In this document: one piece after another, positions 1 through 64,000 of the stretch | How the letters are laid out: every line of letters begins with the position of its first letter | Position numbering within the stretch: position 1 is the stretch's first letter | Assembly: GCA_018648805.1 (NCBI GenBank) | Contig: JABGQM010000013.1 | Coordinates: 20,067 to 84,066, forward strand | Length of the DNA: 64,000 nt | Direction of reading: 5' to 3' | Source of the DNA: Verrucomicrobiota bacterium | Lineage (GTDB): Bacteria; Verrucomicrobiota; Kiritimatiellia; UBA8416; JABMPJ01 | The notes under the pieces: generated by a model | Database searches by the model: none | Told to the model about the DNA's origin: nothing | What the model saw: only the letters and a program-made list of their open reading frames with translations | Position numbers and translations under genes: made by a program

Positions 1-1306
1 CTTCCATGCTCTGCGCGCCCGCGTCAAGCCAGGCCTGGTAGTAGTCGCGGTCAAGTAGCTTCGGCATCCAGAGCTCTTGGCGGAAGTGCTCAAAGGTGTG
101 CATGGTATCGACGAAAGTGCCACCGGGGCCGACCTCCTCGATCACATCCAGCCCCAGCGCTTCATCGGAGAAACTGACCTCGCGCATGGTGGATTCGACA
201 TAGCCGATGATCTCGTTCTGCAGCATCAGCATGTCGAGCGAGGTGGCCTGGTCCACGCCACAGATCCCCATATGTCCGAAGATATCCGCGCCGGCCGCTG
301 CGCCCAACGCCAGTGTGATGCCGGCTTCGATACCGGCCTGCGCATCCGGCCGCTTGGAATCAGTCAGTCCGACGTTGATATAGACGGGCAGGCCGTAGTG
401 CTTGCCCATCTGCGTCATCGCCACGCCGAAGATGGCCTGCTCCGGCCCGCAGAAAATCATCTGGGTCGTGCGCATGTCGAAGGCATGGCAGATGCCGCCG
501 TAGCAGACCGGCATGCCCGGCTTCACCAACTGCGTGATGCAGACGCCGGCCAGGATTTCGGCATTCTCAACCGCCAACGTCCCGGCAACGGTGCAGGGCG
601 CGGAGAGCCCCATCTGCGCCATCGGCCCGATCGGCACCGGCAGGTTGAGGCGTGCGGTTTCGTAGAGCAGATCTATGCCCTCGAACGGGAAACGCAGGGG
701 GGTGATCGGCTCCAGGAAGGGATAGCACAGCGGAAACTCCTCCGCCGCTTTCTCGCTGCCCCGCAGCGCAATGAGGATCTCGTTGATGTAGGCGGCCGAA
801 GCGCGATCGTGATACCAGAACGTGATGGGTTTGGTCGTGTTGCGCAGCATCGTGGCGCATACCTCGACGCAGCGGTAACCCACCGGCGTCTCGTGCGGAT
901 CGGCCATCGAGCCGGGAATGTTGATGTTAGGCAGTGCGTCGGCAAACCGGGCGGCCGTGGCCACATCCGCCATGGAGGGAAAGCGGCGTTGCGCGCCGAT
1001 CTCGTCCAGCCACTGTGCTTCACCGGCAATGCTGTTGTAGTTGCGCTTGCCTTGCCCGAAGGCGGCGGTCTGGTTCATGTCGCGCCCGTAGAGCGTGAAC
1101 TGTTTGCCGGCCGATGCAATCGAACGGGCTACGAGGTCCGCAGGAATACGTACACGCTGTTCGGCGCGATCAACCGTCGCCCCGGCATCCTCGAAGCGGT
1201 TGAGCATATCCTCGTGCGGGATGACAACCCCGGTCTTCTCAAGGATGCGTAGGGAGGCGGTGTTGATCCGTGCGATCTGATCGTTTGATAGTACGTGTGA
1301 CTGCAT
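1..1306 (-). CDS. MttB-superfamily methyltransferase (trimethylamine/quaternary-amine:corrinoid methyltransferase family), apparently non-pyrrolysine type; C-terminus runs off the window edge
   Basis: The minus-strand frame has ATG at 1306-1304 (MQSHVLSNDQIARINTASLRILEKTGVVIPHEDML...) and stays open to position 1, so it is absent from the complete-ORF track. It contains MttB-like blocks NAEILAGVCITQLVKPGMPVCYGG and GPEQAIFGVAMTQMGKHYGLPVY. No in-frame TAG is seen in the visible ~435 codons. The + ORF 77..1252 is its antisense shadow. Confidence 0.6.
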   Translation of the reverse strand, partial: MQSHVLSNDQIARINTASLRILEKTGVVIPHEDMLNRFEDAGATVDRAEQRVRIPADLVARSIASAGKQFTLYGRDMNQTAAFGQGKRNYNSIAGEAQWLDEIGAQRRFPSMADVATAARFADALPNINIPGSMADPHETPVGYRCVEVCATMLRNTTKPITFWYHDRASAAYINEILIALRGSEKAAEEFPLCYPFLEPITPLRFPFEGIDLLYETARLNLPVPIGPMAQMGLSAPCTVAGTLAVENAEILAGVCITQLVKPGMPVCYGGICHAFDMRTTQMIFCGPEQAIFGVAMTQMGKHYGLPVYINVGLTDSKRPDAQAGIEAGITLALGAAAGADIFGHMGICGVDQATSLDMLMLQNEIIGYVESTMREVSFSDEALGLDVIEEVGPGGTFVDTMHTFEHFRQELWMPKLLDRDYYQAWLDAGAQSME

Positions 1307-1318
1307 AAGAAAACTCCT

Positions 1319-1840
1319 TTAGAATTTAAGCCCAACGAGGTGCACATCACCAGCGGGCCAACATCTGTCTGCTATCTGTTTCACCATCCCTTTGACCGGC
1401 TTCCAGCCGTCACCCTTCTCATTCGTGTAGAGGTTATCTGCCTCAACGTACCCGCTGGACCCATAGACCTTGGGGTTGCCAAAAAGTATCGAGAACGCAT
1501 AGTCATGCTCCACGAGCCAGCCATGCACGCACTCGAGCAGCGCCCTGACGTATCCCCTGCCCCGGCAGTCAGGGAGCACGCACACTTCACAGATGCCGGC
1601 AATTGGAAAGGCCTCGCCTTCGGCCTCAACGCTCTTCTCATGTATGCCCACATGTGCGACGAGTCTGCCCGCTTCGTTGCGCATGACCCAGCGGTGCTTA
1701 TAGGGCTCACGCCAATACCGTCGCGTCTTGAACACCTCGTCCCCCGGCTTGGTAAAGCAGGTCGACAGCAACTCGCGCAGCTCCGCGTCACCCGCGGCGT
1801 CGATGCTATCGTCTGACAGGTATGTGATGTCTGGACTCAT
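1319..1840 (-). CDS. GNAT-family N-acetyltransferase
   Basis: 173-aa ORF with an acetyl-CoA binding-type block ICEVCVLPDCRGRGYVRALLE (R-x-x-G-x-G/A pattern) and GNAT-like size. Confidence 0.55.
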   Translation of the reverse strand: MSPDITYLSDDSIDAAGDAELRELLSTCFTKPGDEVFKTRRYWREPYKHRWVMRNEAGRLVAHVGIHEKSVEAEGEAFPIAGICEVCVLPDCRGRGYVRALLECVHGWLVEHDYAFSILFGNPKVYGSSGYVEADNLYTNEKGDGWKPVKGMVKQIADRCWPAGDVHLVGLKF

Positions 1841-1879
1841 AGTTCGCCTCTTTCCCCCAGCGTAGAAGACAAAGTAGAA

Positions 1880-1972
1880 AGATTAGGTAGATAGACAAAG
1901 TCTCGGCTGCGGCACTCCCTCTTACTCAATCTGTCTACCTAATCTATCTACTTAATCTATCTACTTAATCTC
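1880..1972. repeat. Intergenic repeat cluster: inverted copy AGATTAGGTAGATAGAC plus three tandem 13-bp units CTAC(C/T)TAATCTAT
   Basis: Read directly: 1880-1896 agattaggtagatagac, then 1936-1972 ctacctaatctat ctacttaatctat ctacttaatct. Located between the GNAT start and the GH4 stop. Confidence 0.6.
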
Positions 1973-2007
1973 TCCCTGCCATAGGACGGAACATATACAG
2001 TTGCCGT

Positions 2008-3381
2008 TCAGAACTGCGGCAGATACTGCTTCTGTGCCGCCAGCAACTCATCGGCCATCCGATAGGCCGTCTCGATCGATTTGACCGCGCCATCAACCAA
2101 CAACGCCTGCACAAACTTGTCGCGGCTGCCTTCCAGCGCGGCCTCAACCGTCAGTTCGGCCCACTGGAAGCGGCTCGCCAGTGTCCCCACCAGGGCGGCG
2201 GAGAGCGGTGCGGTCTGCCGCGTCTGCAGGCCAGCGGCACCGGCGCTCACAGGACACTCCACAATCACACCCTCTGGCAGATTCGGAATCTGCCCCCGGT
2301 TGGGCATGTTCGCATTGTACTCCCTGCCCGCATCATTGCGGATGCTCTCGACAATGTCGCACGCCTGCTCATGCTCGCCCGAGGCTTGTTCCATGAACGA
2401 CTCCGGCAGCGGGTCCGGCGATAGTGCCAGCGCCTTCATCTCGTCGAAGATCGACTGGCCTCCCTCGATACAACGCTCGAAGCTGTAGCAGTCGACCCCG
2501 AGGGTCTTGCCATAGTACCCCTTCTCCCCGCCAAACATCTGGGGGAAGAACTCGACCAGATGGCGGTCGCCCGGTGCCGGATAGGCGCCAAAGAGCTTGG
2601 TCAGCTCCCAGAGCAGCGGCCACCCCAGCGAGAGCTCCTGCTGCTCCTCGCTGTCGCCCGCTTCGGCGAAATAGAGTCCCAGCGAGTCGGCGTCAACCCC
2701 CTGCCCCAGCTTCTCCGCTGCCATCGAGACAAGCTGCGGCATGGCATTCTTGCCATCTACCATCACATCCGTGAACCAGGTGAAGTGGTTGAACCCGACT
2801 GCCGTGTACTGCAGCTGGTCACGCGTGGCACCCAACCGATTGGCAATGCCCTTGGCCATATCAAAGACACCATGGCACAGCCCGATCATCTCGATTCCCG
2901 TCGCCTTTCGGACCCCACGGCAGATTGCAGTCATCGGATTGGAGTAATTGAAGAAGAGTGCGCTCGGAGCGAGTGCCGCCACATCCCTGGCAATGTCCAC
3001 CATTGCTGGAATCATACGCAGCGCACGAGAGGTGCCGCCGGGCATCACACTATCGCCCACCGGCTGGTAGATGCCGTAGGTGCGCGGAATCAGCACATCC
3101 TGCACCCAGGCATCGCGACCACCCACACCAATGGTCGTCATCACCACGGTCGCACCGGGCAGCACATCGCGGCGATCAACCGAGGCACTCAGCTTCAGGT
3201 TGGAACCGGTGGCCTCAAACATCTTGCGGGTCATTTTCTCCGCGACTTCCAGCGCCCCCGGATCGATATCCACCAGCGCAATCTCGCCCTCCCAGCCCAG
3301 CCGCAAGACATCCGCCACCAACCCGCGCGTAAACATCGCGCTGCCGGCGCCAATCAGAACCACTTTTTCGTTCATCTCCAT
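2008..3381 (-). CDS. Glycoside hydrolase family 4 (NAD-dependent alpha-glucosidase/alpha-galactosidase/6-phospho-glycosidase type)
   Basis: N-terminal Rossmann block VVLIGAGSAMFTRGL, then NYSNPMTAICRGV and GLCHGVFD blocks typical of GH4. 457 aa. Confidence 0.7.
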   Translation of the reverse strand: MEMNEKVVLIGAGSAMFTRGLVADVLRLGWEGEIALVDIDPGALEVAEKMTRKMFEATGSNLKLSASVDRRDVLPGATVVMTTIGVGGRDAWVQDVLIPRTYGIYQPVGDSVMPGGTSRALRMIPAMVDIARDVAALAPSALFFNYSNPMTAICRGVRKATGIEMIGLCHGVFDMAKGIANRLGATRDQLQYTAVGFNHFTWFTDVMVDGKNAMPQLVSMAAEKLGQGVDADSLGLYFAEAGDSEEQQELSLGWPLLWELTKLFGAYPAPGDRHLVEFFPQMFGGEKGYYGKTLGVDCYSFERCIEGGQSIFDEMKALALSPDPLPESFMEQASGEHEQACDIVESIRNDAGREYNANMPNRGQIPNLPEGVIVECPVSAGAAGLQTRQTAPLSAALVGTLASRFQWAELTVEAALEGSRDKFVQALLVDGAVKSIETAYRMADELLAAQKQYLPQF

Positions 3382-3454
3382 CTCCTTGACTATATCAAAA
3401 GTCGTTGTCAGCTATCTCCCGCGAATGGGGCAATGACCCGAGCACCACCTCCGG

Positions 3455-3526
3455 GGCCTCGCGCTCGGCGAGCGCGGGCTACATCAGACCCCTTCTCTGT
3501 AGCCCGCTCTCGCCGAGAGCGAGGCC
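3455..3526. repeat. REP-like palindromic element copy 1 (intergenic, GH4 / PDZ-protein)
   Basis: ggcctcgcgctcggcgagcgcgggctac - 17 nt - gtagcccgctctcgccgagagcgaggcc. The arms are near-perfect reverse complements. Confidence 0.85.
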
Positions 3527-3620
3527 GGACGGCAAGCATCGCCCTGCACGTCCCTCTTCTGAATTCGGCACTTGGGTATTTCAGATTTCCTTGGGTGTTT
3601 GGGTGATTGGCATCCATCCT

Positions 3621-6600
3621 CTACCGCTTCAGCACGAACCAGGGGCTGTTCCAGGTGCGGGGATGCTTGTAGTGCTGGCGCTCGTGGTAGAAGGTGAAGC
3701 CGCCGGTTTCGATGAAGAGATACGCCTCGCCATCGATCGTCCTGGTCTTCATCTTCAGGGCTCCCGCCTCCCGGCCCGAAATCTGCATCAGCGTGTCACC
3801 GGACCAGTACCGCTCAGAGCTATCGGTAAAGCCATTCTCCTTCAACGTGATGCTGCGGTAGCGCGGCAGCGCGGGGTCGACCTCCGCGCCCGGCTTGAAG
3901 TCGTCGATCTTCGCTACCTTCCCGATCGGCTTCCAGCTGCCGAGCACACTCTCGTTGGCAACGAACGTGCCATCGAAGCGGAAGAGTCCCTCCTCTGTGC
4001 TGAGCTCGCCCTCATCGGAATCCTGATCCTGCTGCCACTCGCTCGACTGCAGGGAAATGAACTTCAGCCCATCCCACGCCAGCTCATCACTGACCGGCGG
4101 ATTCTTCATCTCCTCCAGCCAAACATTGAGAAAGCCATGAATATTCCCGGTTCGATGATGCTTGTTCAAATGGCAGATGGCAGAGAGCGTCACGTCCTGC
4201 CCCTGGAAGGATGCCATCATGCTCTTGGAGATCAACGCCCCTCGTGCGCGGCCGCCTTGCCCTCGTCTCGGAGCAGCTCTGCCACTGGCTATCTGCTTGC
4301 CGTTTATAGAGACTGTCGGGCCATTTCCAAGACCAACGTGCGAACGCCCCCCAAAGAGGATCCGATAGCTATACCCCTCCCTCATCGGCGGGAACGTGAA
4401 TGTCCCGCGGATCATGAGGACCTCCTTCTCCCAGAGCGTATTGACCTGATCTCCACATCGGCAGACTGGATTATTGCAGCCGATGAACCTGTTAGCGTCT
4501 CCCTCGCCTTGCGCCCGGCCATCAACCTGTCCGAATGGTGCAAGCCCCTTCTTCCAGCCAGCCGACACTGGATCGAACTCCGACGAATTCCACCTATCCA
4601 TGCCCTTGGGCATCGTCATCTTGCGTGAGCGATTACCGCGCGGCACCCACTCCAGCTTCTCGGGTGGATCGAAACTGTAGTAATGCCACTTCATTGCACT
4701 TCGATCCGGCCCAAAGTTCTGCCACTCGTAATCGGTAACACCCGCCTTGCGGTAGAGCGACGAGAGATCGGTCAGACGACAGTGGGCACTGCCCCCCTTG
4801 GTCAACTCACTGCGGAGCGTGCCGAGATTACGAGAAACAAACTCAGGCACCAACTGCTCAAGCACGATCGGTTTGAGTGCCGCCTTCACATCGGGTGAAA
4901 AGCTGGCGTAGTCGGCCCAGAGATACTTCTGCTTATAGGGAAGGATCTCTTCCGGGTGCCGGGCCTTGGCCACCTGATAGAGGGCGCTGAAACCACCCGG
5001 TGCGCTCACGAGTTGGTAGGCAATAGTCCTAAGCGAAACAGGGACGACATACTTCTTCATGTCCCCCTTCAGCTGATCCGCAGCGGCATCACCGGCGGGC
5101 GGCTGCAAATCGGCAGGGAAATCAGTGTAGGACTTGCTGAGCATGACAACCGCAGCTGCCTGCACCTTGGGGCTGGCGGTCGCGAGGCGCTTGGTGAGGC
5201 CACCGATCGGACCGGTCGCAGGACAGTTGACGTTGTTGACCACCATGTCACCAATCTTCGGCAGGATTCTGGCGTAGGTGGCATCATCCACCGCCAGGGG
5301 TGCGAGGGCCTGCAGCGCCGCATGCTGCAGCCACCACTCCTCATGACCAAGGAAGTAGAGCAGGCGATCCAAGTGCGGTGCCGTCTTCTCCTTGGGAAGC
5401 ACACTCATCACCCGCAGCGCATTTTCCACGCACCACCATGACGCTTCGGGATCATTGACCATGGCGATCACCAGGCCCACCATCTCGTCGGTCAGCCTCT
5501 CGGCCGGCAACACATGCGTGCCCTTATGTACCGAGTGAATCACCGAGAGCGCGGCCCGTCGTACCCGGGCGTCCTTGTGTTTGAGCATGGCGACGATCTT
5601 CTCATCCTGCTCATTACGCTTCACATAGCCCGCCCCAACCTCTCGGCGCATCTCATGGTCCGGGTGTAGGCAGTACTGCAGCCCAAGTGCTTTCGTATCC
5701 TCTGTGGCCCGGAAGAGCCGTTCAACACCATTGATAGGACCACCCTCGATACTGTCGTCGAATGCTGGAATCCTGCCGTCGGCGTCGACCGCCGGCGTGA
5801 TCTCGCAGAAATCATCATCCGCCGCCGTACCCCAGGGGCGCTCCGGAAGGGCGTAAGGCTTGGACCACTTGCCGCGCGGCGCGCCCGACAAGCGCAGCGT
5901 CTTGCGGGGGATCGTGTACTGCAGCGCCATCATCTGCCCCCAGGTGGAAGGGGTGTCGTAGCGGCTGGTACCATTGAGGATGCCAAAGGAACCATTGAAA
6001 CGACGGCTCATCTCGAGATGCCAGAGGCGGCCATCCATGAAGGCGCGGTATTTGGCGGGTTCTTTCTCGTAGAGGAAGCCCATCGCAGGGCCACGCCACA
6101 CCTCACCAATGCCGCCGCCGGTGTGTCCGGTGAGCATGTAGTTGGTGCCGTAGAAGCCGCGCAGGGCGCTGACATCCCGCGCCCTGGCATAGACCGACTG
6201 CTCACCTCTGGGGGTGAGTGCCGCGGCCGCCGCCATGGTAAAGGCCAGCGCACCGGTCTTGCCGTTGTCGATGAAGTAGGTCTCGGGAAAGCCGTCGCCA
6301 TAGGGCACGCTGCCCTTGCCGGCAAAGCGATAGAACTGCCTGAGCGACTCCAGCATGATGGACTCGTTCACCTCGACGCCGCACTCCTTGGCCAGCATCA
6401 GAAAGGTAGGCCCGTGAATACCGGCCGCATTCATGTGTCCGCCAACCATGTAACCAAAGACCAAGCCGCCCCGACCGCTCCAGGCGCCGTTGAACATCGT
6501 CCCCTCCACGTGCCTGACCAGTTTCTGGATTACAGGGAGAATGCTCTTGTCGCCCGTGCGTAGGTAATACTCGGCCAGGGGAATGGCGGCCGAGCCGAAG

Positions 6601-7280
6601 ACCCACGGTTTGAGGAGGATCTTCTCTTCATGCTTGTACTGTTCGACCACCCGCTTGATCCAGCCACGCACATGTTCCAGATCGCTCTCGTCGCCAGTGG
6701 AGAGAAGGAACAGCATGCCGAACCCATTCAGGGACTTCCATCCCTGCGTATCGAGATCGTAGCCACCCTCGGTCTTCACCCAGTGGGCCATGTTGCGGAC
6801 GATCTTGTCCGACTTCTTGCAGTTGAGCGGCCATGTCTTGCTGTAGGCGCCGAGTACAGGTAGCTGCACAACCACCTCTTCCGCCTCCTCGGCCGCTTTG
6901 ATCATCAGCTTGATCTTACCGTCCGTCGCCTCGGCCGCCGCAATGATCCTGGCCAACTGGATGCGCGGATCAATGTCCTTGAGCACCTGACCGTTGATCG
7001 ACTCGATCCTTTGGCCGGTCACGAGCTTGCCGGTCGCTTCTGCAGGGGAGCCTTCCTCGATCTTACCCACGTACATCTGATACGGCGGCAGGCGCAATTC
7101 GAGGCTCATTCCCACGGGACCAAAGCGGTCGATGCTTTGGCTGGCCGACGTCTCATTCGGATGCCAGAAATTGAACAGGTTGGGCTGCTTATAGAAGGAC
7201 TCCGCCATCGCATGGCTGCCCACCCCGACCCACAACGCTGCCATCATCCCTATCATCCGCATCATCAGTTGCCGCTTCAT
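3621..7280 (-). CDS. Large secreted PDZ-domain protein with alpha/alpha-toroid-like central region, HEAT-like repeats and Cys-rich C-terminal region (paralog 1 of 3)
   Basis: ORF 3621..7310; the probable start is the internal Met MKRQLMMRMIGMMAALWVGVGSHAMA (signal peptide). PDZ-like block GKIEEGSPAEATGKLVTGQRIESINGQVL. Blocks shared with 12695..15121 and 49813..51573: AYSKTWPLNCKKSDKIV, EYYLRTGDKS, TGHTGGGIGEVWR, SFGI, TPRKTLRLSGAPR. Confidence 0.6.
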   Translation of the reverse strand: MKRQLMMRMIGMMAALWVGVGSHAMAESFYKQPNLFNFWHPNETSASQSIDRFGPVGMSLELRLPPYQMYVGKIEEGSPAEATGKLVTGQRIESINGQVLKDIDPRIQLARIIAAAEATDGKIKLMIKAAEEAEEVVVQLPVLGAYSKTWPLNCKKSDKIVRNMAHWVKTEGGYDLDTQGWKSLNGFGMLFLLSTGDESDLEHVRGWIKRVVEQYKHEEKILLKPWVFGSAAIPLAEYYLRTGDKSILPVIQKLVRHVEGTMFNGAWSGRGGLVFGYMVGGHMNAAGIHGPTFLMLAKECGVEVNESIMLESLRQFYRFAGKGSVPYGDGFPETYFIDNGKTGALAFTMAAAAALTPRGEQSVYARARDVSALRGFYGTNYMLTGHTGGGIGEVWRGPAMGFLYEKEPAKYRAFMDGRLWHLEMSRRFNGSFGILNGTSRYDTPSTWGQMMALQYTIPRKTLRLSGAPRGKWSKPYALPERPWGTAADDDFCEITPAVDADGRIPAFDDSIEGGPINGVERLFRATEDTKALGLQYCLHPDHEMRREVGAGYVKRNEQDEKIVAMLKHKDARVRRAALSVIHSVHKGTHVLPAERLTDEMVGLVIAMVNDPEASWWCVENALRVMSVLPKEKTAPHLDRLLYFLGHEEWWLQHAALQALAPLAVDDATYARILPKIGDMVVNNVNCPATGPIGGLTKRLATASPKVQAAAVVMLSKSYTDFPADLQPPAGDAAADQLKGDMKKYVVPVSLRTIAYQLVSAPGGFSALYQVAKARHPEEILPYKQKYLWADYASFSPDVKAALKPIVLEQLVPEFVSRNLGTLRSELTKGGSAHCRLTDLSSLYRKAGVTDYEWQNFGPDRSAMKWHYYSFDPPEKLEWVPRGNRSRKMTMPKGMDRWNSSEFDPVSAGWKKGLAPFGQVDGRAQGEGDANRFIGCNNPVCRCGDQVNTLWEKEVLMIRGTFTFPPMREGYSYRILFGGRSHVGLGNGPTVSINGKQIASGRAAPRRGQGGRARGALISKSMMASFQGQDVTLSAICHLNKHHRTGNIHGFLNVWLEEMKNPPVSDELAWDGLKFISLQSSEWQQDQDSDEGELSTEEGLFRFDGTFVANESVLGSWKPIGKVAKIDDFKPGAEVDPALPRYRSITLKENGFTDSSERYWSGDTLMQISGREAGALKMKTRTIDGEAYLFIETGGFTFYHERQHYKHPRTWNSPWFVLKR

Positions 7281-7443
7281 AAGCTCCAACCTTCCATTAT
7301 CGCCCCACATCTCCGCGCGACCAAATCCTCACACCCCTTTGGGATAATCCCCGACGGCCCATCATTATAGTTACCTCGCATCTAAAAAAAGAAGGGTGAC
7401 ATTGCGACGGTCATCATGTCATTTCGCGACAACTAGTAGACGT

Positions 7444-8559
7444 CTACACAAAGACATTACGCACGGCCTGCAAATAGCGATAGCCCCAGCGCATATCGGG
7501 CAGCAGGTAGCTGCCTTCAGTCCATTCGTTCCAGCTGTTGATGGTCATCAGCGGCGCCTGTTGCGGGCGCGCATCCACCCACGCCTTGGCTTTCCACAGA
7601 CAGGCCTCGAAGGCATCCGGCGTGGCGTTAAGGACGACCTTCTCCCCACCGAAACCGGGATTGCGGTGGGTATTATCCCAGCCAATGGAGACGTGGGGGT
7701 AGTAGGTGCCGTAGGTGTCTTCATACGTCGGCCAGTTGCCGATGGAGGCGTTGGCCCAACTCACGTAGTCGCCCGTCTGCCCGGCGTCCTGACAGAACTG
7801 ATAGCCGGTGGCACTATCAAAGGCGAGTGTACGCGCGACCGCCTCTTCGGTGCCGGCCTCGAGACTGGCACCGGCCTCAACCCCGGCACAGAGGCGGGCG
7901 ATGGCCTGAATATCCAGCCCGCCGAGCCCCTCCTCCTCGCATCGGCGGCGCATCCACGCGAAGGCATCGGCGGCTTCATCTGCGCCACCCAGTCCCTCTA
8001 CCAGATTGGGATAGGCGAAGATCGACAAGACCGGTTTGTCATCAATTCGGTAGTAGTTGTCGTGGCCGAGATACTTCTCAATGATGCGGTCGAACATCGG
8101 CTCAAGCACCTCACGCGAGACCTGCCCGCTCCAGAGTTGCTTACCATCGGGGCCATCGCCCCAGTAGGTGTCCTTGTGCATATTCCAGAGGGTATCCACA
8201 TCGTGGTTGGCCCACATCAGGAAGAACTTGCAATCTGTGCCCTCAATCGCCGGGAGCAGCCCCTCGTTAAGCTGGCGTTCGAAGCAGGGGGAATTCTCGT
8301 ACCAGTACCAGTCCACAATGAAGACGTTGACCCCATGGGCCATGGCCAACTCCACATGCTGGCGCATCACTTCCGGGTCGGCTTCATCCTGCCATCCGAG
8401 CAGTGGGATCCGTGGCTGGTCGTGCCCCTCAAAGCGCGGGGTCGCCCGCCGCACCGTATACCACTCGCCATCCTTCTCAGGCCAGAAGTGTTCGCAGCGG
8501 GGCTCATAGTGATAGGAGGGCCACATGTAGGCCGCCACGTCATAGTGTCTCTTTGTCAT
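7444..8559 (-). CDS. GH99-like / WbsX-like TIM-barrel glycoside hydrolase family protein
   Basis: N-terminal AAYMWPSYHYEP...EHFWPEKDGEW and C-terminal INSWNEWTEGSYLLPD blocks resemble the WbsX (GH99-like) family. 371 aa. Confidence 0.5.
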   Translation of the reverse strand: MTKRHYDVAAYMWPSYHYEPRCEHFWPEKDGEWYTVRRATPRFEGHDQPRIPLLGWQDEADPEVMRQHVELAMAHGVNVFIVDWYWYENSPCFERQLNEGLLPAIEGTDCKFFLMWANHDVDTLWNMHKDTYWGDGPDGKQLWSGQVSREVLEPMFDRIIEKYLGHDNYYRIDDKPVLSIFAYPNLVEGLGGADEAADAFAWMRRRCEEEGLGGLDIQAIARLCAGVEAGASLEAGTEEAVARTLAFDSATGYQFCQDAGQTGDYVSWANASIGNWPTYEDTYGTYYPHVSIGWDNTHRNPGFGGEKVVLNATPDAFEACLWKAKAWVDARPQQAPLMTINSWNEWTEGSYLLPDMRWGYRYLQAVRNVFV

Positions 8560-8618
8560 CGGGTTCCCTTTCCTCCAAAGTCGACGTCCGTCTCGAAACG
8601 GTGATCAGGTCAGCTTGC

Positions 8619-10910
8619 TCAGCGCCCTGCCCATGTGAACCGCTCGCCGGGCTTCAACGTCAGCGTCTGACGGCGGTCGCCCCAACGCAGCGTGCAGGTC
8701 TCTCCCCCTCGCGACAGAATCGTGGCCTCGACCAACTCGCCGTCACTCCAGTTCAGATCGACCACGAAGCCGCCGCGCGCGCACAACCCACGCACGGTCC
8801 CACTCGACCAGGCCTGCGGCAAGGCGGGCAACAGATGCAACACATAGCCGCCCTCCCCGCCCGGCCCCGTCTTCAGGTGGCTCTGCAACAGCATCTCGGC
8901 CACACCGGCGGTGTATCCGAAATTGCCATCGATCTGGAATGGCGGATGGGTGCAGAACAGGTTGGCCTCGGTGAGCTGGCTGATAAAGGCGCGTATATCT
9001 TCATGTGCCTTCTCGGCATCGCGCAGGCGTGCCCGAAAGTTGATCAGCCAGCAGCGACTCCACCCGGTCTGGCCGCCGCCATGCGCGAGTCGTCCATCGA
9101 GGGATTTCTCGGCCGCGGCGATCAGTTCCGGAGACTCCTCGTGGCTATACTGATTCCCGGGGTGGAGACCATAGAGGTGGGAGACATGACGGTGCCCGGA
9201 TTCAAATTCTTCATGCTCCTGCGACCACTCCATCAGGCGACCATCGCTCGCGATGCCCGGAAGCGCCAACGTGCCCAGCGCGGCTTCGACCTCTGCGGAC
9301 AGGTCATCCGTCTCGCCCGCGGCTGCGACGGCTTCGAGGTAGTTGGTGAATACCTCCCGGATGATCTGCTGATCCATGGCGCAGCCCATCGTCAGCATGG
9401 CGCGGCCCTTGTCGGTCACGAAGCTGTTCTCCGGCGAGGTGCTGGGCCCGGAGACGAGCTGGCCTGTCTTCGGATCTTCAACCAGCCAGTCCAGGAAGAA
9501 GAGCGCGCACTCCCGCAGCATCGGCAGGGCGCGTTCCTTGAGGAATCTCATGTCACCGCTGAATCGGACATGCTCCATGAAGTGCTGACTGCACCAGGCC
9601 AGCCCCATGACCCACATGCCGTAACCGGGGCGGCCGTAGAAGGTGGTGTAGAGCCAGGCGTCAGTGGTCACCCCGGCAAAGGCACCGCGGCATCCCAACT
9701 GCCGGGCAGCGGCGCGCGCGTTCGGCAGCAGCTTCTCCATCAGGTCAAAGAAGGGCTCATGGCAGTCGCTCAGATTGGTGGACTCGGCGAGCCAGTAGTT
9801 CATCTGCGTGTTGATGTTGATGTGGTAGTCGCCGTCCCACGGCGCGGCCAGCGATTCATTCCAGACGCCCTGCAGATTGGCCGGCATCGAACCGGGAGGC
9901 GAACTGGTGATCAGCAGATAGCGGCCATAGTGGAACTGCAGCGCCTCCAACGCCGTGTCGGCACCGCCCTCCCTGATCGCCTCTACGCGCGCATCAATCG
10001 GACGCTCGTCACATACGTCTGACGCCAGAGTCAGTTCCACGCGGTTGTAGTGCGCGCCGTGGTCGGCCAGATGCCTCTCCAGAAGTTGTCCGTAGGGCGT
10101 TGCTGCCGCGGTCTCTGCGCGGGTACGCGCCGTTGCGATGAGATCTCCCGGCAAGGGACTGCCGGGAGCACTGAAGTTGTAGTCTGTCGCAGCCGCGAGG
10201 ATCAGAACGACCGAATCAGCCCCCTTTACATGGAGCGTGTCGGTATCCTGCCGGACCACGCCCCCCGTGGCGACCACCTTCAGGACGCCTGCAAACTTAG
10301 TGCCGAGGTGCTTGCCGTTCTGGGAGGCCTGTCCCTGGAGCAGCAGCGTATCATCGGCCAGGCAGCGGCACGTGGCTCCTGATTCGCGTCTTAGCTGGAT
10401 GGCGCCGTTCAATGTGCCTGGCGTACTAGCGCTGTACCGCGCGACGCAGACATTCGCGCTGGCGCTGCAGAAGACCTCCGCTTCAGTTCGCGTGTCAGCA
10501 ATCTGCCAGGATGACACCGCCACCGCCCGCCGAAGATCAAGCTCGCGATGGTAGTCGGTCGCCTCGGCGGGACGCCATCCCCGGTCGAAGCGGATCAGAA
10601 GATCGCCCAACGGCTGTTGCGAACGGGGCGCGATGCGAGGAGCCAACGCCTTCTCCAGAATCAGGTTGTCGGCATCGACATACTTGCCGTCGAAGATGAG
10701 CTGGCGCGCCTCCTCAATGGCCTCTCTGGCCGTCGGCGGCATTTCCGGAACCGGAGGACCGCCCCAGATCGACTCCTCGGTGATCTGGATCCGTTCGGCT
10801 ACCGGATCGCCAAAGACCATGGCGCCAAGCGACCCATTGCCGATCGGCAGTGCGGCATGCCAGTCGGTGGCGGGGGTGTCGTACCAAAGCGTATGCGCAT
10901 CTGTTCTCAT
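8619..10910 (-). CDS. GH95 alpha-L-fucosidase
   Basis: GH95 N-terminal signature LWYDTPATDWHAALPIGNGSLGAMVFGDPVAERIQITEESIWGG. The track ORF extends to 11039, but the probable start is MRTDAHTLWY (about 10910), which removes the overlap with the sulfatase. Long six-hairpin region follows. Confidence 0.8.
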   Translation of the reverse strand: MRTDAHTLWYDTPATDWHAALPIGNGSLGAMVFGDPVAERIQITEESIWGGPPVPEMPPTAREAIEEARQLIFDGKYVDADNLILEKALAPRIAPRSQQPLGDLLIRFDRGWRPAEATDYHRELDLRRAVAVSSWQIADTRTEAEVFCSASANVCVARYSASTPGTLNGAIQLRRESGATCRCLADDTLLLQGQASQNGKHLGTKFAGVLKVVATGGVVRQDTDTLHVKGADSVVLILAAATDYNFSAPGSPLPGDLIATARTRAETAAATPYGQLLERHLADHGAHYNRVELTLASDVCDERPIDARVEAIREGGADTALEALQFHYGRYLLITSSPPGSMPANLQGVWNESLAAPWDGDYHININTQMNYWLAESTNLSDCHEPFFDLMEKLLPNARAAARQLGCRGAFAGVTTDAWLYTTFYGRPGYGMWVMGLAWCSQHFMEHVRFSGDMRFLKERALPMLRECALFFLDWLVEDPKTGQLVSGPSTSPENSFVTDKGRAMLTMGCAMDQQIIREVFTNYLEAVAAAGETDDLSAEVEAALGTLALPGIASDGRLMEWSQEHEEFESGHRHVSHLYGLHPGNQYSHEESPELIAAAEKSLDGRLAHGGGQTGWSRCWLINFRARLRDAEKAHEDIRAFISQLTEANLFCTHPPFQIDGNFGYTAGVAEMLLQSHLKTGPGGEGGYVLHLLPALPQAWSSGTVRGLCARGGFVVDLNWSDGELVEATILSRGGETCTLRWGDRRQTLTLKPGERFTWAGR

Positions 10911-10980
10911 CGTCGTATCCCTATTCTCTGCTCGTGAATCTATAGTTTCATGAAAGGTGCGGCACCTGGACCACATCGGC

Positions 10981-12471
10981 TCAGGTTGCGGTGACCGCCG
11001 CCAGCCCCAGTCGGGTGAACTGCTCAGATGGGGCATCATTCTGTCGCATCAGCTCTCTGATCTGCTCGCATAGCCTCGCTTCCACGTCTGGATTCTGAAG
11101 GGGCTGCAGCTGATCAGGGTCGCTGGCCAGGTCGTAGAGCGCGGTTGGGAACGTCACCTGACGGTCAGCTCCGCCCTGCCCCAGTCGCGCCTTGGCATCC
11201 ACCTTGAGCGTCCGAAGCCCCTTGGTGAAGCTGAACGGCTCAGCCAGCTCGGCCGTTGCGAGCATCTCGTGTGGCATAAAGGCGCGCCCGCCACCGTGCT
11301 CCGTGGGCATCAGCGTGTACTCATGCAAGGGCGCGTTCTCCGCGACGGGACCGCGCATGTAGACGTAGCGACCATCCGTGCAGTTGACGTGGCCACCGAA
11401 CAGACCGAACAGCGCGGCTTCGCGCACCGGTTGGTCGGTCGCGACCGTCTCACGCAGTGGCACCCCTTGCATATCCGGCGGCAACGGCTGGTCAAAATAG
11501 TCGAGCACGGTCGGTGCCAGATCAATGGTCTGCACCAGCGCCTCGCGTCGCTCCCCACGTATCCCGCTGCGCGGATCCCAGATAAAGAGCGGCGTCTGCG
11601 CCACCTCATTGTAGAACGGGGCCCAGCACTTGGCCCAGCAGCCATGCTCACCCAACAGGAAGCCGTGGTCGGTGTTGACAATGAGGAGGGTGTCCTGCCA
11701 CATGTCATGCTCATCCATAAAATCGAGCACGCGCCCCAGCGACGCGTCGCACATGGTATGCAGCGCGGCACACTCCCGACGACAACGCTCGATCTCCTCA
11801 GGTGTCTCCTTCACCCCACGATAGGGTGGCCAGTCGAAATGCGGGCCCTCCGTCTTGGGATATAGCTCACGAAACCGCGCCGGTGCGAAGTAGGGCTCAT
11901 GCGGGTCAAAGGTTTCGACATGCAGAAACCAGTTGTCTGCATCGTGGTTCTGCTCAAGGAACTCCACCGCATGATCAAACGTGCGCGTCTGATAGTGGTC
12001 CTTCTCGTCGGCCAAGTAGGTGCGATTGGTCCAGTAGTTGGGCGACGTACCCGTCCCGTTCACCGTCTCAGGGATGGCCGGTGGCTTCACGGCGGCCTTC
12101 CAGGCATCGAATTCCTGACCCCGTACGATCTCCCAACTCGAGTAGCGGCTGTGATAGGTCGCCCCGCCATCCTCCCAGTAGTGGTAGTGATCACTGATCA
12201 GGTGGCTGTAGATGCCATGGTCCTTCAGCAACTCCGGCATCGAATCATCGAACGGTTCTATCGGTCCCCAACTCGCATGCAGAAAGTTGTAGCGCCCCGT
12301 ATGCAGCTCGCGGCGTGCCGGCATGCAAGGCATGCTGCCCACATAGGCGTTCTCAAAGGTCACCGCCCGCTCAGTCAGACGCTTGAAGTTGGGTGTCTGC
12401 ACCCAATCGCACCCATAGGGCTCAAGCATCCGCCGATTCAGCGAATCAAACATCACCATGATTGCATTCAT
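10981..12471 (-). CDS. Sulfatase (alkaline-phosphatase superfamily, formylglycine CxPxR type)
   Basis: Active-site block SMPCMPARRELHTGRY (C-x-P-x-R) and metal-binding N-terminus MNAIMVMFDSLN. The ATG at 12471 follows the GTG-start track ORF. No signal peptide in this frame. Confidence 0.75.
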   Translation of the reverse strand: MNAIMVMFDSLNRRMLEPYGCDWVQTPNFKRLTERAVTFENAYVGSMPCMPARRELHTGRYNFLHASWGPIEPFDDSMPELLKDHGIYSHLISDHYHYWEDGGATYHSRYSSWEIVRGQEFDAWKAAVKPPAIPETVNGTGTSPNYWTNRTYLADEKDHYQTRTFDHAVEFLEQNHDADNWFLHVETFDPHEPYFAPARFRELYPKTEGPHFDWPPYRGVKETPEEIERCRRECAALHTMCDASLGRVLDFMDEHDMWQDTLLIVNTDHGFLLGEHGCWAKCWAPFYNEVAQTPLFIWDPRSGIRGERREALVQTIDLAPTVLDYFDQPLPPDMQGVPLRETVATDQPVREAALFGLFGGHVNCTDGRYVYMRGPVAENAPLHEYTLMPTEHGGGRAFMPHEMLATAELAEPFSFTKGLRTLKVDAKARLGQGGADRQVTFPTALYDLASDPDQLQPLQNPDVEARLCEQIRELMRQNDAPSEQFTRLGLAAVTAT

Positions 12472-12683
12472 AGGCGGGTCGCTCCCCCTGCCGCACACAA
12501 CGAATCCGTCACCGACGCGCGAACAGTGCGTACGGCGCGCGTGCTACCCCCCACCACGACAACATCCACATCATAGGCCACGGGAATTTCACGGGCGCGC
12601 TCAAGAACGGTTGCTGTGGCAGATGCCGTCGCTACAGCGCACAGCAACACAAGGGCGGACAGGTAGACTTTCTTCATACTCAT
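12468..12683 (-). CDS. Orphan signal-peptide ORF immediately upstream of the sulfatase (possible frameshifted sulfatase leader or gene remnant)
   Basis: MSMKKVYLSALVLLCAVATASA is a canonical signal peptide. The ORF stops 1 codon before the sulfatase ATG in a different frame. The sulfatase frame has a TAG stop about 25 codons upstream and no leader of its own. Confidence 0.25.
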   Translation of the reverse strand: MSMKKVYLSALVLLCAVATASATATVLERAREIPVAYDVDVVVVGGSTRAVRTVRASVTDSLCAAGGATRL

Positions 12684-12694
12684 CTCGACCTCTC

Positions 12695-15121
12695 TTACTT
12701 GGCCTTCTTTTGCGCTTCCAGCTGCTTGTGTTCCTCCATCGCAGCTTTGGCCGCCGGGCTGAGTTTAGCGGGGTCCTGCTTCATGTAGATTCGACTGTGA
12801 GGCAGCACGGCATCAGGGAACCGCTTCCGTGCAGGGGCGAATAGCTTGTTTAGCCCGTCCGGGAACTGGGCTGCATTCTGAAGAATGGTGTTCAGCATCG
12901 TTTCCTCCGCGCGCCACATACTGATCTTGTCCGGGCCGTGGATTTCGGCCGCCCGCGGGAAGTCTGTGTAGGACGTGGCCAGTACGTCCAGAGCGAGCTT
13001 CCGCACCTCTGGCGTCGCGCTCTTCAGGCCACCGAAGATCTTTCCAACGGGAGACGAGCGAGGGACGTTGGTGTTCCTGGCCATGATCTTGCCCACGGCG
13101 GGCAGGATTCTGCGGCAAAATCGCTCGTCGCCGGCCACCTTGGCCAGGGGCAGCATTGCGGCCGCCGAAAGCCACCACTCTTCGTGGTCCAGCCAGTAGA
13201 GCAACCGATCCACCTGCGGTGCGATCTGTTCCGCGCTCAGCAGGCTCAACCCTCTAAGCGCGTCGTGCACGACCCACAGAGATTCATCCGCATCGTTGAT
13301 GATGGAATAGAGCTGTTTGACCATGTCGTCCGTGATCCGATTGGCCGGCATGGGGCGTCGCTTGAAGGTACAGTAGATCGCCATCGTTCCCGTGTGCCGC
13401 ACACGAGGGTCCTTGGATGTGAGCAGCTTGACGACCAGATGATCACGCTTGTGCTTCCAGATGAAGCTTGCCGCACCCCGCCGCATCCCGTGATCCGCGT
13501 GATGTGCATATTTGAGCAGGACGTCGTCGCTCACGTCCGGGGCGCTCATGATCCCCCAGACAGGCTGAGACGCGTCCGTTACGAACACTTCGCGGTCAAC
13601 ATCCTGCACGGTGCCGCCATCCTGCATAGCCGGCACATTCGAGCAGAAGGCATCGTCGGCGGCATTCCCCCAAGCACGTTCCGGCAGTTTGTATGGCTTC
13701 AGAAACTTGCTCCGCGGTGCGCCGGTCAACTGCAGCGTCTTGCGCGGCGCCGTGTACGACATGCCCATCGTGATGCCCCATGATTCGGGTTTATCGTATC
13801 GCCCCCCACCGCCCACGATACCAAAGGAGCCGTCGTGGCGTCTGGAAAGCTCATAGAACCACTGCCGCTTGTCCATGAACTCGCGGTGCTTCTTCGGCTT
13901 CTTGTCCTGCATCAGGCCCATGGAATAGCTCCGCCAGATTTCGCCCACGCCACCACCGGTATGCCCGATCAGCATCCACGACGTGGAGTAGAATCCTTTG
14001 ACTGCCGAGTTGTCGCGTGCCCGGGCGTAGATCGAGTTCTCGCCATCGGGTGTCAGCCGGGCGGCCGCAGCCATGGTGAATGCAAGACCGCCGGTCTTGC
14101 CGTTGTCGACGAAGCTCTGCTCAGGGATGCCATCGCCATACGGCACGTTGCCCCGGCAGGCAAAGCGGAAGAAATGCTTAAACGACTTCTGCAATGTGGC
14201 TTCATCGACCTCAGCACCGCAGGCCTGGGCCATCAGCAGAAACGTCACCACGTGTACGCCACAGGCATTGATATGTCCGCCGCCCATGTAGGGGAATGCC
14301 ATATGCGCATCCGGGCCGCGTCGGCCCTGGTACGTACCGTGTGCCCAGCCGTCGTTATACATGTCCCACCGGGCGTGGTCTGCGATCATGCTGATGAGGG
14401 GCAGCACCGATTTGTCACCGGTGCGCAGGTAGTACTCGCACAGCGGAACGCCCGCATAGCCAACGGTCCAGTTCTGGATCGGGGCCACGTCGGCCGGCGT
14501 CTTGTACGTCTCGACCAGTTTTCCGGCCCAGCGGCGAGCGACCGCGAGATCCTTCTCCTCGCCTGTTGAAAGCATGAACAGCATGGCCGGGCCCGTAAGA
14601 TGGCTCAGCGGGAAGTCTTCGCGCGTTCTGAGATAGTCGGCCAGATCAGTGACGATCTTGTCGGACTTCTTGCAGTTCAGCGGCCAGGTCTTGCTGTAGG
14701 CACCGATCGCCGGAATCTTCACCGCGACCTCCCGGGCATCAGCGTCTGCCTTATCGCGAATGATGAACTTCAGCACGCCGTCCTTCGCTTCAGCCTTCGT
14801 GATCATGTTGCCGAGCTGAATGCGGGGGTCGATATCCTGCAGCTTCTCGCCGTTGATCGTGTCGATGATCTGCCCCGTCTTCAGGCCACTCTTCTCGGCA
14901 GGTGATCCGGGCTCCACGCTCTTAATCTTCATGCCGAACGCCGGCAGCGTCAGCTCAATGCTCAGTCCTGCCGGGCCAAACCGGTTGACGAGCTGCCCCC
15001 CTCGCGTCTCACTGGGACGGAACGCAAAGTAAATGGCGTCCGGTGCATAGTATGCGGCCTCCACGGCTGCGGCCGTGATAAGCACCATGATGATCGCAAC
15101 AATCCACTTCGTCTGTTTCAT
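12695..15121 (-). CDS. Secreted PDZ-domain / alpha-alpha-toroid-like protein (paralog 2 of 3)
   Basis: Start at MKQTKWIVAIIMVLITAAAVEA, preceded by an AGGAGA RBS. PDZ-like block KIKSVEPGSPAEKSGLKTGQIIDTINGEKL. Blocks shared with 3621..7280: AYSKTWPLNCKKSDKIV, EYYLRTGDKS, GHTGGGVGEIWR, TAPRKTLQLTGAPR. Confidence 0.6.
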   Translation of the reverse strand: MKQTKWIVAIIMVLITAAAVEAAYYAPDAIYFAFRPSETRGGQLVNRFGPAGLSIELTLPAFGMKIKSVEPGSPAEKSGLKTGQIIDTINGEKLQDIDPRIQLGNMITKAEAKDGVLKFIIRDKADADAREVAVKIPAIGAYSKTWPLNCKKSDKIVTDLADYLRTREDFPLSHLTGPAMLFMLSTGEEKDLAVARRWAGKLVETYKTPADVAPIQNWTVGYAGVPLCEYYLRTGDKSVLPLISMIADHARWDMYNDGWAHGTYQGRRGPDAHMAFPYMGGGHINACGVHVVTFLLMAQACGAEVDEATLQKSFKHFFRFACRGNVPYGDGIPEQSFVDNGKTGGLAFTMAAAARLTPDGENSIYARARDNSAVKGFYSTSWMLIGHTGGGVGEIWRSYSMGLMQDKKPKKHREFMDKRQWFYELSRRHDGSFGIVGGGGRYDKPESWGITMGMSYTAPRKTLQLTGAPRSKFLKPYKLPERAWGNAADDAFCSNVPAMQDGGTVQDVDREVFVTDASQPVWGIMSAPDVSDDVLLKYAHHADHGMRRGAASFIWKHKRDHLVVKLLTSKDPRVRHTGTMAIYCTFKRRPMPANRITDDMVKQLYSIINDADESLWVVHDALRGLSLLSAEQIAPQVDRLLYWLDHEEWWLSAAAMLPLAKVAGDERFCRRILPAVGKIMARNTNVPRSSPVGKIFGGLKSATPEVRKLALDVLATSYTDFPRAAEIHGPDKISMWRAEETMLNTILQNAAQFPDGLNKLFAPARKRFPDAVLPHSRIYMKQDPAKLSPAAKAAMEEHKQLEAQKKAK

Positions 15122-15289
15122 ATCGGATACGTCTCCTGTTTCGCCATTCTGTTCCTGGTGCCCGGCACCGTTCAAACTATTTCTCGTTCGCAAGCCGCGG
15201 CCATCACCGCGCCCCCACCTTCAGCATGCACAATATTCAGAAGTAAGTATACTCGATCAACACGCAGGCAATACACATCACTACCTTTT

Positions 15290-16369
15290 TCATTCTGGCG
15301 TCCCCATCGTTGCTGCATGATTCTCTGCCAGTAGTCGCGCCAGCATTCCGCCGGGGGTGACGTGGGGCGTGAAGAGAGAACTGCCCTGGTCGATCACAAA
15401 GCGGTTCCTCTGCTCTGCGGCCGCGAGATCGCCATCGCGGTTGCGCATCTCCAGCACGAGCATCCGATTCTCCTGAAGGGCCTCAGCGAATCCGGGCGCG
15501 TAGCCCGCGCGCTCAAGATCCCAAGCCGGGCAGGCGATTACGCGCTTCTTGTGCTTCAGGAGCCAGGCGAGAATCTCTTTCTCCTTCGGGGAATGCCAGC
15601 CACCCAGGTAAACATCCGCTTCAGGCAGATTGCCGATGTGCGGGGCGTTGCGGCTGCAGAGTACGCCAAGGGTTTCCGCATTCCAAAGGGCGGGATTCCC
15701 AATGCCGCGCAACCCATTGCCAAAAGTCTGCACGCATTTCCACGGGTTCATGCGGATGTATTGGGCAATCTTCTTCTCGGCCTCGGCAGAGCGCACAATC
15801 ATTTCATAATAATTGCGGTGCCAGATTTTCTTTTTGAACGGCGGAAATCTTCCGGCCTTCACGCCCTGAATATAGGCGTGCGTGGAGCGCGATTTGAAAG
15901 CGCAGATGAAATCGCCCAGCCCTTTTTCGCCCTTTTGAATTCGGATCAGCGCATGAAAATGATCAGGCATAATGCAATAAGCTAAGAGCGAGGGCGAAGG
16001 CGCAGAAGGGGCAGAATGCGGGGAAAGAGGGGGAAGAGGGGAAAGAGGGGGAAGAGGGGCAGACACAAGGCCTGCCCGTACGGGCGCGCCTTGTGTGCGC
16101 CCCTCCCCAGAGCGCTCCTCCCCAGAGCGCTCCTCCCCTGAGCGCCCCTCCCCAGAGCGCCCCCTTCCTGCGCCTTGGGCCTCTAGAGCAATTTCTTCCC
16201 AGATGAGAATCAGGATTTCTTTCGCCCCCTCAGCCGCAAAAATATCGCCCGCCTCCCGATGCGCGCAGAGGGTGATGAAATAGGTTCCTCCGCCGGCATA
16301 ATCATGCCCTTTGAGCCGAATGCTTCGGCGGTGATGCTTTTGGGGATCATAGGTCATTGAGGCGGCCAA
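15290..16369 (-). CDS. REP-associated tyrosine transposase (RAYT, IS200-like HuH Y1) with an internal low-complexity insertion and a C-terminal DprA/SLOG-like Rossmann domain
   Basis: HDYAGGGTYFITLC (beta1), YCIMPDHFHALI (HuH) and WHRNYYEMIVRS (catalytic Tyr) match the RAYT/IS200 pattern. The C-terminal ~140 aa (GVLCSRNAP...VIACPAWDLE...EQRNRFVIDQGSSLFTPHVTPGGMLARLLAEN) resemble DprA motifs (IVGSRNAS; RRNRII..SG.LITAR). A continuous 359-aa ORF. Confidence 0.65.
   Translation of the reverse strand: MAASMTYDPQKHHRRSIRLKGHDYAGGGTYFITLCAHREAGDIFAAEGAKEILILIWEEIALEAQGAGRGRSGEGRSGEERSGEERSGEGRTQGAPVRAGLVSAPLPPLSPLPPLSPHSAPSAPSPSLLAYCIMPDHFHALIRIQKGEKGLGDFICAFKSRSTHAYIQGVKAGRFPPFKKKIWHRNYYEMIVRSAEAEKKIAQYIRMNPWKCVQTFGNGLRGIGNPALWNAETLGVLCSRNAPHIGNLPEADVYLGGWHSPKEKEILAWLLKHKKRVIACPAWDLERAGYAPGFAEALQENRMLVLEMRNRDGDLAAAEQRNRFVIDQGSSLFTPHVTPGGMLARLLAENHAATMGTPE
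15985..16175. repeat. Repeat-rich in-frame insertion inside the RAYT gene: GA-rich tandem repeats, a 34-bp near-palindrome, and CT-rich tandem repeats
   Basis: 16019-16060 (gaggggaaagaggggga)x2; 16063-16096 acacaaggcctgcccgtacgggcgcgccttgtgt (contains the perfect 12-bp palindrome gcccgtacgggc); 16101-16170 (ctccccagagcgctc)x4. It encodes GRGRSGEGRSGEERSGEERSGEGR...LPPLSPLPPLSPHSAPSAPS between the beta1 strand and the HuH motif. Confidence 0.8.
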
Positions 16370-17274
16370 TCCAGCGTGTAGCTGTGCCCTGGCTCCTTGT
16401 TATGCTGCTTCAGAAGCGGCGAATAGGCCGCAACACGGATCTTCCCGGCAACCGGGTCGAAACGCATGGTCTGCAGCCAGCCGTTCCCGCCATTGGGAGC
16501 CCCCTGGTAGTCGCAGAGAATCTCAAGAACGTCGCCACCGCTGTCGTTGACAGAGACTCCGTGGGCAACCGCGGGCACATGGCCGCCGACCACGATCCGG
16601 ATATTGGGGCTCATGCGCACAAGTTCATCCCAGATCAGGCGGCCGCGCGGGCCCTTCTTGTCGCCCCTCAGGAGATAGGCGTGGGTGGCCAGAATGATCG
16701 TCTCTTTCGGATGATCGGCGGCAGTCTTCCGCGCCCAGGCCAGCTCCGACTCCGTCGGGTCGTAGGTCAGAGAGAGGACCATCCATTGCCGTCCACCCGC
16801 GGAAAAGCGGCAGGTGTTGACCCCGTTATTGGTGGGGCTGACCGATCCCCCGTACCACGGCTGCGCGGCAAAGCGGGCGGGGCCGAAATACGTGTTGTAG
16901 AGGGTCAGCTTTCCGGGGGCCCCGTCATGGTTGCCGGGCAGCACGCTGTAGGGCACATGACCGTCGAGCACCTTGTGGGCCCGATCGGCGGCCTCCCATT
17001 CGGACTTGTTCTGCGGGGTCTGAACAATATCGCCGAGGTGTATCACAAAGGTCGTATTCAGTTCCGCGGCCGTCTCCTTGATCCAGCGGGTCTGCGCCAC
17101 GTAGGTCTCAGGGAACTTCTGACTGTAGAACTGCGTATCCGGGAGCAGAACGATGGTGAATGGATTGTCAATCCGTGGGGTGCTGCGCGGCACCGTCGCG
17201 CAACTGGTCAGCAGCAGCGCCACAACCAGCATCAGGACATTACCAACCACTAGTCTCACCCTCTTCATAACCAT
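16354..17274 (-). CDS. Calcineurin-like metallophosphoesterase lipoprotein
   Basis: HLGDIVQ and LPGNHD phosphoesterase motifs. N-terminal lipoprotein signal MVMKRVRLVVGNVLMLVVALLLTSC. Its ATG overlaps the stop of the upstream gene (TGATG). Confidence 0.7.
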   Translation of the reverse strand: MVMKRVRLVVGNVLMLVVALLLTSCATVPRSTPRIDNPFTIVLLPDTQFYSQKFPETYVAQTRWIKETAAELNTTFVIHLGDIVQTPQNKSEWEAADRAHKVLDGHVPYSVLPGNHDGAPGKLTLYNTYFGPARFAAQPWYGGSVSPTNNGVNTCRFSAGGRQWMVLSLTYDPTESELAWARKTAADHPKETIILATHAYLLRGDKKGPRGRLIWDELVRMSPNIRIVVGGHVPAVAHGVSVNDSGGDVLEILCDYQGAPNGGNGWLQTMRFDPVAGKIRVAAYSPLLKQHNKEPGHSYTLDWPPQ

Positions 17275-20153
17275 CACCTCTCCTCGTGTGCCAAACGCCA
17301 TGCATTCAACTGCTCATGAAACTGCTTGTAGATACTCAAGTGCTCCTCGCGTGCGGGCTGCTGGGAGCGCCGCCGCGTTTGCGCCGCCTCATCCTTGCGA
17401 CCCAGCGCCTCCAGAATGATCGCCTTGATCGCCCATAGCTCGGTCAGAATGTCATCCGGCTCCTTCACGGTCACCGTTGCCGCGTCCTTGCGCCAATGCT
17501 CGATCCCCTTACTCCGCCGGCCCCGATAGTAGCGCAATTTACGCGCATCAATCGCCTTATCGATGCACTCCAGCGCCCCGTCCCAATCCTTGAGTGCCAT
17601 CTGGGCCAGCGCGCCACCATGATGCCGCGGGGCACGCCACCCGTAACGCTCCGGTAGAAATGGAAGGAAGGGACCCGCAAAGGTGCGTGCCGCCAGCGTG
17701 TAGTCGCCCGCCGTCAACGCACGGTACGCCAGCTGGATATCACTGATCTCGATGTGGACCTTCATGGCCAGCGTAACGGCAAAGGGGAAACCGAACTCCG
17801 ACTTGTAGACGAGCCCTGAGCAATGCCAGGCAACGGTTCCGTCGCGGCGCAACAGGAAGACATTGGGCAGGCGATCGGCCGACAGAATCCCCAACTGCTG
17901 CACCATCGGATTATCCAACCCACCGGGAACCATGGCGGCAGCGCAGCTCCATTCGTTCGTCTTCATCAGCCGCTCGACCCGCTGCGCATCGTCGGTCAAA
18001 AAGGCCAGGCGTACATCGACCTCTTTGTTCACATGCTGATCGGCCAAGCTCAATGCACTGCTCACCACGCCCCTGACGTAATCACGCAATTGAAAAACAT
18101 ATTTGGGCACGAAGCCCTTCTTGCCCTGCACCACCGCGAAATCTGCTTCAGACTCGGGGGGCGGCTCGATAAAGAGCAGCAGCGTCAGACGGCCCTCTGT
18201 GTCATCCGGCAGGGAGAGAGCGCTGCCATCGAGATTCTTGAGTTCACACTTCGGGAAGGGCACCGCGTTGGTATTCCATCCGTGATTGACGATATGAGCA
18301 CGGCTCCATCCCATGCGGTCGCCACGCGTGCTGTTGGGCTTCAGCAGGTAGAAACGGTGGTAGCGGTTGAGGAGAAATGAGCGCACGCCCCACATGGGAT
18401 GTGCGCTGTCGGCCAGCAATGCCAGCGTCCGGGTGCGGTACTCCTCATGCAGCTCCCGGCTATTGGCTTCCAGCGCCAGAATCGCTGCGGCGGCCAGTGC
18501 CGATGCCGGTGCCGCATCGCCCCCCGATGCCTCGACCAGCTGTCGGATTTCTCGTTCGGCATGGGGACCTTCTTCGCGAAAAGAAGCCTTGGCCAGACAG
18601 AAGCGCGCCACCACGCCCTCGGCCGGCGATACCTTTGCCGCCAACACGGTGTTCGCCTCCTGCACCGCCTGCTCCAAATGCGCGGGGTCACAAGCCAGAT
18701 TCCACATTCCCAGCAGGGCAATGATTCGCCGGTTGCGTACCAGCCACAGTTCCGGCGCGTTGGCGTGTTGCTTGATGGCCTCACCGCACAGCTTCTCAGC
18801 CCTCTGGTAGTTCGCCATCGCCTCTTCGCGCGTCAGTCTGTAACGGAACGGTGGCGGAGTGAAGCACGCTTGGATAGCGCGGAGTATCTCATTGGGCTCC
18901 GCTCCTGCTGGCCTCGCGCTCGGCGAGCGCGGGCTACTTTGGAGCCCGCTTCCCTGTAGCCCGCTCTCGCCGAGAGCGAGGCTCTCTGAGGGCGCATTCG
19001 GTGCCACCGGATCGGCCACCAGGAAATCCCCAATAAACAACGACTGCAGCTGAGCCAAGTAGCGGTCGTGCGACAGGCGTGCCTCGCTGATCTTGAAAAT
19101 TCCGCCGTCAAGACTCATCACCCCCACGTTCGAATCCGGGTTGACCCCGAACGGATTCAGCACCGTGTAGCCGAAGGCGTTGACGAACAGGGCGTTGGGG
19201 TTGGCACCGCCATAGGCTTGATAGGCCACATTCCGTTCACCCTCCGGCAAATGCATGGCGTGCCAGTCCAGTCCCATCTTGCGCAGCACCTTTTCGCCGG
19301 CATCAGGTAGCTCATCGAGATTGAAGCTGTAGACTTCAAAGGCCCCCGGGAAGAGCTCCTGCTGCTCTTTAACCTGCTGCATGAAGCGCTCAATACCAGA
19401 GCTCTCCTGCGACCAGTAGACCAGCAGGCACTGATGCCCGATGCGGTCACCCGGAATGTAGAGGGTGGTGCCATCGGAACGCTGATAGCTCCCTTTGCAT
19501 TTCACGGCCAGCGACTTCAGACTCAGCACGTTACGGCGAAATGCGATGACTTCAGGATTGCCTGCGCAGCGCTCGTCCATGGATCGCTCTATGAAGTAAT
19601 CCAACTCGCCTGAGTCAAGGTCCTTCGCGATCGTCGCCCCGATCATCAGGCTCTTGGGCTCCGCCGACGTGCCGCGGTAGCGTATGATCAATGCTTCCAG
19701 AGCCTCTGCCCGCTCCTCAAGCGAGGCGTCACTATTGGACTGATCCCGCTCCGACAGCAGCAGGTCGGCTTCGAGCCTGACGCCTGCCCATTCATCCGGC
19801 GCCTGCATCAACTGAGTGCAAATATCATACAGGACCTCCCGGTTACGGTCGGTTCTCTCCAGCGTCAGCACCACCTTCTGGTTCTGGAGCATCATGCCTA
19901 ACAGCTGAAACCGTTTGGGGTCGTCGGGGTGGCTTTCAAGAAGCTTGTCTCCCCCACGGACCACACGCTTGCAGGCCCGTCGCTGCTCGGCAGAACCCGG
20001 CTTGCCTGCTCTGGCCTTCTGACTCGCCGCTTGCAGGGCGGCCATCTCAGCAGCGGGAACGGGAGCGGCACCGAACGCAGCAGGCAGCAGCGCCAGCAGC
20101 AGCGCCAGCAGACAGGCGCCCCGTATCAAAACATCCATGGCCCGAGTCAGCAT
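17274..20153 (-). CDS. Secreted protein A: N-terminal helical region plus two TlpA/thioredoxin-like domains lacking CxxC (paralog of 22350..25346); carries an in-frame REP element
   Basis: Signal peptide MLTRAMDVLIRGACLLALLLALLPAAFGAAPVPA. TlpA-like fold pattern ELKNLDGSALSLPDDTEGRLTLLLFIEPPPE...LPNVFLLRRDGTVAWHCSG, with IEPPPE in place of WCxxC. 959 aa. Confidence 0.55.
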   Translation of the reverse strand: MLTRAMDVLIRGACLLALLLALLPAAFGAAPVPAAEMAALQAASQKARAGKPGSAEQRRACKRVVRGGDKLLESHPDDPKRFQLLGMMLQNQKVVLTLERTDRNREVLYDICTQLMQAPDEWAGVRLEADLLLSERDQSNSDASLEERAEALEALIIRYRGTSAEPKSLMIGATIAKDLDSGELDYFIERSMDERCAGNPEVIAFRRNVLSLKSLAVKCKGSYQRSDGTTLYIPGDRIGHQCLLVYWSQESSGIERFMQQVKEQQELFPGAFEVYSFNLDELPDAGEKVLRKMGLDWHAMHLPEGERNVAYQAYGGANPNALFVNAFGYTVLNPFGVNPDSNVGVMSLDGGIFKISEARLSHDRYLAQLQSLFIGDFLVADPVAPNAPSESLALGESGLQGSGLQSSPRSPSARPAGAEPNEILRAIQACFTPPPFRYRLTREEAMANYQRAEKLCGEAIKQHANAPELWLVRNRRIIALLGMWNLACDPAHLEQAVQEANTVLAAKVSPAEGVVARFCLAKASFREEGPHAEREIRQLVEASGGDAAPASALAAAAILALEANSRELHEEYRTRTLALLADSAHPMWGVRSFLLNRYHRFYLLKPNSTRGDRMGWSRAHIVNHGWNTNAVPFPKCELKNLDGSALSLPDDTEGRLTLLLFIEPPPESEADFAVVQGKKGFVPKYVFQLRDYVRGVVSSALSLADQHVNKEVDVRLAFLTDDAQRVERLMKTNEWSCAAAMVPGGLDNPMVQQLGILSADRLPNVFLLRRDGTVAWHCSGLVYKSEFGFPFAVTLAMKVHIEISDIQLAYRALTAGDYTLAARTFAGPFLPFLPERYGWRAPRHHGGALAQMALKDWDGALECIDKAIDARKLRYYRGRRSKGIEHWRKDAATVTVKEPDDILTELWAIKAIILEALGRKDEAAQTRRRSQQPAREEHLSIYKQFHEQLNAWRLAHEER
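18910..18982. repeat. REP-like element copy inside the protein A coding frame
   Basis: ggcctcgcgctcggcgagcgcgggctac...gtagcccgctctcgccgagagcgaggc is translated in-frame as ESLALGESGLQGSGLQSSPRSPSARP. Confidence 0.85.
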
Positions 20154-20259
20154 GTATTCCTCTTTGCGAGCGGGAGAGATCAGGTAATGAGATTAAGTAA
20201 CAGGATTAAGAAAGACGAGCCTCATACTTCATCTCGTTACATAATCTTCTATGTGGGCT

Positions 20260-22203
20260 CTACTCCACTGGTGTCAGCGTGAAGTCTCTTACGGTGAGGC
20301 CTTTGTTGGGGGCCTTGCAAGTGAACTGGAGTTTGTTCCTGCCGGCTTTCAGATCCATGGTGACCGGCTTGGTGTCCACCCAGTCGCCCATGGAGAGCGG
20401 GATCTCGATCTCATACATGTTGCGGCGGTTGACCCGCATCAGGAAAATGCGGTCTATGGTTACCGACACAATCTGGGCCGAGAAGGCATACTTGCCGGCC
20501 TCGGGCAGCTCCAGCGTGTATGAAAGCAACTCGGGGCGGATGCCCCCCAGGCTGTAGTGCGCTTGAACGAACGAGTCGTCGAAGCTCTTCATGAAGCGGA
20601 TCTTCTCGGTGCTGGACTCCTTTGAACAGGCGGCTACGGGCACCGTGATGACCCCATTGGCATCGGTGGTGATGGTGGTGTCCGCTTCGGTCAGCTCAAT
20701 TTGCGGGACGTCTGGTGCCTCGGGAACCGCATCGGCCTCAGGAGCCCACCCGGTCTTGTCCGACACAGCCGCCTCATTGGACTCGGCAAACTCGGCCCCG
20801 GTCATCGCCTGCTCTTTCAGATCCTCTGCTTCAACGACAGCCAGTTTCTTGTAGAAGGCCAGCGCTTTCCAGAACCCGCCGCCAACGCCAAAGCTCATGC
20901 GATTAACGCCGCCTTCTCCGAACGCATCACCCAACCAGTTGGCGCGGTGCACCTGCCTATACGCATCTGTGATCGGGCGCACTCTGGATTCCAGTTCGAA
21001 GTCGAGACCACACTGTCCGCGGAAGCGATTAAAGGTCCAGTGTGCGCCAAAGACGGTCGTCCACCCGTCCGGTGTCCAGTGGCTCATGGCCGCATGTCCC
21101 GTCTGAGGAGCGGGTCGGGACGGAATACCAAACGCGTGCGTCGCCATCCGGCCCGTAAAGGCACGGGGGCCACAGATCCCGCCCACAAGAAAGTAGCTCT
21201 GCATAGCAGACAGGTTGTGGGCCTCGCGACCGGCAGCACGCGCGCCGCCAGCGTTTGATGTATAGGGAACATCGCTCTTGGTGATGCGACAGTACCGCCA
21301 CCTATAGTCTTCCTTGCGCATGTGGTCGGGGCGATAGTTGCGCATCATCTTGCGCATCCAAACGGCATCCTCAAGCGGGCGAAAGGCAAATATGAAGCGG
21401 CAGTCCCAACCCGTCAATGTGCCAAAGGCCGGGTCCAACTCACCACCCGCGTAGGCCTTCTCATAACTCAGATAGAAGTCCACCATGGCCTCGGCGGGCG
21501 TCTTGCCTTCCGGTACGTGGCTACCATCGGGGTGTTCCAGCGAGCTGGCCAGCGCCCACAGGCGAAAGAAACCACCCTGGGCATCCGAGGCGGCATTCTT
21601 GCTGGCCTTCTGGATGGCCTTGTAGTTGCGTATGGCCTGACCGTATTTGGCCTCATAAGCGCCGCCCAGCTCCATCACATCCACGATCAGAGCGTCGTCG
21701 TTGAGCAGCAGATCCACATACCCCTTCTCTGTTTCGCCCTGCTGAGCGAATTCGGCCATCTGCTTAGCGCCATGTGTCAGCAATGCGCACTTTGCCAACT
21801 TAGCGTGCATCTCATCGCCGCTCAGGAAGGGAGTCGCCTCTTCAAGCAAGGCCTCGACAGCAATGATGGCATTGCTCTGCGCTGCCGCGTATGGGGGATA
21901 GCCTCTACAGAAGGTAACCGGCGCCATCTTGAGGTCGTTCGGATTCGGCGCCTTTGGGATCTTTGCAATCTTGCCATGCGCCTCCACAAAAACGCTCTTC
22001 TTCGCCTCGTCGACAGCTGGAGCCGCGGCGGTGATCTCTTTCTTCAGACCTTCAAGCATCTCGGTGTACGATGCCAGCAGCTTCTCCCCTGCGGGGCTAA
22101 GCGGAGTCTTCTCCCCGCGGGCCTGAGTAAAGGATGCGATCACGCAGAAGGCGAGGCAGGCGGCCATGATGAACGTGCCCAGAGATCCACAACTGCTTCC
22201 CAT
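20260..22203 (-). CDS. Secreted transglutaminase-like (Cys-His-Asp) domain protein C with C-terminal beta-sandwich region (paralog of 35628..37772)
   Basis: The probable start is MGSSCGSLGTFIMAACLAFCVIASFTQA (signal peptide); the track ORF start at 22350 would translate a REP element. Core GGICGPRAFTGRMATHAFGIPSRPAPQTGHAAMSHWTPDGW resembles the transglutaminase-like core G.C..FA...GIP.R...G.H.W...P..GW. Shared blocks NYRPDHMRKEDYRWRY, HWTPDGW. Confidence 0.55.
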   Translation of the reverse strand: MGSSCGSLGTFIMAACLAFCVIASFTQARGEKTPLSPAGEKLLASYTEMLEGLKKEITAAAPAVDEAKKSVFVEAHGKIAKIPKAPNPNDLKMAPVTFCRGYPPYAAAQSNAIIAVEALLEEATPFLSGDEMHAKLAKCALLTHGAKQMAEFAQQGETEKGYVDLLLNDDALIVDVMELGGAYEAKYGQAIRNYKAIQKASKNAASDAQGGFFRLWALASSLEHPDGSHVPEGKTPAEAMVDFYLSYEKAYAGGELDPAFGTLTGWDCRFIFAFRPLEDAVWMRKMMRNYRPDHMRKEDYRWRYCRITKSDVPYTSNAGGARAAGREAHNLSAMQSYFLVGGICGPRAFTGRMATHAFGIPSRPAPQTGHAAMSHWTPDGWTTVFGAHWTFNRFRGQCGLDFELESRVRPITDAYRQVHRANWLGDAFGEGGVNRMSFGVGGGFWKALAFYKKLAVVEAEDLKEQAMTGAEFAESNEAAVSDKTGWAPEADAVPEAPDVPQIELTEADTTITTDANGVITVPVAACSKESSTEKIRFMKSFDDSFVQAHYSLGGIRPELLSYTLELPEAGKYAFSAQIVSVTIDRIFLMRVNRRNMYEIEIPLSMGDWVDTKPVTMDLKAGRNKLQFTCKAPNKGLTVRDFTLTPVE

Positions 22204-22322
22204 GTAGCCCGCTCCCCGCGGAGCGGGGTAAACTCGCCGCTTGCCCCGCCTTGACGGGGAGAGCGAGGCCGATGTGCCGATGTCTACGCGTGGCCTCGCG
22301 CTTGGCAAGCGCGGGCTACGTA
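22204..22322. repeat. Composite REP-like element (long-variant arm with nested palindrome plus a second arm) in the B-C spacer, abutting the C start codon
   Basis: gtagcccgctccccgcggagcggggtaaactcgccgcttgccccgccttgacggggagagcgaggcc, a 22-nt spacer, then gcctcgcgcttggcaagcgcgggctac. The long arm matches the 46233..46342 variant. Confidence 0.8.
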
Positions 22323-22349
22323 CAGAACGATTCAACATGCGTAACTTCA

Positions 22350-25346
22350 TTATCTGATCTCCTTTGCAACGATACTCATTCTCTCTTCAAAAACTTCATA
22401 GGGTTCATTGAACCCGCGTATGCGACTGTAGTGGGTCGGATAATGGGTGGGCTTTACAGCGGCCTTGTTGCGAGCGGTTCTCGCTTCGGAACTACGACCC
22501 AGACCATCAAGCGCCTTGGATCGTGTGGTCTGCAGATGCAACATCGTGGTGCACGGATCTTCAGGATCGTGGTTGAACTGCCCTTTCCTGAGATGCCAGG
22601 CGATCGCGCTATCGACATCTTCCAAGGCAGCTTCATACTCCTTCAGGCCCAGATGGGCCAGGGCCCTACCATGGTAGCGCGAGGCCTTCCATTTGCTGGA
22701 GACCTCGTGTTGCGGCAGAATCGGTGTGTCCGCTTCGACCTTCTCGAGATAGGTGCCGGAGAAGAGCTGGACGGCCTTCTCGTACGCCTTTGCCTTCAAG
22801 GCTCGATATCCCGCTTCCGTGTCGACCCCATGGACCTGGGCCTCCCACGCGAGGGCACTGATGTGGGCAAACTTGCCAGACATCTGATAGGGCAGACCAT
22901 TCTTCTTCCAGGCAATGGTGCCATCCCGCCGGACAAGGAAGGAGTTGACATTCCGGTCGGCCGACAGAATCCCCAGCTGATTCACCACCGGGTTGCTCAG
23001 CCCCCCCGGGAGAATCGTGACCAGCCCCGGAAGGCCATACTTGTCGCGAATGGCCTTCACCATAGCGACATCATCGCTCAGGAAAACGGTCACGCACTGA
23101 AGACCGTTGTTATGCCTTCTGGCAAACCCGTAGGCACTGCCGAGAATACCGCCGGGCTGCGGGTTTTTGTTCTTCTTGGTCGCTTCGCCGGGCGGGGCGT
23201 AGATCGCGCGGGCCAGTTCATTGCTGCCATCGGAAGACGGTTCAACGAACAGCAACAGAGTCAACCGCTCACGCTTCGTGTCGGGGAGCGACACCGTCTT
23301 GCCATCCAGGTTCTTCAAATGAATCTCTGGAAGCGGCAGCGTCACCGGGGTGAGACCCACATCAATCATGTGGCGGCGTTCCGTGAATCGGTACTCGCGG
23401 GAGTAGAGATAGAAAATCGGGTTGCCGCGAAAGAGGTAGTACTGGTGGTAGCGGTCGCGCAGGAAGGCAACGAACGGGGCGATATCCTGCGACTGCGCGT
23501 CCGACACCAGAATCATGTCGCGGCACTGATGGTAAAGCTCCCGTGAGTCGGCATGGATAGCGAGGATGACCGCCGCGGCGTGTGTCTTCAGGCCCGCCTT
23601 CTCTCCGCCGCAATCCGCAACAAACCCCTCTACGATCACTTTCGCGCTGGCGTCCCCTTGGCGCAGCGCCGCTTTGGCCAGACAGAAGCGGGCGACCACC
23701 CCTGCCCCATCAGGGAGATCCAAACCAACCGTCGTGCGCGCCTCCTTGACGGCGTCCGGGAAATGCGTGGGCGATCCGCTGATGTTGGCCATCCCCATCA
23801 GTGCAATGATGCGATAGTTGCGCACCCGCCACAGATCCGACGCTTTGGGAGTGGCCGCAATCGCCTTGACGCAGAGGTCGTTCGCCTTCTTGTATTGGGC
23901 CAGTGCTTCGGCCTTGGTTAGGCGGTAGCGCTGTGGGATGGGCAGGAAGCAGGCGCGGATCGCCTTGAGCGTGTCAGCAGGCACGGCTACTGCCGGCCTC
24001 GCGCTCGGCGAGCGCGGGCTACTTTGGAGCCCGCCTCCCTGTAGCCCGCTCTCGCCGAGAGCGAGGCTCTCTGAGGGTGAATCAGCCACGAGCAGATCGC
24101 CGATCAGCAGCGACTGGATCTGGCTCAAGTGCCGGTCGTATTCGCCATAGCTGGCAACGTGACCGGTGGGCACCAGTCGCGGATAGGCAAACTCGTCATA
24201 CACGCTGGAGTGGGCGAATTCCTTGGCCTCTTCTGCGTTCTTGAAGTGGATCGCCATGCTGGGCGGCACAATGGCGTGGCCGAAGTGGTTGACCCGCAGC
24301 GCCGCGGGCATATGCAGCGCATAGGTGCGGAAGGTCTCGCTCTGCACACCGCCCGCCAACCGTAGCACGGTGCACGCTAGCCCAACCGACTTGATAATGG
24401 ACGCCCCAGCATCGGGCAGCTCGTCGACATTGAAGCTGTAGAGCTCCAACAGCCCCGGCGCCTCATCCTGCTGCTGCTTGAGCTGCTTGAGTTTCGCCAG
24501 CGAGGCCTCCGAATCCTTCGACCAGAAGACCGCATAGTAGGCGTGTCCCAGACGGTCATAGGGAAAAGTCATGGTACTGCCATCGAGGCGCTCGAACCTA
24601 CCGGAAAAGACAATATCCATCCGGGTGGCGCCGATCAGCGTACGCCGATAGTTGATGGCAGTCGGGTTTTCGGCGAACCGTTCGCTCAGGTCTGTGACCA
24701 GCTGTTCCTTGAAATCATAGTCACCCAGCTGGGTTGCGAGGCGCACGGCCGCCATCAGAAACTCAAGTTCGCCCGCTGTATCGCGGTAGCGCAGCCGCAT
24801 CTCTGACAGCGCCTTGATGCGCTCCGCCGCATCGGCGTCGCGCGCCGAAAGATCCCGCTCGGAGAGCATCAGCTCGGCATTGAGCCGATAGCTGCTGTAT
24901 GCATCGGGGGCCTCTCTCAACGCCTTGCAGGTCGCAAAGAAGGCCTCCCGGTTGCGTTCGGTGTTCTCCATCTGAAGCAGGCGCTGCTGCGCCTTCAGTT
25001 GGAGCGCGAGCACAGGAAACCGATTGGCCGCATCCGGCTGGGCCCGCACCAGAGCCTGCGCATCGCGGATCACGCCCTTGCACATGCGGCGCTTGGTGGA
25101 GGACGAGGCGCGGGAGGTCGCAAGGGCGGCGAGCTCGGCCTGGAGTGGGTCGAGGGACGCTTCGGGGATGAGCGCGGGCGATTGTGCCGCTGCCGGCAGC
25201 ACAGCAAGCATTAGCGAGAAGCCCAGGAGGAGAGAGCCGAGAGCTCTCGATAGAGCGTTGATTGCTGTCGATTGCTGCCGACTGCTGCCGACAGCTGTCG
25301 ATTCTAGACTCTCCCCATTCGGAAATCGACAATCGGAAATCGGCAT
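22350..25346 (-). CDS. Secreted protein B: paralog of protein A (double Cys-less TlpA-like domains), with an in-frame REP element and a 10-bp tandem repeat in its 5' coding end
   Basis: Collinear similarity to A, for example RLTLLLFVEPSSDG and NVNSFLVRRDGTIAWKKNGL. The same REP-encoded block ESLALGESGLQGGGLQSSPRSPSARP sits at the same relative position. The ATG is coupled 5 nt after the upstream gene stop with an AGGTAGAGAA RBS. Confidence 0.55.
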   Translation of the reverse strand: MPISDCRFPNGESLESTAVGSSRQQSTAINALSRALGSLLLGFSLMLAVLPAAAQSPALIPEASLDPLQAELAALATSRASSSTKRRMCKGVIRDAQALVRAQPDAANRFPVLALQLKAQQRLLQMENTERNREAFFATCKALREAPDAYSSYRLNAELMLSERDLSARDADAAERIKALSEMRLRYRDTAGELEFLMAAVRLATQLGDYDFKEQLVTDLSERFAENPTAINYRRTLIGATRMDIVFSGRFERLDGSTMTFPYDRLGHAYYAVFWSKDSEASLAKLKQLKQQQDEAPGLLELYSFNVDELPDAGASIIKSVGLACTVLRLAGGVQSETFRTYALHMPAALRVNHFGHAIVPPSMAIHFKNAEEAKEFAHSSVYDEFAYPRLVPTGHVASYGEYDRHLSQIQSLLIGDLLVADSPSESLALGESGLQGGGLQSSPRSPSARPAVAVPADTLKAIRACFLPIPQRYRLTKAEALAQYKKANDLCVKAIAATPKASDLWRVRNYRIIALMGMANISGSPTHFPDAVKEARTTVGLDLPDGAGVVARFCLAKAALRQGDASAKVIVEGFVADCGGEKAGLKTHAAAVILAIHADSRELYHQCRDMILVSDAQSQDIAPFVAFLRDRYHQYYLFRGNPIFYLYSREYRFTERRHMIDVGLTPVTLPLPEIHLKNLDGKTVSLPDTKRERLTLLLFVEPSSDGSNELARAIYAPPGEATKKNKNPQPGGILGSAYGFARRHNNGLQCVTVFLSDDVAMVKAIRDKYGLPGLVTILPGGLSNPVVNQLGILSADRNVNSFLVRRDGTIAWKKNGLPYQMSGKFAHISALAWEAQVHGVDTEAGYRALKAKAYEKAVQLFSGTYLEKVEADTPILPQHEVSSKWKASRYHGRALAHLGLKEYEAALEDVDSAIAWHLRKGQFNHDPEDPCTTMLHLQTTRSKALDGLGRSSEARTARNKAAVKPTHYPTHYSRIRGFNEPYEVFEERMSIVAKEIR
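23995..24067. repeat. REP-like element copy inside the protein B coding frame
   Basis: ggcctcgcgctcggcgagcgcgggctactttggagcccgcctccctgtagcccgctctcgccgagagcgaggc. Confidence 0.85.
25258..25303. repeat. Imperfect 10-bp tandem repeat (GATTGCTGYC x4) within codons 14-29 of protein B, followed by 2x CGGAAATCG
   Basis: gattgctgtc gattgctgcc gactgctgcc gacagctgtc. The unit length is not a multiple of 3. The same unit recurs at 39111..39142. Confidence 0.7.
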
Positions 25347-25350
25347 TTCT

Positions 25351-26460
25351 CTACCTCTGATAGATGGGAATATACCGATGTGGCGTGCTCAAGATAATGA
25401 TCGCCATCGGCGTGCCGTATTTTTCTTTCTTATGCCAGGAACCGTCGGCGCCTTGCTTGGCAATGAGGGCGTCCCGGATCTGCGGATACCACGCATCATA
25501 CTCTTTGTCGCCTGCCTGAACCATGGCTTGCAGCGCGTAGTAGTGACAATAAAAATAGTGGCCGGCATTGTTGAAGATGTTTTCCTGCTTTTTCAAAAGG
25601 CGAAGCGCCCCGTTGATCACCTCGGTGTCGCGCATCCCGGCCAACTGGCCAGCGTAGGCGATCCCCGCCGTACAGGGAATTGAGGTGCCGCCATTACCGT
25701 TGGGGGCATAGGAGAAGCCGCCGGTCGAACCATCGCGCGCCCCTTTGACGTACTTGCGGAATTTCTCAATGACCTCATTCTCTACCATGACGCCCGCCTG
25801 GCGAGCCGAGGCCAGGGCAATGAAGACCATCGCCGTCACCGATGAGTCCTCGCCCCCATCCGCCTTGGGCTGGTAACGCCAGCCGCCGCCGGGGTTCTGC
25901 GAGCGCTTGATCACTTCGACCGCCTTCTCGACCGCCTTCTGCACGGCGTCATCGTCGTCGCGGTCCTTGGTCATGCCCCAGATCTCGGAAAGCGCCAGTG
26001 TAGCCAAGCCATGTTCGTACATGGTGCTGCCCAGGTAGCCGTCCTTACGGGACTTAGCGTACTTCATCATGAACGCCTTGGCCTTGTCCATTTCCGCGCT
26101 GTACTTGCCGAAACCAGGGAAATGGGCATTGGCCATAAAGGCCATCATCGCCAGCGGGGTAATCGCCATCACGCGGCCACCCTCGCCATTGCTATCCCAG
26201 GAGCCGTCAGCTTTCTGGGTCTGGAGCAGATACTTCAGTCCCCGGTCGATCGCCGCCGAGGCCTCTTCGGTCAACTCAGGCGCGCCATCTGTGGTGGAAG
26301 CCTCGACCGCCGTCCTCCTGATGATGGCGTCGAGCTTGTCGGCAGCGATCGCGGGCTGCAGCGAAGCGCACAGGATACCGGCCAGTAGTAGCCACCGGAC
26401 GCCACCGACCTTTCGCGACCACTCGCCACTCGCCACTCGCCACTCGCCACGTCTCATCAT
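25351..26460 (-). CDS. Prenyltransferase / squalene-hopene-cyclase repeat (alpha-alpha toroid) secreted protein
   Basis: Repeated QxxxGxW blocks: QKADGSWDSNG, QNPGGGWRYQ, AKQGADGSWH. Signal-like VRWLLLAGILCASLQPAIAA. ATGA overlap with the upstream gene stop. Confidence 0.65.
   Translation of the reverse strand: MMRRGEWRVASGEWSRKVGGVRWLLLAGILCASLQPAIAADKLDAIIRRTAVEASTTDGAPELTEEASAAIDRGLKYLLQTQKADGSWDSNGEGGRVMAITPLAMMAFMANAHFPGFGKYSAEMDKAKAFMMKYAKSRKDGYLGSTMYEHGLATLALSEIWGMTKDRDDDDAVQKAVEKAVEVIKRSQNPGGGWRYQPKADGGEDSSVTAMVFIALASARQAGVMVENEVIEKFRKYVKGARDGSTGGFSYAPNGNGGTSIPCTAGIAYAGQLAGMRDTEVINGALRLLKKQENIFNNAGHYFYCHYYALQAMVQAGDKEYDAWYPQIRDALIAKQGADGSWHKKEKYGTPMAIIILSTPHRYIPIYQR
26421..26448. repeat. 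Perfect 7-bp tandem repeat (ACTCGCC x4) in the first codons of the prenyltransferase-repeat gene
   Basis: actcgcc actcgcc actcgcc actcgcc, translated as GEWRVASGEW. The unit length is not a multiple of 3. Confidence 0.8.
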
Positions 26461-29400
26461 TGCGCCAACCTTTCGTAATAATCCTTGAGGACGCCACGAT
26501 ACTCCAATGGCAGCTCACGGGCAAAGTTCTCATTGAGGGCGGCGCGGTCGCGACGGCCCAGCACCTGCCACTCCTGCTTGCCGCCTTTGACCTTACGGCC
26601 ACTCACCGAGCCCGGGGCAAACATGTCAAAACTGTCTGCGGTGGAAATGTCGTAGGATGGCGCTGGATCCGCCGGGGGAGGAGGACCGGGCACGGTCATG
26701 AACATGAGGACGTTGTCGATGTAGAATGCCCGCATGGCTTCGGCGGCCTGACGCTGGGCTGCAATGGCCTCCTTGACCTTGCCGCCCCTGAGTCTTGCCG
26801 CAGCCTGCTGCATCTGCTTGTGCGCAGCGGTGAGCCGGCTGCTTGACTGAGCAAAGAACGCCCCAGCCGCCTTCTGCTCGGCCGCCAGCGCCGCAACCAG
26901 TGGCGTTGCCGGGTTGCGCAAACGTGCGTAGCTCGCCTTCAGGGCCGCTTTCTTCTGGGCTGAAATCTGGGTCCCCAGTCCGGCATAGCGGTTGATGAAC
27001 TGCTCGCACTGTTTGGCTAACTTCTCCTGCTCGGCGGCGAGCGCAGCCGCCCCCTTCGGCGACGCCATATGGGTGGTGCGATACAGCAGCGTGTGGTGGG
27101 TGGCCAGCGACGTAAAGTCGACCATGAAGGAGAACTCCGGGGGGATCTGAGGTGCAATCGGCGGCGCCAGTACCATGACGAGGAGTTGGTTCAGCCTCAG
27201 CAGCTCAGCATTGGCTCCCGCCAGGGCCTCGACAGCCAGATTCATCTGCTCAGCGGCACCGGCGGCATCCCCGGCCTCCAGCGGTTTGAGAGCCGACTCC
27301 ATCAAGGTAATGTTCTCGGAGAACTGATCCATGCCCGTTACCTCAACCAGCAGGTCGGTATTGGCTCTGGACCGCTCCAGCAGCGTCTTCTGCCGTGCAG
27401 CCAGTGCGGGTAGCGCCGCCTTATCGGGTGCTGCCGCGCAGGTCGCGCTCAATTGCCTCTGCAGAGCCTGTACGTTAATGCCCTCAGCGAGGCGTTCATG
27501 ACTGAACTCCACCAACTCCATCACATAAGTGTACTGGGGAGCGAGGGCATCCAGCTGGTCGAGAATCTCCTGCATCGATTTCGCGACGAAACTACCGGCA
27601 TCCAAGGCCTCTTCATGATCCTTCGCTTCCAGCGCGATGGCGGCGGCCCCCATATCATCCTTGGCAAAGAGCATGACGCTGCCGGTCTCAATATGATGCG
27701 AGAACGGATCGAGATAGCCCAGAACGGCATTGACGGCATGCACCAGATTCTTCTGCCCCATGGCCATGGCTGGCAGGTCGTCGTCTTTGGCCGCCTCGGC
27801 GGCCTTGACCATATCAAGCTGCTCGGACTGGATATCACGCATGAGTGGACCGGGCCCCTGAATCACGCGGTCCATCGAGAGGGCTGCCGAGAAGGAACCG
27901 ACATCTTCGCTCTGGCTGGTCAGCAACGCGACCATCTCCTCGAACATCTCGGCGGCGACTTCCTGCTGTTCAACGGCCTCACCCAGCTGCTTGTCGCCGA
28001 TCTCGCGGGCAGACTGCTGGAGCGCGCGAACGGTTCCCTCAACATAGGCGAGCAGCGGCTCGCTTCCCGCCTTGGATGTCCCCATGCTCTCATCCTTCTT
28101 GACGATGCCCTGCTTGAAGCCCTCTGCGTCCTTTGCCAGGCGTTCCAGAAGCGGAATGATAAAGGCGCTGTCGCTCTCATAGGCCTCGGCGTCCTCGGTC
28201 TTTTCGAGGATGCTGGAAAGCTGTTCGGTGAAGATAGCGATCTTGGAAATACGCGATCCAGCGGCCGCAGCCGTGGCACCGATGCGCTGCGCCTCAGACA
28301 GCTGCCCCAGTCGCTCGTGGGTGAGCGCCGCCAACGTGGTGAAGGTCTTCTCGGCCTTGACCAGTTCGGCCATTGCCTTCTCCCGGTCGCTCGCCTCGAT
28401 CGCCTGGGCAATACTGCCCTGTAGCCGTACCGACTCCGCGAGCAATCGCTCCGTCTCCGGTTTCGGCGGTGGGGTCGCATCCAGCAGGCGGTAACGCGGG
28501 GCGGGCATGGCGGGCATCAGCAAGAGAGCCAGCCGCTTGGAGAGGAGCTGCTGCACCCCCTTGACATCTGCCTGGCGCGTCTTGAACTCCGCATCGCTCA
28601 TCTCGTCGACGGCCTCACGCAGCTCCTTCTGGGCCGCGGCCTGCTCGAGAAGTAGGCCCTCAGCTTTGGCCAAGGCGGCGTGTTCCAGTCCGCGGCGTAG
28701 CCTGAATTCAGCTTTCAGCAGGTCCTTGATTACCTCAGCCTGAAGCGCGGCGGTCGTCTCAGAAGCGGCTTGCCCCATCGACTCAGCAGCCTTGCGCATG
28801 GTGTCGGCCGTGGCGGCACGGGTCAGCTCCTTGCCCAGTCGTGACAGTTTGAAGGCCACCAGGGCATCCTCGACCGTGCTTTCGCGATCCCGTGGAACTG
28901 AGGCCAACAGACGGAGGATCCAGTCAGCCAGCTCGCGTTGCCGCGCGTCCAAATCCTGAAGTTCCGCTTGCGCCGCCTTGCCGGCGACGATCGTTCGCCA
29001 CCTGATCGTGGCCTGATCCTCGCAAATCGTGTAGATCTCCCGCGCCATCACCTCGGTCGCTTCCTTGAAGCCAAGCTGTAGCACCATGACACCCAGCTCA
29101 CGGGCCGCGAAGTTGACCGCATCGACGGCGTCGGTCGTATCGGCCGTTCTCGAGACGTCGGTCGCAGCTGTGCTCAGCGCCTTCAGCTTTGATGAGACCA
29201 CCTTGATGTGATCATCGGCAATACGCTGCATGTCCGCCTGTAGACGGATCAGCTCGCCGGTATAGAGTGCTTCAGTGAAGCTGTTGGCCGCCAGATCGTC
29301 AACCAGGGCTGCCATGCGCTGCTTGATCTCCAGCAGACGATCCCGGATCAACTCCTGACGCACCACTTCCAGCTGACACGTCTGAATGAAGCTGTCCGAA

Positions 29401-31010
29401 CCGGGTTCAAACTCCTTGACCAGCAGATGAACCCCACGCTCCTCGCGGTAGATGTTCTTAACCATCGTCAGGAGGCGGAGCTTCTGTCTGTACATCCGCG
29501 TCAGGTAGTCGTTCTTGGAGAGAATGGAAAGGCGGCGCGCCTGTGTGCGTACGCGGTGCGGTCCCTCTTCGCCCGGGTAGCGGTCGGCCATCTCGACGAC
29601 GAAGGTGACGCTGTCGCCAACAACCAGATTGGTCAGGGCCGTGCGATAGTCCCAGTCGATCTCCACTTCGCCCAGCTGGTCGGGCGCGGGCGCAGGGATC
29701 GTGACGCTCTTCTCTTCGACCTTGTTGACCCGATACCGGATAGAGGCGTCCCCGATGCCGTGGTCATCCCGGGCGCGGTAGGTCAGACCCACTTCGCGGC
29801 CTAGTGTGGCAAAGATGTTCTTCTCGGGTTGGGTCAGTTCTACCTGTGGCTCTTCGTCCGGTCTCACCTGTAGATAGCTGCTCGGGCTGGTGAAGTCATA
29901 GCCCTTGCTCTTTTCGGTCCAGGAGAAGCTATAGGCGTGGGAGCTGGTGGCCACTTCTTCCATGGAAACCAGCCAGCCATCATCCAGGAGCGTCAGGGCA
30001 CGCGGCTCGCCGTCAGACGTGCTGACCGTGGCATCACTGACCGCGCGATCCAGCTGGAGCACCCACTTCAGGGACGTCCCTTCAGGGACGGTCAGCGTCA
30101 ACGCATCGATCGTTTCGGTGGCTCGCCGGGTATACTCGGGGTAGGTGAGCGTGACATCGGCGTGCTTGATACGCGGGGCGGCAATGACGGTGACCGTCTG
30201 CCAACCCGTGCGGTCGTCACCGGCAACAAGCCGGTACGCGAAGCTCTGGTGCGCCGAACTGATCTCGTATTCGAAAGCCCCCTCCTCAATCGCAACCTTA
30301 CGCTTGAAGGGCTTGCCGGATGCGGGGCGCAGTGTGATGTCAGCCTCTTTGGGGATCACGCCGGAAATCGCGGCCTGCAGCAGGGCCCGTTCCCCCTCCT
30401 TGACGACCAGGTCGTTGGTCTTCAGTTCGATGGTGGTGCGCGTCGGGTATTTTCCCGATCCCCAGGGGGGGAGCAGTCGCGTCAGGCCGACCTCGAGGAA
30501 CTCGGGACCCACCAGAGCGAACATCCCCACAAAGAGCGAGGCGGCAAGCAGCCATATGACGGGACGCTTCAGCCCGGCGTAGGTGACGACGTGCTTCTTC
30601 CCCAGCAAGGCTACCTCATCTTCGGCCCGCTGACAGGTATGCGCCGTCAGCTTCTCGGCTACACCACTCTCGCCCGCACTGCCGTCAAGCTGCACCGCCG
30701 TAACCAGCAGACTCTCGCGGCCACCGACACTCTCTTCGACTTGGAGCGCTATGTTGCGGGCATTGAAGAGACGCAGGTGCTTCCAGCCCCCACGCCAGGC
30801 CATCACCAACGCCCCGACAAGCATCATGGCAAAGAGAACCACGCGGCCGATCGCCGGCATGAAGGTCAGCCAGTCGATGAGCATTCCCGCGAGGAACAGC
30901 ATGACGCCCCAGACGATAAAGGCCAGCGCACCAGAGGTCCAACTGAGCGCCTGCTTCTTCTGCCAGACACCGTGAATATAGGCAGTGAGTTTTGAGTGTT
31001 GAGTAGCCAT
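26457..31010 (-). CDS. Giant (1517 aa) membrane-anchored coiled-coil protein of the Bat-like operon (DUF4175-like architecture)
   Basis: Two N-terminal TM helices (ALAFIVWGVMLFLAGMLIDWL, VVLFAMMLVGALVMAW), then more than 1200 aa of predicted helical/coiled-coil sequence. Stop and start are coupled with both flanking genes. Confidence 0.5.
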   Translation of the reverse strand: MATQHSKLTAYIHGVWQKKQALSWTSGALAFIVWGVMLFLAGMLIDWLTFMPAIGRVVLFAMMLVGALVMAWRGGWKHLRLFNARNIALQVEESVGGRESLLVTAVQLDGSAGESGVAEKLTAHTCQRAEDEVALLGKKHVVTYAGLKRPVIWLLAASLFVGMFALVGPEFLEVGLTRLLPPWGSGKYPTRTTIELKTNDLVVKEGERALLQAAISGVIPKEADITLRPASGKPFKRKVAIEEGAFEYEISSAHQSFAYRLVAGDDRTGWQTVTVIAAPRIKHADVTLTYPEYTRRATETIDALTLTVPEGTSLKWVLQLDRAVSDATVSTSDGEPRALTLLDDGWLVSMEEVATSSHAYSFSWTEKSKGYDFTSPSSYLQVRPDEEPQVELTQPEKNIFATLGREVGLTYRARDDHGIGDASIRYRVNKVEEKSVTIPAPAPDQLGEVEIDWDYRTALTNLVVGDSVTFVVEMADRYPGEEGPHRVRTQARRLSILSKNDYLTRMYRQKLRLLTMVKNIYREERGVHLLVKEFEPGSDSFIQTCQLEVVRQELIRDRLLEIKQRMAALVDDLAANSFTEALYTGELIRLQADMQRIADDHIKVVSSKLKALSTAATDVSRTADTTDAVDAVNFAARELGVMVLQLGFKEATEVMAREIYTICEDQATIRWRTIVAGKAAQAELQDLDARQRELADWILRLLASVPRDRESTVEDALVAFKLSRLGKELTRAATADTMRKAAESMGQAASETTAALQAEVIKDLLKAEFRLRRGLEHAALAKAEGLLLEQAAAQKELREAVDEMSDAEFKTRQADVKGVQQLLSKRLALLLMPAMPAPRYRLLDATPPPKPETERLLAESVRLQGSIAQAIEASDREKAMAELVKAEKTFTTLAALTHERLGQLSEAQRIGATAAAAGSRISKIAIFTEQLSSILEKTEDAEAYESDSAFIIPLLERLAKDAEGFKQGIVKKDESMGTSKAGSEPLLAYVEGTVRALQQSAREIGDKQLGEAVEQQEVAAEMFEEMVALLTSQSEDVGSFSAALSMDRVIQGPGPLMRDIQSEQLDMVKAAEAAKDDDLPAMAMGQKNLVHAVNAVLGYLDPFSHHIETGSVMLFAKDDMGAAAIALEAKDHEEALDAGSFVAKSMQEILDQLDALAPQYTYVMELVEFSHERLAEGINVQALQRQLSATCAAAPDKAALPALAARQKTLLERSRANTDLLVEVTGMDQFSENITLMESALKPLEAGDAAGAAEQMNLAVEALAGANAELLRLNQLLVMVLAPPIAPQIPPEFSFMVDFTSLATHHTLLYRTTHMASPKGAAALAAEQEKLAKQCEQFINRYAGLGTQISAQKKAALKASYARLRNPATPLVAALAAEQKAAGAFFAQSSSRLTAAHKQMQQAAARLRGGKVKEAIAAQRQAAEAMRAFYIDNVLMFMTVPGPPPPADPAPSYDISTADSFDMFAPGSVSGRKVKGGKQEWQVLGRRDRAALNENFARELPLEYRGVLKDYYERLAQ

Positions 31011-33397
31011 TAGGGTAAGTCATACCTCCTGCGCAAGATCCATTCAAACCCCATCAGGGCGATCAAGAGAAGAGCCAGCCAGCCATTCCGCCAAAGGGAA
31101 TGATCGGTAACGGTGGTCGCCGTATGTGGCGTGCGGTCAACGATGGTGGCGAGCTTGTTGAACTCGGAAAGAGAGAGGCACTCGCCGCCGGAGATGTCGG
31201 CAATGCGTTGCAGCGTCTCCAGCTGCATATCGGTATTGGCCATCTCGGGGTTGAGATCGGTCACCTGAAACTCGGAGGTGTTTGAGTAGTCAGCATCATC
31301 CGCGTTGGAGCGCACCTGGTAGCGTCCGGCAGTGGCAGGATTGAAGTAGCCCTCGAAGAGGCCCGGCTTGGTCACATTCGGCACCAGCCGCAATGAGCTG
31401 ATCGCCCCGGCAGCATCATCGAGTGAGGTGACCTCAACCCGGAAACCGGAGCGGTTCTCGGGGTTGTAGCTGTCATCAAGCACATTGGCGTAGAGCAGGA
31501 CGCGTTCCCCCTCCTGATAGGTCGAGCGGTCGGTCTCCAGACGGATGCGCTTATGTTCACCCATCAGGCGGGAAAGCGTCAGGAACTGCAGGCTCTGGGA
31601 CCACACCCGCCAGTGGTATTTATCGCCCATCTTGAACCGCAGCATCCAGAGACGGTCGGAGGCGATCGCCATGCATTTACCGGCCCCGTAGCGCTGCCAC
31701 GTCACAAAGGGATAGGCCTCGTTGCGCGCCGAGGTGTCGGAAAGTGACGCCAGTACCGTGGCACCGGGTTTGGGCACCCCCAGGGGAGGGAGATGATGCA
31801 GAGGGGCCACCCGGCTCCAAATGCGGTCATTCTTCTCCCTGTCGGTTTCCAGTGTCATCACCAGACTGCTGCGCCCCTCGGGGGTGAGCACGGGGTAGAC
31901 ACTATCATCGACATCCTCCCACTCGCCTTCCGGTTCGAAGGCCACGGGCAGCATCTTCTCGACGACGGTGCCACCATAACTGGTTGGCGTGAAGCGCGAG
32001 CCGCAGAGCACCAGCAGGGAGCCCCCGCGATCGCGGATCAGTTCCTCGAGGATCGAGAGCTCTTCAGTCGTAAAGAACTCCGCATCCACATCGCCCAGAA
32101 TCACCAGATCGTACTCGAACGCCTCTTCGCGCAGCTCCGGAAAACGAGGAATGTATTCAGCTGAGCTCTTGGCCACATCCGGCTTGGCCCGGGTGGCGAT
32201 AAAGGTGGTGTCGAAGCGGGGGTCGCGTTTGAGCATAGCCCTGAGGTAGCGGTATTCCCAGCGGGCGCTTCCTTCGATGCAGAGGATGTTGATCTTCTCA
32301 TTGACCACACTGACGCTGCGCTCGGCGCGGTTGTTCTCAGCGGTGGCCTCATCCTTGAAGGGCTCAATCACGACGCCCACCTTCGCCGCCGCCTTTTCGT
32401 AGATATCGACGTGGAAGAAGATATCCTCGAACTGCAGACCGCCCTTGAGGGAGATGCTTTTGCGCGAGACGACTCGACCATTGAGCTCCACCTTGAGCGT
32501 GGCGAGTCGCTTCTCATAGCCCTTGGACTTGATCTGCGCCCGCACGGGGACCTTGTCGCCGGAGAAAGCCACCTCCTGGATCACGACCGTGCGAATGGAG
32601 ACGTCATCAGGATCCGCAATGCCCACTGGAACCGGATAGATCGGAACGCCATGCTCACCCAGATCACTGATGGCTGCCTCCGACCGGCGCAGCGAGGTGT
32701 CGAGACCATCGGAGAGCAGCACAATACCGGCCAACGGCAAGCCGCGCCCGGTGCCCGCCAGTCGCGAGAGCGATTCAGCGAGCGTCGTGCTGGTTTCAAC
32801 CGCCTTCAAGGAGGCCAGTGAGTTGGTTCCACCGATCTGACCGTGCTTGAGCATCTTGAGCGACGAGCCGAAGGCGTAGTAGTTGACATCCAGGTCGTTA
32901 CCCAGATCCTGAAGTGTGGCGGCACCTCTGCCCTCCAATAGGCTCTTCGCCAGATCGAGCCTCGATGCCTCGGCAATGTTGCGCCGCTGCTTGCCACCCA
33001 ACGCCCTCACCGCGACTTGGGCGTTGGCTTCATTCGTAGCGGGGGCATACCCCATGGCCGTCGCCGCTTCCATGATATCGGTGTCACGCTTGCGCTGATC
33101 CTGGATAGACATGCTTTGCGAGACGTCGACCATGACCGAGAGACGCTTCTTCGTGGTCCGCTTACGATTCACCGTGAGCGTCGGCTCAAAGAGCGCCGTG
33201 ACCAGGATGCACAGCATGGCAAAGCGCGATGCGCCCAGCAGGATGCGGATCCCAAGCGGCATGCCCGGCGCGCGGCGGTAGAGCGCCAGGGTCAAGAGCA
33301 GGGCCCCGAGCAGGGCCAGGATGAGCACGCTGCTCGACACAGGGCGTGCCCACAAAAGGGATTCGACCTGACTGTTCCCAGTTATCCAGTCCAACAT
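31010..33397 (-). CDS. Membrane-anchored von Willebrand factor A (vWA) domain protein with a GATase1/ThuA-like middle domain
   Basis: N-terminal TM helices. vWA MIDAS block LSVMVDVSQSMS (DxSxS). Middle block INILCIEGSARWEYRYL...YDLVILGDVDAEF...LLVLCG. C-terminal TM WLALLLIALMGFEWIL. Confidence 0.6.
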   Translation of the reverse strand: MLDWITGNSQVESLLWARPVSSSVLILALLGALLLTLALYRRAPGMPLGIRILLGASRFAMLCILVTALFEPTLTVNRKRTTKKRLSVMVDVSQSMSIQDQRKRDTDIMEAATAMGYAPATNEANAQVAVRALGGKQRRNIAEASRLDLAKSLLEGRGAATLQDLGNDLDVNYYAFGSSLKMLKHGQIGGTNSLASLKAVETSTTLAESLSRLAGTGRGLPLAGIVLLSDGLDTSLRRSEAAISDLGEHGVPIYPVPVGIADPDDVSIRTVVIQEVAFSGDKVPVRAQIKSKGYEKRLATLKVELNGRVVSRKSISLKGGLQFEDIFFHVDIYEKAAAKVGVVIEPFKDEATAENNRAERSVSVVNEKINILCIEGSARWEYRYLRAMLKRDPRFDTTFIATRAKPDVAKSSAEYIPRFPELREEAFEYDLVILGDVDAEFFTTEELSILEELIRDRGGSLLVLCGSRFTPTSYGGTVVEKMLPVAFEPEGEWEDVDDSVYPVLTPEGRSSLVMTLETDREKNDRIWSRVAPLHHLPPLGVPKPGATVLASLSDTSARNEAYPFVTWQRYGAGKCMAIASDRLWMLRFKMGDKYHWRVWSQSLQFLTLSRLMGEHKRIRLETDRSTYQEGERVLLYANVLDDSYNPENRSGFRVEVTSLDDAAGAISSLRLVPNVTKPGLFEGYFNPATAGRYQVRSNADDADYSNTSEFQVTDLNPEMANTDMQLETLQRIADISGGECLSLSEFNKLATIVDRTPHTATTVTDHSLWRNGWLALLLIALMGFEWILRRRYDLP

Positions 33398-33398
33398 G

Positions 33399-35570
33399 CT
33401 ACGCCTCCAATCGGGTTGATGAAGCTGCCGATTGGCGCGTTTGTCGCTTGGGCACTCGGCAGGCCAGCAAACTCTCCATCAATAGGATCCCGACACAAAT
33501 CATGGCGCAGAGGTGCCAGAACGAGCTGATGCCGCGCGACTCCTCGAGGTACGCCACAAGCGCCTCTCCGGGCTGGACAAGCTGAATGCCGGTGTTGGCG
33601 AAAACGCGCTGTTGTGCCTCCACCGAAAGCGACGTCACATTCGACTCGCGGGTATCGACGTTGACCGCAATGGGAACCGGGGCCGACTGCAGACTACCGC
33701 GGGCCTTGTAGTAGCCGACCTCTTTGGCATGGCCCAACAGGGCCCGATACTGATTGCGGTGTTCGTGGACCGGCACCGTGATCGACTCCCCGGAGGGCGT
33801 CTCGAAGACAGCCTCGGCCGCATCGGGCTGCCGGACATAGGAGAGACTCAATGAGCTGCCGACAACGCGGGGCTTTTCGAATTCCCGTGCGGTCAGGTAG
33901 GTAACCATCTGCTGCAGCAGCATGGGGAAGATCGGCGTAATCGCCATGGTGTTCCACGTGGGTTCGGCGGTACTGGTGAACATGAAAACCTGACCGCGAC
34001 CCAGCGAGTGCTCCAGCAACAGAGGAGAGCCACTCCCCGCAAGGGTCAAGAGCGTGGTGGCGGCCGGATGCGGGTCAACCCGCAGTCGTTTGAGGAATCG
34101 CGCTTCACTGAGCAGATCCTCGGACAGCGACAGCAGGGATGCGGAGACACTGTGCTCCGGGATTGTCGGGTTGAGCGGGCGCCCTACCCCCAGTGCATCC
34201 GCGGCTGACACCTGCTCTTCGATGACCGCAGGCAGCAGGGGCGAGCCCTCCTGCACGGAACGCTCATTCCAGGCCTCGCTCTTGGTGCTCTCCCCGGGGA
34301 ACCAGATGAGGCCATTGCCTTCACGAACAAAGGCATCGAAGCGCTTGGTTTGATCCTCGGTGATCGTAGGAACGTCAGCCAGAATCACCACATCGAATGC
34401 CGACAGATCCTGTGCCGGCAGCGCGACCCACGGAATCGAGGTGACGGAAAACTCCTTCTCGGCGACACCACCGTCACGGGCCTTGAGTGCCGAGGCAATG
34501 AAGCCTTTGAACGTGGTGCCCTTCTTGGCGCTACCTTCGACACTGAGGACCGACACCTTGTCGCGAATGATGGCCACGGTGCGGCGTACATTATCAATCT
34601 CCAGGCCATCACCACTGATCTTGGCCGCGATGCGGGCAGGCCCGGGGTTCTGGAAGGGAATGAAGAGGGAGATGGTGGTCGCCGCGCCGGGCGCAATCGT
34701 GGGAATGACCTTGGAGTCGACCGTGATGTTGTTGATCTGCCCGCTAACCTTGACGCCATCGACGGGAACCCGACCATAGTTGTGGACCGTGACGCTGTAG
34801 CGCGCGGTGGAACCTTTGCGCAGCACACCTGACACCAGCTCGAATCCGGTAATGGTCAGATTATCCTGCTCCCCGGTCACCGGCAGCATGAACACACTCG
34901 CGCTCTTGCCAAGGTCGACGAGGGCGTGCCGCAGGCGTTCGGCACCAAGCTCCCAGTCCTGCTTCTGTGCGTCGGAAATCAGATAGATCTCCTTCTGGGG
35001 TGCATCCAGCTCATCGACCAGCTCCTTGAGCTGGCGCGGGATGCTGTCGATGTCCAGTGCTTCCGGTGTAGCCTCCTGCTCCGCCAGAATCGCGGAGAAG
35101 CGCTCTGGATCATAGATCCGGTTGCGCAAGATGACCTTGTGCTCCGTGGCAAGCATCACGAGTGTGACGGGGTTGCCCGGTCCCACCTGCTCCATGACGG
35201 TCTCAACCCTCTGCACAGCACGATCGAAGCGACTCTTGCTGCCATCGCTGTGCCGCATACTGAACGAGGCATCCAGCGCCACAATCACGCCCGTCCGTGC
35301 TTCGCCAACCGCAGCCGCCTTGCCGGTAGCGTCGTTAAGGAGTGGCTGCGCCGCGACCAGCACCAGAAGCAGTACCGCGAGGCAACGCAGGATCAGCAGC
35401 AGGATGTCACGCAGACGAATCTCTTTGGACTTCACCCTGAGGGTGTTGTTGAGGAACTGCATGGCCGCCCACTCAGTAACCTGCGGCTTGTTGTTATTGA
35501 GAATGTGCGCAATAACCGGTAGCGCAATACCCAGAGCCCCAAGCAGAAACAGTGGTGCCATAAAACTCAT
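33399..35570 (-). CDS. BatA-like protein (BatA_N aerotolerance N-terminal domain plus vWA domain, membrane protein)
   Basis: N-terminus MSFMAPLFLLGALGIALPVIAHILNNNKPQVTEWAAMQFL matches the BatA N-terminal pattern. vWA MIDAS block GVIVALDASFSMR. C-terminal TM helix. Confidence 0.65.
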   Translation of the reverse strand: MSFMAPLFLLGALGIALPVIAHILNNNKPQVTEWAAMQFLNNTLRVKSKEIRLRDILLLILRCLAVLLLVLVAAQPLLNDATGKAAAVGEARTGVIVALDASFSMRHSDGSKSRFDRAVQRVETVMEQVGPGNPVTLVMLATEHKVILRNRIYDPERFSAILAEQEATPEALDIDSIPRQLKELVDELDAPQKEIYLISDAQKQDWELGAERLRHALVDLGKSASVFMLPVTGEQDNLTITGFELVSGVLRKGSTARYSVTVHNYGRVPVDGVKVSGQINNITVDSKVIPTIAPGAATTISLFIPFQNPGPARIAAKISGDGLEIDNVRRTVAIIRDKVSVLSVEGSAKKGTTFKGFIASALKARDGGVAEKEFSVTSIPWVALPAQDLSAFDVVILADVPTITEDQTKRFDAFVREGNGLIWFPGESTKSEAWNERSVQEGSPLLPAVIEEQVSAADALGVGRPLNPTIPEHSVSASLLSLSEDLLSEARFLKRLRVDPHPAATTLLTLAGSGSPLLLEHSLGRGQVFMFTSTAEPTWNTMAITPIFPMLLQQMVTYLTAREFEKPRVVGSSLSLSYVRQPDAAEAVFETPSGESITVPVHEHRNQYRALLGHAKEVGYYKARGSLQSAPVPIAVNVDTRESNVTSLSVEAQQRVFANTGIQLVQPGEALVAYLEESRGISSFWHLCAMICVGILLMESLLACRVPKRQTRQSAASSTRLEA

Positions 35571-35627
35571 TGAAAACCTTTCGCGCTACACGAACGGACC
35601 CGTCTTTCGGCAGCTGTCGGCAGCACT

Positions 35628-37772
35628 CTATCGGTTGTCAGGGCTCACCGGCTTCAGCGTGAAGTCCTTAATAGTCAGCCCCCTGATGTTCTCGCCGCCG
35701 CGTGAGAATGTCACTGCATTCTTCCCCTTAACAAGCGCTACCTCAACAGGCTCTGACGTGTCCCACATGCCCACGGTTAGAGGCAAAACCATGTCGACCG
35801 GTTCGGTGGCGCCATTAACCGAAATGAGCAGGTGCTGATCACCGGTAGGCGTCACCACTCTCGCGCTGACGGCGTATGTACCTGCCTTCGGCGCTGCAAT
35901 GGTATATTCACACTCCGCCAGTCCTCCACCCGTCCGGCTGTAGTGAAGCTGCTTGCCGCCCAGAACGCTGTCCATGAAGAGTATCTTTCCCGTGCTGCTT
36001 GTCGGGTTTGAGCAGGCCACTGCGGGAACCGTAATGGTCCCATCTTTCGCCACAACGATCGCCTTGTCCTCATCGGTCAGGCCGACCTTTTCGATAAGGA
36101 TCTCTTCCTTAGTCTCGTTCGCTTCGCCAATGTCGGTACCGACGGCGGCGAGTGCCACGGCCTTGGCCTCTTCAATAATCTTGCGCTGACGATAGAGGGA
36201 CACCCCGTACCAGAAACCAGGCTCACCTGAAAGGAGACCGAAGACCTGCTTCTCGCCAAACACATCGCCCATCCACTGAGCGCGCTTGACCTCAACAAAG
36301 GCCTCATCGTTCTCCCGCGCCTGCGTACTCGCCAGAAAGTCACGGTCTTTGGTATAGCGTCCCTTGGTCGTACCCGCACCCCAACCGCCGCCCAGGCAGA
36401 CCACCCAGCCGTCTGGCGTCCAGTGCGTCAAAGCGGCATGGCCCGGCTGCGGGCGCGCCGTCGTCGGCACGCCAAAACTGCGCAGGATGAAACGACCAAA
36501 GAACGCGCGGCGTCCGCATACCCCGCCGTTCATAAGGATGTTCTGGAAGAACTGCAGTTCAGGTTTATCAAACTTATTGAACTGCGACCCATACCGGATA
36601 TCCGTTCTGACCGCCGCCACATAGCGCCACCGATAGTCGGGCGTTGAGATGTGATCAGGCCGATAGTTGTGGAGCATCTCACGCCCCCAGGCGAGAATCT
36701 CATCGGGTTCCTCTCCGTCCACCGTCATGCGATAGTCCCAAACGCTATGCGCCTTGAACCCAGGATCCAGCTCATCGGCCAGATACGCCTTCTCGAAATG
36801 CATATAGCGCTTCAGAGGGTCCACATACTTCGGTGCATCGGTGTCGCCAACCGCGCTTCTCTGTCCACGCGGCGTCGCATGCTCCAGGCTCACAGCCAGC
36901 GCTAGACGCTGTAGCTCGCCGTCTTGCGCCTTCTTGCTCGCCTTCTGGATATCCATGTAGATCTTCATCGCCTGACCGTACTTGCCGTTTGCTTCGCCAT
37001 CAGCAATGGCCATCTGCTTCATCAGGTCAGCGTCCGACAGGAGCGTCTTGACCAGCTTCGCCTGCTTCTTGCCCTGCTGAGAAAATTCAGCCAAACCGCG
37101 CGGCGTGGCCTCGGACATAACCACATACTTCGCAAGCTTCGCATCCAACCTGTCGCTGCTAAGGGCATCCTCGAGACCGAGATCCTTGATCGCCTTCATC
37201 GTCGCCGCCTGCGCCTTTGCCAGCGCTTCCTTGGCGTCCTCCAGATCTTTGATCAACTTCGGCTCTTCCTGCTTTGCGGCGTCATAGACCGCCTGCCGCT
37301 CCTTGAGGGCTGCGAGACCGTCCTCCTTGTTCTTCTGCCAGTTGGCCAGCTCTTGCTTCGCCGCGTCTCGTTCGGCATCTGTGGTCGCGTTCTTGAGCTT
37401 TTCGGTAGAGGAAACGATGCCCTTTTCGGCTCCGCCGATCCACTTGCCCTTTGCATGGTTCACTGAACCCGCTGCTCTACCGATCTTGCCAAGCGCCTTC
37501 TGCTTGGTGTTTCGATCCGTTTCTGCTGTCTTCTCAAAGGCGCGGGCCTCGAGACAGGCGCTCTTCTTCTGCGCGTCCACGGTCGGTATGGCCTTCTGAA
37601 GCTCGGCCTGCAGGGCCTTGAGCTGGCCGGAATACTGCGCTTCAAGTTTCTGCCCGGCCTCCGTGAGCGGGACCACCGGTGGCGCTGCTCTTCTGGCCGC
37701 AAGCGCGCCGTCGGTGCACATGACCATCGCAACAACCAGACATACAGTACGAATCACAGTTCTTCCTGACAT
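35628..37772 (-). CDS. Secreted transglutaminase-like (Cys-His-Asp) domain protein D with a coiled-coil N-terminal region and a C-terminal beta-sandwich (paralog of C)
   Basis: Start MSGRTVIRTVCLVVAMVMC, preceded by an AAAGGGAGAGAG RBS. Core NGGVCGRRAFFGRFILRSFGVPTTARPQPGHAALTHWTPDGW. Shared blocks NYRPDHISTPDYRWRY. Confidence 0.55.
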   Translation of the reverse strand: MSGRTVIRTVCLVVAMVMCTDGALAARRAAPPVVPLTEAGQKLEAQYSGQLKALQAELQKAIPTVDAQKKSACLEARAFEKTAETDRNTKQKALGKIGRAAGSVNHAKGKWIGGAEKGIVSSTEKLKNATTDAERDAAKQELANWQKNKEDGLAALKERQAVYDAAKQEEPKLIKDLEDAKEALAKAQAATMKAIKDLGLEDALSSDRLDAKLAKYVVMSEATPRGLAEFSQQGKKQAKLVKTLLSDADLMKQMAIADGEANGKYGQAMKIYMDIQKASKKAQDGELQRLALAVSLEHATPRGQRSAVGDTDAPKYVDPLKRYMHFEKAYLADELDPGFKAHSVWDYRMTVDGEEPDEILAWGREMLHNYRPDHISTPDYRWRYVAAVRTDIRYGSQFNKFDKPELQFFQNILMNGGVCGRRAFFGRFILRSFGVPTTARPQPGHAALTHWTPDGWVVCLGGGWGAGTTKGRYTKDRDFLASTQARENDEAFVEVKRAQWMGDVFGEKQVFGLLSGEPGFWYGVSLYRQRKIIEEAKAVALAAVGTDIGEANETKEEILIEKVGLTDEDKAIVVAKDGTITVPAVACSNPTSSTGKILFMDSVLGGKQLHYSRTGGGLAECEYTIAAPKAGTYAVSARVVTPTGDQHLLISVNGATEPVDMVLPLTVGMWDTSEPVEVALVKGKNAVTFSRGGENIRGLTIKDFTLKPVSPDNR

Positions 37773-37903
37773 AATACTCTCTCCCTTTATGATGCTTCCG
37801 GGTTTCCCGGGTGTTCTTCTGTTCGCCTTCATGCTTACCTGTTCCCAACTGAATCGGTTCTTGTCTGCTTGTGGAGGAAGGTCTGTCGGTTAAGTGTATC
37901 CGA

Positions 37904-38049
37904 GTTCACGACAAAGTTCTCGAAGCAGTTTTCCCGATTCAGTTCACGACAAAGTTCACGCAACAGATGAGGCGAAGACAGGAACTACCCCGTAAACATT
38001 GTCGTGAACTATCCCGGAACTAACTATTCCGTGAACATTGTCGTCAACT
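37904..38049. promoter_or_regulatory. Array of four copies of a 16-20-bp motif AGTTCACGACAA(A/T)GTT (two direct, two inverted) in the DUF58 / protein D intergenic region
   Basis: 37904-37919 agttcacgacaaagtt; 37941-37960 agttcacgacaaagttcacg; 37995-38010 aacattgtcgtgaact (reverse complement of the motif); 38030-38049 cgtgaacattgtcgtcaact (reverse complement of copy 2, 17/20). About 170 nt upstream of the D start. Confidence 0.6.
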
Positions 38050-38131
38050 ACTTCGAATCCTCTCTCCCTTTGTTCTCCATGCCCCATACCACATGTAGGG
38101 GCCCTTGAATAAGTCCGCCGACCAAACTAAC

Positions 38132-39106
38132 TTATGTCCGTGCGCCTACGGCGGCGCCGGTTAGTGAGGCGGACCGCTCGGCAAAGAATTCATTCAGCAC
38201 CTCATCAACCGGGCGCGAGATATCAACGGTCTTGTAATCGATGTTGGCCCCGATGCAGCCCGACCGCAGCCTCTCAAGATAGGTCTTCAGATTGGTCATA
38301 TAGTCATCGCGGATGCGCTCGGGCTGGGTCGTCAGCGGCATTTCCTGCTCGAGTCCCTCGAAACGCCAGGTGCCCTTGAACGGGAATTCCAGCTCATGGG
38401 GGTCGAGCGTATGGAGTACCATCACGTTGTGACCGTCGAAGCGAAGATGGTCGAGCCCAGCCAGAACATCTTCCGGATCGGCGAGTAGATCGGAGATGAG
38501 CACCACAAAAGAGCGGCGCTTCATCATCAGGGCAATGTCATGCAGCTGTTTGGCGATGGTGGTCTTGGGCGTCGGCTTGATGTCGCGAAGCAGTCGGTCG
38601 ATCTCGACAATGATCCCCTTTGCCGAACGCGGCGGCATATAGGCGCGCACTTCCGAATCGAAGATGGAAAGCCCCACCGAATCGCGCTGTTTGAGCACCA
38701 GATAGGCCAACGAGGCCGCCAGGTACTTGGTGTATTCCAGCTTGTTGACCTTGCCGGATCCATAGCTCATCGAGGCACTGGCATCCACCAGGATATGGCA
38801 GTCGAAGTTGGTCTCGGCCTCGTAGAGCTTGGTGTAATAGCGGTCGGTGCGGCCATACACGCGCCAGTCGATGTCGCGAATCGGGTCGCCCGGCGCATAT
38901 TGCCGGTGATGCGCAAACTCGGTGCTGAAGCCGCGCAGCGGACTGCGATGGCTCCCCACGCGCAATCCTTCCACCACTTCGCGGGCGACCAACTCAAGGT
39001 CGCCCAGTTTCTGCAGCAGCTCCGGGTCGAGGTAGTTGATTTGGGTTAAGTGCTCAGACATAGGTTCACCGTCTTCCTCGCGTCGGGTTTCAGATGTCAG
39101 AATCAA
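38132..39106 (-). CDS. DUF58 family protein (vWA-like, MoxR partner)
   Basis: Hallmark DUF58 block SPLRGFSTEFAHHRQYAPGDPIRDIDWRVYGRTDRYYTKLYEAE, then HILVDASASMSYG. Lies immediately downstream of MoxR. Confidence 0.85.
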   Translation of the reverse strand: MILTSETRREEDGEPMSEHLTQINYLDPELLQKLGDLELVAREVVEGLRVGSHRSPLRGFSTEFAHHRQYAPGDPIRDIDWRVYGRTDRYYTKLYEAETNFDCHILVDASASMSYGSGKVNKLEYTKYLAASLAYLVLKQRDSVGLSIFDSEVRAYMPPRSAKGIIVEIDRLLRDIKPTPKTTIAKQLHDIALMMKRRSFVVLISDLLADPEDVLAGLDHLRFDGHNVMVLHTLDPHELEFPFKGTWRFEGLEQEMPLTTQPERIRDDYMTNLKTYLERLRSGCIGANIDYKTVDISRPVDEVLNEFFAERSASLTGAAVGART

Positions 39107-39110
39107 TCGC

Positions 39111-39142
39111 GATCGATTGCTGCCGATTGCTATCGATCTGCT
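39111..39142. repeat. 10-bp tandem repeat CGATTGCTRY x2 (+CGATCTGCT) in the MoxR-DUF58 spacer
   Basis: gatcgattgctgccgattgctatcgatctgct. The unit is shared with 25258..25303. Confidence 0.7.
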
Positions 39143-39151
39143 CTCTCCGCG

Positions 39152-40171
<1,020 letters not shown>

Positions 40172-40228
40172 TCTCTCTCCCTCACGCTTCATGCTATTGC
40201 TGATCACCTATTCGAGTGCCCTGCCTGA

Positions 40229-40301
40229 GGCCTCGCTTTCGGCGAAAGCGGGCTACAAAGAAGGCGCGTTCCTGTAGCCCGCTCTCGCCGAGAGCGAGGC
40301 C
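40229..40301. repeat. REP-like element copy directly upstream of moxR
   Basis: ggcctcgctttcggcgaaagcgggctacaaagaaggcgcgttcctgtagcccgctctcgccgagagcgaggcc. Confidence 0.85.
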
Positions 40302-40459
40302 CCACGGATAACTGATTCCATCGACCACACTTTGTCAGCACACAACCTAGTATGCCCAACGACGGCCACGAAAGGTGCTTTTGCGACAAACGCCCTGCTT
40401 CTTTGCGACAGATCAACACCTGTTCGCCTTGGTTGCTGCCACTCAGTGCTTCTCGACCG

Positions 40460-42121
40460 TCACCCTTTCACGCCGCTCATGACTACACCCTGGATGAAGT
40501 ATCGCTGGGCCAGGAAGAAGATGACCAGCACCGGGGCCACCATAATCAGAGACCCGGCCATAAGCAGGGAGAAGCTGCCGCCACTCTGGAGCTGGAAGCT
40601 GAAGAGGCCCAGCGCCAGATTGTAGAGGCGCTGATCGTTGACGTAGATCAGCGGTCCCATGAAGTTGTTCCACGAGCCCATGAACGTGAAGATGGCCACA
40701 GCGGCCAGGGCGGGTCGGACGTTGGGAAGGATGACATTCCAGTAGGTCCTTAGGAAACCGCACCCGTCGATCTTGGCTGCATCCGTGAGGTCCTTGGGAA
40801 TGCCCTTCATCGCCTGCACCAGCAGGAAGACGAAAAACGCATTCCCGAACATGGACGGCACCCACAGCGGAAAGAGGGTGTTGTACCACCCGAGGGACTT
40901 AAAGATGATGAATTGTGGAATCATTGTCACTTGCGCCGGGATCATGAGCGTCGACAGCAGCAGGACGAAGCAGAGCTTTCTGCCCGGCCACTCCATCCGC
41001 GCAAAGGCGTAGGCCACGATCGACGAACTGAGAATCGTCAAGGTGATGTTGGCACAGGCCAGGAATATGCTGACCCAGAGGTAACGGTCGAACGGGACCT
41101 GTTTGAGGACACGCCGGAAGTTCGCGCTGAGCTTGCCCCTCCAGGCGCGCACCGGCCCGCTGCGCACCAGGGTGGCTTCGATCTGCAGTTCATTGGGGGC
41201 GAGGTTATCGACATCGGCCACGGCATGTACAAGCGTCCAGTTCCTCTGCATCGGCTTGCTGTCGTCGGCACTGGGCTCCTGGAAGATCACCTCGGACCAG
41301 CGTGACCCGACGAGCACGAAATCCTCTTCCGCTTCAAAGCGCTTGCCCTTCATGCTGACCGCCACGCGCACCCGGTGGCAGCTCCGGTCGGCCCGGATCG
41401 GGATAGAGATCTGCTTGATCTCTCTCGGGTCGAAGGGCAGCGTGAAGCGGGTGGTCAGCCTGATGGTACCCGAAGGGCCGAACCGGTAGTGCAGATCGCG
41501 TACGGTCTGATCCCCTCCCCCGAAGGGCTCAGCCAGCGTCAGCCCCCCCTCGGTCACGACCCACCGGGACCCGGGCGCGACCTCCACGAAGTCGCGTTTG
41601 CGGAGTATCGGCGAACTGATAGCGGCACGCCGGTAGACCGCATCAAAGACCTTCGCCAGGCGGCCGGGCACGGCAGCGGCTGTCCCGATCTCGGCCATGA
41701 TCCGGTCATCGGCCTCACTCCAGAGCGTGTCGGGTAGCACGCCCAGCAGGTTGGCCCAGAGACCATTCACGAGCGAGGGTATCGCGCCGGCTTGATCAAC
41801 CGGCAGCTCCGCGGCGATATCACTCTGTTCGACCTGCGCACGCAGTGCAGAGCGGATAGCGGGCTGCAGCCGGGCCCAGCCGGGCCCCGCGAGCGCCTCG
41901 GGGCAGGCCATCTCGCCGAAATAGCTACGGTCGACGTAGGGCGATGCGGCGCGCGGCTCGGGGGCCGACGGCAGGATGCGCAGGCGTTCCGGCACCAGCT
42001 CTTCGTCTTCCTTCATGGCCGTGAGCAGCAGCCAGAGGAACGGGATCAGGAAGACAGCACTGCCGATAAACAGGCAGGCATGCAGGGCGAAGCGGGAGCG
42101 TTTTCTGAAGTGCAAGCCCAT
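40460..42121 (-). CDS. Carbohydrate ABC transporter permease (MalG-like) with a ~330-aa periplasmic insertion after TM1
   Basis: EAA-loop region DAAKIDGCGFLRTYWNVILPNVRPAL and a typical C-terminal TM pattern. TM1 FALHACLFIGSAVFLIPFLWLLL, then a long non-membrane segment. Its ATG overlaps the upstream stop (ATGA). Confidence 0.7.
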   Translation of the reverse strand: MGLHFRKRSRFALHACLFIGSAVFLIPFLWLLLTAMKEDEELVPERLRILPSAPEPRAASPYVDRSYFGEMACPEALAGPGWARLQPAIRSALRAQVEQSDIAAELPVDQAGAIPSLVNGLWANLLGVLPDTLWSEADDRIMAEIGTAAAVPGRLAKVFDAVYRRAAISSPILRKRDFVEVAPGSRWVVTEGGLTLAEPFGGGDQTVRDLHYRFGPSGTIRLTTRFTLPFDPREIKQISIPIRADRSCHRVRVAVSMKGKRFEAEEDFVLVGSRWSEVIFQEPSADDSKPMQRNWTLVHAVADVDNLAPNELQIEATLVRSGPVRAWRGKLSANFRRVLKQVPFDRYLWVSIFLACANITLTILSSSIVAYAFARMEWPGRKLCFVLLLSTLMIPAQVTMIPQFIIFKSLGWYNTLFPLWVPSMFGNAFFVFLLVQAMKGIPKDLTDAAKIDGCGFLRTYWNVILPNVRPALAAVAIFTFMGSWNNFMGPLIYVNDQRLYNLALGLFSFQLQSGGSFSLLMAGSLIMVAPVLVIFFLAQRYFIQGVVMSGVKG

Positions 42122-44565
42122 CACGCGTCTCCTTGATAGTGAACCCACCGCTTCGAGTAGCGCATCTGCAGCAGCGTCAAGACGAGCACCAGCACGAACA
42201 GAACCCAGGCCAGTGCGGACGCATACCCCATCCTGAAGAAACGGAACGCCTCATTGAAGATCTTGTAGGCGTAGAACAGGGTGCTGTTGACCGGTCCACC
42301 GTCGGTCATGACATAGGCCTGGTCAAAGATCTGGAAGGTGGCGATGAACCCCATGATCATGTTGAAGAAGATGTAGGGACTCAGCATCGGCAGCGTGATG
42401 GCAGAGAAGCGCCGCACGGCGCCCGCGCCGTCGATGCTGGCCGCCTCATACAGCGATTCGGGGATGGATTTGAGCCCGCCGAGCCAGATGACCAGTCCGC
42501 CGCCAGCGCTCCACAGTCCCATAATAATGAGGGCCGGCTTGGCCCACATCTCGTCCAGCAGCCATTTGGGTCCCACGATGCCAAACAGACTCAACGCCGT
42601 ATTCAAGAGTCCGCGATTCGGCTCAAACATCCAGATCCAGAGGACCGAGGAGGCCACCACCGGCATCACGGCCGGCATATAGAAGATCGTGCGGTAGACC
42701 GACATCCCTTTGAGTTCGCGGTGCAGCAGAAGCGCCAGACCGAGACCCACACCGAGTGATAGTGGCAGGCCGAGCAGCATGAACACCGTGTTGCCGAGGG
42801 CTTTGTAGAACAGCGTGTCGTTAAAAAGCATCTCCCGGTAGTTATCGAGCCCCACGACAACCGCCGGCGTAAACACATCGTAGGAGCAGAAGCTGATGAT
42901 CAGCGAGAACAGGATCGGGCCGCCACCGAAGATGATGAAACCGAAGATCCACGGTGAGGCACATAGAGCACCGTCCCACAATTCGCGGCGGAAGATCCCT
43001 TTGACGTGGCGGCCGCCAACCTTCCATATCACCATCCCGGCCACGGCGATCAGCGCGATATACAAACCGATGACAATCGGCCAGGGCGCCTCAGCACCTT
43101 GCGGCGGCTGTAGCACGCCATCCAAGTCACGCTGAACGATGGCCGTCCCCTTCTTCAGAGCCTCCTCCGGTATCAGCTTGTGGAAGAGCGCCGCCTCCAT
43201 GGCGTTGACATGTTCCTCCCAGAGGCGCTGGCCCACCGGGGTAACCGGCCGGAAGCGGCTGTGGGACAGCAGGGCGAGTATCTGGCTGTAGGCCTCTCGC
43301 AGTTCCGCGGGAATCTCGTGGGCGTTCGCGACATATTTCTCATACAACAGCCGCGAGGTCGCCCTGTTGGGGCTGTACCGGGGGATGTACATGCGTCCCA
43401 TGCTGCGCGCCTGCTGGGCACGGCGCGCGTGCAACATCATTTCCGCCTTCCGGGAAACCAGTGACTGGATCAGCATCCAGGAGGCCTCTGGGTTGCGCGC
43501 GGTCTTGGGTACGGAGAACGCATAGCCGCCGCTCCAGCTGATGGGCTCAGCCCCCTCATCGCTACGGCGCTGGGGAATCGGTGCCGGGGCCACGAGGAAT
43601 TCCATGTCAGGCTTGTAAGCAGCGATGGAGTCGAAACACCAGTTCCCATCGATCTTCATGGCGACCTGATCGTTGAGGAACGGGTCCAGCGGGCCGGTCT
43701 GCAACGACTGCTGGAACGCGTATACCTCCTGTACGCCGCCCAGCGCGTCATAGACGTCGACCATGTACTCAAGCGCCTCCACGACCTCAGGGGAGTCCAT
43801 CGTGCAGGTTTGGCCATCCTCGCTCATGAAGCGGGCACCGTTCATCCAGCCATACAGGTACAGCCAGGCATTGCCGAAGTTGGGCGCGAAGCCAAGCGTC
43901 TTGATGCCGCCATCAGGATGCTTGCGAGTGAGCTTGATCGCGTAGGCCTTCAGTTCGGCCCAGTTCTGCGGTGGCCGCACGTCGCCGGCCCTGGCCTTCC
44001 CGGCCTTCACCTGCGGCTCGTCGGCCTTCCAAACATAGCCCGCGCGACGCAGCAGGGCCTTGTTGCAGTAGAGCGCACGGTTGTCGATGCTGTGCGGGAT
44101 ACCGTAGCAGCGTCCGCGGTAGACCGTTTCGTCCCAGGCGGCGCTGAAGTAGTCCTCGCGCTGAATACCGTCGGGGCTGTCCTGGTCCCGTGCGAGAAAG
44201 GCATCCAGCGAGAGAAAGGTGCCCCGTGCCGCCCATTCGGTGATGGCGAAACGGTCGTAGAAAATGACATCCGGCGGCACGCCACCCGCGGTACCCAGGA
44301 GGAAGCGCGTCGGATCGCCGGTCAGGTTACGCACCGACGCCGTACCACTGATCACGCGATACGCCGGGTTCTCGCGCTCGAAGTGTTCCACCACCGGACG
44401 GTAGTCTTCGATCTGCTCAGGGCTGGCAAACCAGATCGAGATCTCGGTGCGGGTATCCCGTTCCCACTTCACATGCAGCGTCAGGAATCCCGCGACAAAC
44501 AGGCCTACAATCAGACAGACAATGGCATTCGATCGCAGCCATGTGATAGGAGCATGCATAGACAT
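42121..44565 (-). CDS. Fusion protein: membrane-anchored extracellular solute-binding protein (SBP family 1) fused to an ABC permease (MalF-like)
   Basis: An N-terminal TM anchor, then ~450 aa of sugar-SBP-like sequence (WFASPEQIEDYRPVVEHFERENPAYRV...), then six TM helices with the EAA region EAASIDGAGAVRRFSAITLP. One 814-aa ORF. Confidence 0.65.
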   Translation of the reverse strand: MSMHAPITWLRSNAIVCLIVGLFVAGFLTLHVKWERDTRTEISIWFASPEQIEDYRPVVEHFERENPAYRVISGTASVRNLTGDPTRFLLGTAGGVPPDVIFYDRFAITEWAARGTFLSLDAFLARDQDSPDGIQREDYFSAAWDETVYRGRCYGIPHSIDNRALYCNKALLRRAGYVWKADEPQVKAGKARAGDVRPPQNWAELKAYAIKLTRKHPDGGIKTLGFAPNFGNAWLYLYGWMNGARFMSEDGQTCTMDSPEVVEALEYMVDVYDALGGVQEVYAFQQSLQTGPLDPFLNDQVAMKIDGNWCFDSIAAYKPDMEFLVAPAPIPQRRSDEGAEPISWSGGYAFSVPKTARNPEASWMLIQSLVSRKAEMMLHARRAQQARSMGRMYIPRYSPNRATSRLLYEKYVANAHEIPAELREAYSQILALLSHSRFRPVTPVGQRLWEEHVNAMEAALFHKLIPEEALKKGTAIVQRDLDGVLQPPQGAEAPWPIVIGLYIALIAVAGMVIWKVGGRHVKGIFRRELWDGALCASPWIFGFIIFGGGPILFSLIISFCSYDVFTPAVVVGLDNYREMLFNDTLFYKALGNTVFMLLGLPLSLGVGLGLALLLHRELKGMSVYRTIFYMPAVMPVVASSVLWIWMFEPNRGLLNTALSLFGIVGPKWLLDEMWAKPALIIMGLWSAGGGLVIWLGGLKSIPESLYEAASIDGAGAVRRFSAITLPMLSPYIFFNMIMGFIATFQIFDQAYVMTDGGPVNSTLFYAYKIFNEAFRFFRMGYASALAWVLFVLVLVLTLLQMRYSKRWVHYQGDA

Positions 44566-44590
44566 TCTGCTTTGTGACCCTTCTCGGCAG

Positions 44591-44663
44591 GGCCTCGCGC
44601 TCGGCGAGCGCGGGCTACAGGGACGCGGATTCTCTGTAGCCCGCTCTCGCCGAGAGCGAGGCC
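44591..44663. repeat. REP-like element copy (intergenic, esterase / transporter)
   Basis: ggcctcgcgctcggcgagcgcgggctacagggacgcggattctctgtagcccgctctcgccgagagcgaggcc. Confidence 0.85.
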
Positions 44664-44707
44664 GGATTCAACCCCACTCTCTACCCCAATTTCAGTCCCA
44701 TCACCTT

Positions 44708-46186
44708 CTACGGCGCGAAGAACGACTCCATCTTCGAGGTCGATTCAGGACCGGCGTCCCCAAAGTATTTATCGGCCAGGTCCACACGGCCCAGACTCTC
44801 CAGGTAGACGCCCGCCAGGGCTCGCGCGTCACGGTTGTCCGGCTTGAGCTGTGTGACGAGGACGGCCAGATTGGCGAAGTCGACCGGCTTGAGATCCGTG
44901 GACCTGATGGCGACGCTCTTCCCTGAGCCCGCGCTAAACGTCAAGCTGTTGGCGTCCTCGACCGACACCAGGGAAACCTTCGCCCGCGTCAGGCTCAGCG
45001 GGACCGCCTTGCCGGTGCGCAGCAAGCCGGCATCACTCACCTTCACCAGGGCCTTCATCATCGTGTGGTTAAGCAATTGGATCTTCATGGGCGACACGCC
45101 GCGTGCTTTGCGCAGAGGTGGCGCGGCCGTGCGGGATGTCGCGCTCTTGCGTCCCCCGCCCCCGCGGCTCTCCTCCAGCATCTCGGCCATGGCCCGCCCC
45201 ATGCCTTCACCAACATTCATGTAGGTTTCCGAGTTTCCGCCGTAGTGGCCGTTGGCACTACCGGGCTTGGAGACAGGGTTGGAATAGAAGGTGGCCACGT
45301 TGCCCTTGAACTCGGGGTGCTTTCCGCTCTTGCCGTCAACCGCGAGCTGGGCATCCGTAATGGTGCCACCAGCGCCGCCGCTCCCCTTCTGGGCCTGTCC
45401 CATGGTGGCACAGACGAAGAGGGCGTCCGGGGCATTGAAGTCCTTGCGCAGGTCCTTGATGAAATGGACGAGGTTCTCTTCATACTTGTCCGCATTGCCA
45501 CCTCGGCCCAGATCCTTGGCGCCCTGCCAGAAGCAGAATCCCGCGACTTCGAATGTCTTGGCGCCCGGGTAGTAGGTGCTCAGGTCCTCAAGGACCTCCT
45601 TGGCGGCTCTTGTGTCCCCGTCATACTGCACACCGGCATACCAGCCTCCCGGTTTCGGTGTTCGGGTGGGATCGCCCTTGTCCCCTTCATAACCGTCCGC
45701 GCTGGGTGGCAGAAGATCGTAGCCCAAACTGCGGTTGCCGATGCAGCTCTTCAGGATCAAGACGGGTTCGTCCAGCACCCGGCCGACATAGTGTCCGATG
45801 CCGACCTCCGGGCCGATGTGCTTGCCACTGATCGTCATCCACTCATTCTTGTAAGTCTTCCAGGGGCCGGAGCCGGAACACATGACCCGCACGTTGCGCA
45901 CGTCTTGGCGCACGGTCCAGTTGCCGGCATCATCCACAAGGTAGGGGTACAGCTGCTTATTCTTCACGGCGTTATCAAGTGATCCTTCGCCGCCGGCGAC
46001 CTTGCCGAAGCCCAGCATGTTTGACTGTCCGAGCAGGATAAACACCTGGACCGGCTTCCTCATGTCGGCCGGCTCGCCGTCCGGGTCAGGAAGCTCTGCG
46101 GGAAGTCCCACCGCCATACCGCTTAGCAGGTGACTCGCGATCACCGCAACGAGAAGACTCCATACGATTCTGGTCTGCGCTCTCAT
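44708..46186 (-). CDS. Sialate O-acetylesterase-like (SASA / SGNH-type) carbohydrate esterase with a C-terminal extension
   Basis: VFILLGQSNMLG (GQSN catalytic block). Start MRAQTRIVWSLLVAVIA, preceded by an AGGAGGGG RBS. The track ORF extends upstream into a REP element. Confidence 0.65.
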   Translation of the reverse strand: MRAQTRIVWSLLVAVIASHLLSGMAVGLPAELPDPDGEPADMRKPVQVFILLGQSNMLGFGKVAGGEGSLDNAVKNKQLYPYLVDDAGNWTVRQDVRNVRVMCSGSGPWKTYKNEWMTISGKHIGPEVGIGHYVGRVLDEPVLILKSCIGNRSLGYDLLPPSADGYEGDKGDPTRTPKPGGWYAGVQYDGDTRAAKEVLEDLSTYYPGAKTFEVAGFCFWQGAKDLGRGGNADKYEENLVHFIKDLRKDFNAPDALFVCATMGQAQKGSGGAGGTITDAQLAVDGKSGKHPEFKGNVATFYSNPVSKPGSANGHYGGNSETYMNVGEGMGRAMAEMLEESRGGGGRKSATSRTAAPPLRKARGVSPMKIQLLNHTMMKALVKVSDAGLLRTGKAVPLSLTRAKVSLVSVEDANSLTFSAGSGKSVAIRSTDLKPVDFANLAVLVTQLKPDNRDARALAGVYLESLGRVDLADKYFGDAGPESTSKMESFFAP

Positions 46187-46232
46187 CTTGCCCCTCCTGT
46201 TCCTGGCTCCTTGATTCTGCATACACCGCCCC

Positions 46233-46342
46233 GGCCTCGCGCTCCCCGCCAAGGCGGGGCAAGCGGCGAGTTCACCCCGCTCCGCGGGGCGCGGGCTACA
46301 AAGAATCCGCCTCCTGTAGCCCGCTCGCGCCGCGAGCGAGGC
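46233..46342. repeat. Long-variant REP-like element with nested palindrome CCCCGCCAAGGCGGGG
   Basis: ggcctcgcgctccccgccaaggcggggcaagcggcgagttcaccccgctccgcggggcgcgggctac - spacer - gtagcccgctcgcgccgcgagcgaggc. Confidence 0.85.
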
Positions 46343-46595
46343 AGGCTGAACCCGATCACTTCACCCGCAGGTGTACCAATCCCAGCGGCCATGGACGCCT
46401 ATCGGTCAGCGTTCTGGATCTCCCCATAATAGCGCCGACAATGACAGACCAGCCAGTGATAGATCGCGACATTGCGCCTGCAATTTTGCGACAGGGCAAG
46501 CCGTCAGACGCGGACGGAACAGTGTGTGCAGAGGGCTATCGATCTGCACGGACACGCTCAACATCTACCCGTCAACCGATCTCCGCTAACTCCAT

Positions 46596-49500
46596 TCACC
46601 CCCGACACAGGGCCGGGGGGATCTTAATACCGAATCCGGCAAGCGTGTAGTCGCCCTGCCCGTTGCCCCTGCGCTGACACGGATGCAGCGCGACGCCCAA
46701 GTTTCTGCGATGCGGTCCATATAGATTCTGGGCCGTATTGTGGAGGGTCAGCACGATCGTGTTCATGCCCTCAGCCAGGTGATCCGCCAGGCGGAAGCGG
46801 TACGGCGCCATGTAGCGACAGCCGACCTCGCGCCCGTTGACGGCGAAGGTCACGACCCCATCGACCTCCCCGCAATCGAGCCAGGCCGCGCCTTTGGCCC
46901 CATCGATCGTCGTTTCATAGCGCATCCCACCCCAATAGAACGGCCATCCCGATTCCACCAGATCGCCAAAGGCATAGCGCGGCGCGGTCAGCTGGGGGCG
47001 CATGCCGTCGTCGGTGGGCACCAAATCGACCCCGAAATCTCCCATCAGGTAGAACGGTTCAAACAGAACATCCCCGGCCAGACGCTGCATCGTGATCCGG
47101 TTCTCACCCGCCTGAATCAGCCCGACCACATCAACCACCACCAAGTCCTGGCTCGACGGATGCCGACCGGCTGCCGCCGGCAGGGGGATGCCATTGATGC
47201 GCATAGAGGAAAGGGTCACCGCCTCGCCGACGATGGCGGTGATCCTGTCAGGTCCGGAAACGTCAATGCGGACCACAAGCGTCTCCGGCTCACCCGCAAG
47301 TTGCTCGGTATGCGTCGCCTGCTCGCCATCCGGTCCTTCGCACCAATCGATCAGCATCAGGTTCGGCTGCTCGGCAGTGATGGTCCAGCGGGGGACGGCA
47401 AGGGCGGATTCCGTATGTCGGTGAGGGCTTCGCTCTCGGCGAGAGCGGGCCACATGGGGACCACTGTCGCCGGACGTGGGCTTTCCCGGCACATGCGCAC
47501 TGAACAGCGTCTCTTGCAGCGGCTTCACCACCACACCTTCCGGTAACTCCGGCAGTAGATGAACCGCATGGAATGGCGGCAATACCACCCCGACCGGGCT
47601 TGCCCCGAGCCCGCAACGCGCCACCCCCACCGGGCTTGCGTCCTGCCCGCACGCTCCCGCCCCCACCGGGCTTGCCCCGGTGGAGCGAAAGATCCCCACA
47701 TCCCCCGCCGGATCATACACATGCCACTCCCCACCCCACCCCACACGTTGCGGGCGGTCGGACATGTTGCAGATATAATGTTCCTTGCGTCCGCCAACCA
47801 CGCGCGTGTGACTGATAACGGGCGCGCCCGCCTCTTCTAGCTGCAGCTCAATCGTCGGTGTGAGGCCACACTCGCGCAGCGCCATGGGGGTGGCGATGGC
47901 CTCCGGAGAGAGCCTCGCTCCCGGCGAGAGCGGGCTACATAGAGACAACTCGCCGGCAGCACGAACATCCCCGAATACCGCCTGCGGCGGGACCACGCCA
48001 TCCACCCGACAGTCCCGCGCGGGATTGAGCGCGATGATCCTTCCGCCCGCAGCCTGGAACGCCTCGAGCAGCGCCACCGTGGTTTCAAGCAGGTTGCAGG
48101 TCTCGGGAATGATCACCGTGGTATAGCGCATGGCCCCCATCTGCAGTCCAGCGTCCTTCACGGCGCCGTGTTTGGCCAGCAGCCACTCATCGCCATACTC
48201 GAATCCTACCTGCAATTTAAGCAGCTCATGGGAGACGGCGGCCAACGACTCCTCCAACGCCCGCGGATCCGGCAGCGTCTCCTCGGTGCCGGTCTCGAAG
48301 GGATGGCCGATGCTGCAGCTGCGCCCATCCATCGCAGTCCAGCAGGCGGACATCGGGTGGATCACAAGGGCGCTCGCGTCATAGGTTCCGCGCGTGAGCA
48401 GCTGCGTACTGCGGGCGATGGCATCGTGAAACCGCTTGTACTGAGGCCAATAGGGTTGCTGGAAAAAGTAGCTCGGCGGGCAGTCCCGCTTGGCCACCCC
48501 GCCCGTGGCGTAGCTGAAGGCGTGATGGACCATCAGGTTGACCCCCAGGGCGAGCTCGTAGTTCAGGAAGGCCGACTGCCCCCACATCGACGCACCCCAC
48601 CCCAGAAAGGTGAGCACCTCGCAACTGCAGGCACCGTCCTTCAACTGGTTGGCCACCGACGAGGCCTGCTTGAAAAGGATCACCGGACAGTGCCCCTGCC
48701 CGTTGCGCAGTTGGTCGAGGTAACACCCGCTGGAAACAGAACAAAGGAAGTCGTCGATGCCGGGGATATGCTCGTGCTCGTAGAAAGCCATCGCCGAGCC
48801 GAAGCGCTGGACCGACTTTGTGATGTCTCCCTCATCCCCACTCAGATGACCGGTAAAGCGGACCCCATGCTCGTCGCACCAGCGGTACATGGGATCGACG
48901 AACTCATTGAGAAAGAGATCGAGCACCAGCCCCCGGTAATCGAGCCGGACCTCTTCACGGCCGGGCAGCGCCTCGATAAGCGCCGGGAGATGATCCAGCA
49001 GACTGTAGCCCAGTCGTGCTTCGAAGATTTGTGGCAGCCGTTCGGTCCACGGCAGACTGGCTTCACGATCCAGGTAACTGTTCAGATCATCCGTGTAGAG
49101 ATGGGTGATGGGGTTGCCGAAGAACTCCTTGAGCTCGCGAAAGTAGACCTCGTGGGTCATCGCGATAAAGCGATCCGCCGTTTCCCGCTTGAGCGTGTCG
49201 ACGTAGCGTGGCAGGCGCGTCATCCAGAACGCGAGCACCTCCTGGTCCGGCGCAACATGCTCCACACTGAGTCGCTCAAATCCGACGGCATCATACACCG
49301 CCACCAGGTCCTGTATCCTGTCGAGTTCCGCGACCCGCTGATAGCCATAGCAGAGCAGTTTCTGCTGGTAGAACGGATCGTCCTTCTGCAGGCGATGCCC
49401 GACCGTGCCGCTGGGGAACCCCTCTTCGTCGTAGAGCCAGATCTCCAGTCCCAGCCGGCGGGCCTCCTCGCAGGTATGGCGCATCAGCGCAAGCCAGCGC

Positions 49501-49712
49501 GTCGACATGTAGTCGGTCTGGTTGCCCTCCCGCGCGTGCACGGTCATGCCTCTCAGACCCCCTGCCGCCGCCAGTTCAAGCTGACGGGAGATCTCCTCCT
49601 CCCGCTGATCCCCGTTCCAGAACCAGAACGGAACGGCGCCATTCGCGCGTGTATTGAATTCAATCATCGGTAGCGGTGCCGCTCTCCTCTTGTCCTCCGC
49701 GATCGTCTTCAT
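46596..49712 (-). CDS. Putative glycoside hydrolase (uncharacterised family; N-terminal TIM-barrel-like region with FWFWNG block, C-terminal beta-sandwich) containing REP-derived in-frame segments
   Basis: Start MKTIAEDKRRAAPLPMIEFNTRANGAVPFWFWNGDQ, preceded by an AAGGA RBS. A continuous 1038-aa frame reads through two REP half-sites and a 30-bp tandem repeat. Family assignment is tentative. Confidence 0.45.
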   Translation of the reverse strand: MKTIAEDKRRAAPLPMIEFNTRANGAVPFWFWNGDQREEEISRQLELAAAGGLRGMTVHAREGNQTDYMSTRWLALMRHTCEEARRLGLEIWLYDEEGFPSGTVGHRLQKDDPFYQQKLLCYGYQRVAELDRIQDLVAVYDAVGFERLSVEHVAPDQEVLAFWMTRLPRYVDTLKRETADRFIAMTHEVYFRELKEFFGNPITHLYTDDLNSYLDREASLPWTERLPQIFEARLGYSLLDHLPALIEALPGREEVRLDYRGLVLDLFLNEFVDPMYRWCDEHGVRFTGHLSGDEGDITKSVQRFGSAMAFYEHEHIPGIDDFLCSVSSGCYLDQLRNGQGHCPVILFKQASSVANQLKDGACSCEVLTFLGWGASMWGQSAFLNYELALGVNLMVHHAFSYATGGVAKRDCPPSYFFQQPYWPQYKRFHDAIARSTQLLTRGTYDASALVIHPMSACWTAMDGRSCSIGHPFETGTEETLPDPRALEESLAAVSHELLKLQVGFEYGDEWLLAKHGAVKDAGLQMGAMRYTTVIIPETCNLLETTVALLEAFQAAGGRIIALNPARDCRVDGVVPPQAVFGDVRAAGELSLCSPLSPGARLSPEAIATPMALRECGLTPTIELQLEEAGAPVISHTRVVGGRKEHYICNMSDRPQRVGWGGEWHVYDPAGDVGIFRSTGASPVGAGACGQDASPVGVARCGLGASPVGVVLPPFHAVHLLPELPEGVVVKPLQETLFSAHVPGKPTSGDSGPHVARSRRERSPHRHTESALAVPRWTITAEQPNLMLIDWCEGPDGEQATHTEQLAGEPETLVVRIDVSGPDRITAIVGEAVTLSSMRINGIPLPAAAGRHPSSQDLVVVDVVGLIQAGENRITMQRLAGDVLFEPFYLMGDFGVDLVPTDDGMRPQLTAPRYAFGDLVESGWPFYWGGMRYETTIDGAKGAAWLDCGEVDGVVTFAVNGREVGCRYMAPYRFRLADHLAEGMNTIVLTLHNTAQNLYGPHRRNLGVALHPCQRRGNGQGDYTLAGFGIKIPPALCRG
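47424..47456. repeat. REP half-site (left-arm-like) inside ORF 46596..49712
   Basis: gggcttcgctctcggcgagagcgggccacatg, read in-frame as ...HVARSRRERSPHR... Confidence 0.7.
47588..47680. repeat. ~30-bp tandem repeat x3 (core CCCCACCGGGCTTGC) inside ORF 46596..49712
   Basis: ccccgaccgggcttgcccc... / cccccaccgggcttgcgtcc... / cccccaccgggcttgcccc, encoding ASPVGAGACGQDASPVGVARCGLGASPVGV. Confidence 0.7.
47911..47940. repeat. REP half-site inside ORF 46596..49712
   Basis: agcctcgctcccggcgagagcgggctacat, read in-frame as ...SLCSPLSPGARLS... Confidence 0.7.
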
Positions 49713-49733
49713 GTCCTTCGCGCTCGTCCTTGT

Positions 49734-49761
49734 GTAGCCCGCTCTCGCCGAGAGCGAGGCC
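49734..49761. repeat. Truncated REP element (right arm) immediately upstream of the 46596..49712 start and RBS
   Basis: gtagcccgctctcgccgagagcgaggcc, preceded by a degenerate left arm ccttcgcgctcg. It ends about 20 nt before the ATG. Confidence 0.8.
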
Positions 49762-49812
49762 GACCGGTCCGGTGGAGGCAAACGCTGCGTGTTCGATGTT
49801 CGAAAGAAGGGG

Positions 49813-51573
49813 CTACTTGGCTCCGGTGATTTGCAGGACACGCCGGGGGAGCGAGAGTATCAGTGCGGCATTGGCGCTGGCCATGGTGTGGGGGCCGTAG
49901 TTCTTATTGGCACCCGTCGGCCGGTCGCGGTTGGGGCAATTCAGATAGCTGCCGTCGTGGGTCTGCTGCATGATAAACCACCACTTGACGCCGTCCATGA
50001 AGGTTCTGAATTTCGCCTCTTCGGCACGCGATGCGCCTAGCCCGACCCACAGATGATGCATGCCGGCGGCCGCGTGTCCGTCAAACCAGGTGCCATAGCC
50101 CAGCGCGCAGCTGTTGCCACAGTGCCGGCCCAGGTGCTGCCATGAGGTGTCATTGTTCCCGATCGAATGCGCCAGTGCGCCTAGCCCGACGGGTGCCTGG
50201 GCGTGCCCTCTGGTCGTCTTGTAGGGCGCGGTGGGTTCGGGGAGCGTCAACGCGCGCACCACGATTCTGGAGGCCGGCTGATTCTTGAAGCCCATATAGA
50301 CCTCATTGGAGTCTTTCTCGTTCGCAACCCATGCAGTGTCATTGCCCGCCGGACCGAGGTGGATCTTGCGATTCTCTTTCGGCGTCGGCCAGCCAATGGT
50401 GTAATTGCCGATATTCTTCATCCCGGTCGGGACCCTGAACCCCGGGCCCTCATCGCTCCTGGCCCGCGTCGGATCTTTCAGTGTGATGGCCGCATGATCC
50501 GGCGATGCCGGGAAGCAATAGGTGATACCGACCACATCCGGGGTTGCGGAACGAAGGTACGACTGGTGCAAGCTCTCGTGGGTGCGCACCGCATAGTCGA
50601 CACCAGCGCCCTTGAACACGCTCATCGCCAGCATAGACAGCCCCGCGGGAGCGGCCATCGCGCCATAGCCTTTGGAGTTTACCGTCCACATCGCCGGTGT
50701 CGGTCTGTGCGAGTAGGCCCCGCGTCCGTAATTCATGGCGTCTTCATAGAACTGAGCCAGCTTCTTCATGGCCGGCAGGACGCTCGCGTCCCCGGTCAGC
50801 TTATAGTATTCACCCAGAATAATGCCGCTATAGGCGTTGGCCCAGCTGGACTTGCCGTCTCGGCGCGCGTCGGGATTGCCCGCAACCAGTTTGGCGATGT
50901 ATGGCTTGATGATCGGATCGTACTTCTTGTCGCCGCTGGCCATTAGCGCCAGGATCATGTGCGAGGGTGTGTAGCCGCCCTTGCTCGCATCCTTGCGGTT
51001 GAAATCACTGGCCAGGTAGTCGTAGAGGTCGCTTACCAGCTTCTCCGAACGCTTGCAGTTGTACGGGAAGGTCGGCGAAAACCGGCCCACCGCTTCAATC
51101 TGAACCGTGACCGTCTTCTGTGCGTCCTGCTTGCCGCCGGGCCAGATGATCAGCTCAAGCTTGCCGTCCTTGCCCTGGCTATCCTCGATCAGCTTGGCCA
51201 TATCCACCAGCGGGCCATCCCAGCTTTTGGAGCTCTTCGCAAAGCTGTGCGGCCGGGTCAGCATGGTGCCATTGGCCCCGACAATGACATCGTTGATAGT
51301 GACCTTGCCAGTTGCCGGGGAGTCCTTGAACACATAGCGCACCGTGAAGTAGTGGGGCTGTTCGGTGGTGATCTGGGCGCGGATACCGGTCGGTCCCACC
51401 GGCAGGTACCAGGACGTCCCGATCGCGTCGAACATCTCCTTCTCCTGCCAGGTAGTGCGGCCCTTCTTCCAGGGGTAGTCGCCCCGCTGCCGCAGTGCCA
51501 GCGCATCGCGGCACGTCAAACCCGCCACCAGCATCACCATCACCACTCCGAGACTCGCCTTGGCTCGTTTCAT
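49813..51573 (-). CDS. Secreted PDZ-like / alpha-alpha-toroid-like protein (paralog 3 of 3, shortest form)
   Basis: Start MKRAKASLGVVMVMLVAGL (signal peptide). Blocks shared with the other two paralogs: FPYNCKRSEKLV, GEYYKLTGDASVLP. 586 aa. Confidence 0.55.
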   Translation of the reverse strand: MKRAKASLGVVMVMLVAGLTCRDALALRQRGDYPWKKGRTTWQEKEMFDAIGTSWYLPVGPTGIRAQITTEQPHYFTVRYVFKDSPATGKVTINDVIVGANGTMLTRPHSFAKSSKSWDGPLVDMAKLIEDSQGKDGKLELIIWPGGKQDAQKTVTVQIEAVGRFSPTFPYNCKRSEKLVSDLYDYLASDFNRKDASKGGYTPSHMILALMASGDKKYDPIIKPYIAKLVAGNPDARRDGKSSWANAYSGIILGEYYKLTGDASVLPAMKKLAQFYEDAMNYGRGAYSHRPTPAMWTVNSKGYGAMAAPAGLSMLAMSVFKGAGVDYAVRTHESLHQSYLRSATPDVVGITYCFPASPDHAAITLKDPTRARSDEGPGFRVPTGMKNIGNYTIGWPTPKENRKIHLGPAGNDTAWVANEKDSNEVYMGFKNQPASRIVVRALTLPEPTAPYKTTRGHAQAPVGLGALAHSIGNNDTSWQHLGRHCGNSCALGYGTWFDGHAAAGMHHLWVGLGASRAEEAKFRTFMDGVKWWFIMQQTHDGSYLNCPNRDRPTGANKNYGPHTMASANAALILSLPRRVLQITGAK

Positions 51574-51646
51574 CGTCTTTTTCTCTTTCTTGTTGCAATA
51601 GGGTACCGGGAAGCACTCAGCGCACGCCACACTACTCAATTCCGGC

Positions 51647-52780
51647 TCACATAGCCTCTACAATATCGATGATTGTCTCGTAATTCTTCATCGTCAAAGG
51701 GGCAAGCTCCCTGCCGTAGGGACAGGCGGAGGGCATCAGAATAAAGCCACGCCCCTCCCCCGCCGTGCCTTCGTCGAGGGCGCGCTTCACCTTCTCGGCA
51801 AACAGGTCCGTGGGCAGGTTCTCGATGTCGGCAATTTCAAGATTCCCGAACAATACCAGTTCCTTTCCGTAGCGCGCACGTACATCGCACAGTTCCATGT
51901 CGCCCTGCGGTGGTGGCTCGATAGGATCGAGCCCATCGGCTCCGGTCGATACGATATCAGGCAGGATCGCCTGCAGATTGCCGTGCGAATGGATGCGGGC
52001 ATAGCCACCGTAGCGGTGAATCGCCTCGATCATCGGGGTGACGTAGCGGCAGACATACTCCCGAAAAAGATGCGGCGGCAGATACGGGGGCGAGGCATAC
52101 TCCGGGCCGTAAATGCGCCACAGACGCCCGGGCAGCGCTTTGGCGACTGCTTCGGTCTTGGGCAGCAGCGTCGCCGCGAAGCGCTCCAATAGCTCGCGGA
52201 ACAGGGTCGGCTCCGTCATGGCGATGATGGTGTATTCCGCCATATCGAACAGGCCGGCGGCTAGACAGAGCGGGTCGGGCGTATCGATCATCACAATCCC
52301 CGTCTCGCCCAGCGCCTCCTCGGCGCGCAACACCCTCGAGGGATCAACCTGACCCTCCATCGGCGCCGGCGGCACCGCAAGCAGCGCATGCAGATCACCG
52401 ATGTCCTTGAGCAGGTGTTCTTCGGTCCAGACCGTGTTGACATCCTGGTCGCGCCGGGTGCGCGTCGTGAGCGTCCGCCCCCCCGCCCGCACGCGGCGGG
52501 TCGTGATGCGGCTGCCATCGCGAGTGACGGTCTCGGTCGCGGAGAGTTCCTCAATGGGATCCGGCGTCATCGATGCGTAAGCCACCCCACGCATGACGAT
52601 CCGGTCGGTTCTCTCGCGGGTCAGTTCGATCAGCGGCTGCCACGATGGGTGTGAGTAGATGTTGTACGGATCCACATCCGCCGGACGCTCATCCAGGCCG
52701 TTCAGCTCGTAGAACGAGACGGGCGGACGATCAACCGTCTCGCCACGCAACGAAGCCATCACTCTTTCACGTCGGGTCAT
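51647..52780 (-). CDS. Uroporphyrinogen-decarboxylase (URO-D) family protein (MtaA/CmuA-like methyltransferase fold)
   Basis: N-terminus MTRRERVMASLRGETVDRPPVS is typical of the URO-D/MT2 family. 377 aa. Confidence 0.55.
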   Translation of the reverse strand: MTRRERVMASLRGETVDRPPVSFYELNGLDERPADVDPYNIYSHPSWQPLIELTRERTDRIVMRGVAYASMTPDPIEELSATETVTRDGSRITTRRVRAGGRTLTTRTRRDQDVNTVWTEEHLLKDIGDLHALLAVPPAPMEGQVDPSRVLRAEEALGETGIVMIDTPDPLCLAAGLFDMAEYTIIAMTEPTLFRELLERFAATLLPKTEAVAKALPGRLWRIYGPEYASPPYLPPHLFREYVCRYVTPMIEAIHRYGGYARIHSHGNLQAILPDIVSTGADGLDPIEPPPQGDMELCDVRARYGKELVLFGNLEIADIENLPTDLFAEKVKRALDEGTAGEGRGFILMPSACPYGRELAPLTMKNYETIIDIVEAM

Positions 52781-52849
52781 GGAGTTCCTTCTCTACGTCA
52801 CCTGATAGGGCCTGACACGCGAATGCCGTCTCAGACTTCAGCGGGGAGT

Positions 52850-54199
52850 TCACCGGCCGAGCGGCGCCGGCAGTGCACCCATCGCCTTCCACTCCTTGAC
52901 CTCCGCCGCACTCCGGCGCATGCGCGGCCACGTTTCGTCGCTTGCGGCCCGTAGTAGAATGCGGGCTGAGAATGCCGCTGAGTCACGCAGGTCTGTCAGC
53001 GAGACCTTCTCGGGCGTGTCCGCGGCCATGTGGTAGTAGTGCTGGATCGGTGCGGAAAATCGTCCCCCGCCAACACCGGCGGTCGGAACCCCCTGCAGAA
53101 TGAAGGGATAGTGATCCGAATGGCAGTGAGCCCGATTCTGGCAGACAATCTCTGTATCCATCTGCTTGCCAAGTCTCTCCAGATAAGGCGCTCCCTTGGG
53201 GCACTTGTGGAAGCCCAGCCCCCGGGGGCGTCCCAGCGAAGGGGTATCGGAATTGAGCATGAAGCGCGCCTTGCGCATCTCGGCGGCATGGGCCTTCGCA
53301 TGATAGTGCGAGCCCAGCAGGCCGATCTCCTCGCCCGCAAACCCGATGAAGCGAACGGTGCGCTTGAGGTGCTTGCGCTGACGCGCCAACAGTCGGGCGA
53401 CCTCCATCACCTGCACGGCCCCTGCCCCATTGTCAAACGCTCCCGGGCCAATCTCGTGGGAGTCGAGATGCCCCCCCATGATCACCAGTTCATCCGGATG
53501 CTCGGTTCCGCGCAGGTCACCCACCACGTTCCAGGTGGTACTCTCCTCCAGGACGGCATGCTCCGCCAGGGTCAGGCGCACCGTGCCGTCCTTGAGTTGA
53601 CGCTGAAGCTGAAGCGCACTTTCGTGACCGATGCTGACCGCCGGGATGGTTCCGTCGTGGCCACTCGATACACTTCCCGTCCCCAGCAGCATGCCCTCCA
53701 TGGACATGCTGAAGATGAACCCGGCCGCCCCCAGGGCGGCACAGTGTGCATAGGTCTCGGTGCGATGCACACCGGTACAGGTTGACATCACAAAGCGCCC
53801 CTTGATCCGCTTGCGCTGGGCCTCAATGTCGGCACGCGACCCCGGCCCGAGATCCAGCAGTACCGCCGTGACTCCCGCGGGTGGGGTCGCCGCACTGTAG
53901 GGCAGTGCATAACAGGCAATCTCACGCACATGGGGATCCTGCATCACCAGCGTGGCGGGTGCCCCCCTGCGCCAGGCCGTGAAGGCAAAGGGCTCAAGAT
54001 GCGCATCGTCCAACTTGTACGCCTTGAACTGGTCCAGCATGTACTCCGCCGCGCGGCGGTAGCCATCGGTGCCGGCAAAGCGGGGGCCAATGCCATCACA
54101 CAGCGCGAACAGGTTCCTCCCGGATGCATTCGAGGTGCCGGAGTCGGCCAGAATGCGCCTGTCGATTGCCAGAAATGGGTTCTTCGTTTGCATATGCAT
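52850..54199 (-). CDS. M28-family zinc aminopeptidase
   Basis: Metal-ligand blocks IMGGHLDSHEIG, DNGAGAVQVMEVARLL, FAGEEIGLLGSHYH. Confidence 0.8.
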   Translation of the reverse strand: MHMQTKNPFLAIDRRILADSGTSNASGRNLFALCDGIGPRFAGTDGYRRAAEYMLDQFKAYKLDDAHLEPFAFTAWRRGAPATLVMQDPHVREIACYALPYSAATPPAGVTAVLLDLGPGSRADIEAQRKRIKGRFVMSTCTGVHRTETYAHCAALGAAGFIFSMSMEGMLLGTGSVSSGHDGTIPAVSIGHESALQLQRQLKDGTVRLTLAEHAVLEESTTWNVVGDLRGTEHPDELVIMGGHLDSHEIGPGAFDNGAGAVQVMEVARLLARQRKHLKRTVRFIGFAGEEIGLLGSHYHAKAHAAEMRKARFMLNSDTPSLGRPRGLGFHKCPKGAPYLERLGKQMDTEIVCQNRAHCHSDHYPFILQGVPTAGVGGGRFSAPIQHYYHMAADTPEKVSLTDLRDSAAFSARILLRAASDETWPRMRRSAAEVKEWKAMGALPAPLGR

Positions 54200-54208
54200 A
54201 TCCTTGGA

Positions 54209-56524
54209 TTAGTGTAGGGCAGATAAGTCACTGCTCAGCAGCGTTTTTCCCTGTTCGATGCGATAGGTTGTCGACGCGTCGCCGTAGCGGACGACGCAGT
54301 GGTCATCCGGGCTTGAGATATTCCGAATCTCCGCCCGCTCCAACGTGCCGTCCCGCCATTCCATATCCACCTCGAATCCGCCGCGGGTGCGCAGACCTCT
54401 GACGTGTCCCGTCGGCCATTGTCGCGGTAGGGCCGGCAGGAGGTGGATCACGTATGCGTGCGGGTCCGCCTGCAGATGCGACTGCACCAGCAGTTCATTC
54501 ACCCCGGCCGCATAGCCGAAGTTGGCGTCAATCTGGTAGGGCGGATGAACCGCCCATAGATTGCCAAAGATATGGGTGCCCAGTGTTTCGGCCAACTGAC
54601 CATAGGCCGACTCGCCATCCAGCAGGCGTGCAAATAGGCACGCCTTCCACACCCGACTCCAGGCCGGATGGCCCTGACCGTGATCGCGTCTTGCCACGAG
54701 GCCGACCTTAGCCGCTTCGGCCAACTCGGGGGTGATGCCGGGATGGATCTGCCGACCGGGATAGACGCCGATCAGGTGGTTGATATGGCGGTGATCATCC
54801 TCAGGGTCGTCACGGTCATCCATCCACTCCTGGAGCTGCCCCCAGCGCCCGATCTTCGGCCCCAGCAGCCTGGCGCGCTTGGCGCTCAGCTCCTCGCGGA
54901 GATCACCATCAACGCCCAGGATCTCACTGGCCTCGATCGTATTGGTGAACAGGTCCCAGCAAAGCGATTGGTCGTAGGTAACCCCGTCAACCCCAACGGG
55001 GCCATGTTCGGGTGAGCGTCCGTCGGGCGCCACCAACGTGCCCTCCGCCTCTCCTGAGCCTGCCTGCGGTGAGCCTGTCGAATCTGCCGAACGGGGCAAT
55101 TCCTTAAGATGGTCGATCCAGAACTCGCTGATCTCCTTCATCACGGGATAGGCGTAGCGCTCCAGGTACGCCTTGTCCTGCGTGAAGCTGTAGTGGTCCC
55201 ATAGGTTCTGACAGAGCCAGGCAGAGTCGCCCTTCTGGAAGTGCCAGGTGGACCCGCCGAAGATGCCGTTCTCCGAGCGCATGAGCCAGCCGCGCTTCAC
55301 GCCCAACACCTTGCGCGTCTCCTCCTTGCGGACCTCACGTATCGAATCCACCCATTCCGCCAGGGGCCGGAAGCAGTCGCACAGATTCGAGGCGGAGGTG
55401 AACCAGTAGTTCATCTGCACGTTGATATCGGTATGGAAATCGCAGCGCCAGGCGGGATGCCTGTTGAGCAGCCAGATGCCCTGGAGATTCGCAGGCAGAC
55501 CGCCATGACCCGGCCGTGAACTGCTGATCATGAGGTAGCGGGCAAACTGGTAGAGAAGCCCTTCCAGATCCCGATCAGGAATGACACCGCCCTGCGCCAC
55601 AGCCGCACGGTAGGCCTCGATCCGCTCAGGAGTGGAGCACGCGCTCACCGCAGGCGGCGTCTCTCCGAGGTCGATGGACATCCGGTTGTAGAGTCCCTGA
55701 TAGTCGGCCAGGTGCTCGTCGAGAAGTTCGGAATATGTGCAGCTCTCGGCCGCTTCGATGCGCGCACAGATCCCCTCATGCGGATGCACGCCGCGCCAGC
55801 CCTTGTTTCGATCTGCGAGGTAGTTTGTATCCGCGGCGAGCAGCAGCGTGAGACTGTCGCAGTTCTCGAAGACCACGCTGTCCCCGACCGCCCTAACCGT
55901 GCCGCCATCATGTAGCACCCGGACCCGGGCTTCGAAATCCAGATCAATGTTCTTCGGCGACGTGTACTCCCGGCCGGCGATGAGACGTTCAGGCTGTTCA
56001 TGATGCAGACGCCAAAACCAGAAGTTGCTCGTGTCGCCTTGCATAACCAGCGAGTCGTTCTCTGCCGTGACGGGGATCTCATGCAGGTTGCCCATACAGA
56101 TCGTGCCCGAAAGCGATGCCGCCTGATCGGCCGAGAATCGAAGTACCGCAAGCTGTCGCGGATAGCTGGCAAAGTACTCGCGCGTGTAGCGCACACCGCT
56201 GGAGCGGTACGTGATGGTCTGTACCGCGCGGCTGATATCCAGTTCGCGCCGGTAATCGTAGTCGTCGTCGTGCCCCAGTGCGACGTAGATATCTCCAAAT
56301 GGCTGGTACCCGCCGGTGCTGTCCTCGTTGCCAACCCAGAGCGAGTCGTGATTGAACTGGATGCGCTCGCGCGTCGGCTCACCGAAGGCGGTGCATCCCA
56401 GACGACCGTTACCAATAGGATAGACCGCCTGCTCCCAGGCCGCCTGTTCCCTGGCGGGCCGCGGCGGGTCGCTGGAATCCATGCTCAGCGGTTTATCTGT
56501 CCACAAGATGGGGTTCATTTGCAT
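54209..56524 (-). CDS. GH95 alpha-L-fucosidase (second copy)
   Basis: N-terminal GH95 signature YPIGNGRLGCTAFGEPTRERIQFNHDSLWVG. Collinear with 8619..10910. Confidence 0.8.
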   Translation of the reverse strand: MQMNPILWTDKPLSMDSSDPPRPAREQAAWEQAVYPIGNGRLGCTAFGEPTRERIQFNHDSLWVGNEDSTGGYQPFGDIYVALGHDDDYDYRRELDISRAVQTITYRSSGVRYTREYFASYPRQLAVLRFSADQAASLSGTICMGNLHEIPVTAENDSLVMQGDTSNFWFWRLHHEQPERLIAGREYTSPKNIDLDFEARVRVLHDGGTVRAVGDSVVFENCDSLTLLLAADTNYLADRNKGWRGVHPHEGICARIEAAESCTYSELLDEHLADYQGLYNRMSIDLGETPPAVSACSTPERIEAYRAAVAQGGVIPDRDLEGLLYQFARYLMISSSRPGHGGLPANLQGIWLLNRHPAWRCDFHTDINVQMNYWFTSASNLCDCFRPLAEWVDSIREVRKEETRKVLGVKRGWLMRSENGIFGGSTWHFQKGDSAWLCQNLWDHYSFTQDKAYLERYAYPVMKEISEFWIDHLKELPRSADSTGSPQAGSGEAEGTLVAPDGRSPEHGPVGVDGVTYDQSLCWDLFTNTIEASEILGVDGDLREELSAKRARLLGPKIGRWGQLQEWMDDRDDPEDDHRHINHLIGVYPGRQIHPGITPELAEAAKVGLVARRDHGQGHPAWSRVWKACLFARLLDGESAYGQLAETLGTHIFGNLWAVHPPYQIDANFGYAAGVNELLVQSHLQADPHAYVIHLLPALPRQWPTGHVRGLRTRGGFEVDMEWRDGTLERAEIRNISSPDDHCVVRYGDASTTYRIEQGKTLLSSDLSALH

Positions 56525-56873
56525 CTCGCAACCGTAGCGGACCCCCGCCAGATATTCAACTCACGGCTGCACCTTTCTCGATCTTCGCGGGTGCGCGTAC
56601 AGCGGAAGCGCCACAAAGATGACAATGGTGGTTGCTATCCGCTCCACCCCCCTCCATAATTCTTTGCTTGGTCGCTTCCGGCCGACACCGATCCGCACAC
56701 GTGTCATCGTGCCGTATTGGACAATAGGCGTCTCGTCCGACCTCTTCCTCGGCGCAAGAGAATTGCGGGATGATTCGCCGTTGTGACTCGGGAGCTGTTA
56801 TCGGAACCGCGCGGTGCGAGGCAGGTCGTTTTACGCGCTGTGTTGCGACAACGCACTAACCAGAAGGATTGAC

Positions 56874-57026
56874 ATGGCAAAGAACACGAATACTTTTGAG
56901 AAGCGACGCAAGGAAGTGGAAAAGAAGCGCAAGGCTGATGAGAAGCGCGAGCGGCGGCACGCCCGCAGGCAGAGAGGCAGTGAACCGGAAGAGGCGGCGG
57001 CTCCGCCAGAGCCCGACGTCGAGTAG
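56874..57026 (+). CDS. Small (50 aa) highly basic K/R/E-rich protein
   Basis: MAKNTNTFEKRRKEVEKKRKADEKRERRHARRQRGSEPEEAAAPPEPDVE. AAGGAT RBS-like sequence 5 nt upstream. Lies in a locally lower-GC islet. A hairpin cttcgc-tgtcag-gcgaag follows the stop. Confidence 0.45.
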   Translation: MAKNTNTFEKRRKEVEKKRKADEKRERRHARRQRGSEPEEAAAPPEPDVE

Positions 57027-57127
57027 CGTACCCTTCGCTGTCAGGCGAAGCGCTTGCCAATCCTCTTCCCCGTCTCTTCCCCACGGGGTACTGCATCTGA
57101 CTGGATGAGATAATAGGTCTATTTGAG

Positions 57128-57316
57128 ATGAAATCAGAACCAACAGAAGCACGACTGCGGAAGATTGAAGAACAGAAAGCCGTCTGGACTGCGATTACTC
57201 AGCAATGGGACAATCTGGGTCCCTATGATGCGGTCCCATCCTTCACAAAACTGCACGCCGAGAAGATGCTTCAGAAACTGCATGATGAAGTCCATCATGG
57301 GGTCGATGAGGTCTGA
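57128..57316 (+). CDS. Small hypothetical protein (62 aa)
   Basis: MKSEPTEARLRKIEEQKAVWTAITQQWDNLGPYDAVPSFTKLHAEKMLQKLHDEVHHGVDEV. Non-repetitive, coding-like composition in the same low-GC islet. Confidence 0.4.
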   Translation: MKSEPTEARLRKIEEQKAVWTAITQQWDNLGPYDAVPSFTKLHAEKMLQKLHDEVHHGVDEV

Positions 57317-57366
57317 TCACGATCCTGATAGCCGCCCTGCCCTTTGCAGGCCGTAGCCTCTTCCCT

Positions 57367-58329
57367 TTAGTGCCGAGCATGCTGCACGGCTAGCGCGCTC
57401 TCCGCGGGCAAGCATCTCTTGACCGCTACGCCGTCTCTCACGCACTGGAGGAAGTAGACAAGCTCGGCCCGGTGTCCGCCCATCTCTCCGGACAGATCCA
57501 CAACGTCCTTGCCGTCCCGGGCTATAACCGTCAGCTTTCCCGCCTCGTAGACGAGCGTGCCCTTCTCAAGAACAATACGGAAACCCGCTGCGAACCCGGA
57601 TCCGGCGTCCCAGGATGCCTCTATTTGCACTTCAGGACCATCGTCATAGCTCCACTGACTGAGAACACTCGATGCCCCAGGCTGGGCATCCAGAGAGCGC
57701 GACGTTATTTTGTCAGGTTTACCCCACCACCACAGCGCAGCATCTATATCATGAATATGCAGGTCCAGGTTGACGCCGCCACTTCGCTCTGTCTCTGCAA
57801 ACCAGCCGCCCGGACTGCCGCCATGGCGATGCATCGTCGCCGTCAGAACCCGACCGTACGTGCCCGATCGCATCATCTCGTCTGCGGCAACGTATTCGGC
57901 GTAGAAGCGCAGGCACTGGCCGACCATAAGCGTACGACCGTTCGCCTTGGACGCGTCTATCATGCGCCCGCAATCCTGCTCATTGAGTGCCATGGGCTTC
58001 TCGGTGAAGACGTGTTTACCACTCTCCATAGCCAGAATGGCAGCCGCCGCATGCAAGTCACTCGGCGTCGCAATCACCACCACATCAAGCGCGTCATCCT
58101 CGCAAAGAGGTCGATAATCATCATAGGAGCGGACATCTGAGGCCGCGGCGCTTTCGTCCGCACCCAGATTGAGGTTCAAATCTTCCGTCTTAAGATTCTT
58201 CCCCAACCGCTTCTCTTCAATCGGATCAGCCAACGCATCAACCGAGACTAGATCCGGCACCGAAAGCAGACTGCTTACATGCAGCTTACCCAGATTCCCA
58301 ACACCCGCAACACCTGCTCGCAACATCAC
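57367..58329 (-). CDS. Gfo/Idh/MocA-family NAD(P)-dependent oxidoreductase
   Basis: N-terminal Rossmann MMLRAGVAGVGNLGKLHV and the Gfo/Idh/MocA core HVFTEKPMALNEQDCGRMIDAS (EKP motif). Confidence 0.8.
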   Translation of the reverse strand: MMLRAGVAGVGNLGKLHVSSLLSVPDLVSVDALADPIEEKRLGKNLKTEDLNLNLGADESAAASDVRSYDDYRPLCEDDALDVVVIATPSDLHAAAAILAMESGKHVFTEKPMALNEQDCGRMIDASKANGRTLMVGQCLRFYAEYVAADEMMRSGTYGRVLTATMHRHGGSPGGWFAETERSGGVNLDLHIHDIDAALWWWGKPDKITSRSLDAQPGASSVLSQWSYDDGPEVQIEASWDAGSGFAAGFRIVLEKGTLVYEAGKLTVIARDGKDVVDLSGEMGGHRAELVYFLQCVRDGVAVKRCLPAESALAVQHARH

Positions 58330-58343
58330 TCACATCCTTTCGA

Positions 58344-59168
58344 TTAGCGCAGCGGTTCCAGCATAGCGATGCACTCACGAAGATCAGCGATCTCGTCAGC
58401 GGCATCCCCGCATTCACGCTCCAATGTCAATGGGCCAGTGTACCCCAACTCCTTCAGCCTGCTCACCACCGCCTTGAAATCGACCTTGCCCTTACCGAGC
58501 GGCACCTGCTTGCCCAGGTGGTCGCCCGTTGTCGGATAGAACCCGTCCTTGAGGTGGAGGTCCTTCACATACGAGCCGAACACATCAAGGGAATCAACGG
58601 GATTGCCCTTCCCGTAGAGTATGACATTCGCCGTATCAAGATTGATGCCCATATTGTCCAGGCCTATGCGTTCGATCGTTCGCAGAAGCGTCACCGGCGT
58701 CTCCTGACCGGTTTCAAACCAGAACTCAATGCCGAGTTCATCGCAATGGCTCACAACGTCCTTCAATGCGTCAACGGTTCCTCCATAGAGCGGATCATTC
58801 GGATCCTCTGGCAAAAAGCCGACATGTGTTGTGATCGAGGGCAGACCATGCTTAGCCGCCCAGGTTGCCGCCTCCTTCAACTCGCCTACACGCGTATCCC
58901 TATACTTCTCAGGCACCAATCCTATCGTGGACGGCCCTTCAAGAAAGTTCCAGACAGCCGGGCCGGAATAGCCCGCCCAAAACGTCGACACACCCACGTC
59001 GTGGGTTGCGCAGGCCGCCGTGAGCTTCTCGCCCGTGCTGTCCGTGCAGAGAGCGATGTTCCATGTGCATATCTGACAACTTTTCAGTCCCAAATCCGCG
59101 ACCTTTTTGATTTCCGGGTCAGGCTCAGCCTTAAGCCCTACCAGCACTCCCACATCAAGCTTAGACAT
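58344..59168 (-). CDS. Sugar phosphate isomerase/epimerase (xylose-isomerase-like TIM barrel)
   Basis: TIM-barrel blocks TTHVGFLPEDPND, IEFWFETGQE, GINLDTANV. Probable start MSKLDVGVLVGL. Confidence 0.7.
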   Translation of the reverse strand: MSKLDVGVLVGLKAEPDPEIKKVADLGLKSCQICTWNIALCTDSTGEKLTAACATHDVGVSTFWAGYSGPAVWNFLEGPSTIGLVPEKYRDTRVGELKEAATWAAKHGLPSITTHVGFLPEDPNDPLYGGTVDALKDVVSHCDELGIEFWFETGQETPVTLLRTIERIGLDNMGINLDTANVILYGKGNPVDSLDVFGSYVKDLHLKDGFYPTTGDHLGKQVPLGKGKVDFKAVVSRLKELGYTGPLTLERECGDAADEIADLRECIAMLEPLR

Positions 59169-59297
59169 ATCTACTGTTCCTATCCTCTTAGGTTTGCCGC
59201 CAATCATAACTCAATGGCTATACTGATACTCTATAAAAACAGGGACTTCAGAAGAATCCGTGCGCCTGATCCCGTCTTGCACCTTTTCGGATAAGCT

Positions 59298-60188
59298 CTA
59301 ACCCGACGGCTCAGTGATCGAAAACAGTGAATTGGTCCTGGCCCTGCGCCCCTGCATATCTTCGATCTCCAGGTAGGCATACTGCCAGTCCTTTGGGACC
59401 TCTACGCTGAGGGACTCGATGGGCGCACTGTCGAAATCACCGACTCTTGTGCCTCGCGAAGCCGGCCCCACCAATCTGGCGAATTTTATGGGAGAGGTCT
59501 CGGCATGCAACAGCTCACCATCGAAAGAGAGTGAGTTTATCTGCGGGCCGCAACTGGAATAGAAATTGCCGCGACGAATAGCGGGTATGAGCTCATCGGC
59601 CGTACAATCCGGGGCGTTGACCACGATCCAGCCACCGTTCCAGCCCATATGTTCGGGCTTCAGGTGGGCGTCATCGACGGCCAGCGCCAGCGTATTCGGA
59701 TCTTGCATGAGTGCCGCATCCCAATGAATCATCCCGCAGCTCTTGCCATTCAGCCAGTGACAGACGTGGTTGTATACTTCCACGCCGTCGAACTGCCACC
59801 GCAGGCAATCATCAAGTGAATTGCCGCTCCAATGAGGGTGCGCAAGGATCAGTAGTGCGCCTTGTTCTCGCGCCGATTTCAGTCCTGCCTCCAGTCCGTC
59901 CTCACGGGAAATCCCATCCACCTTCCCCAGGCAGACCACGTGAAAATAGGATCCTTTCGCATCGTGACCGTCAAGTTCCACCCCGTCGAGCCATAGCAGG
60001 GGGAAAGACGCCGGATCAGAAGCGACATCCGACGTCACCCAGTGGTCAGTGCGGAAAAGGAAATCATAGTCGGCTGAGGCATATAGCTCCGCCAATTCGT
60101 CAAAGGTCTTGCCTCCGTCGGAGGCCGTACTGTGCAGGTGGGTGTTGCCTTTGAACCAGCGTCCTGATGTATCATAACGGAATGTCAT
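59298..60188 (-). CDS. PHP-domain (CehA/McbA-like) metal-dependent phosphoesterase
   Basis: GNTHLHSTASDG PHP motif 1, LAHPHW, and later His/Asp blocks. Confidence 0.7.
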   Translation of the reverse strand: MTFRYDTSGRWFKGNTHLHSTASDGGKTFDELAELYASADYDFLFRTDHWVTSDVASDPASFPLLWLDGVELDGHDAKGSYFHVVCLGKVDGISREDGLEAGLKSAREQGALLILAHPHWSGNSLDDCLRWQFDGVEVYNHVCHWLNGKSCGMIHWDAALMQDPNTLALAVDDAHLKPEHMGWNGGWIVVNAPDCTADELIPAIRRGNFYSSCGPQINSLSFDGELLHAETSPIKFARLVGPASRGTRVGDFDSAPIESLSVEVPKDWQYAYLEIEDMQGRRARTNSLFSITEPSG

Positions 60189-60386
60189 ATGTTCCTATCT
60201 CCTCGTGTCATGTTGCGGCCGGACTCAGAAATGCAGGACACAACCGCAAGCAGGTCGTCGCGCGCAAATGGTCCGGAACTATCCATGTGTCTCAGATCAC
60301 AGTCGAATCGTAGTCTTCATGTGCCCGTCTATGCAGCTCTAATTTACAGTGGAATGCAAAACAGGCGATCACAAGGCGCCGCTACA

Positions 60387-61874
60387 TCACCCCATCACAT
60401 CCACAATCGTCAGCGAATGTGGCGGCAGTGACACGACACCGTCGATACCACTCACCTCGACCTCTTGGGGCGCCACCCGCTCCGGATGCTCGATATCGTT
60501 GAAAGCGTCCGGTGAATCACCGGCAAGCACTGTCGCCTTGAAGCGGCCGTTCAACGAGTGCTCAGGTAGCGTCACCGTGCAGTCCACGGTCGCTGAAGGA
60601 TGACGGTTGATCAGCGCGATCGAGCAGCGCCCCCCTGCCCCGTCCACCGTGACGATCGCATCCACGGTCGCCACCGAGTTGCCGGCGTGGGTCAAGGTCT
60701 CCGCCTGCACCTCCGCCTCTACCACGCACTCCTGCAGCAGGTTGGCGTACATCGCCATCGCGTGGAAGCTGGTGCGCTTGACAATGCCGTCCGGATGCAC
60801 AAACAGCGGCCCGCGCGTATTCACCAGTGGCGCAACATTGGCCATAGTCACATGCTCACAATGCCGCAGACAGGCATTCAGAAACGAGGCCGAGAACAGC
60901 GCATCGGCCATGGTGTATTGTCCGGCAAAATCATTTTCGCGTACCCGCTGTTCAACCAGCGCCCGTACCTCCTGATCATCGTAGTCCTCAACAGAATCCC
61001 GCGGAAACCCCGGATGCTGCCAGGCGCGCAGGTTCCACTCATCAAAGGAGATCTTGAGTCGCGCCAGTTGTCCTGCCTCACGAAGCGCTTCAATGGTGTC
61101 GCTGATATAGCGATCAGGCATCTCCGCTTTCATCACAGCATCCAGGTAGCTGTACCGAAGCAGCGTGCGCCCTCGGTCCAGCCAGTAATTATGTATGGAC
61201 ACCAAGTCGAGCGCTTCACCGGCCTCTTCGAACAGGTAATCGTTGATCACCGCTCGATGGCCCCCATGTGAAGCCGAGGCCATAACCTTGAGAGCCGGGT
61301 CAAACGCCTTCATACCTTTCGCGGTGTCTCGCACACGGTCAATGTAGTCCCGATCGCTTCGTTCGTTCCCTACGCTCCAGAACGTCACGTTCAGCGGCTC
61401 CGGATACCCATTAGCCTTGCGCAGTTCTGCCATCGGCCCTTCGGTCGCATTGCAGTAGAGGACCCAGTCTATGCTTTCCTGAGGATCGCACACACCGTTG
61501 AGGCAAATATAGGGCTCTGCACCCATGCGCCGGCAGAGCTCAACAAACTCGTGCGTCCCGAACCTGTTGGGCTCAATGACACCCCAGCGACAATCACCAT
61601 AGGGTTCGCGATTCGGCCCGACACCTTTCTGCCAGTGATACGCATCCACAAAACAACCGCCCGGCCAGCGAATCACCGGCACCTTCAGCCCCTTCAACGC
61701 CTCAATGACATCGAGCCGGAAACCCCGTTCATCTGCCAGCGGTGAACCGGGATCATAGACCCCACCATAGATTTGGCTGTCGAAATGCTCGAGAAACCCG
61801 CCAAAGATCATAGGATCGTAGGCTAGGGGTTGGGGGTCCGCTGAAATGACTAAGTTGGCTACTTGTTTGTTCAT
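60387..61874 (-). CDS. GH51 alpha-L-arabinofuranosidase
   Basis: YDPMIFGGFLEH...IYGG, RWPGGCFVDAYHW, FWSVGNE (acid/base), ISFDEWN (nucleophile region), plus the C-terminal beta-sandwich. Probable start MNKQVANLV. Confidence 0.8.
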   Translation of the reverse strand: MNKQVANLVISADPQPLAYDPMIFGGFLEHFDSQIYGGVYDPGSPLADERGFRLDVIEALKGLKVPVIRWPGGCFVDAYHWQKGVGPNREPYGDCRWGVIEPNRFGTHEFVELCRRMGAEPYICLNGVCDPQESIDWVLYCNATEGPMAELRKANGYPEPLNVTFWSVGNERSDRDYIDRVRDTAKGMKAFDPALKVMASASHGGHRAVINDYLFEEAGEALDLVSIHNYWLDRGRTLLRYSYLDAVMKAEMPDRYISDTIEALREAGQLARLKISFDEWNLRAWQHPGFPRDSVEDYDDQEVRALVEQRVRENDFAGQYTMADALFSASFLNACLRHCEHVTMANVAPLVNTRGPLFVHPDGIVKRTSFHAMAMYANLLQECVVEAEVQAETLTHAGNSVATVDAIVTVDGAGGRCSIALINRHPSATVDCTVTLPEHSLNGRFKATVLAGDSPDAFNDIEHPERVAPQEVEVSGIDGVVSLPPHSLTIVDVMG

Positions 61875-61881
61875 AGGGGCA

Positions 61882-62868
61882 TTATCCATTCTTTGTGCAC
61901 AGGCAAGCAGTGGGGTCATTGACGACATTGACACTCTCGCCGCTGAGAAAGGCCTTCAGGTTACCGATGGCTGTGTCCATCAGACGCTCGCGCGCTCCAT
62001 GGGTGGCCCAGGCAATATGAGGCGTGATAAAGCAGTTCTTTGCCGTCAGCAACCGACAGTCGGGAGACGGAGGTTCCTCGGCCAAGACATCGAGCCCGGC
62101 TCCTGCGATGTCGCCCCGGTTAAGCGCATCCGCCAATGCCGACTCATCAATCAGCGGGCCCCGCCCGGTGTTGACAAGAAAGGCGCTGCGCTTCATCCGC
62201 CCAAGCCATCCTGCATTGACGAATCCCTTGTTCTGTTCGGTCAGTGGACAGTGCAGGCTCACCACATCGCTCTCTTCAAGCACCTGTCCGAGATCTGCCA
62301 GGACCACGCCCTCGGGCAGACGCGACGGAACCGAACGACTGTGCGCCAGAACACGCATTCCGAATGCCACAGCAGCCGTTGCGACGGCGGAACCGATCTT
62401 CCCCAGTCCGACGATCCCCAGGGTCTTGCCCTGAAGCTCGACCAGTGGATACTCCCAGAAACAGAAATCCTTTGACCGACACCACGTCCCCTCGCGAACG
62501 CTCGCGCTGTGCTCAGCTACGTGATTGTAGTGGTTCAACACATGCGCAAACACCATCTGAACCACAGATCCCGTCCCATACTCGGGAACATTCGTCACCG
62601 GGATTCCGCGTCGCGCCGCGGCATCGGTGTCGACGACATTGTAGCCCGTGGCCAGGACGCCGATATATTTCAAGCTGGGCAGTTGGGCCATAGTGCCATC
62701 ATCCAGAACGGTCTTGTTTGTGAGGAGAACATCCGCGCCTTGTGAACGGGTAAGGATCTCGTCTGCTGATGTTCTTTCATGGATCTCACAATCTCCCAGA
62801 GCACGGAGATCGTCCCATGACAGGTCTCCGGGATTAAGGGTGTGTCCGTCGAGTACTACCAGTCGCAT
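61882..62868 (-). CDS. D-isomer-specific 2-hydroxyacid dehydrogenase (glycerate/hydroxypyruvate reductase type)
   Basis: NAD-binding block GKTLGIVGLGKIGSAVA and catalytic-region blocks SLHCPLT, RGPLID. Confidence 0.85.
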   Translation of the reverse strand: MRLVVLDGHTLNPGDLSWDDLRALGDCEIHERTSADEILTRSQGADVLLTNKTVLDDGTMAQLPSLKYIGVLATGYNVVDTDAAARRGIPVTNVPEYGTGSVVQMVFAHVLNHYNHVAEHSASVREGTWCRSKDFCFWEYPLVELQGKTLGIVGLGKIGSAVATAAVAFGMRVLAHSRSVPSRLPEGVVLADLGQVLEESDVVSLHCPLTEQNKGFVNAGWLGRMKRSAFLVNTGRGPLIDESALADALNRGDIAGAGLDVLAEEPPSPDCRLLTAKNCFITPHIAWATHGARERLMDTAIGNLKAFLSGESVNVVNDPTACLCTKNG

Positions 62869-62983
62869 ATCTATCTCCCTACCTGATCGCCGTGTCGATC
62901 AGCTTGTCTATCTCGGTCCAGTCATCAACCTCTACCATCATATCGTTGCCGGACATCCGCCGGTTCTATGAGCTTCGACGCCG

Positions 62984-63256
62984 CTACTTCCGCAGAATGG
63001 CAACCAACAAGAGTATTTGCATCAGAGAGGCGATGCCGTTGGTAAGCCATAGTGCAGGCCGTTTGAAGCGTAGACCATAGACCGTCCAGTAGGCAAAGAT
63101 GAAGAAGAAACCGAAGGCATAGGCACTCGACACGGTCGATGGCACATGGGTTGTGAATTCAGCATGAACCTGCGCGGCAATGCTCACAGACGCAAGCAGG
63201 CCAAAGCCTGTGCCTGCGATCTCGAAGTAGTTATCTGGAATCCTCTGCAGTATCAT
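62984..63256 (-). CDS. SemiSWEET-like (PQ-loop / MtN3 family) 3-TM sugar transporter
   Basis: 90 aa with three hydrophobic segments. The pattern IAGTGFGLLASVSIAAQV...FGFFFIFAYWTVYGL..RPALWLTNGIASL parallels bacterial SemiSWEETs (IGyvAa.lTt.SflPQv...W.vYGil). Confidence 0.45.
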   Translation of the reverse strand: MILQRIPDNYFEIAGTGFGLLASVSIAAQVHAEFTTHVPSTVSSAYAFGFFFIFAYWTVYGLRFKRPALWLTNGIASLMQILLLVAILRK

Positions 63257-63565
63257 TCCCCTAATCCCTCCCCTTGGTAGGGCTAGTATCGACCCAGTTA
63301 TCAGGTCTTTCTAAAACCATGGTGGATCTGGCTCTGGCGGTCTCGTGGCTGTCACCCTCTCCTCGAGCGCACGCGTCTCTTCCTACTGAGCTTTACACGC
63401 AGCTGCACGTCACCGGGATCCCAGTCACGCAGTACCAGCTGAGGCGGGCGACGGGGCGGGCGACGGCGGGCGACGGTCCCCGTCTGTAACTCATTCATAT
63501 TGGATATGTTGCACGTACTTTATGGCTGATTTTAGACCTTAGAGCCGACGTTCCGCGGGTCAGCG

Positions 63566-63949
63566 TCACGCTTTCTGGTCACGGTTGTTTTCGGCCTTTT
63601 TGTGCTGCAATATCAGGTCAAATGCCTGCTCCGACACGGCCATCATGCTGTCGACGATCTGCTTGAGCTCCTGCCGGTTGGCTATCCACTCCTCAAGCAC
63701 CTGCGCTTCGTCGACAGAGAGTTTTCTTGATAGGGTCTTGCCAGCCTTCTTCGTGCTCCAATAGGTGTAGGGGCCGTGCCGAGCGTCGGGATCTTTTCGG
63801 CAAGCGCACCGGGGATTGCCACATTTCAGATAGCGGTGGTTGATGCTTCCCGCCCACAGAAAGCCTATTTTGGACAGGCTATCGGCCAGAGCCCGGTGCT
63901 CCTTCTCGTAATCGGCCAGAGCTTTTGATGATGTTGTTTTCTGTGACAT
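63566..63949 (-). CDS. Small Cys4 zinc-ribbon protein (DUF6788-like)
   Basis: KCGNPRCACRKDPDARHGPYTYWSTKKAGKTLS block (C-x4-C-x-C...H). 127 aa. The family name is from memory of similar motifs; low certainty. Confidence 0.45.
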   Translation of the reverse strand: MSQKTTSSKALADYEKEHRALADSLSKIGFLWAGSINHRYLKCGNPRCACRKDPDARHGPYTYWSTKKAGKTLSRKLSVDEAQVLEEWIANRQELKQIVDSMMAVSEQAFDLILQHKKAENNRDQKA

Positions 63950-64000
63950 GGGTTCTTGCTTTATTGTCTGACCGTACTATACTGTAGGTTATGGATGATG

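Follow-up and report, generated by a model that had tools for sequence, protein, structure and literature searches.

Paralogous proteins of a Bat-type operon as candidate exported transglutaminase-fold enzymes with a CBM6/CBM35-like domain

Genes D and C, which belong to one Bat-type operon in the 64,000-nucleotide stretch of DNA analyzed here (the window), encode paralogous proteins and represent two subfamilies, D-type and C-type, of a large, unnamed family whose core is a very divergent transglutaminase/papain-type fold. D and C are probably exported Cys-His enzymes of this fold that carry a CBM and catalyze acyl transfer or hydrolysis on a glycan or glycoconjugate; their function would most likely be that of an exported thiol-dependent amidase, esterase, or transamidase. 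The evidence comes from the fold of the core, from two strictly conserved residues, from a C-terminal domain resembling CBM6/CBM35, and from the genes that surround or are fused to the family.

Two genes of a family centered on the PVC superphylum

The open reading frames of D and C given in a preliminary description of this DNA were confirmed, both on the minus strand, and the peptides quoted there are present in the translations. For D, the longest frame in the ORF listing covers 35628-37832 on the minus strand; a strong Shine-Dalgarno sequence, AAGGGAGAG, immediately precedes the preliminary start, ATG 37772, and the NCBI start is GTG 37757. Residues of D are numbered here according to the 709-aa form starting at V26 (window position 37757). 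The longest frame of C is 20260-22350, with 22203 as the start in both NCBI and the preliminary description, and the alternative ATG at 22350 overlaps the stop codon of the upstream gene as TAATG. The product of D is 100% identical to the NCBI MAG protein HN383_06890, a "hypothetical protein" of Verrucomicrobia, and that of C is 100% identical to the NCBI MAG protein HN919_21045. BLASTP aligned D and C with 37% identity over 557 aa (E value of 8e-103), which bears out the paralogy suspected from shared motifs. The peptides NYRPDH and DYRWRY are indeed common to both proteins, and Y365, R366, P367, and D368 as well as W377, R378, and Y379 are invariant in an alignment of 66 family members.

The family comprises 787 clusters at 50% identity and more than 3,000 at 90% identity, with at least 541 loci in species-representative genomes, and it is found nearly exclusively in the PVC superphylum (Planctomycetota, Verrucomicrobiota, Lentisphaerota, and Kiritimatiellia). 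Carriers in culture include Rubritalea profundi SAORIC-165 and Haloferula rosea KCTC 22201. All members bear the annotation "hypothetical," neither Pfam nor NCBIfam has a model for the family, and a literature search found no description of it.

Table 1. Genes, domains, and candidate catalytic codons of the D/C operon (window positions)
Feature	Position	Strand	Basis or remark
Gene D	35628..37772	-	714 aa from ATG 37772; ORF listing
D signal-peptide-like segment MSGRTVIRTVCLVVAMVMCTDGALA	37698..37772	-	Hydropathy, AxA site, low-pLDDT N-terminal helix in model
D long-helix N-region, residues 33-191	37185..37661	-	AlphaFold DSSP and composition
D central, mostly helical catalytic domain (predicted), residues 192-535	36153..37184	-	Core model; invariant residues cluster here
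D transglutaminase-like core segment, residues 379-454	36396..36623	-	hhalign to PF01841 proteins, Foldseek
D candidate catalytic Cys414 codon	36516..36518	-	Invariant, aligned to 3isr Cys; codon verified
D candidate catalytic His440 codon ("GHAA")	36438..36440	-	Conserved, aligned to 3isr His; codon verified
D C-terminal CBM6/CBM35-like beta-sandwich, residues ~570-705	35643..36050	-	Foldseek, profile versus PDB, Pfam
Gene C	20260..22203	-	647 aa
C Cys344 codon, equivalent of D Cys414	21172..21174	-	Invariant in C-type alignment A3; codon verified
C His370 codon, equivalent of D His440	21094..21096	-	Invariant in A3; codon verified
C C-terminal CBM6/35-like domain	20269..20661	-	BLASTP to D CBM region; alignments A1 and A3
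MoxR AAA+ ATPase	39152-40207	-	Pfam AAA_3, E value of 1e-62
DUF58/vWA	38132-39106	-	Pfam DUF58, E value of 2e-46
BatA/vWA	33399-35570	-	Pfam; operon gene between D and p998
p795	31010-33397	-	Operon gene between D and p998
p1517, DUF4175-like	26457-31010	-	Pfam; operon gene between D and p998
SQHop-like 369-aa protein	25351-26460	-	Pfam; operon gene between D and p998
p998	22350..25346	-	Upstream partner of C-type genes; paralog of p959
p959	17274..20153	-	Downstream of C; paralog of p998

Both proteins have the signal-peptide-like N termini that had been noticed before, as judged from hydropathy and from AxA-type cleavage sites (ALA/A in D and TQA/R in C, with the slash at the cleavage position); mature D would begin at residue 21. 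A hydrophobic N-terminal window of 12 aa is present in 63 of the 66 family members, and a hydropathy scan of the family detected no transmembrane-like segment besides the N-terminal signal-like one. These features suggest that D and C are exported. The K/E-rich helical region that follows appears in the AlphaFold model of D as a series of long helices (DSSP; residues 33-56, 62-123, 127-163, and 165-191; pLDDT of >90), with residues 33-191 being rich in A, K, and E, and the N-region of D is ~80 residues longer than that of C.

Fold of the core, candidate catalytic residues, and C-terminal domain

A transglutaminase-like core had been proposed for both proteins on the basis of short motifs, with Pfam family PF01841 as the expected match. 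The family-model part of this proposal failed: neither D nor C matched PF01841, Pfam and NCBIfam scans of the two proteins returned no family for the core, with PF01841 absent even at an E value of ≤1, and a Pfam scan of the 66 aligned members found no transglutaminase or peptidase model at an E value of ≤1. Sequence searches of the PDB (phmmer and profile hmmsearch) retrieved only the CBM part, plus noise (apolipoprotein and NOB1). The proposed fold, however, gained support from structure search and from profile-profile alignment. Since Foldseek matches of the full-length AlphaFold model of D (pLDDT of 92.5) are dominated by CBM6/35 domains, the core was modeled (pLDDT of 90.2, pTM of 0.90) and searched alone. 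Nearly all of its matches are transglutaminase-fold proteins, including the whole of the top 27 among the 50 listed, and they comprise 3isr, TglA, TgpA, TG2/TG3/FXIIIa, PNGase, XPC, protein 4.2, and menin. The best match is 3isr (probability of 1.0, E value of 5e-3, ~110 columns); TgpA has a probability of 0.99, and the alignments to these two proteins span about 110-124 columns. The similarity is weak throughout, with all E values >1e-3, TM scores of 0.2-0.27, and ~110 of 369 residues aligned. A comparison by hhalign of the family core with aligned proteins annotated as PF01841, to which fragments of 3isr and TgpA had been added, yielded a score of 32.9 and a P value of 1.9e-4, with a probability of only 47% over 73 columns, versus scores of ≤22.6 in 31 reversed or shuffled controls.

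In papain-like alpha+beta cores, a helix with the Cys at its N terminus precedes an antiparallel sheet made up of 4-5 strands (PMC10318531). In the D model, helix 414-427 begins with Cys414, and strands 432-434, 443-447, and 450-454 come after it; with about three short strands plus isolated bridges, compared with 4-5 in the canonical core, the sheet of D appears to be reduced in the model. The family shares the register G-x-C-x-x-[FA]...[GS]-[IV]-P-x-R...H-A-x...G-W with 3isr, a Transglut_core (PF01841) protein of Cytophaga hutchinsonii. Unlike in bacterial PF01841 proteins, the core of D is embedded in a mostly helical domain of ~340 residues and accompanied by a helical N-region and a CBM6/35 tail.

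The Cys-His-Asp triad of the preliminary description stood in its Cys and had to be revised in its other two members. In the hhalign alignment, Cys414 falls on the catalytic Cys of 3isr ("GVCRDFA"); it is conserved in 66 of 66 aligned members and in all 137 diverse representatives examined, which reach down to ~35% sequence identity, and G411, G412, G415, and R417 around it are invariant, as is Cys414 itself. The conserved His is that of "GHAA," not that of "THW": His440 falls on the catalytic His of 3isr ("FHAC"), a residue of strand beta-2 in the canonical fold, and is retained in 66/66 aligned members and 125/128 diverse representatives, with a spacing of 26 residues from the Cys, and H445 of "THW" is an Arg in 46 of 128. 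D449 of "DGW" is located in the two-residue turn of a beta-hairpin in the D model, and its position is acidic in only 58 of 126 representatives. H445 and D449 were ruled out as catalytic residues by conservation and hairpin geometry. The canonical Asp position, on strand beta-3 and ~16 residues past the His, corresponds to L455/G456; here 3isr has the Asp of "IIFDAT" and D has Gly456, which is a Gly in 121 of 125 representatives. Judged from these alignments, Cys414 and His440 are the equivalents of the transglutaminase catalytic Cys and His, and the active site would be a Cys-His dyad or a triad with its third residue elsewhere. D331, D368, E502, Q405, and Q437 are candidates for hydrogen bonding to the second His nitrogen.

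The Gly at the canonical Asp position and the reduction of the core to ~3 strands would also be consistent with a transglutaminase-like core that has no catalytic activity and functions only in binding or as a scaffold, like XPC/Rad4, protein 4.2, and menin. Its role would then be that of a structural element or adaptor, e.g., with the CBM anchoring a glycan to MoxR/vWA partners; Foldseek did match inactive proteins of this fold (XPC, protein 4.2, and menin), and the long helical N-region looks scaffold-like. We nevertheless consider such a role unlikely. Inactive transglutaminase-fold proteins characteristically lack the Cys and/or the His, and the D/C family has kept the two residues (137/137 and 125/128) down to ~35% identity, together with the invariant neighbors of Cys414. 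Fusions to SASA and GH29 catalytic domains, described below, are more typical of enzymes. Moreover, dyad-only enzymes are well documented, as papain-like enzymes with complete cores can work with a Cys-His pair (PMC10318531).

The C-terminal beta-rich domain was confirmed as a beta-sandwich, and its resemblance to CBM6/CBM35 had previously gone unrecognized. CBM6/CBM35 modules share this sandwich with the C-terminal 130 residues, and the profile matches are weak but consistent. Foldseek matched the domain of D to isolated CBM6/CBM35 structures (2cdp, 5fui, 2w1w, 2vzp, and 1uxz) with E values of 7e-6 to 5e-4 and TM(target) scores of 0.66-0.78, and a profile search of the PDB retrieved 8zvk (E value of 3.4e-9) and 2vzp (E value of 5.8e-4). 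Pfam CBM_6 is weakly matched by 23 of the 66 members (best E value of 1.9e-4), with all CBM_6/CBM_35 scores among the 66 lying below the gathering cutoffs. The alignment to CsxA-CBM35 (2vzp) takes in an Asn near the C terminus. By model and profile comparison, the domain is a distant CBM6/CBM35 relative rather than a classified member, and it is predicted to bind glycans.

Fixed operons of C-type genes and dispersed D-type genes

MoxR and DUF58 genes (38132..40207) head the Bat-type operon to which D and C belong. The proteins encoded on either side of C, p998 and p959, are clearly related to each other (phmmer E value of 5e-184). Pfam gives a weak Thioredoxin_8 match for p959; a function of p959/p998 as redox partners that reduce the Cys was considered and rejected, given the weakness of this match and the lack of a visible CxxC motif. 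A p998/p959 homolog is located directly upstream on the same strand, at a median gap of ~20 bp, in 24 of the 37 C-type loci with at least 3 kb of upstream sequence. The gene order of the window operon is found again ahead of C-type genes, both in metagenome loci and in locus L077; C-type genes consistently occupy the distal end of the order p1517-SQHop-p959-C, with MoxR rarely inside the 10-kb flanks, and MoxR and DUF58 were found in one operon with a D/C-type gene in the window and in L077. The C-type gene appears to be the fixed terminal gene of a PVC MoxR-DUF58-BatA-DUF4175 operon, next to p959/p998-like proteins, and its protein therefore probably acts on the product or target of this MoxR/Bat-type envelope system.

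The gap between DUF58 and D in the window contains four copies (two per strand; 37904..38048) of the 18-nt motif GTTCACGACAAWGTTYAC, with 0.04 expected. No further copies occur elsewhere in the window, and none were found in 165 related loci. The array suggests an operator-like element.

D-type genes, unlike C-type genes, are dispersed over heterogeneous neighborhoods. A SASA gene adjoins them in 15 of ~71 loci (~1/5), and CAZyme-rich contexts and fusions involve SASA, GH29, GH95, sulfatases, and CBMs. Fusion partners of the family core include a SASA esterase, which occurs in two different domain arrangements, as well as a GH29 fucosidase, an FGE-sulfatase domain, and genuine CBM6/35 modules. 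D-type proteins would accordingly appear to work alongside glycan-degrading enzymes, above all SASA esterases.

YebA-like TGL proteins are encoded in strict association with MoxR and vWA genes, constituting a MoxR-vWA-TGL operon theme (PMC3495828), and the TgpA gene of Pseudomonas aeruginosa (PA2873) is cotranscribed with the upstream genes PA2875-PA2874 (PMC3507681). In the window, D directly follows MoxR-DUF58 and thus occupies the TGL slot of the classical triad (PMC3495828), C-type genes are conserved in the same operon type, and TgpA is among the best structural matches. All of this could point to peptidases of a YebA/TgpA-type MoxR-vWA-TGL protein-degradation system, whose substrates would be proteins passed on by the MoxR/vWA machinery and whose CBM-like domain would be a protein-binding beta-sandwich only. 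This alternative is less probable still than a dead core. MoxR/DUF58/BatA genes are found near the D-type gene in only 1 of 80 genome loci, with D at another operon position there, and for this reason D was rejected as the TGL of the classical triad as a general rule. Furthermore, the predicted signal peptides and the lack of transmembrane helices, unlike in YebA/TgpA, would separate D and C from MoxR, which is cytoplasmic; the CBM6/35 sequence signal of the C-terminal domain is real; and further, genuine CBM6/35 modules are present in some relatives.

The least probable of the alternatives is that the central domain is a new glycoside hydrolase or lyase working with conserved acids, Arg, and aromatic residues, its transglutaminase likeness being local and of no mechanistic meaning: the CAZyme-rich neighborhoods and fusions, the mostly helical domain, the weak transglutaminase similarity in structure and profile, and the many invariant Trp, Tyr, and Arg residues of the core together with D331, D368, and E502, as in typical sugar-binding sites, would suit such an enzyme, but the leading core matches are all of transglutaminase fold with no GH or PL among the 50 listed, the alignment places the Cys and His precisely on the catalytic pair, no other polar residues are as strictly conserved, and C-type genes occur in Bat-type operons and not in CAZyme contexts at all.

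Proposed activity and significance

As exported transglutaminase-fold enzymes, D and C would consist of three parts. A helical N-region would come first and a C-terminal CBM6/CBM35-type module last, with a catalytic domain between them whose transglutaminase/papain-type core is highly divergent and much reduced. The Cys at the helix N terminus and the His on the next beta-hairpin would form the nucleophile/base pair, with a Gly at the canonical Asp position, and an amide- or ester-linked group would be hydrolyzed or transferred via a thioester (acyl-enzyme) intermediate. This group may reside on the glycan or glycoconjugate recognized by the CBM. Comparable enzymes would be those transglutaminase-fold proteins of the periplasm whose targets are polysaccharides or envelope components.

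TgpA resembles D and C in that its transglutaminase-fold domain is periplasmic (PDB 6g49/6g4h, both Foldseek matches) and D and C are likewise predicted to be located outside the cytoplasm. TgpA and YebA are polytopic membrane proteins in which the Cys-His-Asp triad is canonical, whereas D and C are predicted to be soluble and exported and to combine a Cys-His pair with a CBM. In addition, the PVC operon is much longer than MoxR-DUF58/vWA-TGL, as it also encodes BatA, p795, DUF4175-like, SQHop-like, and p959/p998 proteins. According to PMC3507681, WbmE of Bordetella bronchiseptica is a periplasmic transglutaminase-family enzyme that modifies the assembled O-antigen polysaccharide. The likeness to D and C is a functional analogy only, consisting of an exported transglutaminase fold in both and a polysaccharide substrate in WbmE. 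The original characterization of WbmE reportedly revealed the deamidation of uronamide sugars, and to our knowledge, no CBM6/35 domain has been reported for WbmE. An analogous architecture is found in the eukaryotic PNGase (Png1), a transglutaminase-fold Cys-His enzyme with a carbohydrate-binding domain that cleaves a glycan-linked amide. The PNGase core fits the same consensus as D and C and has a similarly short Cys-to-His spacing; its structures were weaker matches of the D core than bacterial TGL proteins (2f4m and 2f4o, E values of 0.45-0.79, with 0.45 for 2f4m), and unlike D and C, PNGase keeps the Asp, is cytosolic, and has a sugar-binding domain that is not of the CBM6/35 type.

A more far-reaching proposal, which we regard as tentative and rather doubtful, is that the D/C family constitutes a new class of carbohydrate-active enzymes, namely, exported transglutaminase-fold Cys-His glycan amidases/deacylases targeted by a CBM6/35 domain, with the C-type protein as the effector of the PVC MoxR/Bat-type operon. 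Such enzymes might strip amide- or ester-linked substituents off sulfated or acetylated polysaccharides of algae or of the envelope, or release glycans from glycoproteins in a PNGase-like manner.

The placement in the transglutaminase/papain group, with Cys414 as the putative nucleophile, His440 as the putative base, and a predicted glycan-binding module, provides a testable enzyme candidate. PVC bacteria play a major part in degrading complex polysaccharides in marine and soil habitats; a Cys-dependent activity that has gone unrecognized, and that recurs next to SASA esterases and fucosidases or in fusions with them, could therefore fill a gap in the degradation pathways. An exported transglutaminase-fold component paired with p959/p998 would be an entry point to the function of the Bat/MoxR-DUF58-vWA operon and would add a new architecture to the MoxR-vWA-TGL theme already known. 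If the reading as a glycan amidase/deacylase is true, it would offer the first concrete biochemical handle on the enigmatic MoxR/Bat-type envelope operon of PVC bacteria.

Two genomic settings

The genes for D and C, two putative exported proteins, lie in a nearly unbroken minus-strand run, and the peptides quoted for both in the preliminary description were recovered from the translated ORFs. With 37% identity over 557 aa (E 8e-103), their sequences mark them as clear paralogs, and each is 100% identical to "hypothetical proteins" from Verrucomicrobia MAGs. Since it is directly preceded by AAGGGAGAG, ATG 37772, the start first proposed for D, is the most plausible one; NCBI places it at GTG 37757.

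Features of the window
Feature	Position	Strand	Remarks
D, longest ORF	35628-37832	-	734 aa
C, longest ORF	20260-22350	-	start 22203 in both the preliminary description and NCBI; alternative ATG 22350 shares TAATG with the upstream gene's stop codon
p998	22350-25346		large, exported-looking; flanks C
p959	17274-20153		large, exported-looking; flanks C; paralog of p998 (mutual E ~5e-184)
p795, p1517, 369-aa protein	25351-33397		no Pfam match (p795); DUF4175-like, 1517 aa (p1517); weak squalene-hopene-cyclase/prenyltransferase-like repeats (369 aa)
DUF58-D gap	37833-38131		GC 48% (60% window-wide)
GTTCACGACAAWGTTYAC repeats	37904-38048		18 nt, four copies, two per strand, ~38-39 nt apart within each pair
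SBP-permease fusion	42121-44565		814 aa; SBP_bac_1 (residues 75-374) and BPD_transp_1 (606-806); unusual
Second permease	40460-42148		adjoins the fusion ORF
DUF6288 proteins	12695-15193, 49813-51639		the former with an N-terminal PDZ domain
SASA esterase, GH106-like rhamnosidase-related protein, GH95 fucosidase-type enzyme	44708-46252, 46596-49841, 8619-11039		around the operon
Y1_Tnp ORF	15290-16369		359 aa; IS200-like tyrosine transposase domain at residues 128-206
Calcineurin-like phosphoesterase	16354-17301		adjoins the Y1_Tnp ORF

In the direction of transcription, the gene order is MoxR (AAA_3), DUF58, D, BatA/vWA, p795, p1517, the 369-aa SQHop-like protein, p998, C, and p959. A p959/p998 homolog was present in 55 of 79 metagenome loci of the C-type subfamily, and of 37 distinct C-type genes whose upstream sequence spans 3 kb or more, 24 directly follow such a homolog on the same strand (median gap ~20 bp; five 4-nt overlaps). 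The order p1517, SQHop, p959 (one to three copies), C recurs on many PVC metagenome contigs, and C-type genes are therefore a conserved distal member of a PVC Bat-type operon. The p959/p998 proteins, often encoded by two or three tandem copies, are their conserved partner family, with no Pfam assignment except a weak Thioredoxin_8 match without an obvious CxxC.

The closest described operon theme is the predicted MoxR-vWA-TGL degradation system (PMC3495828). A role as the protease of a MoxR/vWA system is possible for C-type proteins and unlikely for the D type; the TGL of that system, unlike D and C, carries a full triad and is a polytopic membrane protein. Among 80 genome loci of the D-type subfamily, MoxR, DUF58, and BatA were nearby in only one (L077), where D lies between p795 and p1517 and a C-type gene closes the operon; at L009, L137, and L141, the D-type gene is next to C or p959. 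Among D-type neighbours, SASA carbohydrate esterases are commonest (15 of ~71 loci, 12 of these adjacent and on the same strand), followed by DUF6288/PDZ proteins (10 loci) and sulfatases (9 loci); genes for GH95, polysaccharide lyase, heparinase-like, and rhamnosidase proteins were also found. Domain fusions in relatives agree with these neighbours and give the same pointer to glycan-active enzymes: the core is joined to SASA (C-terminal in P0404, N-terminal in P0432), a GH29 alpha-L-fucosidase (P0050), an FGE-sulfatase domain (P0381), or two bona fide CBM6/35 modules (P0470). The window itself is rich in CAZymes, containing SASA, GH106-like, and GH95 proteins along with DUF6288 and a sugar ABC transporter, and is, within its Verrucomicrobia MAG, a region of the polysaccharide-utilisation type. 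DUF6288, the second most frequent D-type neighbour family in other genomes, also occurs at L038:3779-6163.

The GTTCACGACAAWGTTYAC repeats upstream of D were absent from the rest of the window (expected 0.04) and from 165 related loci. They resemble an operator array, which suggests a separate regulated promoter for D inside the Bat-type operon.

Transglutaminase-like core and its Cys-His pair

Because sequence libraries were uninformative, the core was modelled on its own (pLDDT 90.2) and compared with the PDB by Foldseek. No match reached E<=1e-3, and the structural likeness to transglutaminases is weak in absolute terms. The best match (E 5e-3, probability 1.0) was the transglutaminase-like putative cysteine protease 3isr, accompanied by TglA, TgpA (probability 0.99), TG2, TG3, FXIIIa, PNGase, XPC/Rad4, protein 4.2, and menin. 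The best 27 of the 50 listed matches all have the transglutaminase fold, a remarkably uniform list; a few designed helical proteins rank lower, and no glycoside hydrolase or lyase is among the 50. The PDB sequences of the 3isr, TgpA, and PNGase cores were recovered and 120 PF01841-annotated 3isr relatives collected. In hhalign against PF01841 proteins, the family core profile scored 32.9 over 73 aligned columns (P 1.9e-4, for one planned comparison only), compared with a maximum of 22.6 and typically ~13 for one reversed and 30 column-shuffled templates.

This register places Cys414 opposite the catalytic Cys ('GGVCGRRAF' / 'AGVCRDFAH'), 'FGVPTTAR' opposite 'LSIPARYF', His440 opposite the catalytic His ('GHAA' / 'FHAC'), and 'DGW' opposite 'GNW'. 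In the D model, Cys414 opens helix 414-427 and His440 is followed by a beta-hairpin formed by strands 443-447 and 450-454, which resembles the papain-like arrangement (PMC10318531).

Conservation of core residues in 150 diverse representatives, some down to ~35% identity (numbering of the 709-aa V26 form of D, alignment A1)
Residue	Conservation	Position or role
Cys414	137/137	aligned with catalytic Cys
His440 ('GHAA')	125/128	aligned with catalytic His
D449 ('DGW')	Asp 50/126, Glu 8/126	two-residue hairpin turn P448-D449; along the hairpin, far from His440
H445 ('THW')	His 62/128, Arg 46/128	not conserved
G456	Gly 121/125	canonical Asp position (D of 3isr 'IIFDAT')
457	Ala or Gly	small residue

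The Cys-His-Asp core originally proposed is partly supported: Foldseek, hhalign, and conservation favour its fold, Cys, and His but not its Asp, since D449 is acidic in only 58/126 sequences and G456 occupies the canonical site. By the counts at Cys414, His440, D449, and G456, the family combines a strictly conserved Cys-His pair with the absence of the canonical triad. Papain-like enzymes with complete cores and Cys-His dyads are known, and in some of them an acid from another element holds the His (PMC10318531). Candidate third or oxyanion residues are D331 (137/143), E502 (101/110), D368 of NYRPDH (126/145), and Q405 (100/141). That the core is an inactive binding module is unlikely in view of the absolute Cys/His conservation. 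It is likewise unlikely to be a non-thiol CAZyme with a coincidental transglutaminase likeness, against which stand the nearly all transglutaminase-fold Foldseek list and the exact alignment of Cys and His.

Architecture and spread of the family

The AlphaFold2 model of D, based on a 66-sequence alignment, is very confident (pLDDT 92.5, pTM 0.87) and has four parts. The N-terminal hydrophobic helix, of low model confidence, is read as a predicted signal peptide; such a segment occurs in 63/66 family members, with AxA-type sites, and no further TM-like segment was found. It is followed by long A/K/E-rich helices (residues 33-191), a region ~80 residues longer in D than in C, a largely helical central domain (192-535), and a beta-sandwich (~570-705). 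The modelled sandwich is CBM6/CBM35-like, matching isolated CBM6 and CBM35 modules in Foldseek (E ~1e-5, TM 0.66-0.78); the family profile hit 8zvk (E 3.4e-9) and CsxA-CBM35 (E 5.8e-4) in the PDB, and sub-threshold Pfam CBM_6 matches occurred in 23/66 members. In P0405 (2695 aa) and P0401 (1818 aa), the core lies inside giant Ig-repeat surface-type proteins with Big_5, Gly_rich_2, YDG, MBG_2, Calx-beta, and fn3 domains, which suggests cell-surface display in these lineages.

Searches with D and C retrieved >3,000 and >1,400 clusters at 90% identity, respectively, all of unnamed proteins from Planctomycetota, Verrucomicrobiota, Lentisphaeria, and Kiritimatiellia. An exhaustive HMMER scan of 1.84 billion representatives with the core domain yielded 787 proteins at a cut-off of E<=1e-3, of which 257 pass E<=1e-30. 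Species-representative genomes hold at least 541 family loci, and the cultured Rubritalea profundi and Haloferula rosea are among the carriers. The family core is without a model in either Pfam or NCBIfam.

Possible function

D and C are exported-looking proteins with a transglutaminase-like core, an aligned Cys/His pair, and a CBM6/35-like module, and the family is linked to glycan-active enzymes (D-type) or to a Bat-type operon (C-type). As for the chemistry, His440 would activate Cys414, which would attack a carbonyl to form a thioester; its resolution by water or an amine would make the protein an amidase, esterase, or transamidase. Substrate would be provided by the CBM, and the scissile group would therefore probably be on a glycan or glycoconjugate. 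Precedents are TgpA, which carries a periplasmic transglutaminase domain and is co-transcribed with two upstream genes, PA2875-PA2874, and the periplasmic transglutaminase-family enzyme WbmE, which modifies O-antigen once it is assembled (PMC3507681 for both). PNGase has an analogous architecture. The D/C family is a new and unmodelled branch of a known superfamily; its architecture is unusual, its members follow two distinct genomic lifestyles, and it merits experimental study.

Follow-up and report, generated by a model that had tools for sequence, protein, structure and literature searches.

Intragenic GTAG-tagged REPs have been catalogued, and the highest number was found in the verrucomicrobium Opitutus terrae, where some ORFs were hit twice and dimers encoded 20-30 amino acids (Di Nocera et al. 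2013, PMC3733652). Members of this GTAG-tagged superfamily are short palindromes (20-40 nt) that form a stem-loop, and they are recognised by a GTAG or GTRG tetranucleotide that stays unpaired at one of their ends (PMC3733652). In Rickettsia, palindromic elements (RPEs) are located in frame in unrelated protein genes, and the added peptide was judged to be compatible with the fold (reviewed in PMC10969869). RPE-4 and RPE-6, which are short, fall into the CGTC-tagged class and not into the GTAG class (PMC3733652). The elements of the REPIN/RAYT system of Pseudomonas and the REP/BIME elements of E. coli are described as essentially extragenic, and the RAYT gene is flanked by its own REPs (PMC3116915, PMC3337134, PMC3333891).

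Here, we compare with these systems a 64-kb stretch of DNA, which is referred to as the window and means the whole stretch that was analysed. A GTAG-tagged REP is dispersed over the window, and two of its units lie within one large gene encoding a putative glycosidase.

The glycosidase-like gene and its three inserts

The GH106-like glycosidase gene is located on the minus strand (46596..49712) and, based on the ORF list and the translation, is one intact ORF of 1038 amino acids (aa). The surrounding stop-to-stop ORF (46596..49841, minus strand) would give 1081 aa from a GTG; translation from the ATG at 49712 yields 1038 aa. The matches of this protein to GH106-type profiles were weak, with 36.3 bits for Pfam PF17132 over part of the protein (cut-off 29) and 82 bits for NCBIfam AlphaRhamBT4145 (cut-off 1300). 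A Foldseek search with the structural model described below placed the GH106 rhamnosidases 6q2f and 5mqm nearest, followed by GH42- and GH164-type enzymes. From the profile matches and the predicted fold, the product appears to be GH106-like, a putative multi-domain glycosidase. The gene itself looks functional.

A database search with the 1038-aa protein returned 158 homologues, more than 100 of which were 900-1000 aa long and covered 94-99% of the query. The query was aligned with 18 homologues, the closest full-length one (P0002) being 66-70% identical. All three insert segments fell in gaps common to the 18 aligned homologues (18/18), the closest one included, and both flanks of each insert were collinear and well conserved. 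This is the comparison with orthologues that had been proposed with the original prediction, and in it the inserts were missing from every aligned homologue and the gene was continuous. The region between the inserts was also conserved in the 18-homologue alignment (for example, HTRVVGGRKEHYICNMS...YDP...LPPFHAVHLLP), and it is therefore not a spacer. The same conservation rules out a transposed cassette lying between two REP singlets.

An AlphaFold2 model built on a 66-sequence alignment gave a single compact multi-domain protein with a mean pLDDT of 90.9 and a pTM of 0.92. The pLDDT fell below 50 only at residues 1-8, 679-703 and 743-768, and residues 581-600 were at 65-70. Apart from residues 1-8, these low-confidence stretches are the three inserts. 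Between and around them, a beta-sandwich (aa ~604-731) that is encoded within 47424-47940 was modelled mostly with a pLDDT above 90.

The first insert (47916..47966, minus strand) adds approximately 17 aa (VRAAGELSLCSPLSPGA, aa 583-599) without a counterpart in any aligned homologue, its edges being ambiguous by a few residues. It overlaps REP unit 1 (47912..47939, minus strand), which is 28 nt long, is read with its GTAG head first on the coding strand, has one mismatch to the consensus and encodes CSPLSPGAR (aa 592-600); as RNA, this unit forms a hairpin of -16.8 kcal/mol. In the model, the insert lies in the coil that joins the alpha/beta domain to the beta-sandwich. The third insert region (47409..47486, minus strand) is a hypervariable linker (aa 743-768) that leads from the beta-sandwich to the C-terminal jelly-roll domain, and its length and sequence vary in every homologue. 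It holds REP unit 2 (47427..47454, minus strand), also 28 nt long, with the GTGG head variant and two mismatches to the consensus, encoding VARSRRERS (aa 754-762) and forming an RNA hairpin of -14.6 kcal/mol (z -3.1).

The second insert is a tandem repeat (47585..47679, minus strand) that adds approximately 28 aa (ASPVG x3, aa ~677-708) to a beta-hairpin loop between strands 672-675 and 708-711 of the beta-sandwich. According to Tandem Repeats Finder, it consists of 2.6 copies with a period of 36 nt and 80% matches. The motif GCAAGCCCGGTGGGG had no other occurrence in the 264 kb sampled (see below), and the last copy aligns with native homologue sequence (SPVGVVLPPF versus SPELVLPPF in P0002). 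These two observations rule out REP debris as the source of the tract, and the single location within the 264 kb rules out a second dispersed repeat. The copies have diverged to approximately 80% identity, and the most plausible reading is that loop sequence of the gene itself was duplicated locally, long ago and in 36-nt multiples, probably by slippage.

The original prediction thus holds for the reading frame: the translation is free of stops, and the 1038-aa ORF runs in frame through both REP units and the tandem tract. It was also right that the spread of REPs has altered coding sequence, as two units are inserted in frame in a single gene. The tandem repeat had been placed correctly (47588-47680), but the period of 30 bp given for it does not stand, nor does a REP origin of the repeat. 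The guess of a glycosidase with a TIM-barrel-like N-terminal and a beta-sandwich-like C-terminal region was roughly confirmed by the structural matches to GH106 and then to GH42 and GH164 types. What had to be abandoned is the view of 47424-47940 as one debris-filled inter-domain linker, since this interval encodes the conserved beta-sandwich and the three inserts are separate, lying in the coil before it, in a hairpin loop inside it and in the variable linker after it.

Five of the six frames of the REP unit, read directly from the sequence, contain no stop, and reading through one unit is therefore unsurprising on its own. Judged from the alignment, what goes beyond chance is that three separate lineage-specific insertions are all in frame, in a gene that remains collinear with its homologues on both sides. 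An allele of a close relative with an empty site was not found, and the boundaries given for the insertions are therefore approximate. We consider it very probable that 46596-49712 is one gene, apparently intact, with three lineage-specific in-frame insertions.

The REP family and its possible spread

The 17-nt palindromic core CGCTCTCGCCGAGAGCG, with 3 mismatches allowed, was found at 14 sites of the 64-kb window, giving 28 strand matches against an expectation of 0.71, and none of 100 shuffles contained as many. The 28-nt unit GCCTCGCTCTCGGCGAGAGCGGGCTACA occurred in 15 copies (at most 5 mismatches) at 10 sites of the window, with about 0 expected. It forms a G+C-rich hairpin, the stem having 7+3 bp and the GTAG head being unpaired; all but a few variants end in ...GGGCTACA (TGTAGCCC on the opposite strand), and the unit at 47427 has GTGG.

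For a census of the family, the window was combined with 39 public metagenome contigs that contain the exact unit and do not overlap the window, 264 kb in total. In this set, 96 units with 18 sequence variants were identified. Among the 18 variants, 97.8% of the stem cells were paired and compensatory double changes were present at 5 of the 10 pairs, a covariation that no shuffle reached and that supports the hairpin. The canonical head-to-head dimer is 71 nt long (28 + 15 + 28), and a dimer forms a single long hairpin with a folding energy of -58 to -64 kcal/mol (z from -6.6 to -8.5).

As a short stem-loop palindrome with an unpaired GTAG/GTRG end that is dispersed in high copy number and mostly intergenic, the unit belongs to the GTAG-tagged REP superfamily, and the dimer, with two inverted REPs and a short spacer forming one long hairpin, is REPIN-like. 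It is not a Rickettsia palindromic element: RPE families comprise elements of about 100-150 bp or short CGTC-tagged forms, whereas this unit measures 28 nt, is GTAG-tagged and comes from a PVC organism. It resembles RPEs in behaviour only. No Rfam family matched the unit. Integron attC sites and CRISPR repeats were ruled out from the sequence, as neither GTTRRRY cores nor a regular spacing were present. Among GTDB representative genomes, the exact unit was found in only one, a Victivallales MAG, in which it is intergenic.

In the window, intergenic head-to-head dimers were located at 3456..3525, 40230-40300 and 44592-44662. A further intergenic dimer lies downstream of the stop of the glycosidase gene (46234..46342) and combines a long unit, containing a nested palindrome of ~45 nt, with a short unit. 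Intergenic singlets were found at 22293-22320 and, without mismatch, on the minus strand at 49733..49760, which is 21 nt upstream of the ATG of the glycosidase gene and downstream of a DUF6288 gene. To see whether the two singlets inside the glycosidase gene (47427 and 47912) are decayed head-to-head dimers, their head-side flanks were aligned with the partner unit; there was no significant similarity, as 129 and 1189 of 2000 shuffles reached at least the same score. Decay from a REP dimer does occur elsewhere, in L019, one of the PMT_2+TPR proteins described below, where a truncated partner unit is visible.

A RAYT-like Y1 (HUH) transposase gene is located on the minus strand at 15290..16369, 31 kb away, with a match to PF01797 and with the HUH and YIxxNP motifs. 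It carries its own in-frame palindromic insert (15990-16183), and its match to NF047646 is split by this insert, the score dropping from 77 bits without it to 67 bits with it (cut-off 80), an example of how such repeats can mislead gene callers and domain annotation. No GTAG REP unit was present within 2.5 kb of the gene, which is not flanked by them. With a score just below the NCBIfam cut-off and no REPs at its gene's flanks, the RAYT-like protein is tied to the repeat by circumstantial evidence and is a candidate mobiliser of the GTAG REP.

In the account that we favour, the GTAG REP/REPIN, normally a 71-nt intergenic dimer, would presumably spread via single-stranded DNA through a RAYT-type Y1 transposase. 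Two of the three inserts of the glycosidase gene are single GTAG REP units, and the third is a 36-nt tandem duplication of the replication-slippage type. An insertion would survive in coding DNA only if its net length were a multiple of three, if it were read in a frame without a stop, as most frames of the REP unit are, and if it fell in a loop at the surface or a linker between domains where 10-30 additional disordered residues are tolerated. Such a filter on length, stops and site would leave inserts where homologues vary and where the model is disordered. That the RAYT-like enzyme mobilises the units, that the inserts are neutral and that the protein is expressed are inferences within this account. 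Insertion followed by filtering is the best-supported account of the locus, and we hold it with high confidence.

Units in other genes and competing explanations

REP units within genes are not confined to the glycosidase gene. A head-to-head dimer of 72 nt (18911..18982, minus strand) is in frame inside a 959-aa gene (17274-20153) and encodes LALGESGLQGSGLQSSPRSPSARP, and a near-identical in-frame dimer of 72 nt (23996..24067, minus strand) occupies the homologous site of a 998-aa paralogue (22350-25346). Both dimers encode LALGESGLQG[SG]GLQSSPRSPSARP. The homologues of the two paralogues are single proteins of 900-1000 aa, and the dimer sits in their hypervariable linker. On unrelated contigs, in-frame REPs with Pfam domains on both sides were found in a beta-helix protein (L009), in PMT_2+TPR membrane proteins (L019, L025 and L030) and in a GH2 enzyme (L023), whose REP is flanked by the DUF4982 and C5 domains. 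Altogether, 4 of the window's 10 sites are intragenic, as are at least 5 of roughly 40 on the other contigs. Among 16 distinct, presumed-intergenic dimers, 11 were 71 nt long and only 1 had a length divisible by 3, and the intragenic dimers measured 72, 72, 63 and 68 nt. These lengths suggest a frame filter, although the dimers are few and the two of 72 nt do not count as independent.

Paralogues and homologues that have diverged carry REPs at homologous sites, which simple random insertion plus filtering does not readily explain. Possible reasons for the shared sites are gene conversion, a site preference and long-term retention, and recurrent occupancy of homologous sites in paralogues raises a small question on REP targeting versus gene conversion. 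That REPs and REPINs of this PVC lineage are recurrently targeted to the same linkers of diverged paralogues and homologues, or are homogenised there by REP-mediated gene conversion, seems doubtful to us. If it were true, REPs would systematically give rise to new loops and linkers and would also serve as substrates for recombination within coding DNA.

A related explanation holds that the intragenic REPs are maintained for a function, as mRNA structure affecting translation or decay, as sites of recombination or gene conversion or as selected flexible linkers, and are targeted to or conserved at their sites. It would fit the 91-nt block containing the dimer, which is 99% identical between the two paralogues, against an identity of ~60% for their flanking DNA and 38% for their proteins; its spacer variant was found only in the two paralogue copies. 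Moreover, a related, REP-like peptide is present at the corresponding site of P0128, an orthologue of the window paralogue, the three PMT_2+TPR homologues (n = 3, 45-66% identical) carry REPs at the same loop, and in all verified intragenic dimers the first unit is translated in one frame, LALGE[SR]GL. However, the host proteins are mutually unrelated, the sites are the most indel-prone linkers, the sample is small and includes the non-independent paralogue pair, and published surveys speak against functional constraint (PMC3733652). We therefore regard maintenance for a function as unlikely and retain insertion followed by filtering.

The gene could also be a decaying pseudogene, that is, an enzyme disabled by the insertions whose ORF is still open only for lack of time. 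Three insertions do fall within 520 nt, and REP units that are 1-2 mismatches from the consensus may be recent. Nevertheless, all three indels preserve the frame, for which the unselected odds are 1 in 27, and the query retains all of the conserved residues (30 of the 30 invariant columns of the 66-sequence alignment). In addition, every secondary-structure element of the model is free of inserts, and the coding GC3 signature is intact (G+C of 0.67/0.46/0.77 at the three codon positions of the ORF). Decay of this kind is thus very unlikely.

An assembly artefact, in which short-read metagenome assembly introduced or mis-joined the REP units or the tandem tract, has some basis in P0001, a partial protein from an NCBI MAG. 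This protein contains the REP unit at 47912 but ends inside the tandem repeat, where its contig breaks, and its last residues are unrelated. An ENA metagenome contig that was deposited independently also encodes exactly the 1038-aa product and has a single mismatch to the window over 8863 nt; its coverage is only about 4.5x, and it is possibly from the same or a similar sample. The identity of the full ORF in this second assembly nevertheless argues against an artefact, and so does the sequence flanking each REP, which on either side belongs to one continuing protein and stays collinear with the homologues. Moreover, typical assembly k-mers are longer than a repeat of 28 nt, and tandem copies that are ~80% alike are not a collapsed or expanded perfect repeat. 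We therefore consider an artefact extremely unlikely, the practical lesson from P0001 for work with MAGs being that REPs and the tandem tract are assembly break points.

The alternative given with the original prediction, two adjacent genes (~46596-47400 and ~47960-49712) separated by a REP-rich spacer that is open by chance, could appeal to the usually intergenic position of REPs, to their mostly stop-free frames and to a G+C content of 60% in the ORF, which favours long accidental ORFs, but it can be taken as refuted, with hardly any credence left, given that all full-length homologues (900-1000 aa) are continuous across the region, that the supposed spacer is the confidently predicted, conserved beta-sandwich of one compact model and that no promoter- or terminator-like site was found inside the 46596-49712 gene.

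Comparison with known systems

The overall multi-domain fold predicted for the 1038-aa protein has its best PDB matches in the GH106 alpha-L-rhamnosidases BT_0986 (5mqm) and the Novosphingobium rhamnosidase (6q2f), with E values of 1e-28 to 1e-32, but the identity to these structures is only 11-14% and the TM score is about 0.5.

The REP units of the window resemble the GTAG REPs of PMC3733652 in several respects. Both are short G+C-rich hairpins with an unpaired GTAG/GTGG head, in which head-to-head dimers predominate. Most copies are located between genes of the same direction, and a minority are in frame within genes, as singlets or dimers of ~10-30 aa and sometimes twice per ORF. As for the REPs of Opitutus terrae, the host belongs to the PVC superphylum. 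Unlike the GTAG REPs of that survey, the units of the window form an apparently different sequence family. They were found in uncultured marine Lentisphaerota/Verrucomicrobiota-like MAGs, and their host genes encode glycan-degrading and TPR proteins, not DNA-repair proteins.

With the Rickettsia RPEs, the units share the position of palindromic repeats in frame within unrelated protein genes. However, RPE-1 is about 150 bp long and encodes a conserved peptide, and its hosts are reduced intracellular genomes. With REPIN/RAYT and BIME elements, they share the arrangement of two inverted REPs with a short spacer that form one long hairpin, and the many copies; the single-copy Y1 HUH transposase associated with those elements has a candidate counterpart in the RAYT-like gene. 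The differences are the intragenic position of roughly 4 of 10 sites in the window and a RAYT-like gene that REPs do not flank.

The glycosidase gene adds a structure-checked example, based on a predicted model and from poorly studied uncultured marine PVC bacteria, in which small palindromic mobile repeats lengthen the loops and linkers of a large enzyme, apparently without breaking it. REP biology as known is left unchanged by this case. The REP of the window is an apparently new sequence family in a new host lineage, its behaviour is already known from Opitutus terrae and Rickettsia, and a structural model has been added.

A REP block shared by two paralogous genes

Two genes that are paralogues of each other and lie 5 kb apart share a block of approximately 91 nt (window positions 18,899-18,990 and 23,984-24,075) that consists of a 72-nt head-to-head dimer of the REP hairpin unit and short flanks. 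The block is 99% identical between the two genes, whose proteins share only 38% identity and whose flanking DNA is approximately 60% identical. The spacer variant of this dimer was found in this paralogue pair alone. The near-identity of the block could have resulted from gene conversion or from site-specific insertion.

REP units inside genes on other contigs

In-frame REP units or dimers were also identified in PMT_2 and TPR domain-containing membrane proteins on three unrelated public metagenome contigs (L019, 2783-2810; L025, 2250-2365; and L030, 1739-1806). These proteins are 45-66% identical, and their REPs occupy the same loop, immediately preceded by the conserved motif YDY[IV]F; on L019, the partner unit is present in truncated form. 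Additionally, a 63-nt dimer lies in frame between the DUF4982 and C5 domains of a GH2 enzyme (L023, 2548-2610), and a singlet is in frame at amino acids 221-230 of a pectate-lyase-like beta-helix protein (L009, 3510-3537).

REP unit variants and a break at the tandem repeat

A long variant of the unit, with a nested palindrome of approximately 45 nt (CCCGCCAAGGCGGGGCAAGCGGCGAGTT.ACCCCGCTCCGCGGGG) inserted into the loop of its 28-nt hairpin, occurs in at least three places, namely, window positions 46,234-46,303 and 22,203-22,271 and approximately 2250-2320 of contig L025, one of which is intragenic. A diverged singlet at 22,293-22,320, with five mismatches and compensated GCTTGGCAAGC stem changes, falls in the first 20 codons of the ORF at 20,260-22,350. 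The ATG of this ORF overlaps the stop codon of the upstream paralogue, and its real start may lie further downstream, in which case the singlet would be intergenic.

The public NCBI MAG contig carrying the gene of P0001 (locus tag HN700_15865), a partial protein matching the 1038-aa glycosidase, stops inside the 36-nt tandem repeat, at approximately window position 47,670, and the last 21 residues of P0001 are unrelated sequence. In short-read assembly, the repeat tract apparently acts as a break point or chimeric end.

The RAYT-like gene and its surroundings

The genes at 2008-16,369 and 33,399-52,780, nearly all of which are on the minus strand, form a glycan-degradation context (GH4, GH95, a sulfatase, a WbsX-like protein, a SASA esterase and three PDZ-containing DUF6288 proteins). 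A BatA/MoxR/DUF58/VWA operon and an ABC transporter with a fused SBP and permease are also present.

The RAYT-like Y1/HUH transposase gene (15,290-16,369, minus strand) contains a palindromic in-frame insert of approximately 195 nt (15,990-16,183), composed of 15-nt tandem repeats (EGRSGEERSGEERSGEGR ... PLPPLSPLPPLSP) and positioned after the first helix of the protein and before its HUH strand. Against NF047646, the sequence scored 67 bits with the insert and 77 bits once it was removed, with both values below the 80-bit cut-off. At its C-terminal end, the gene is extended by approximately 150 aa.
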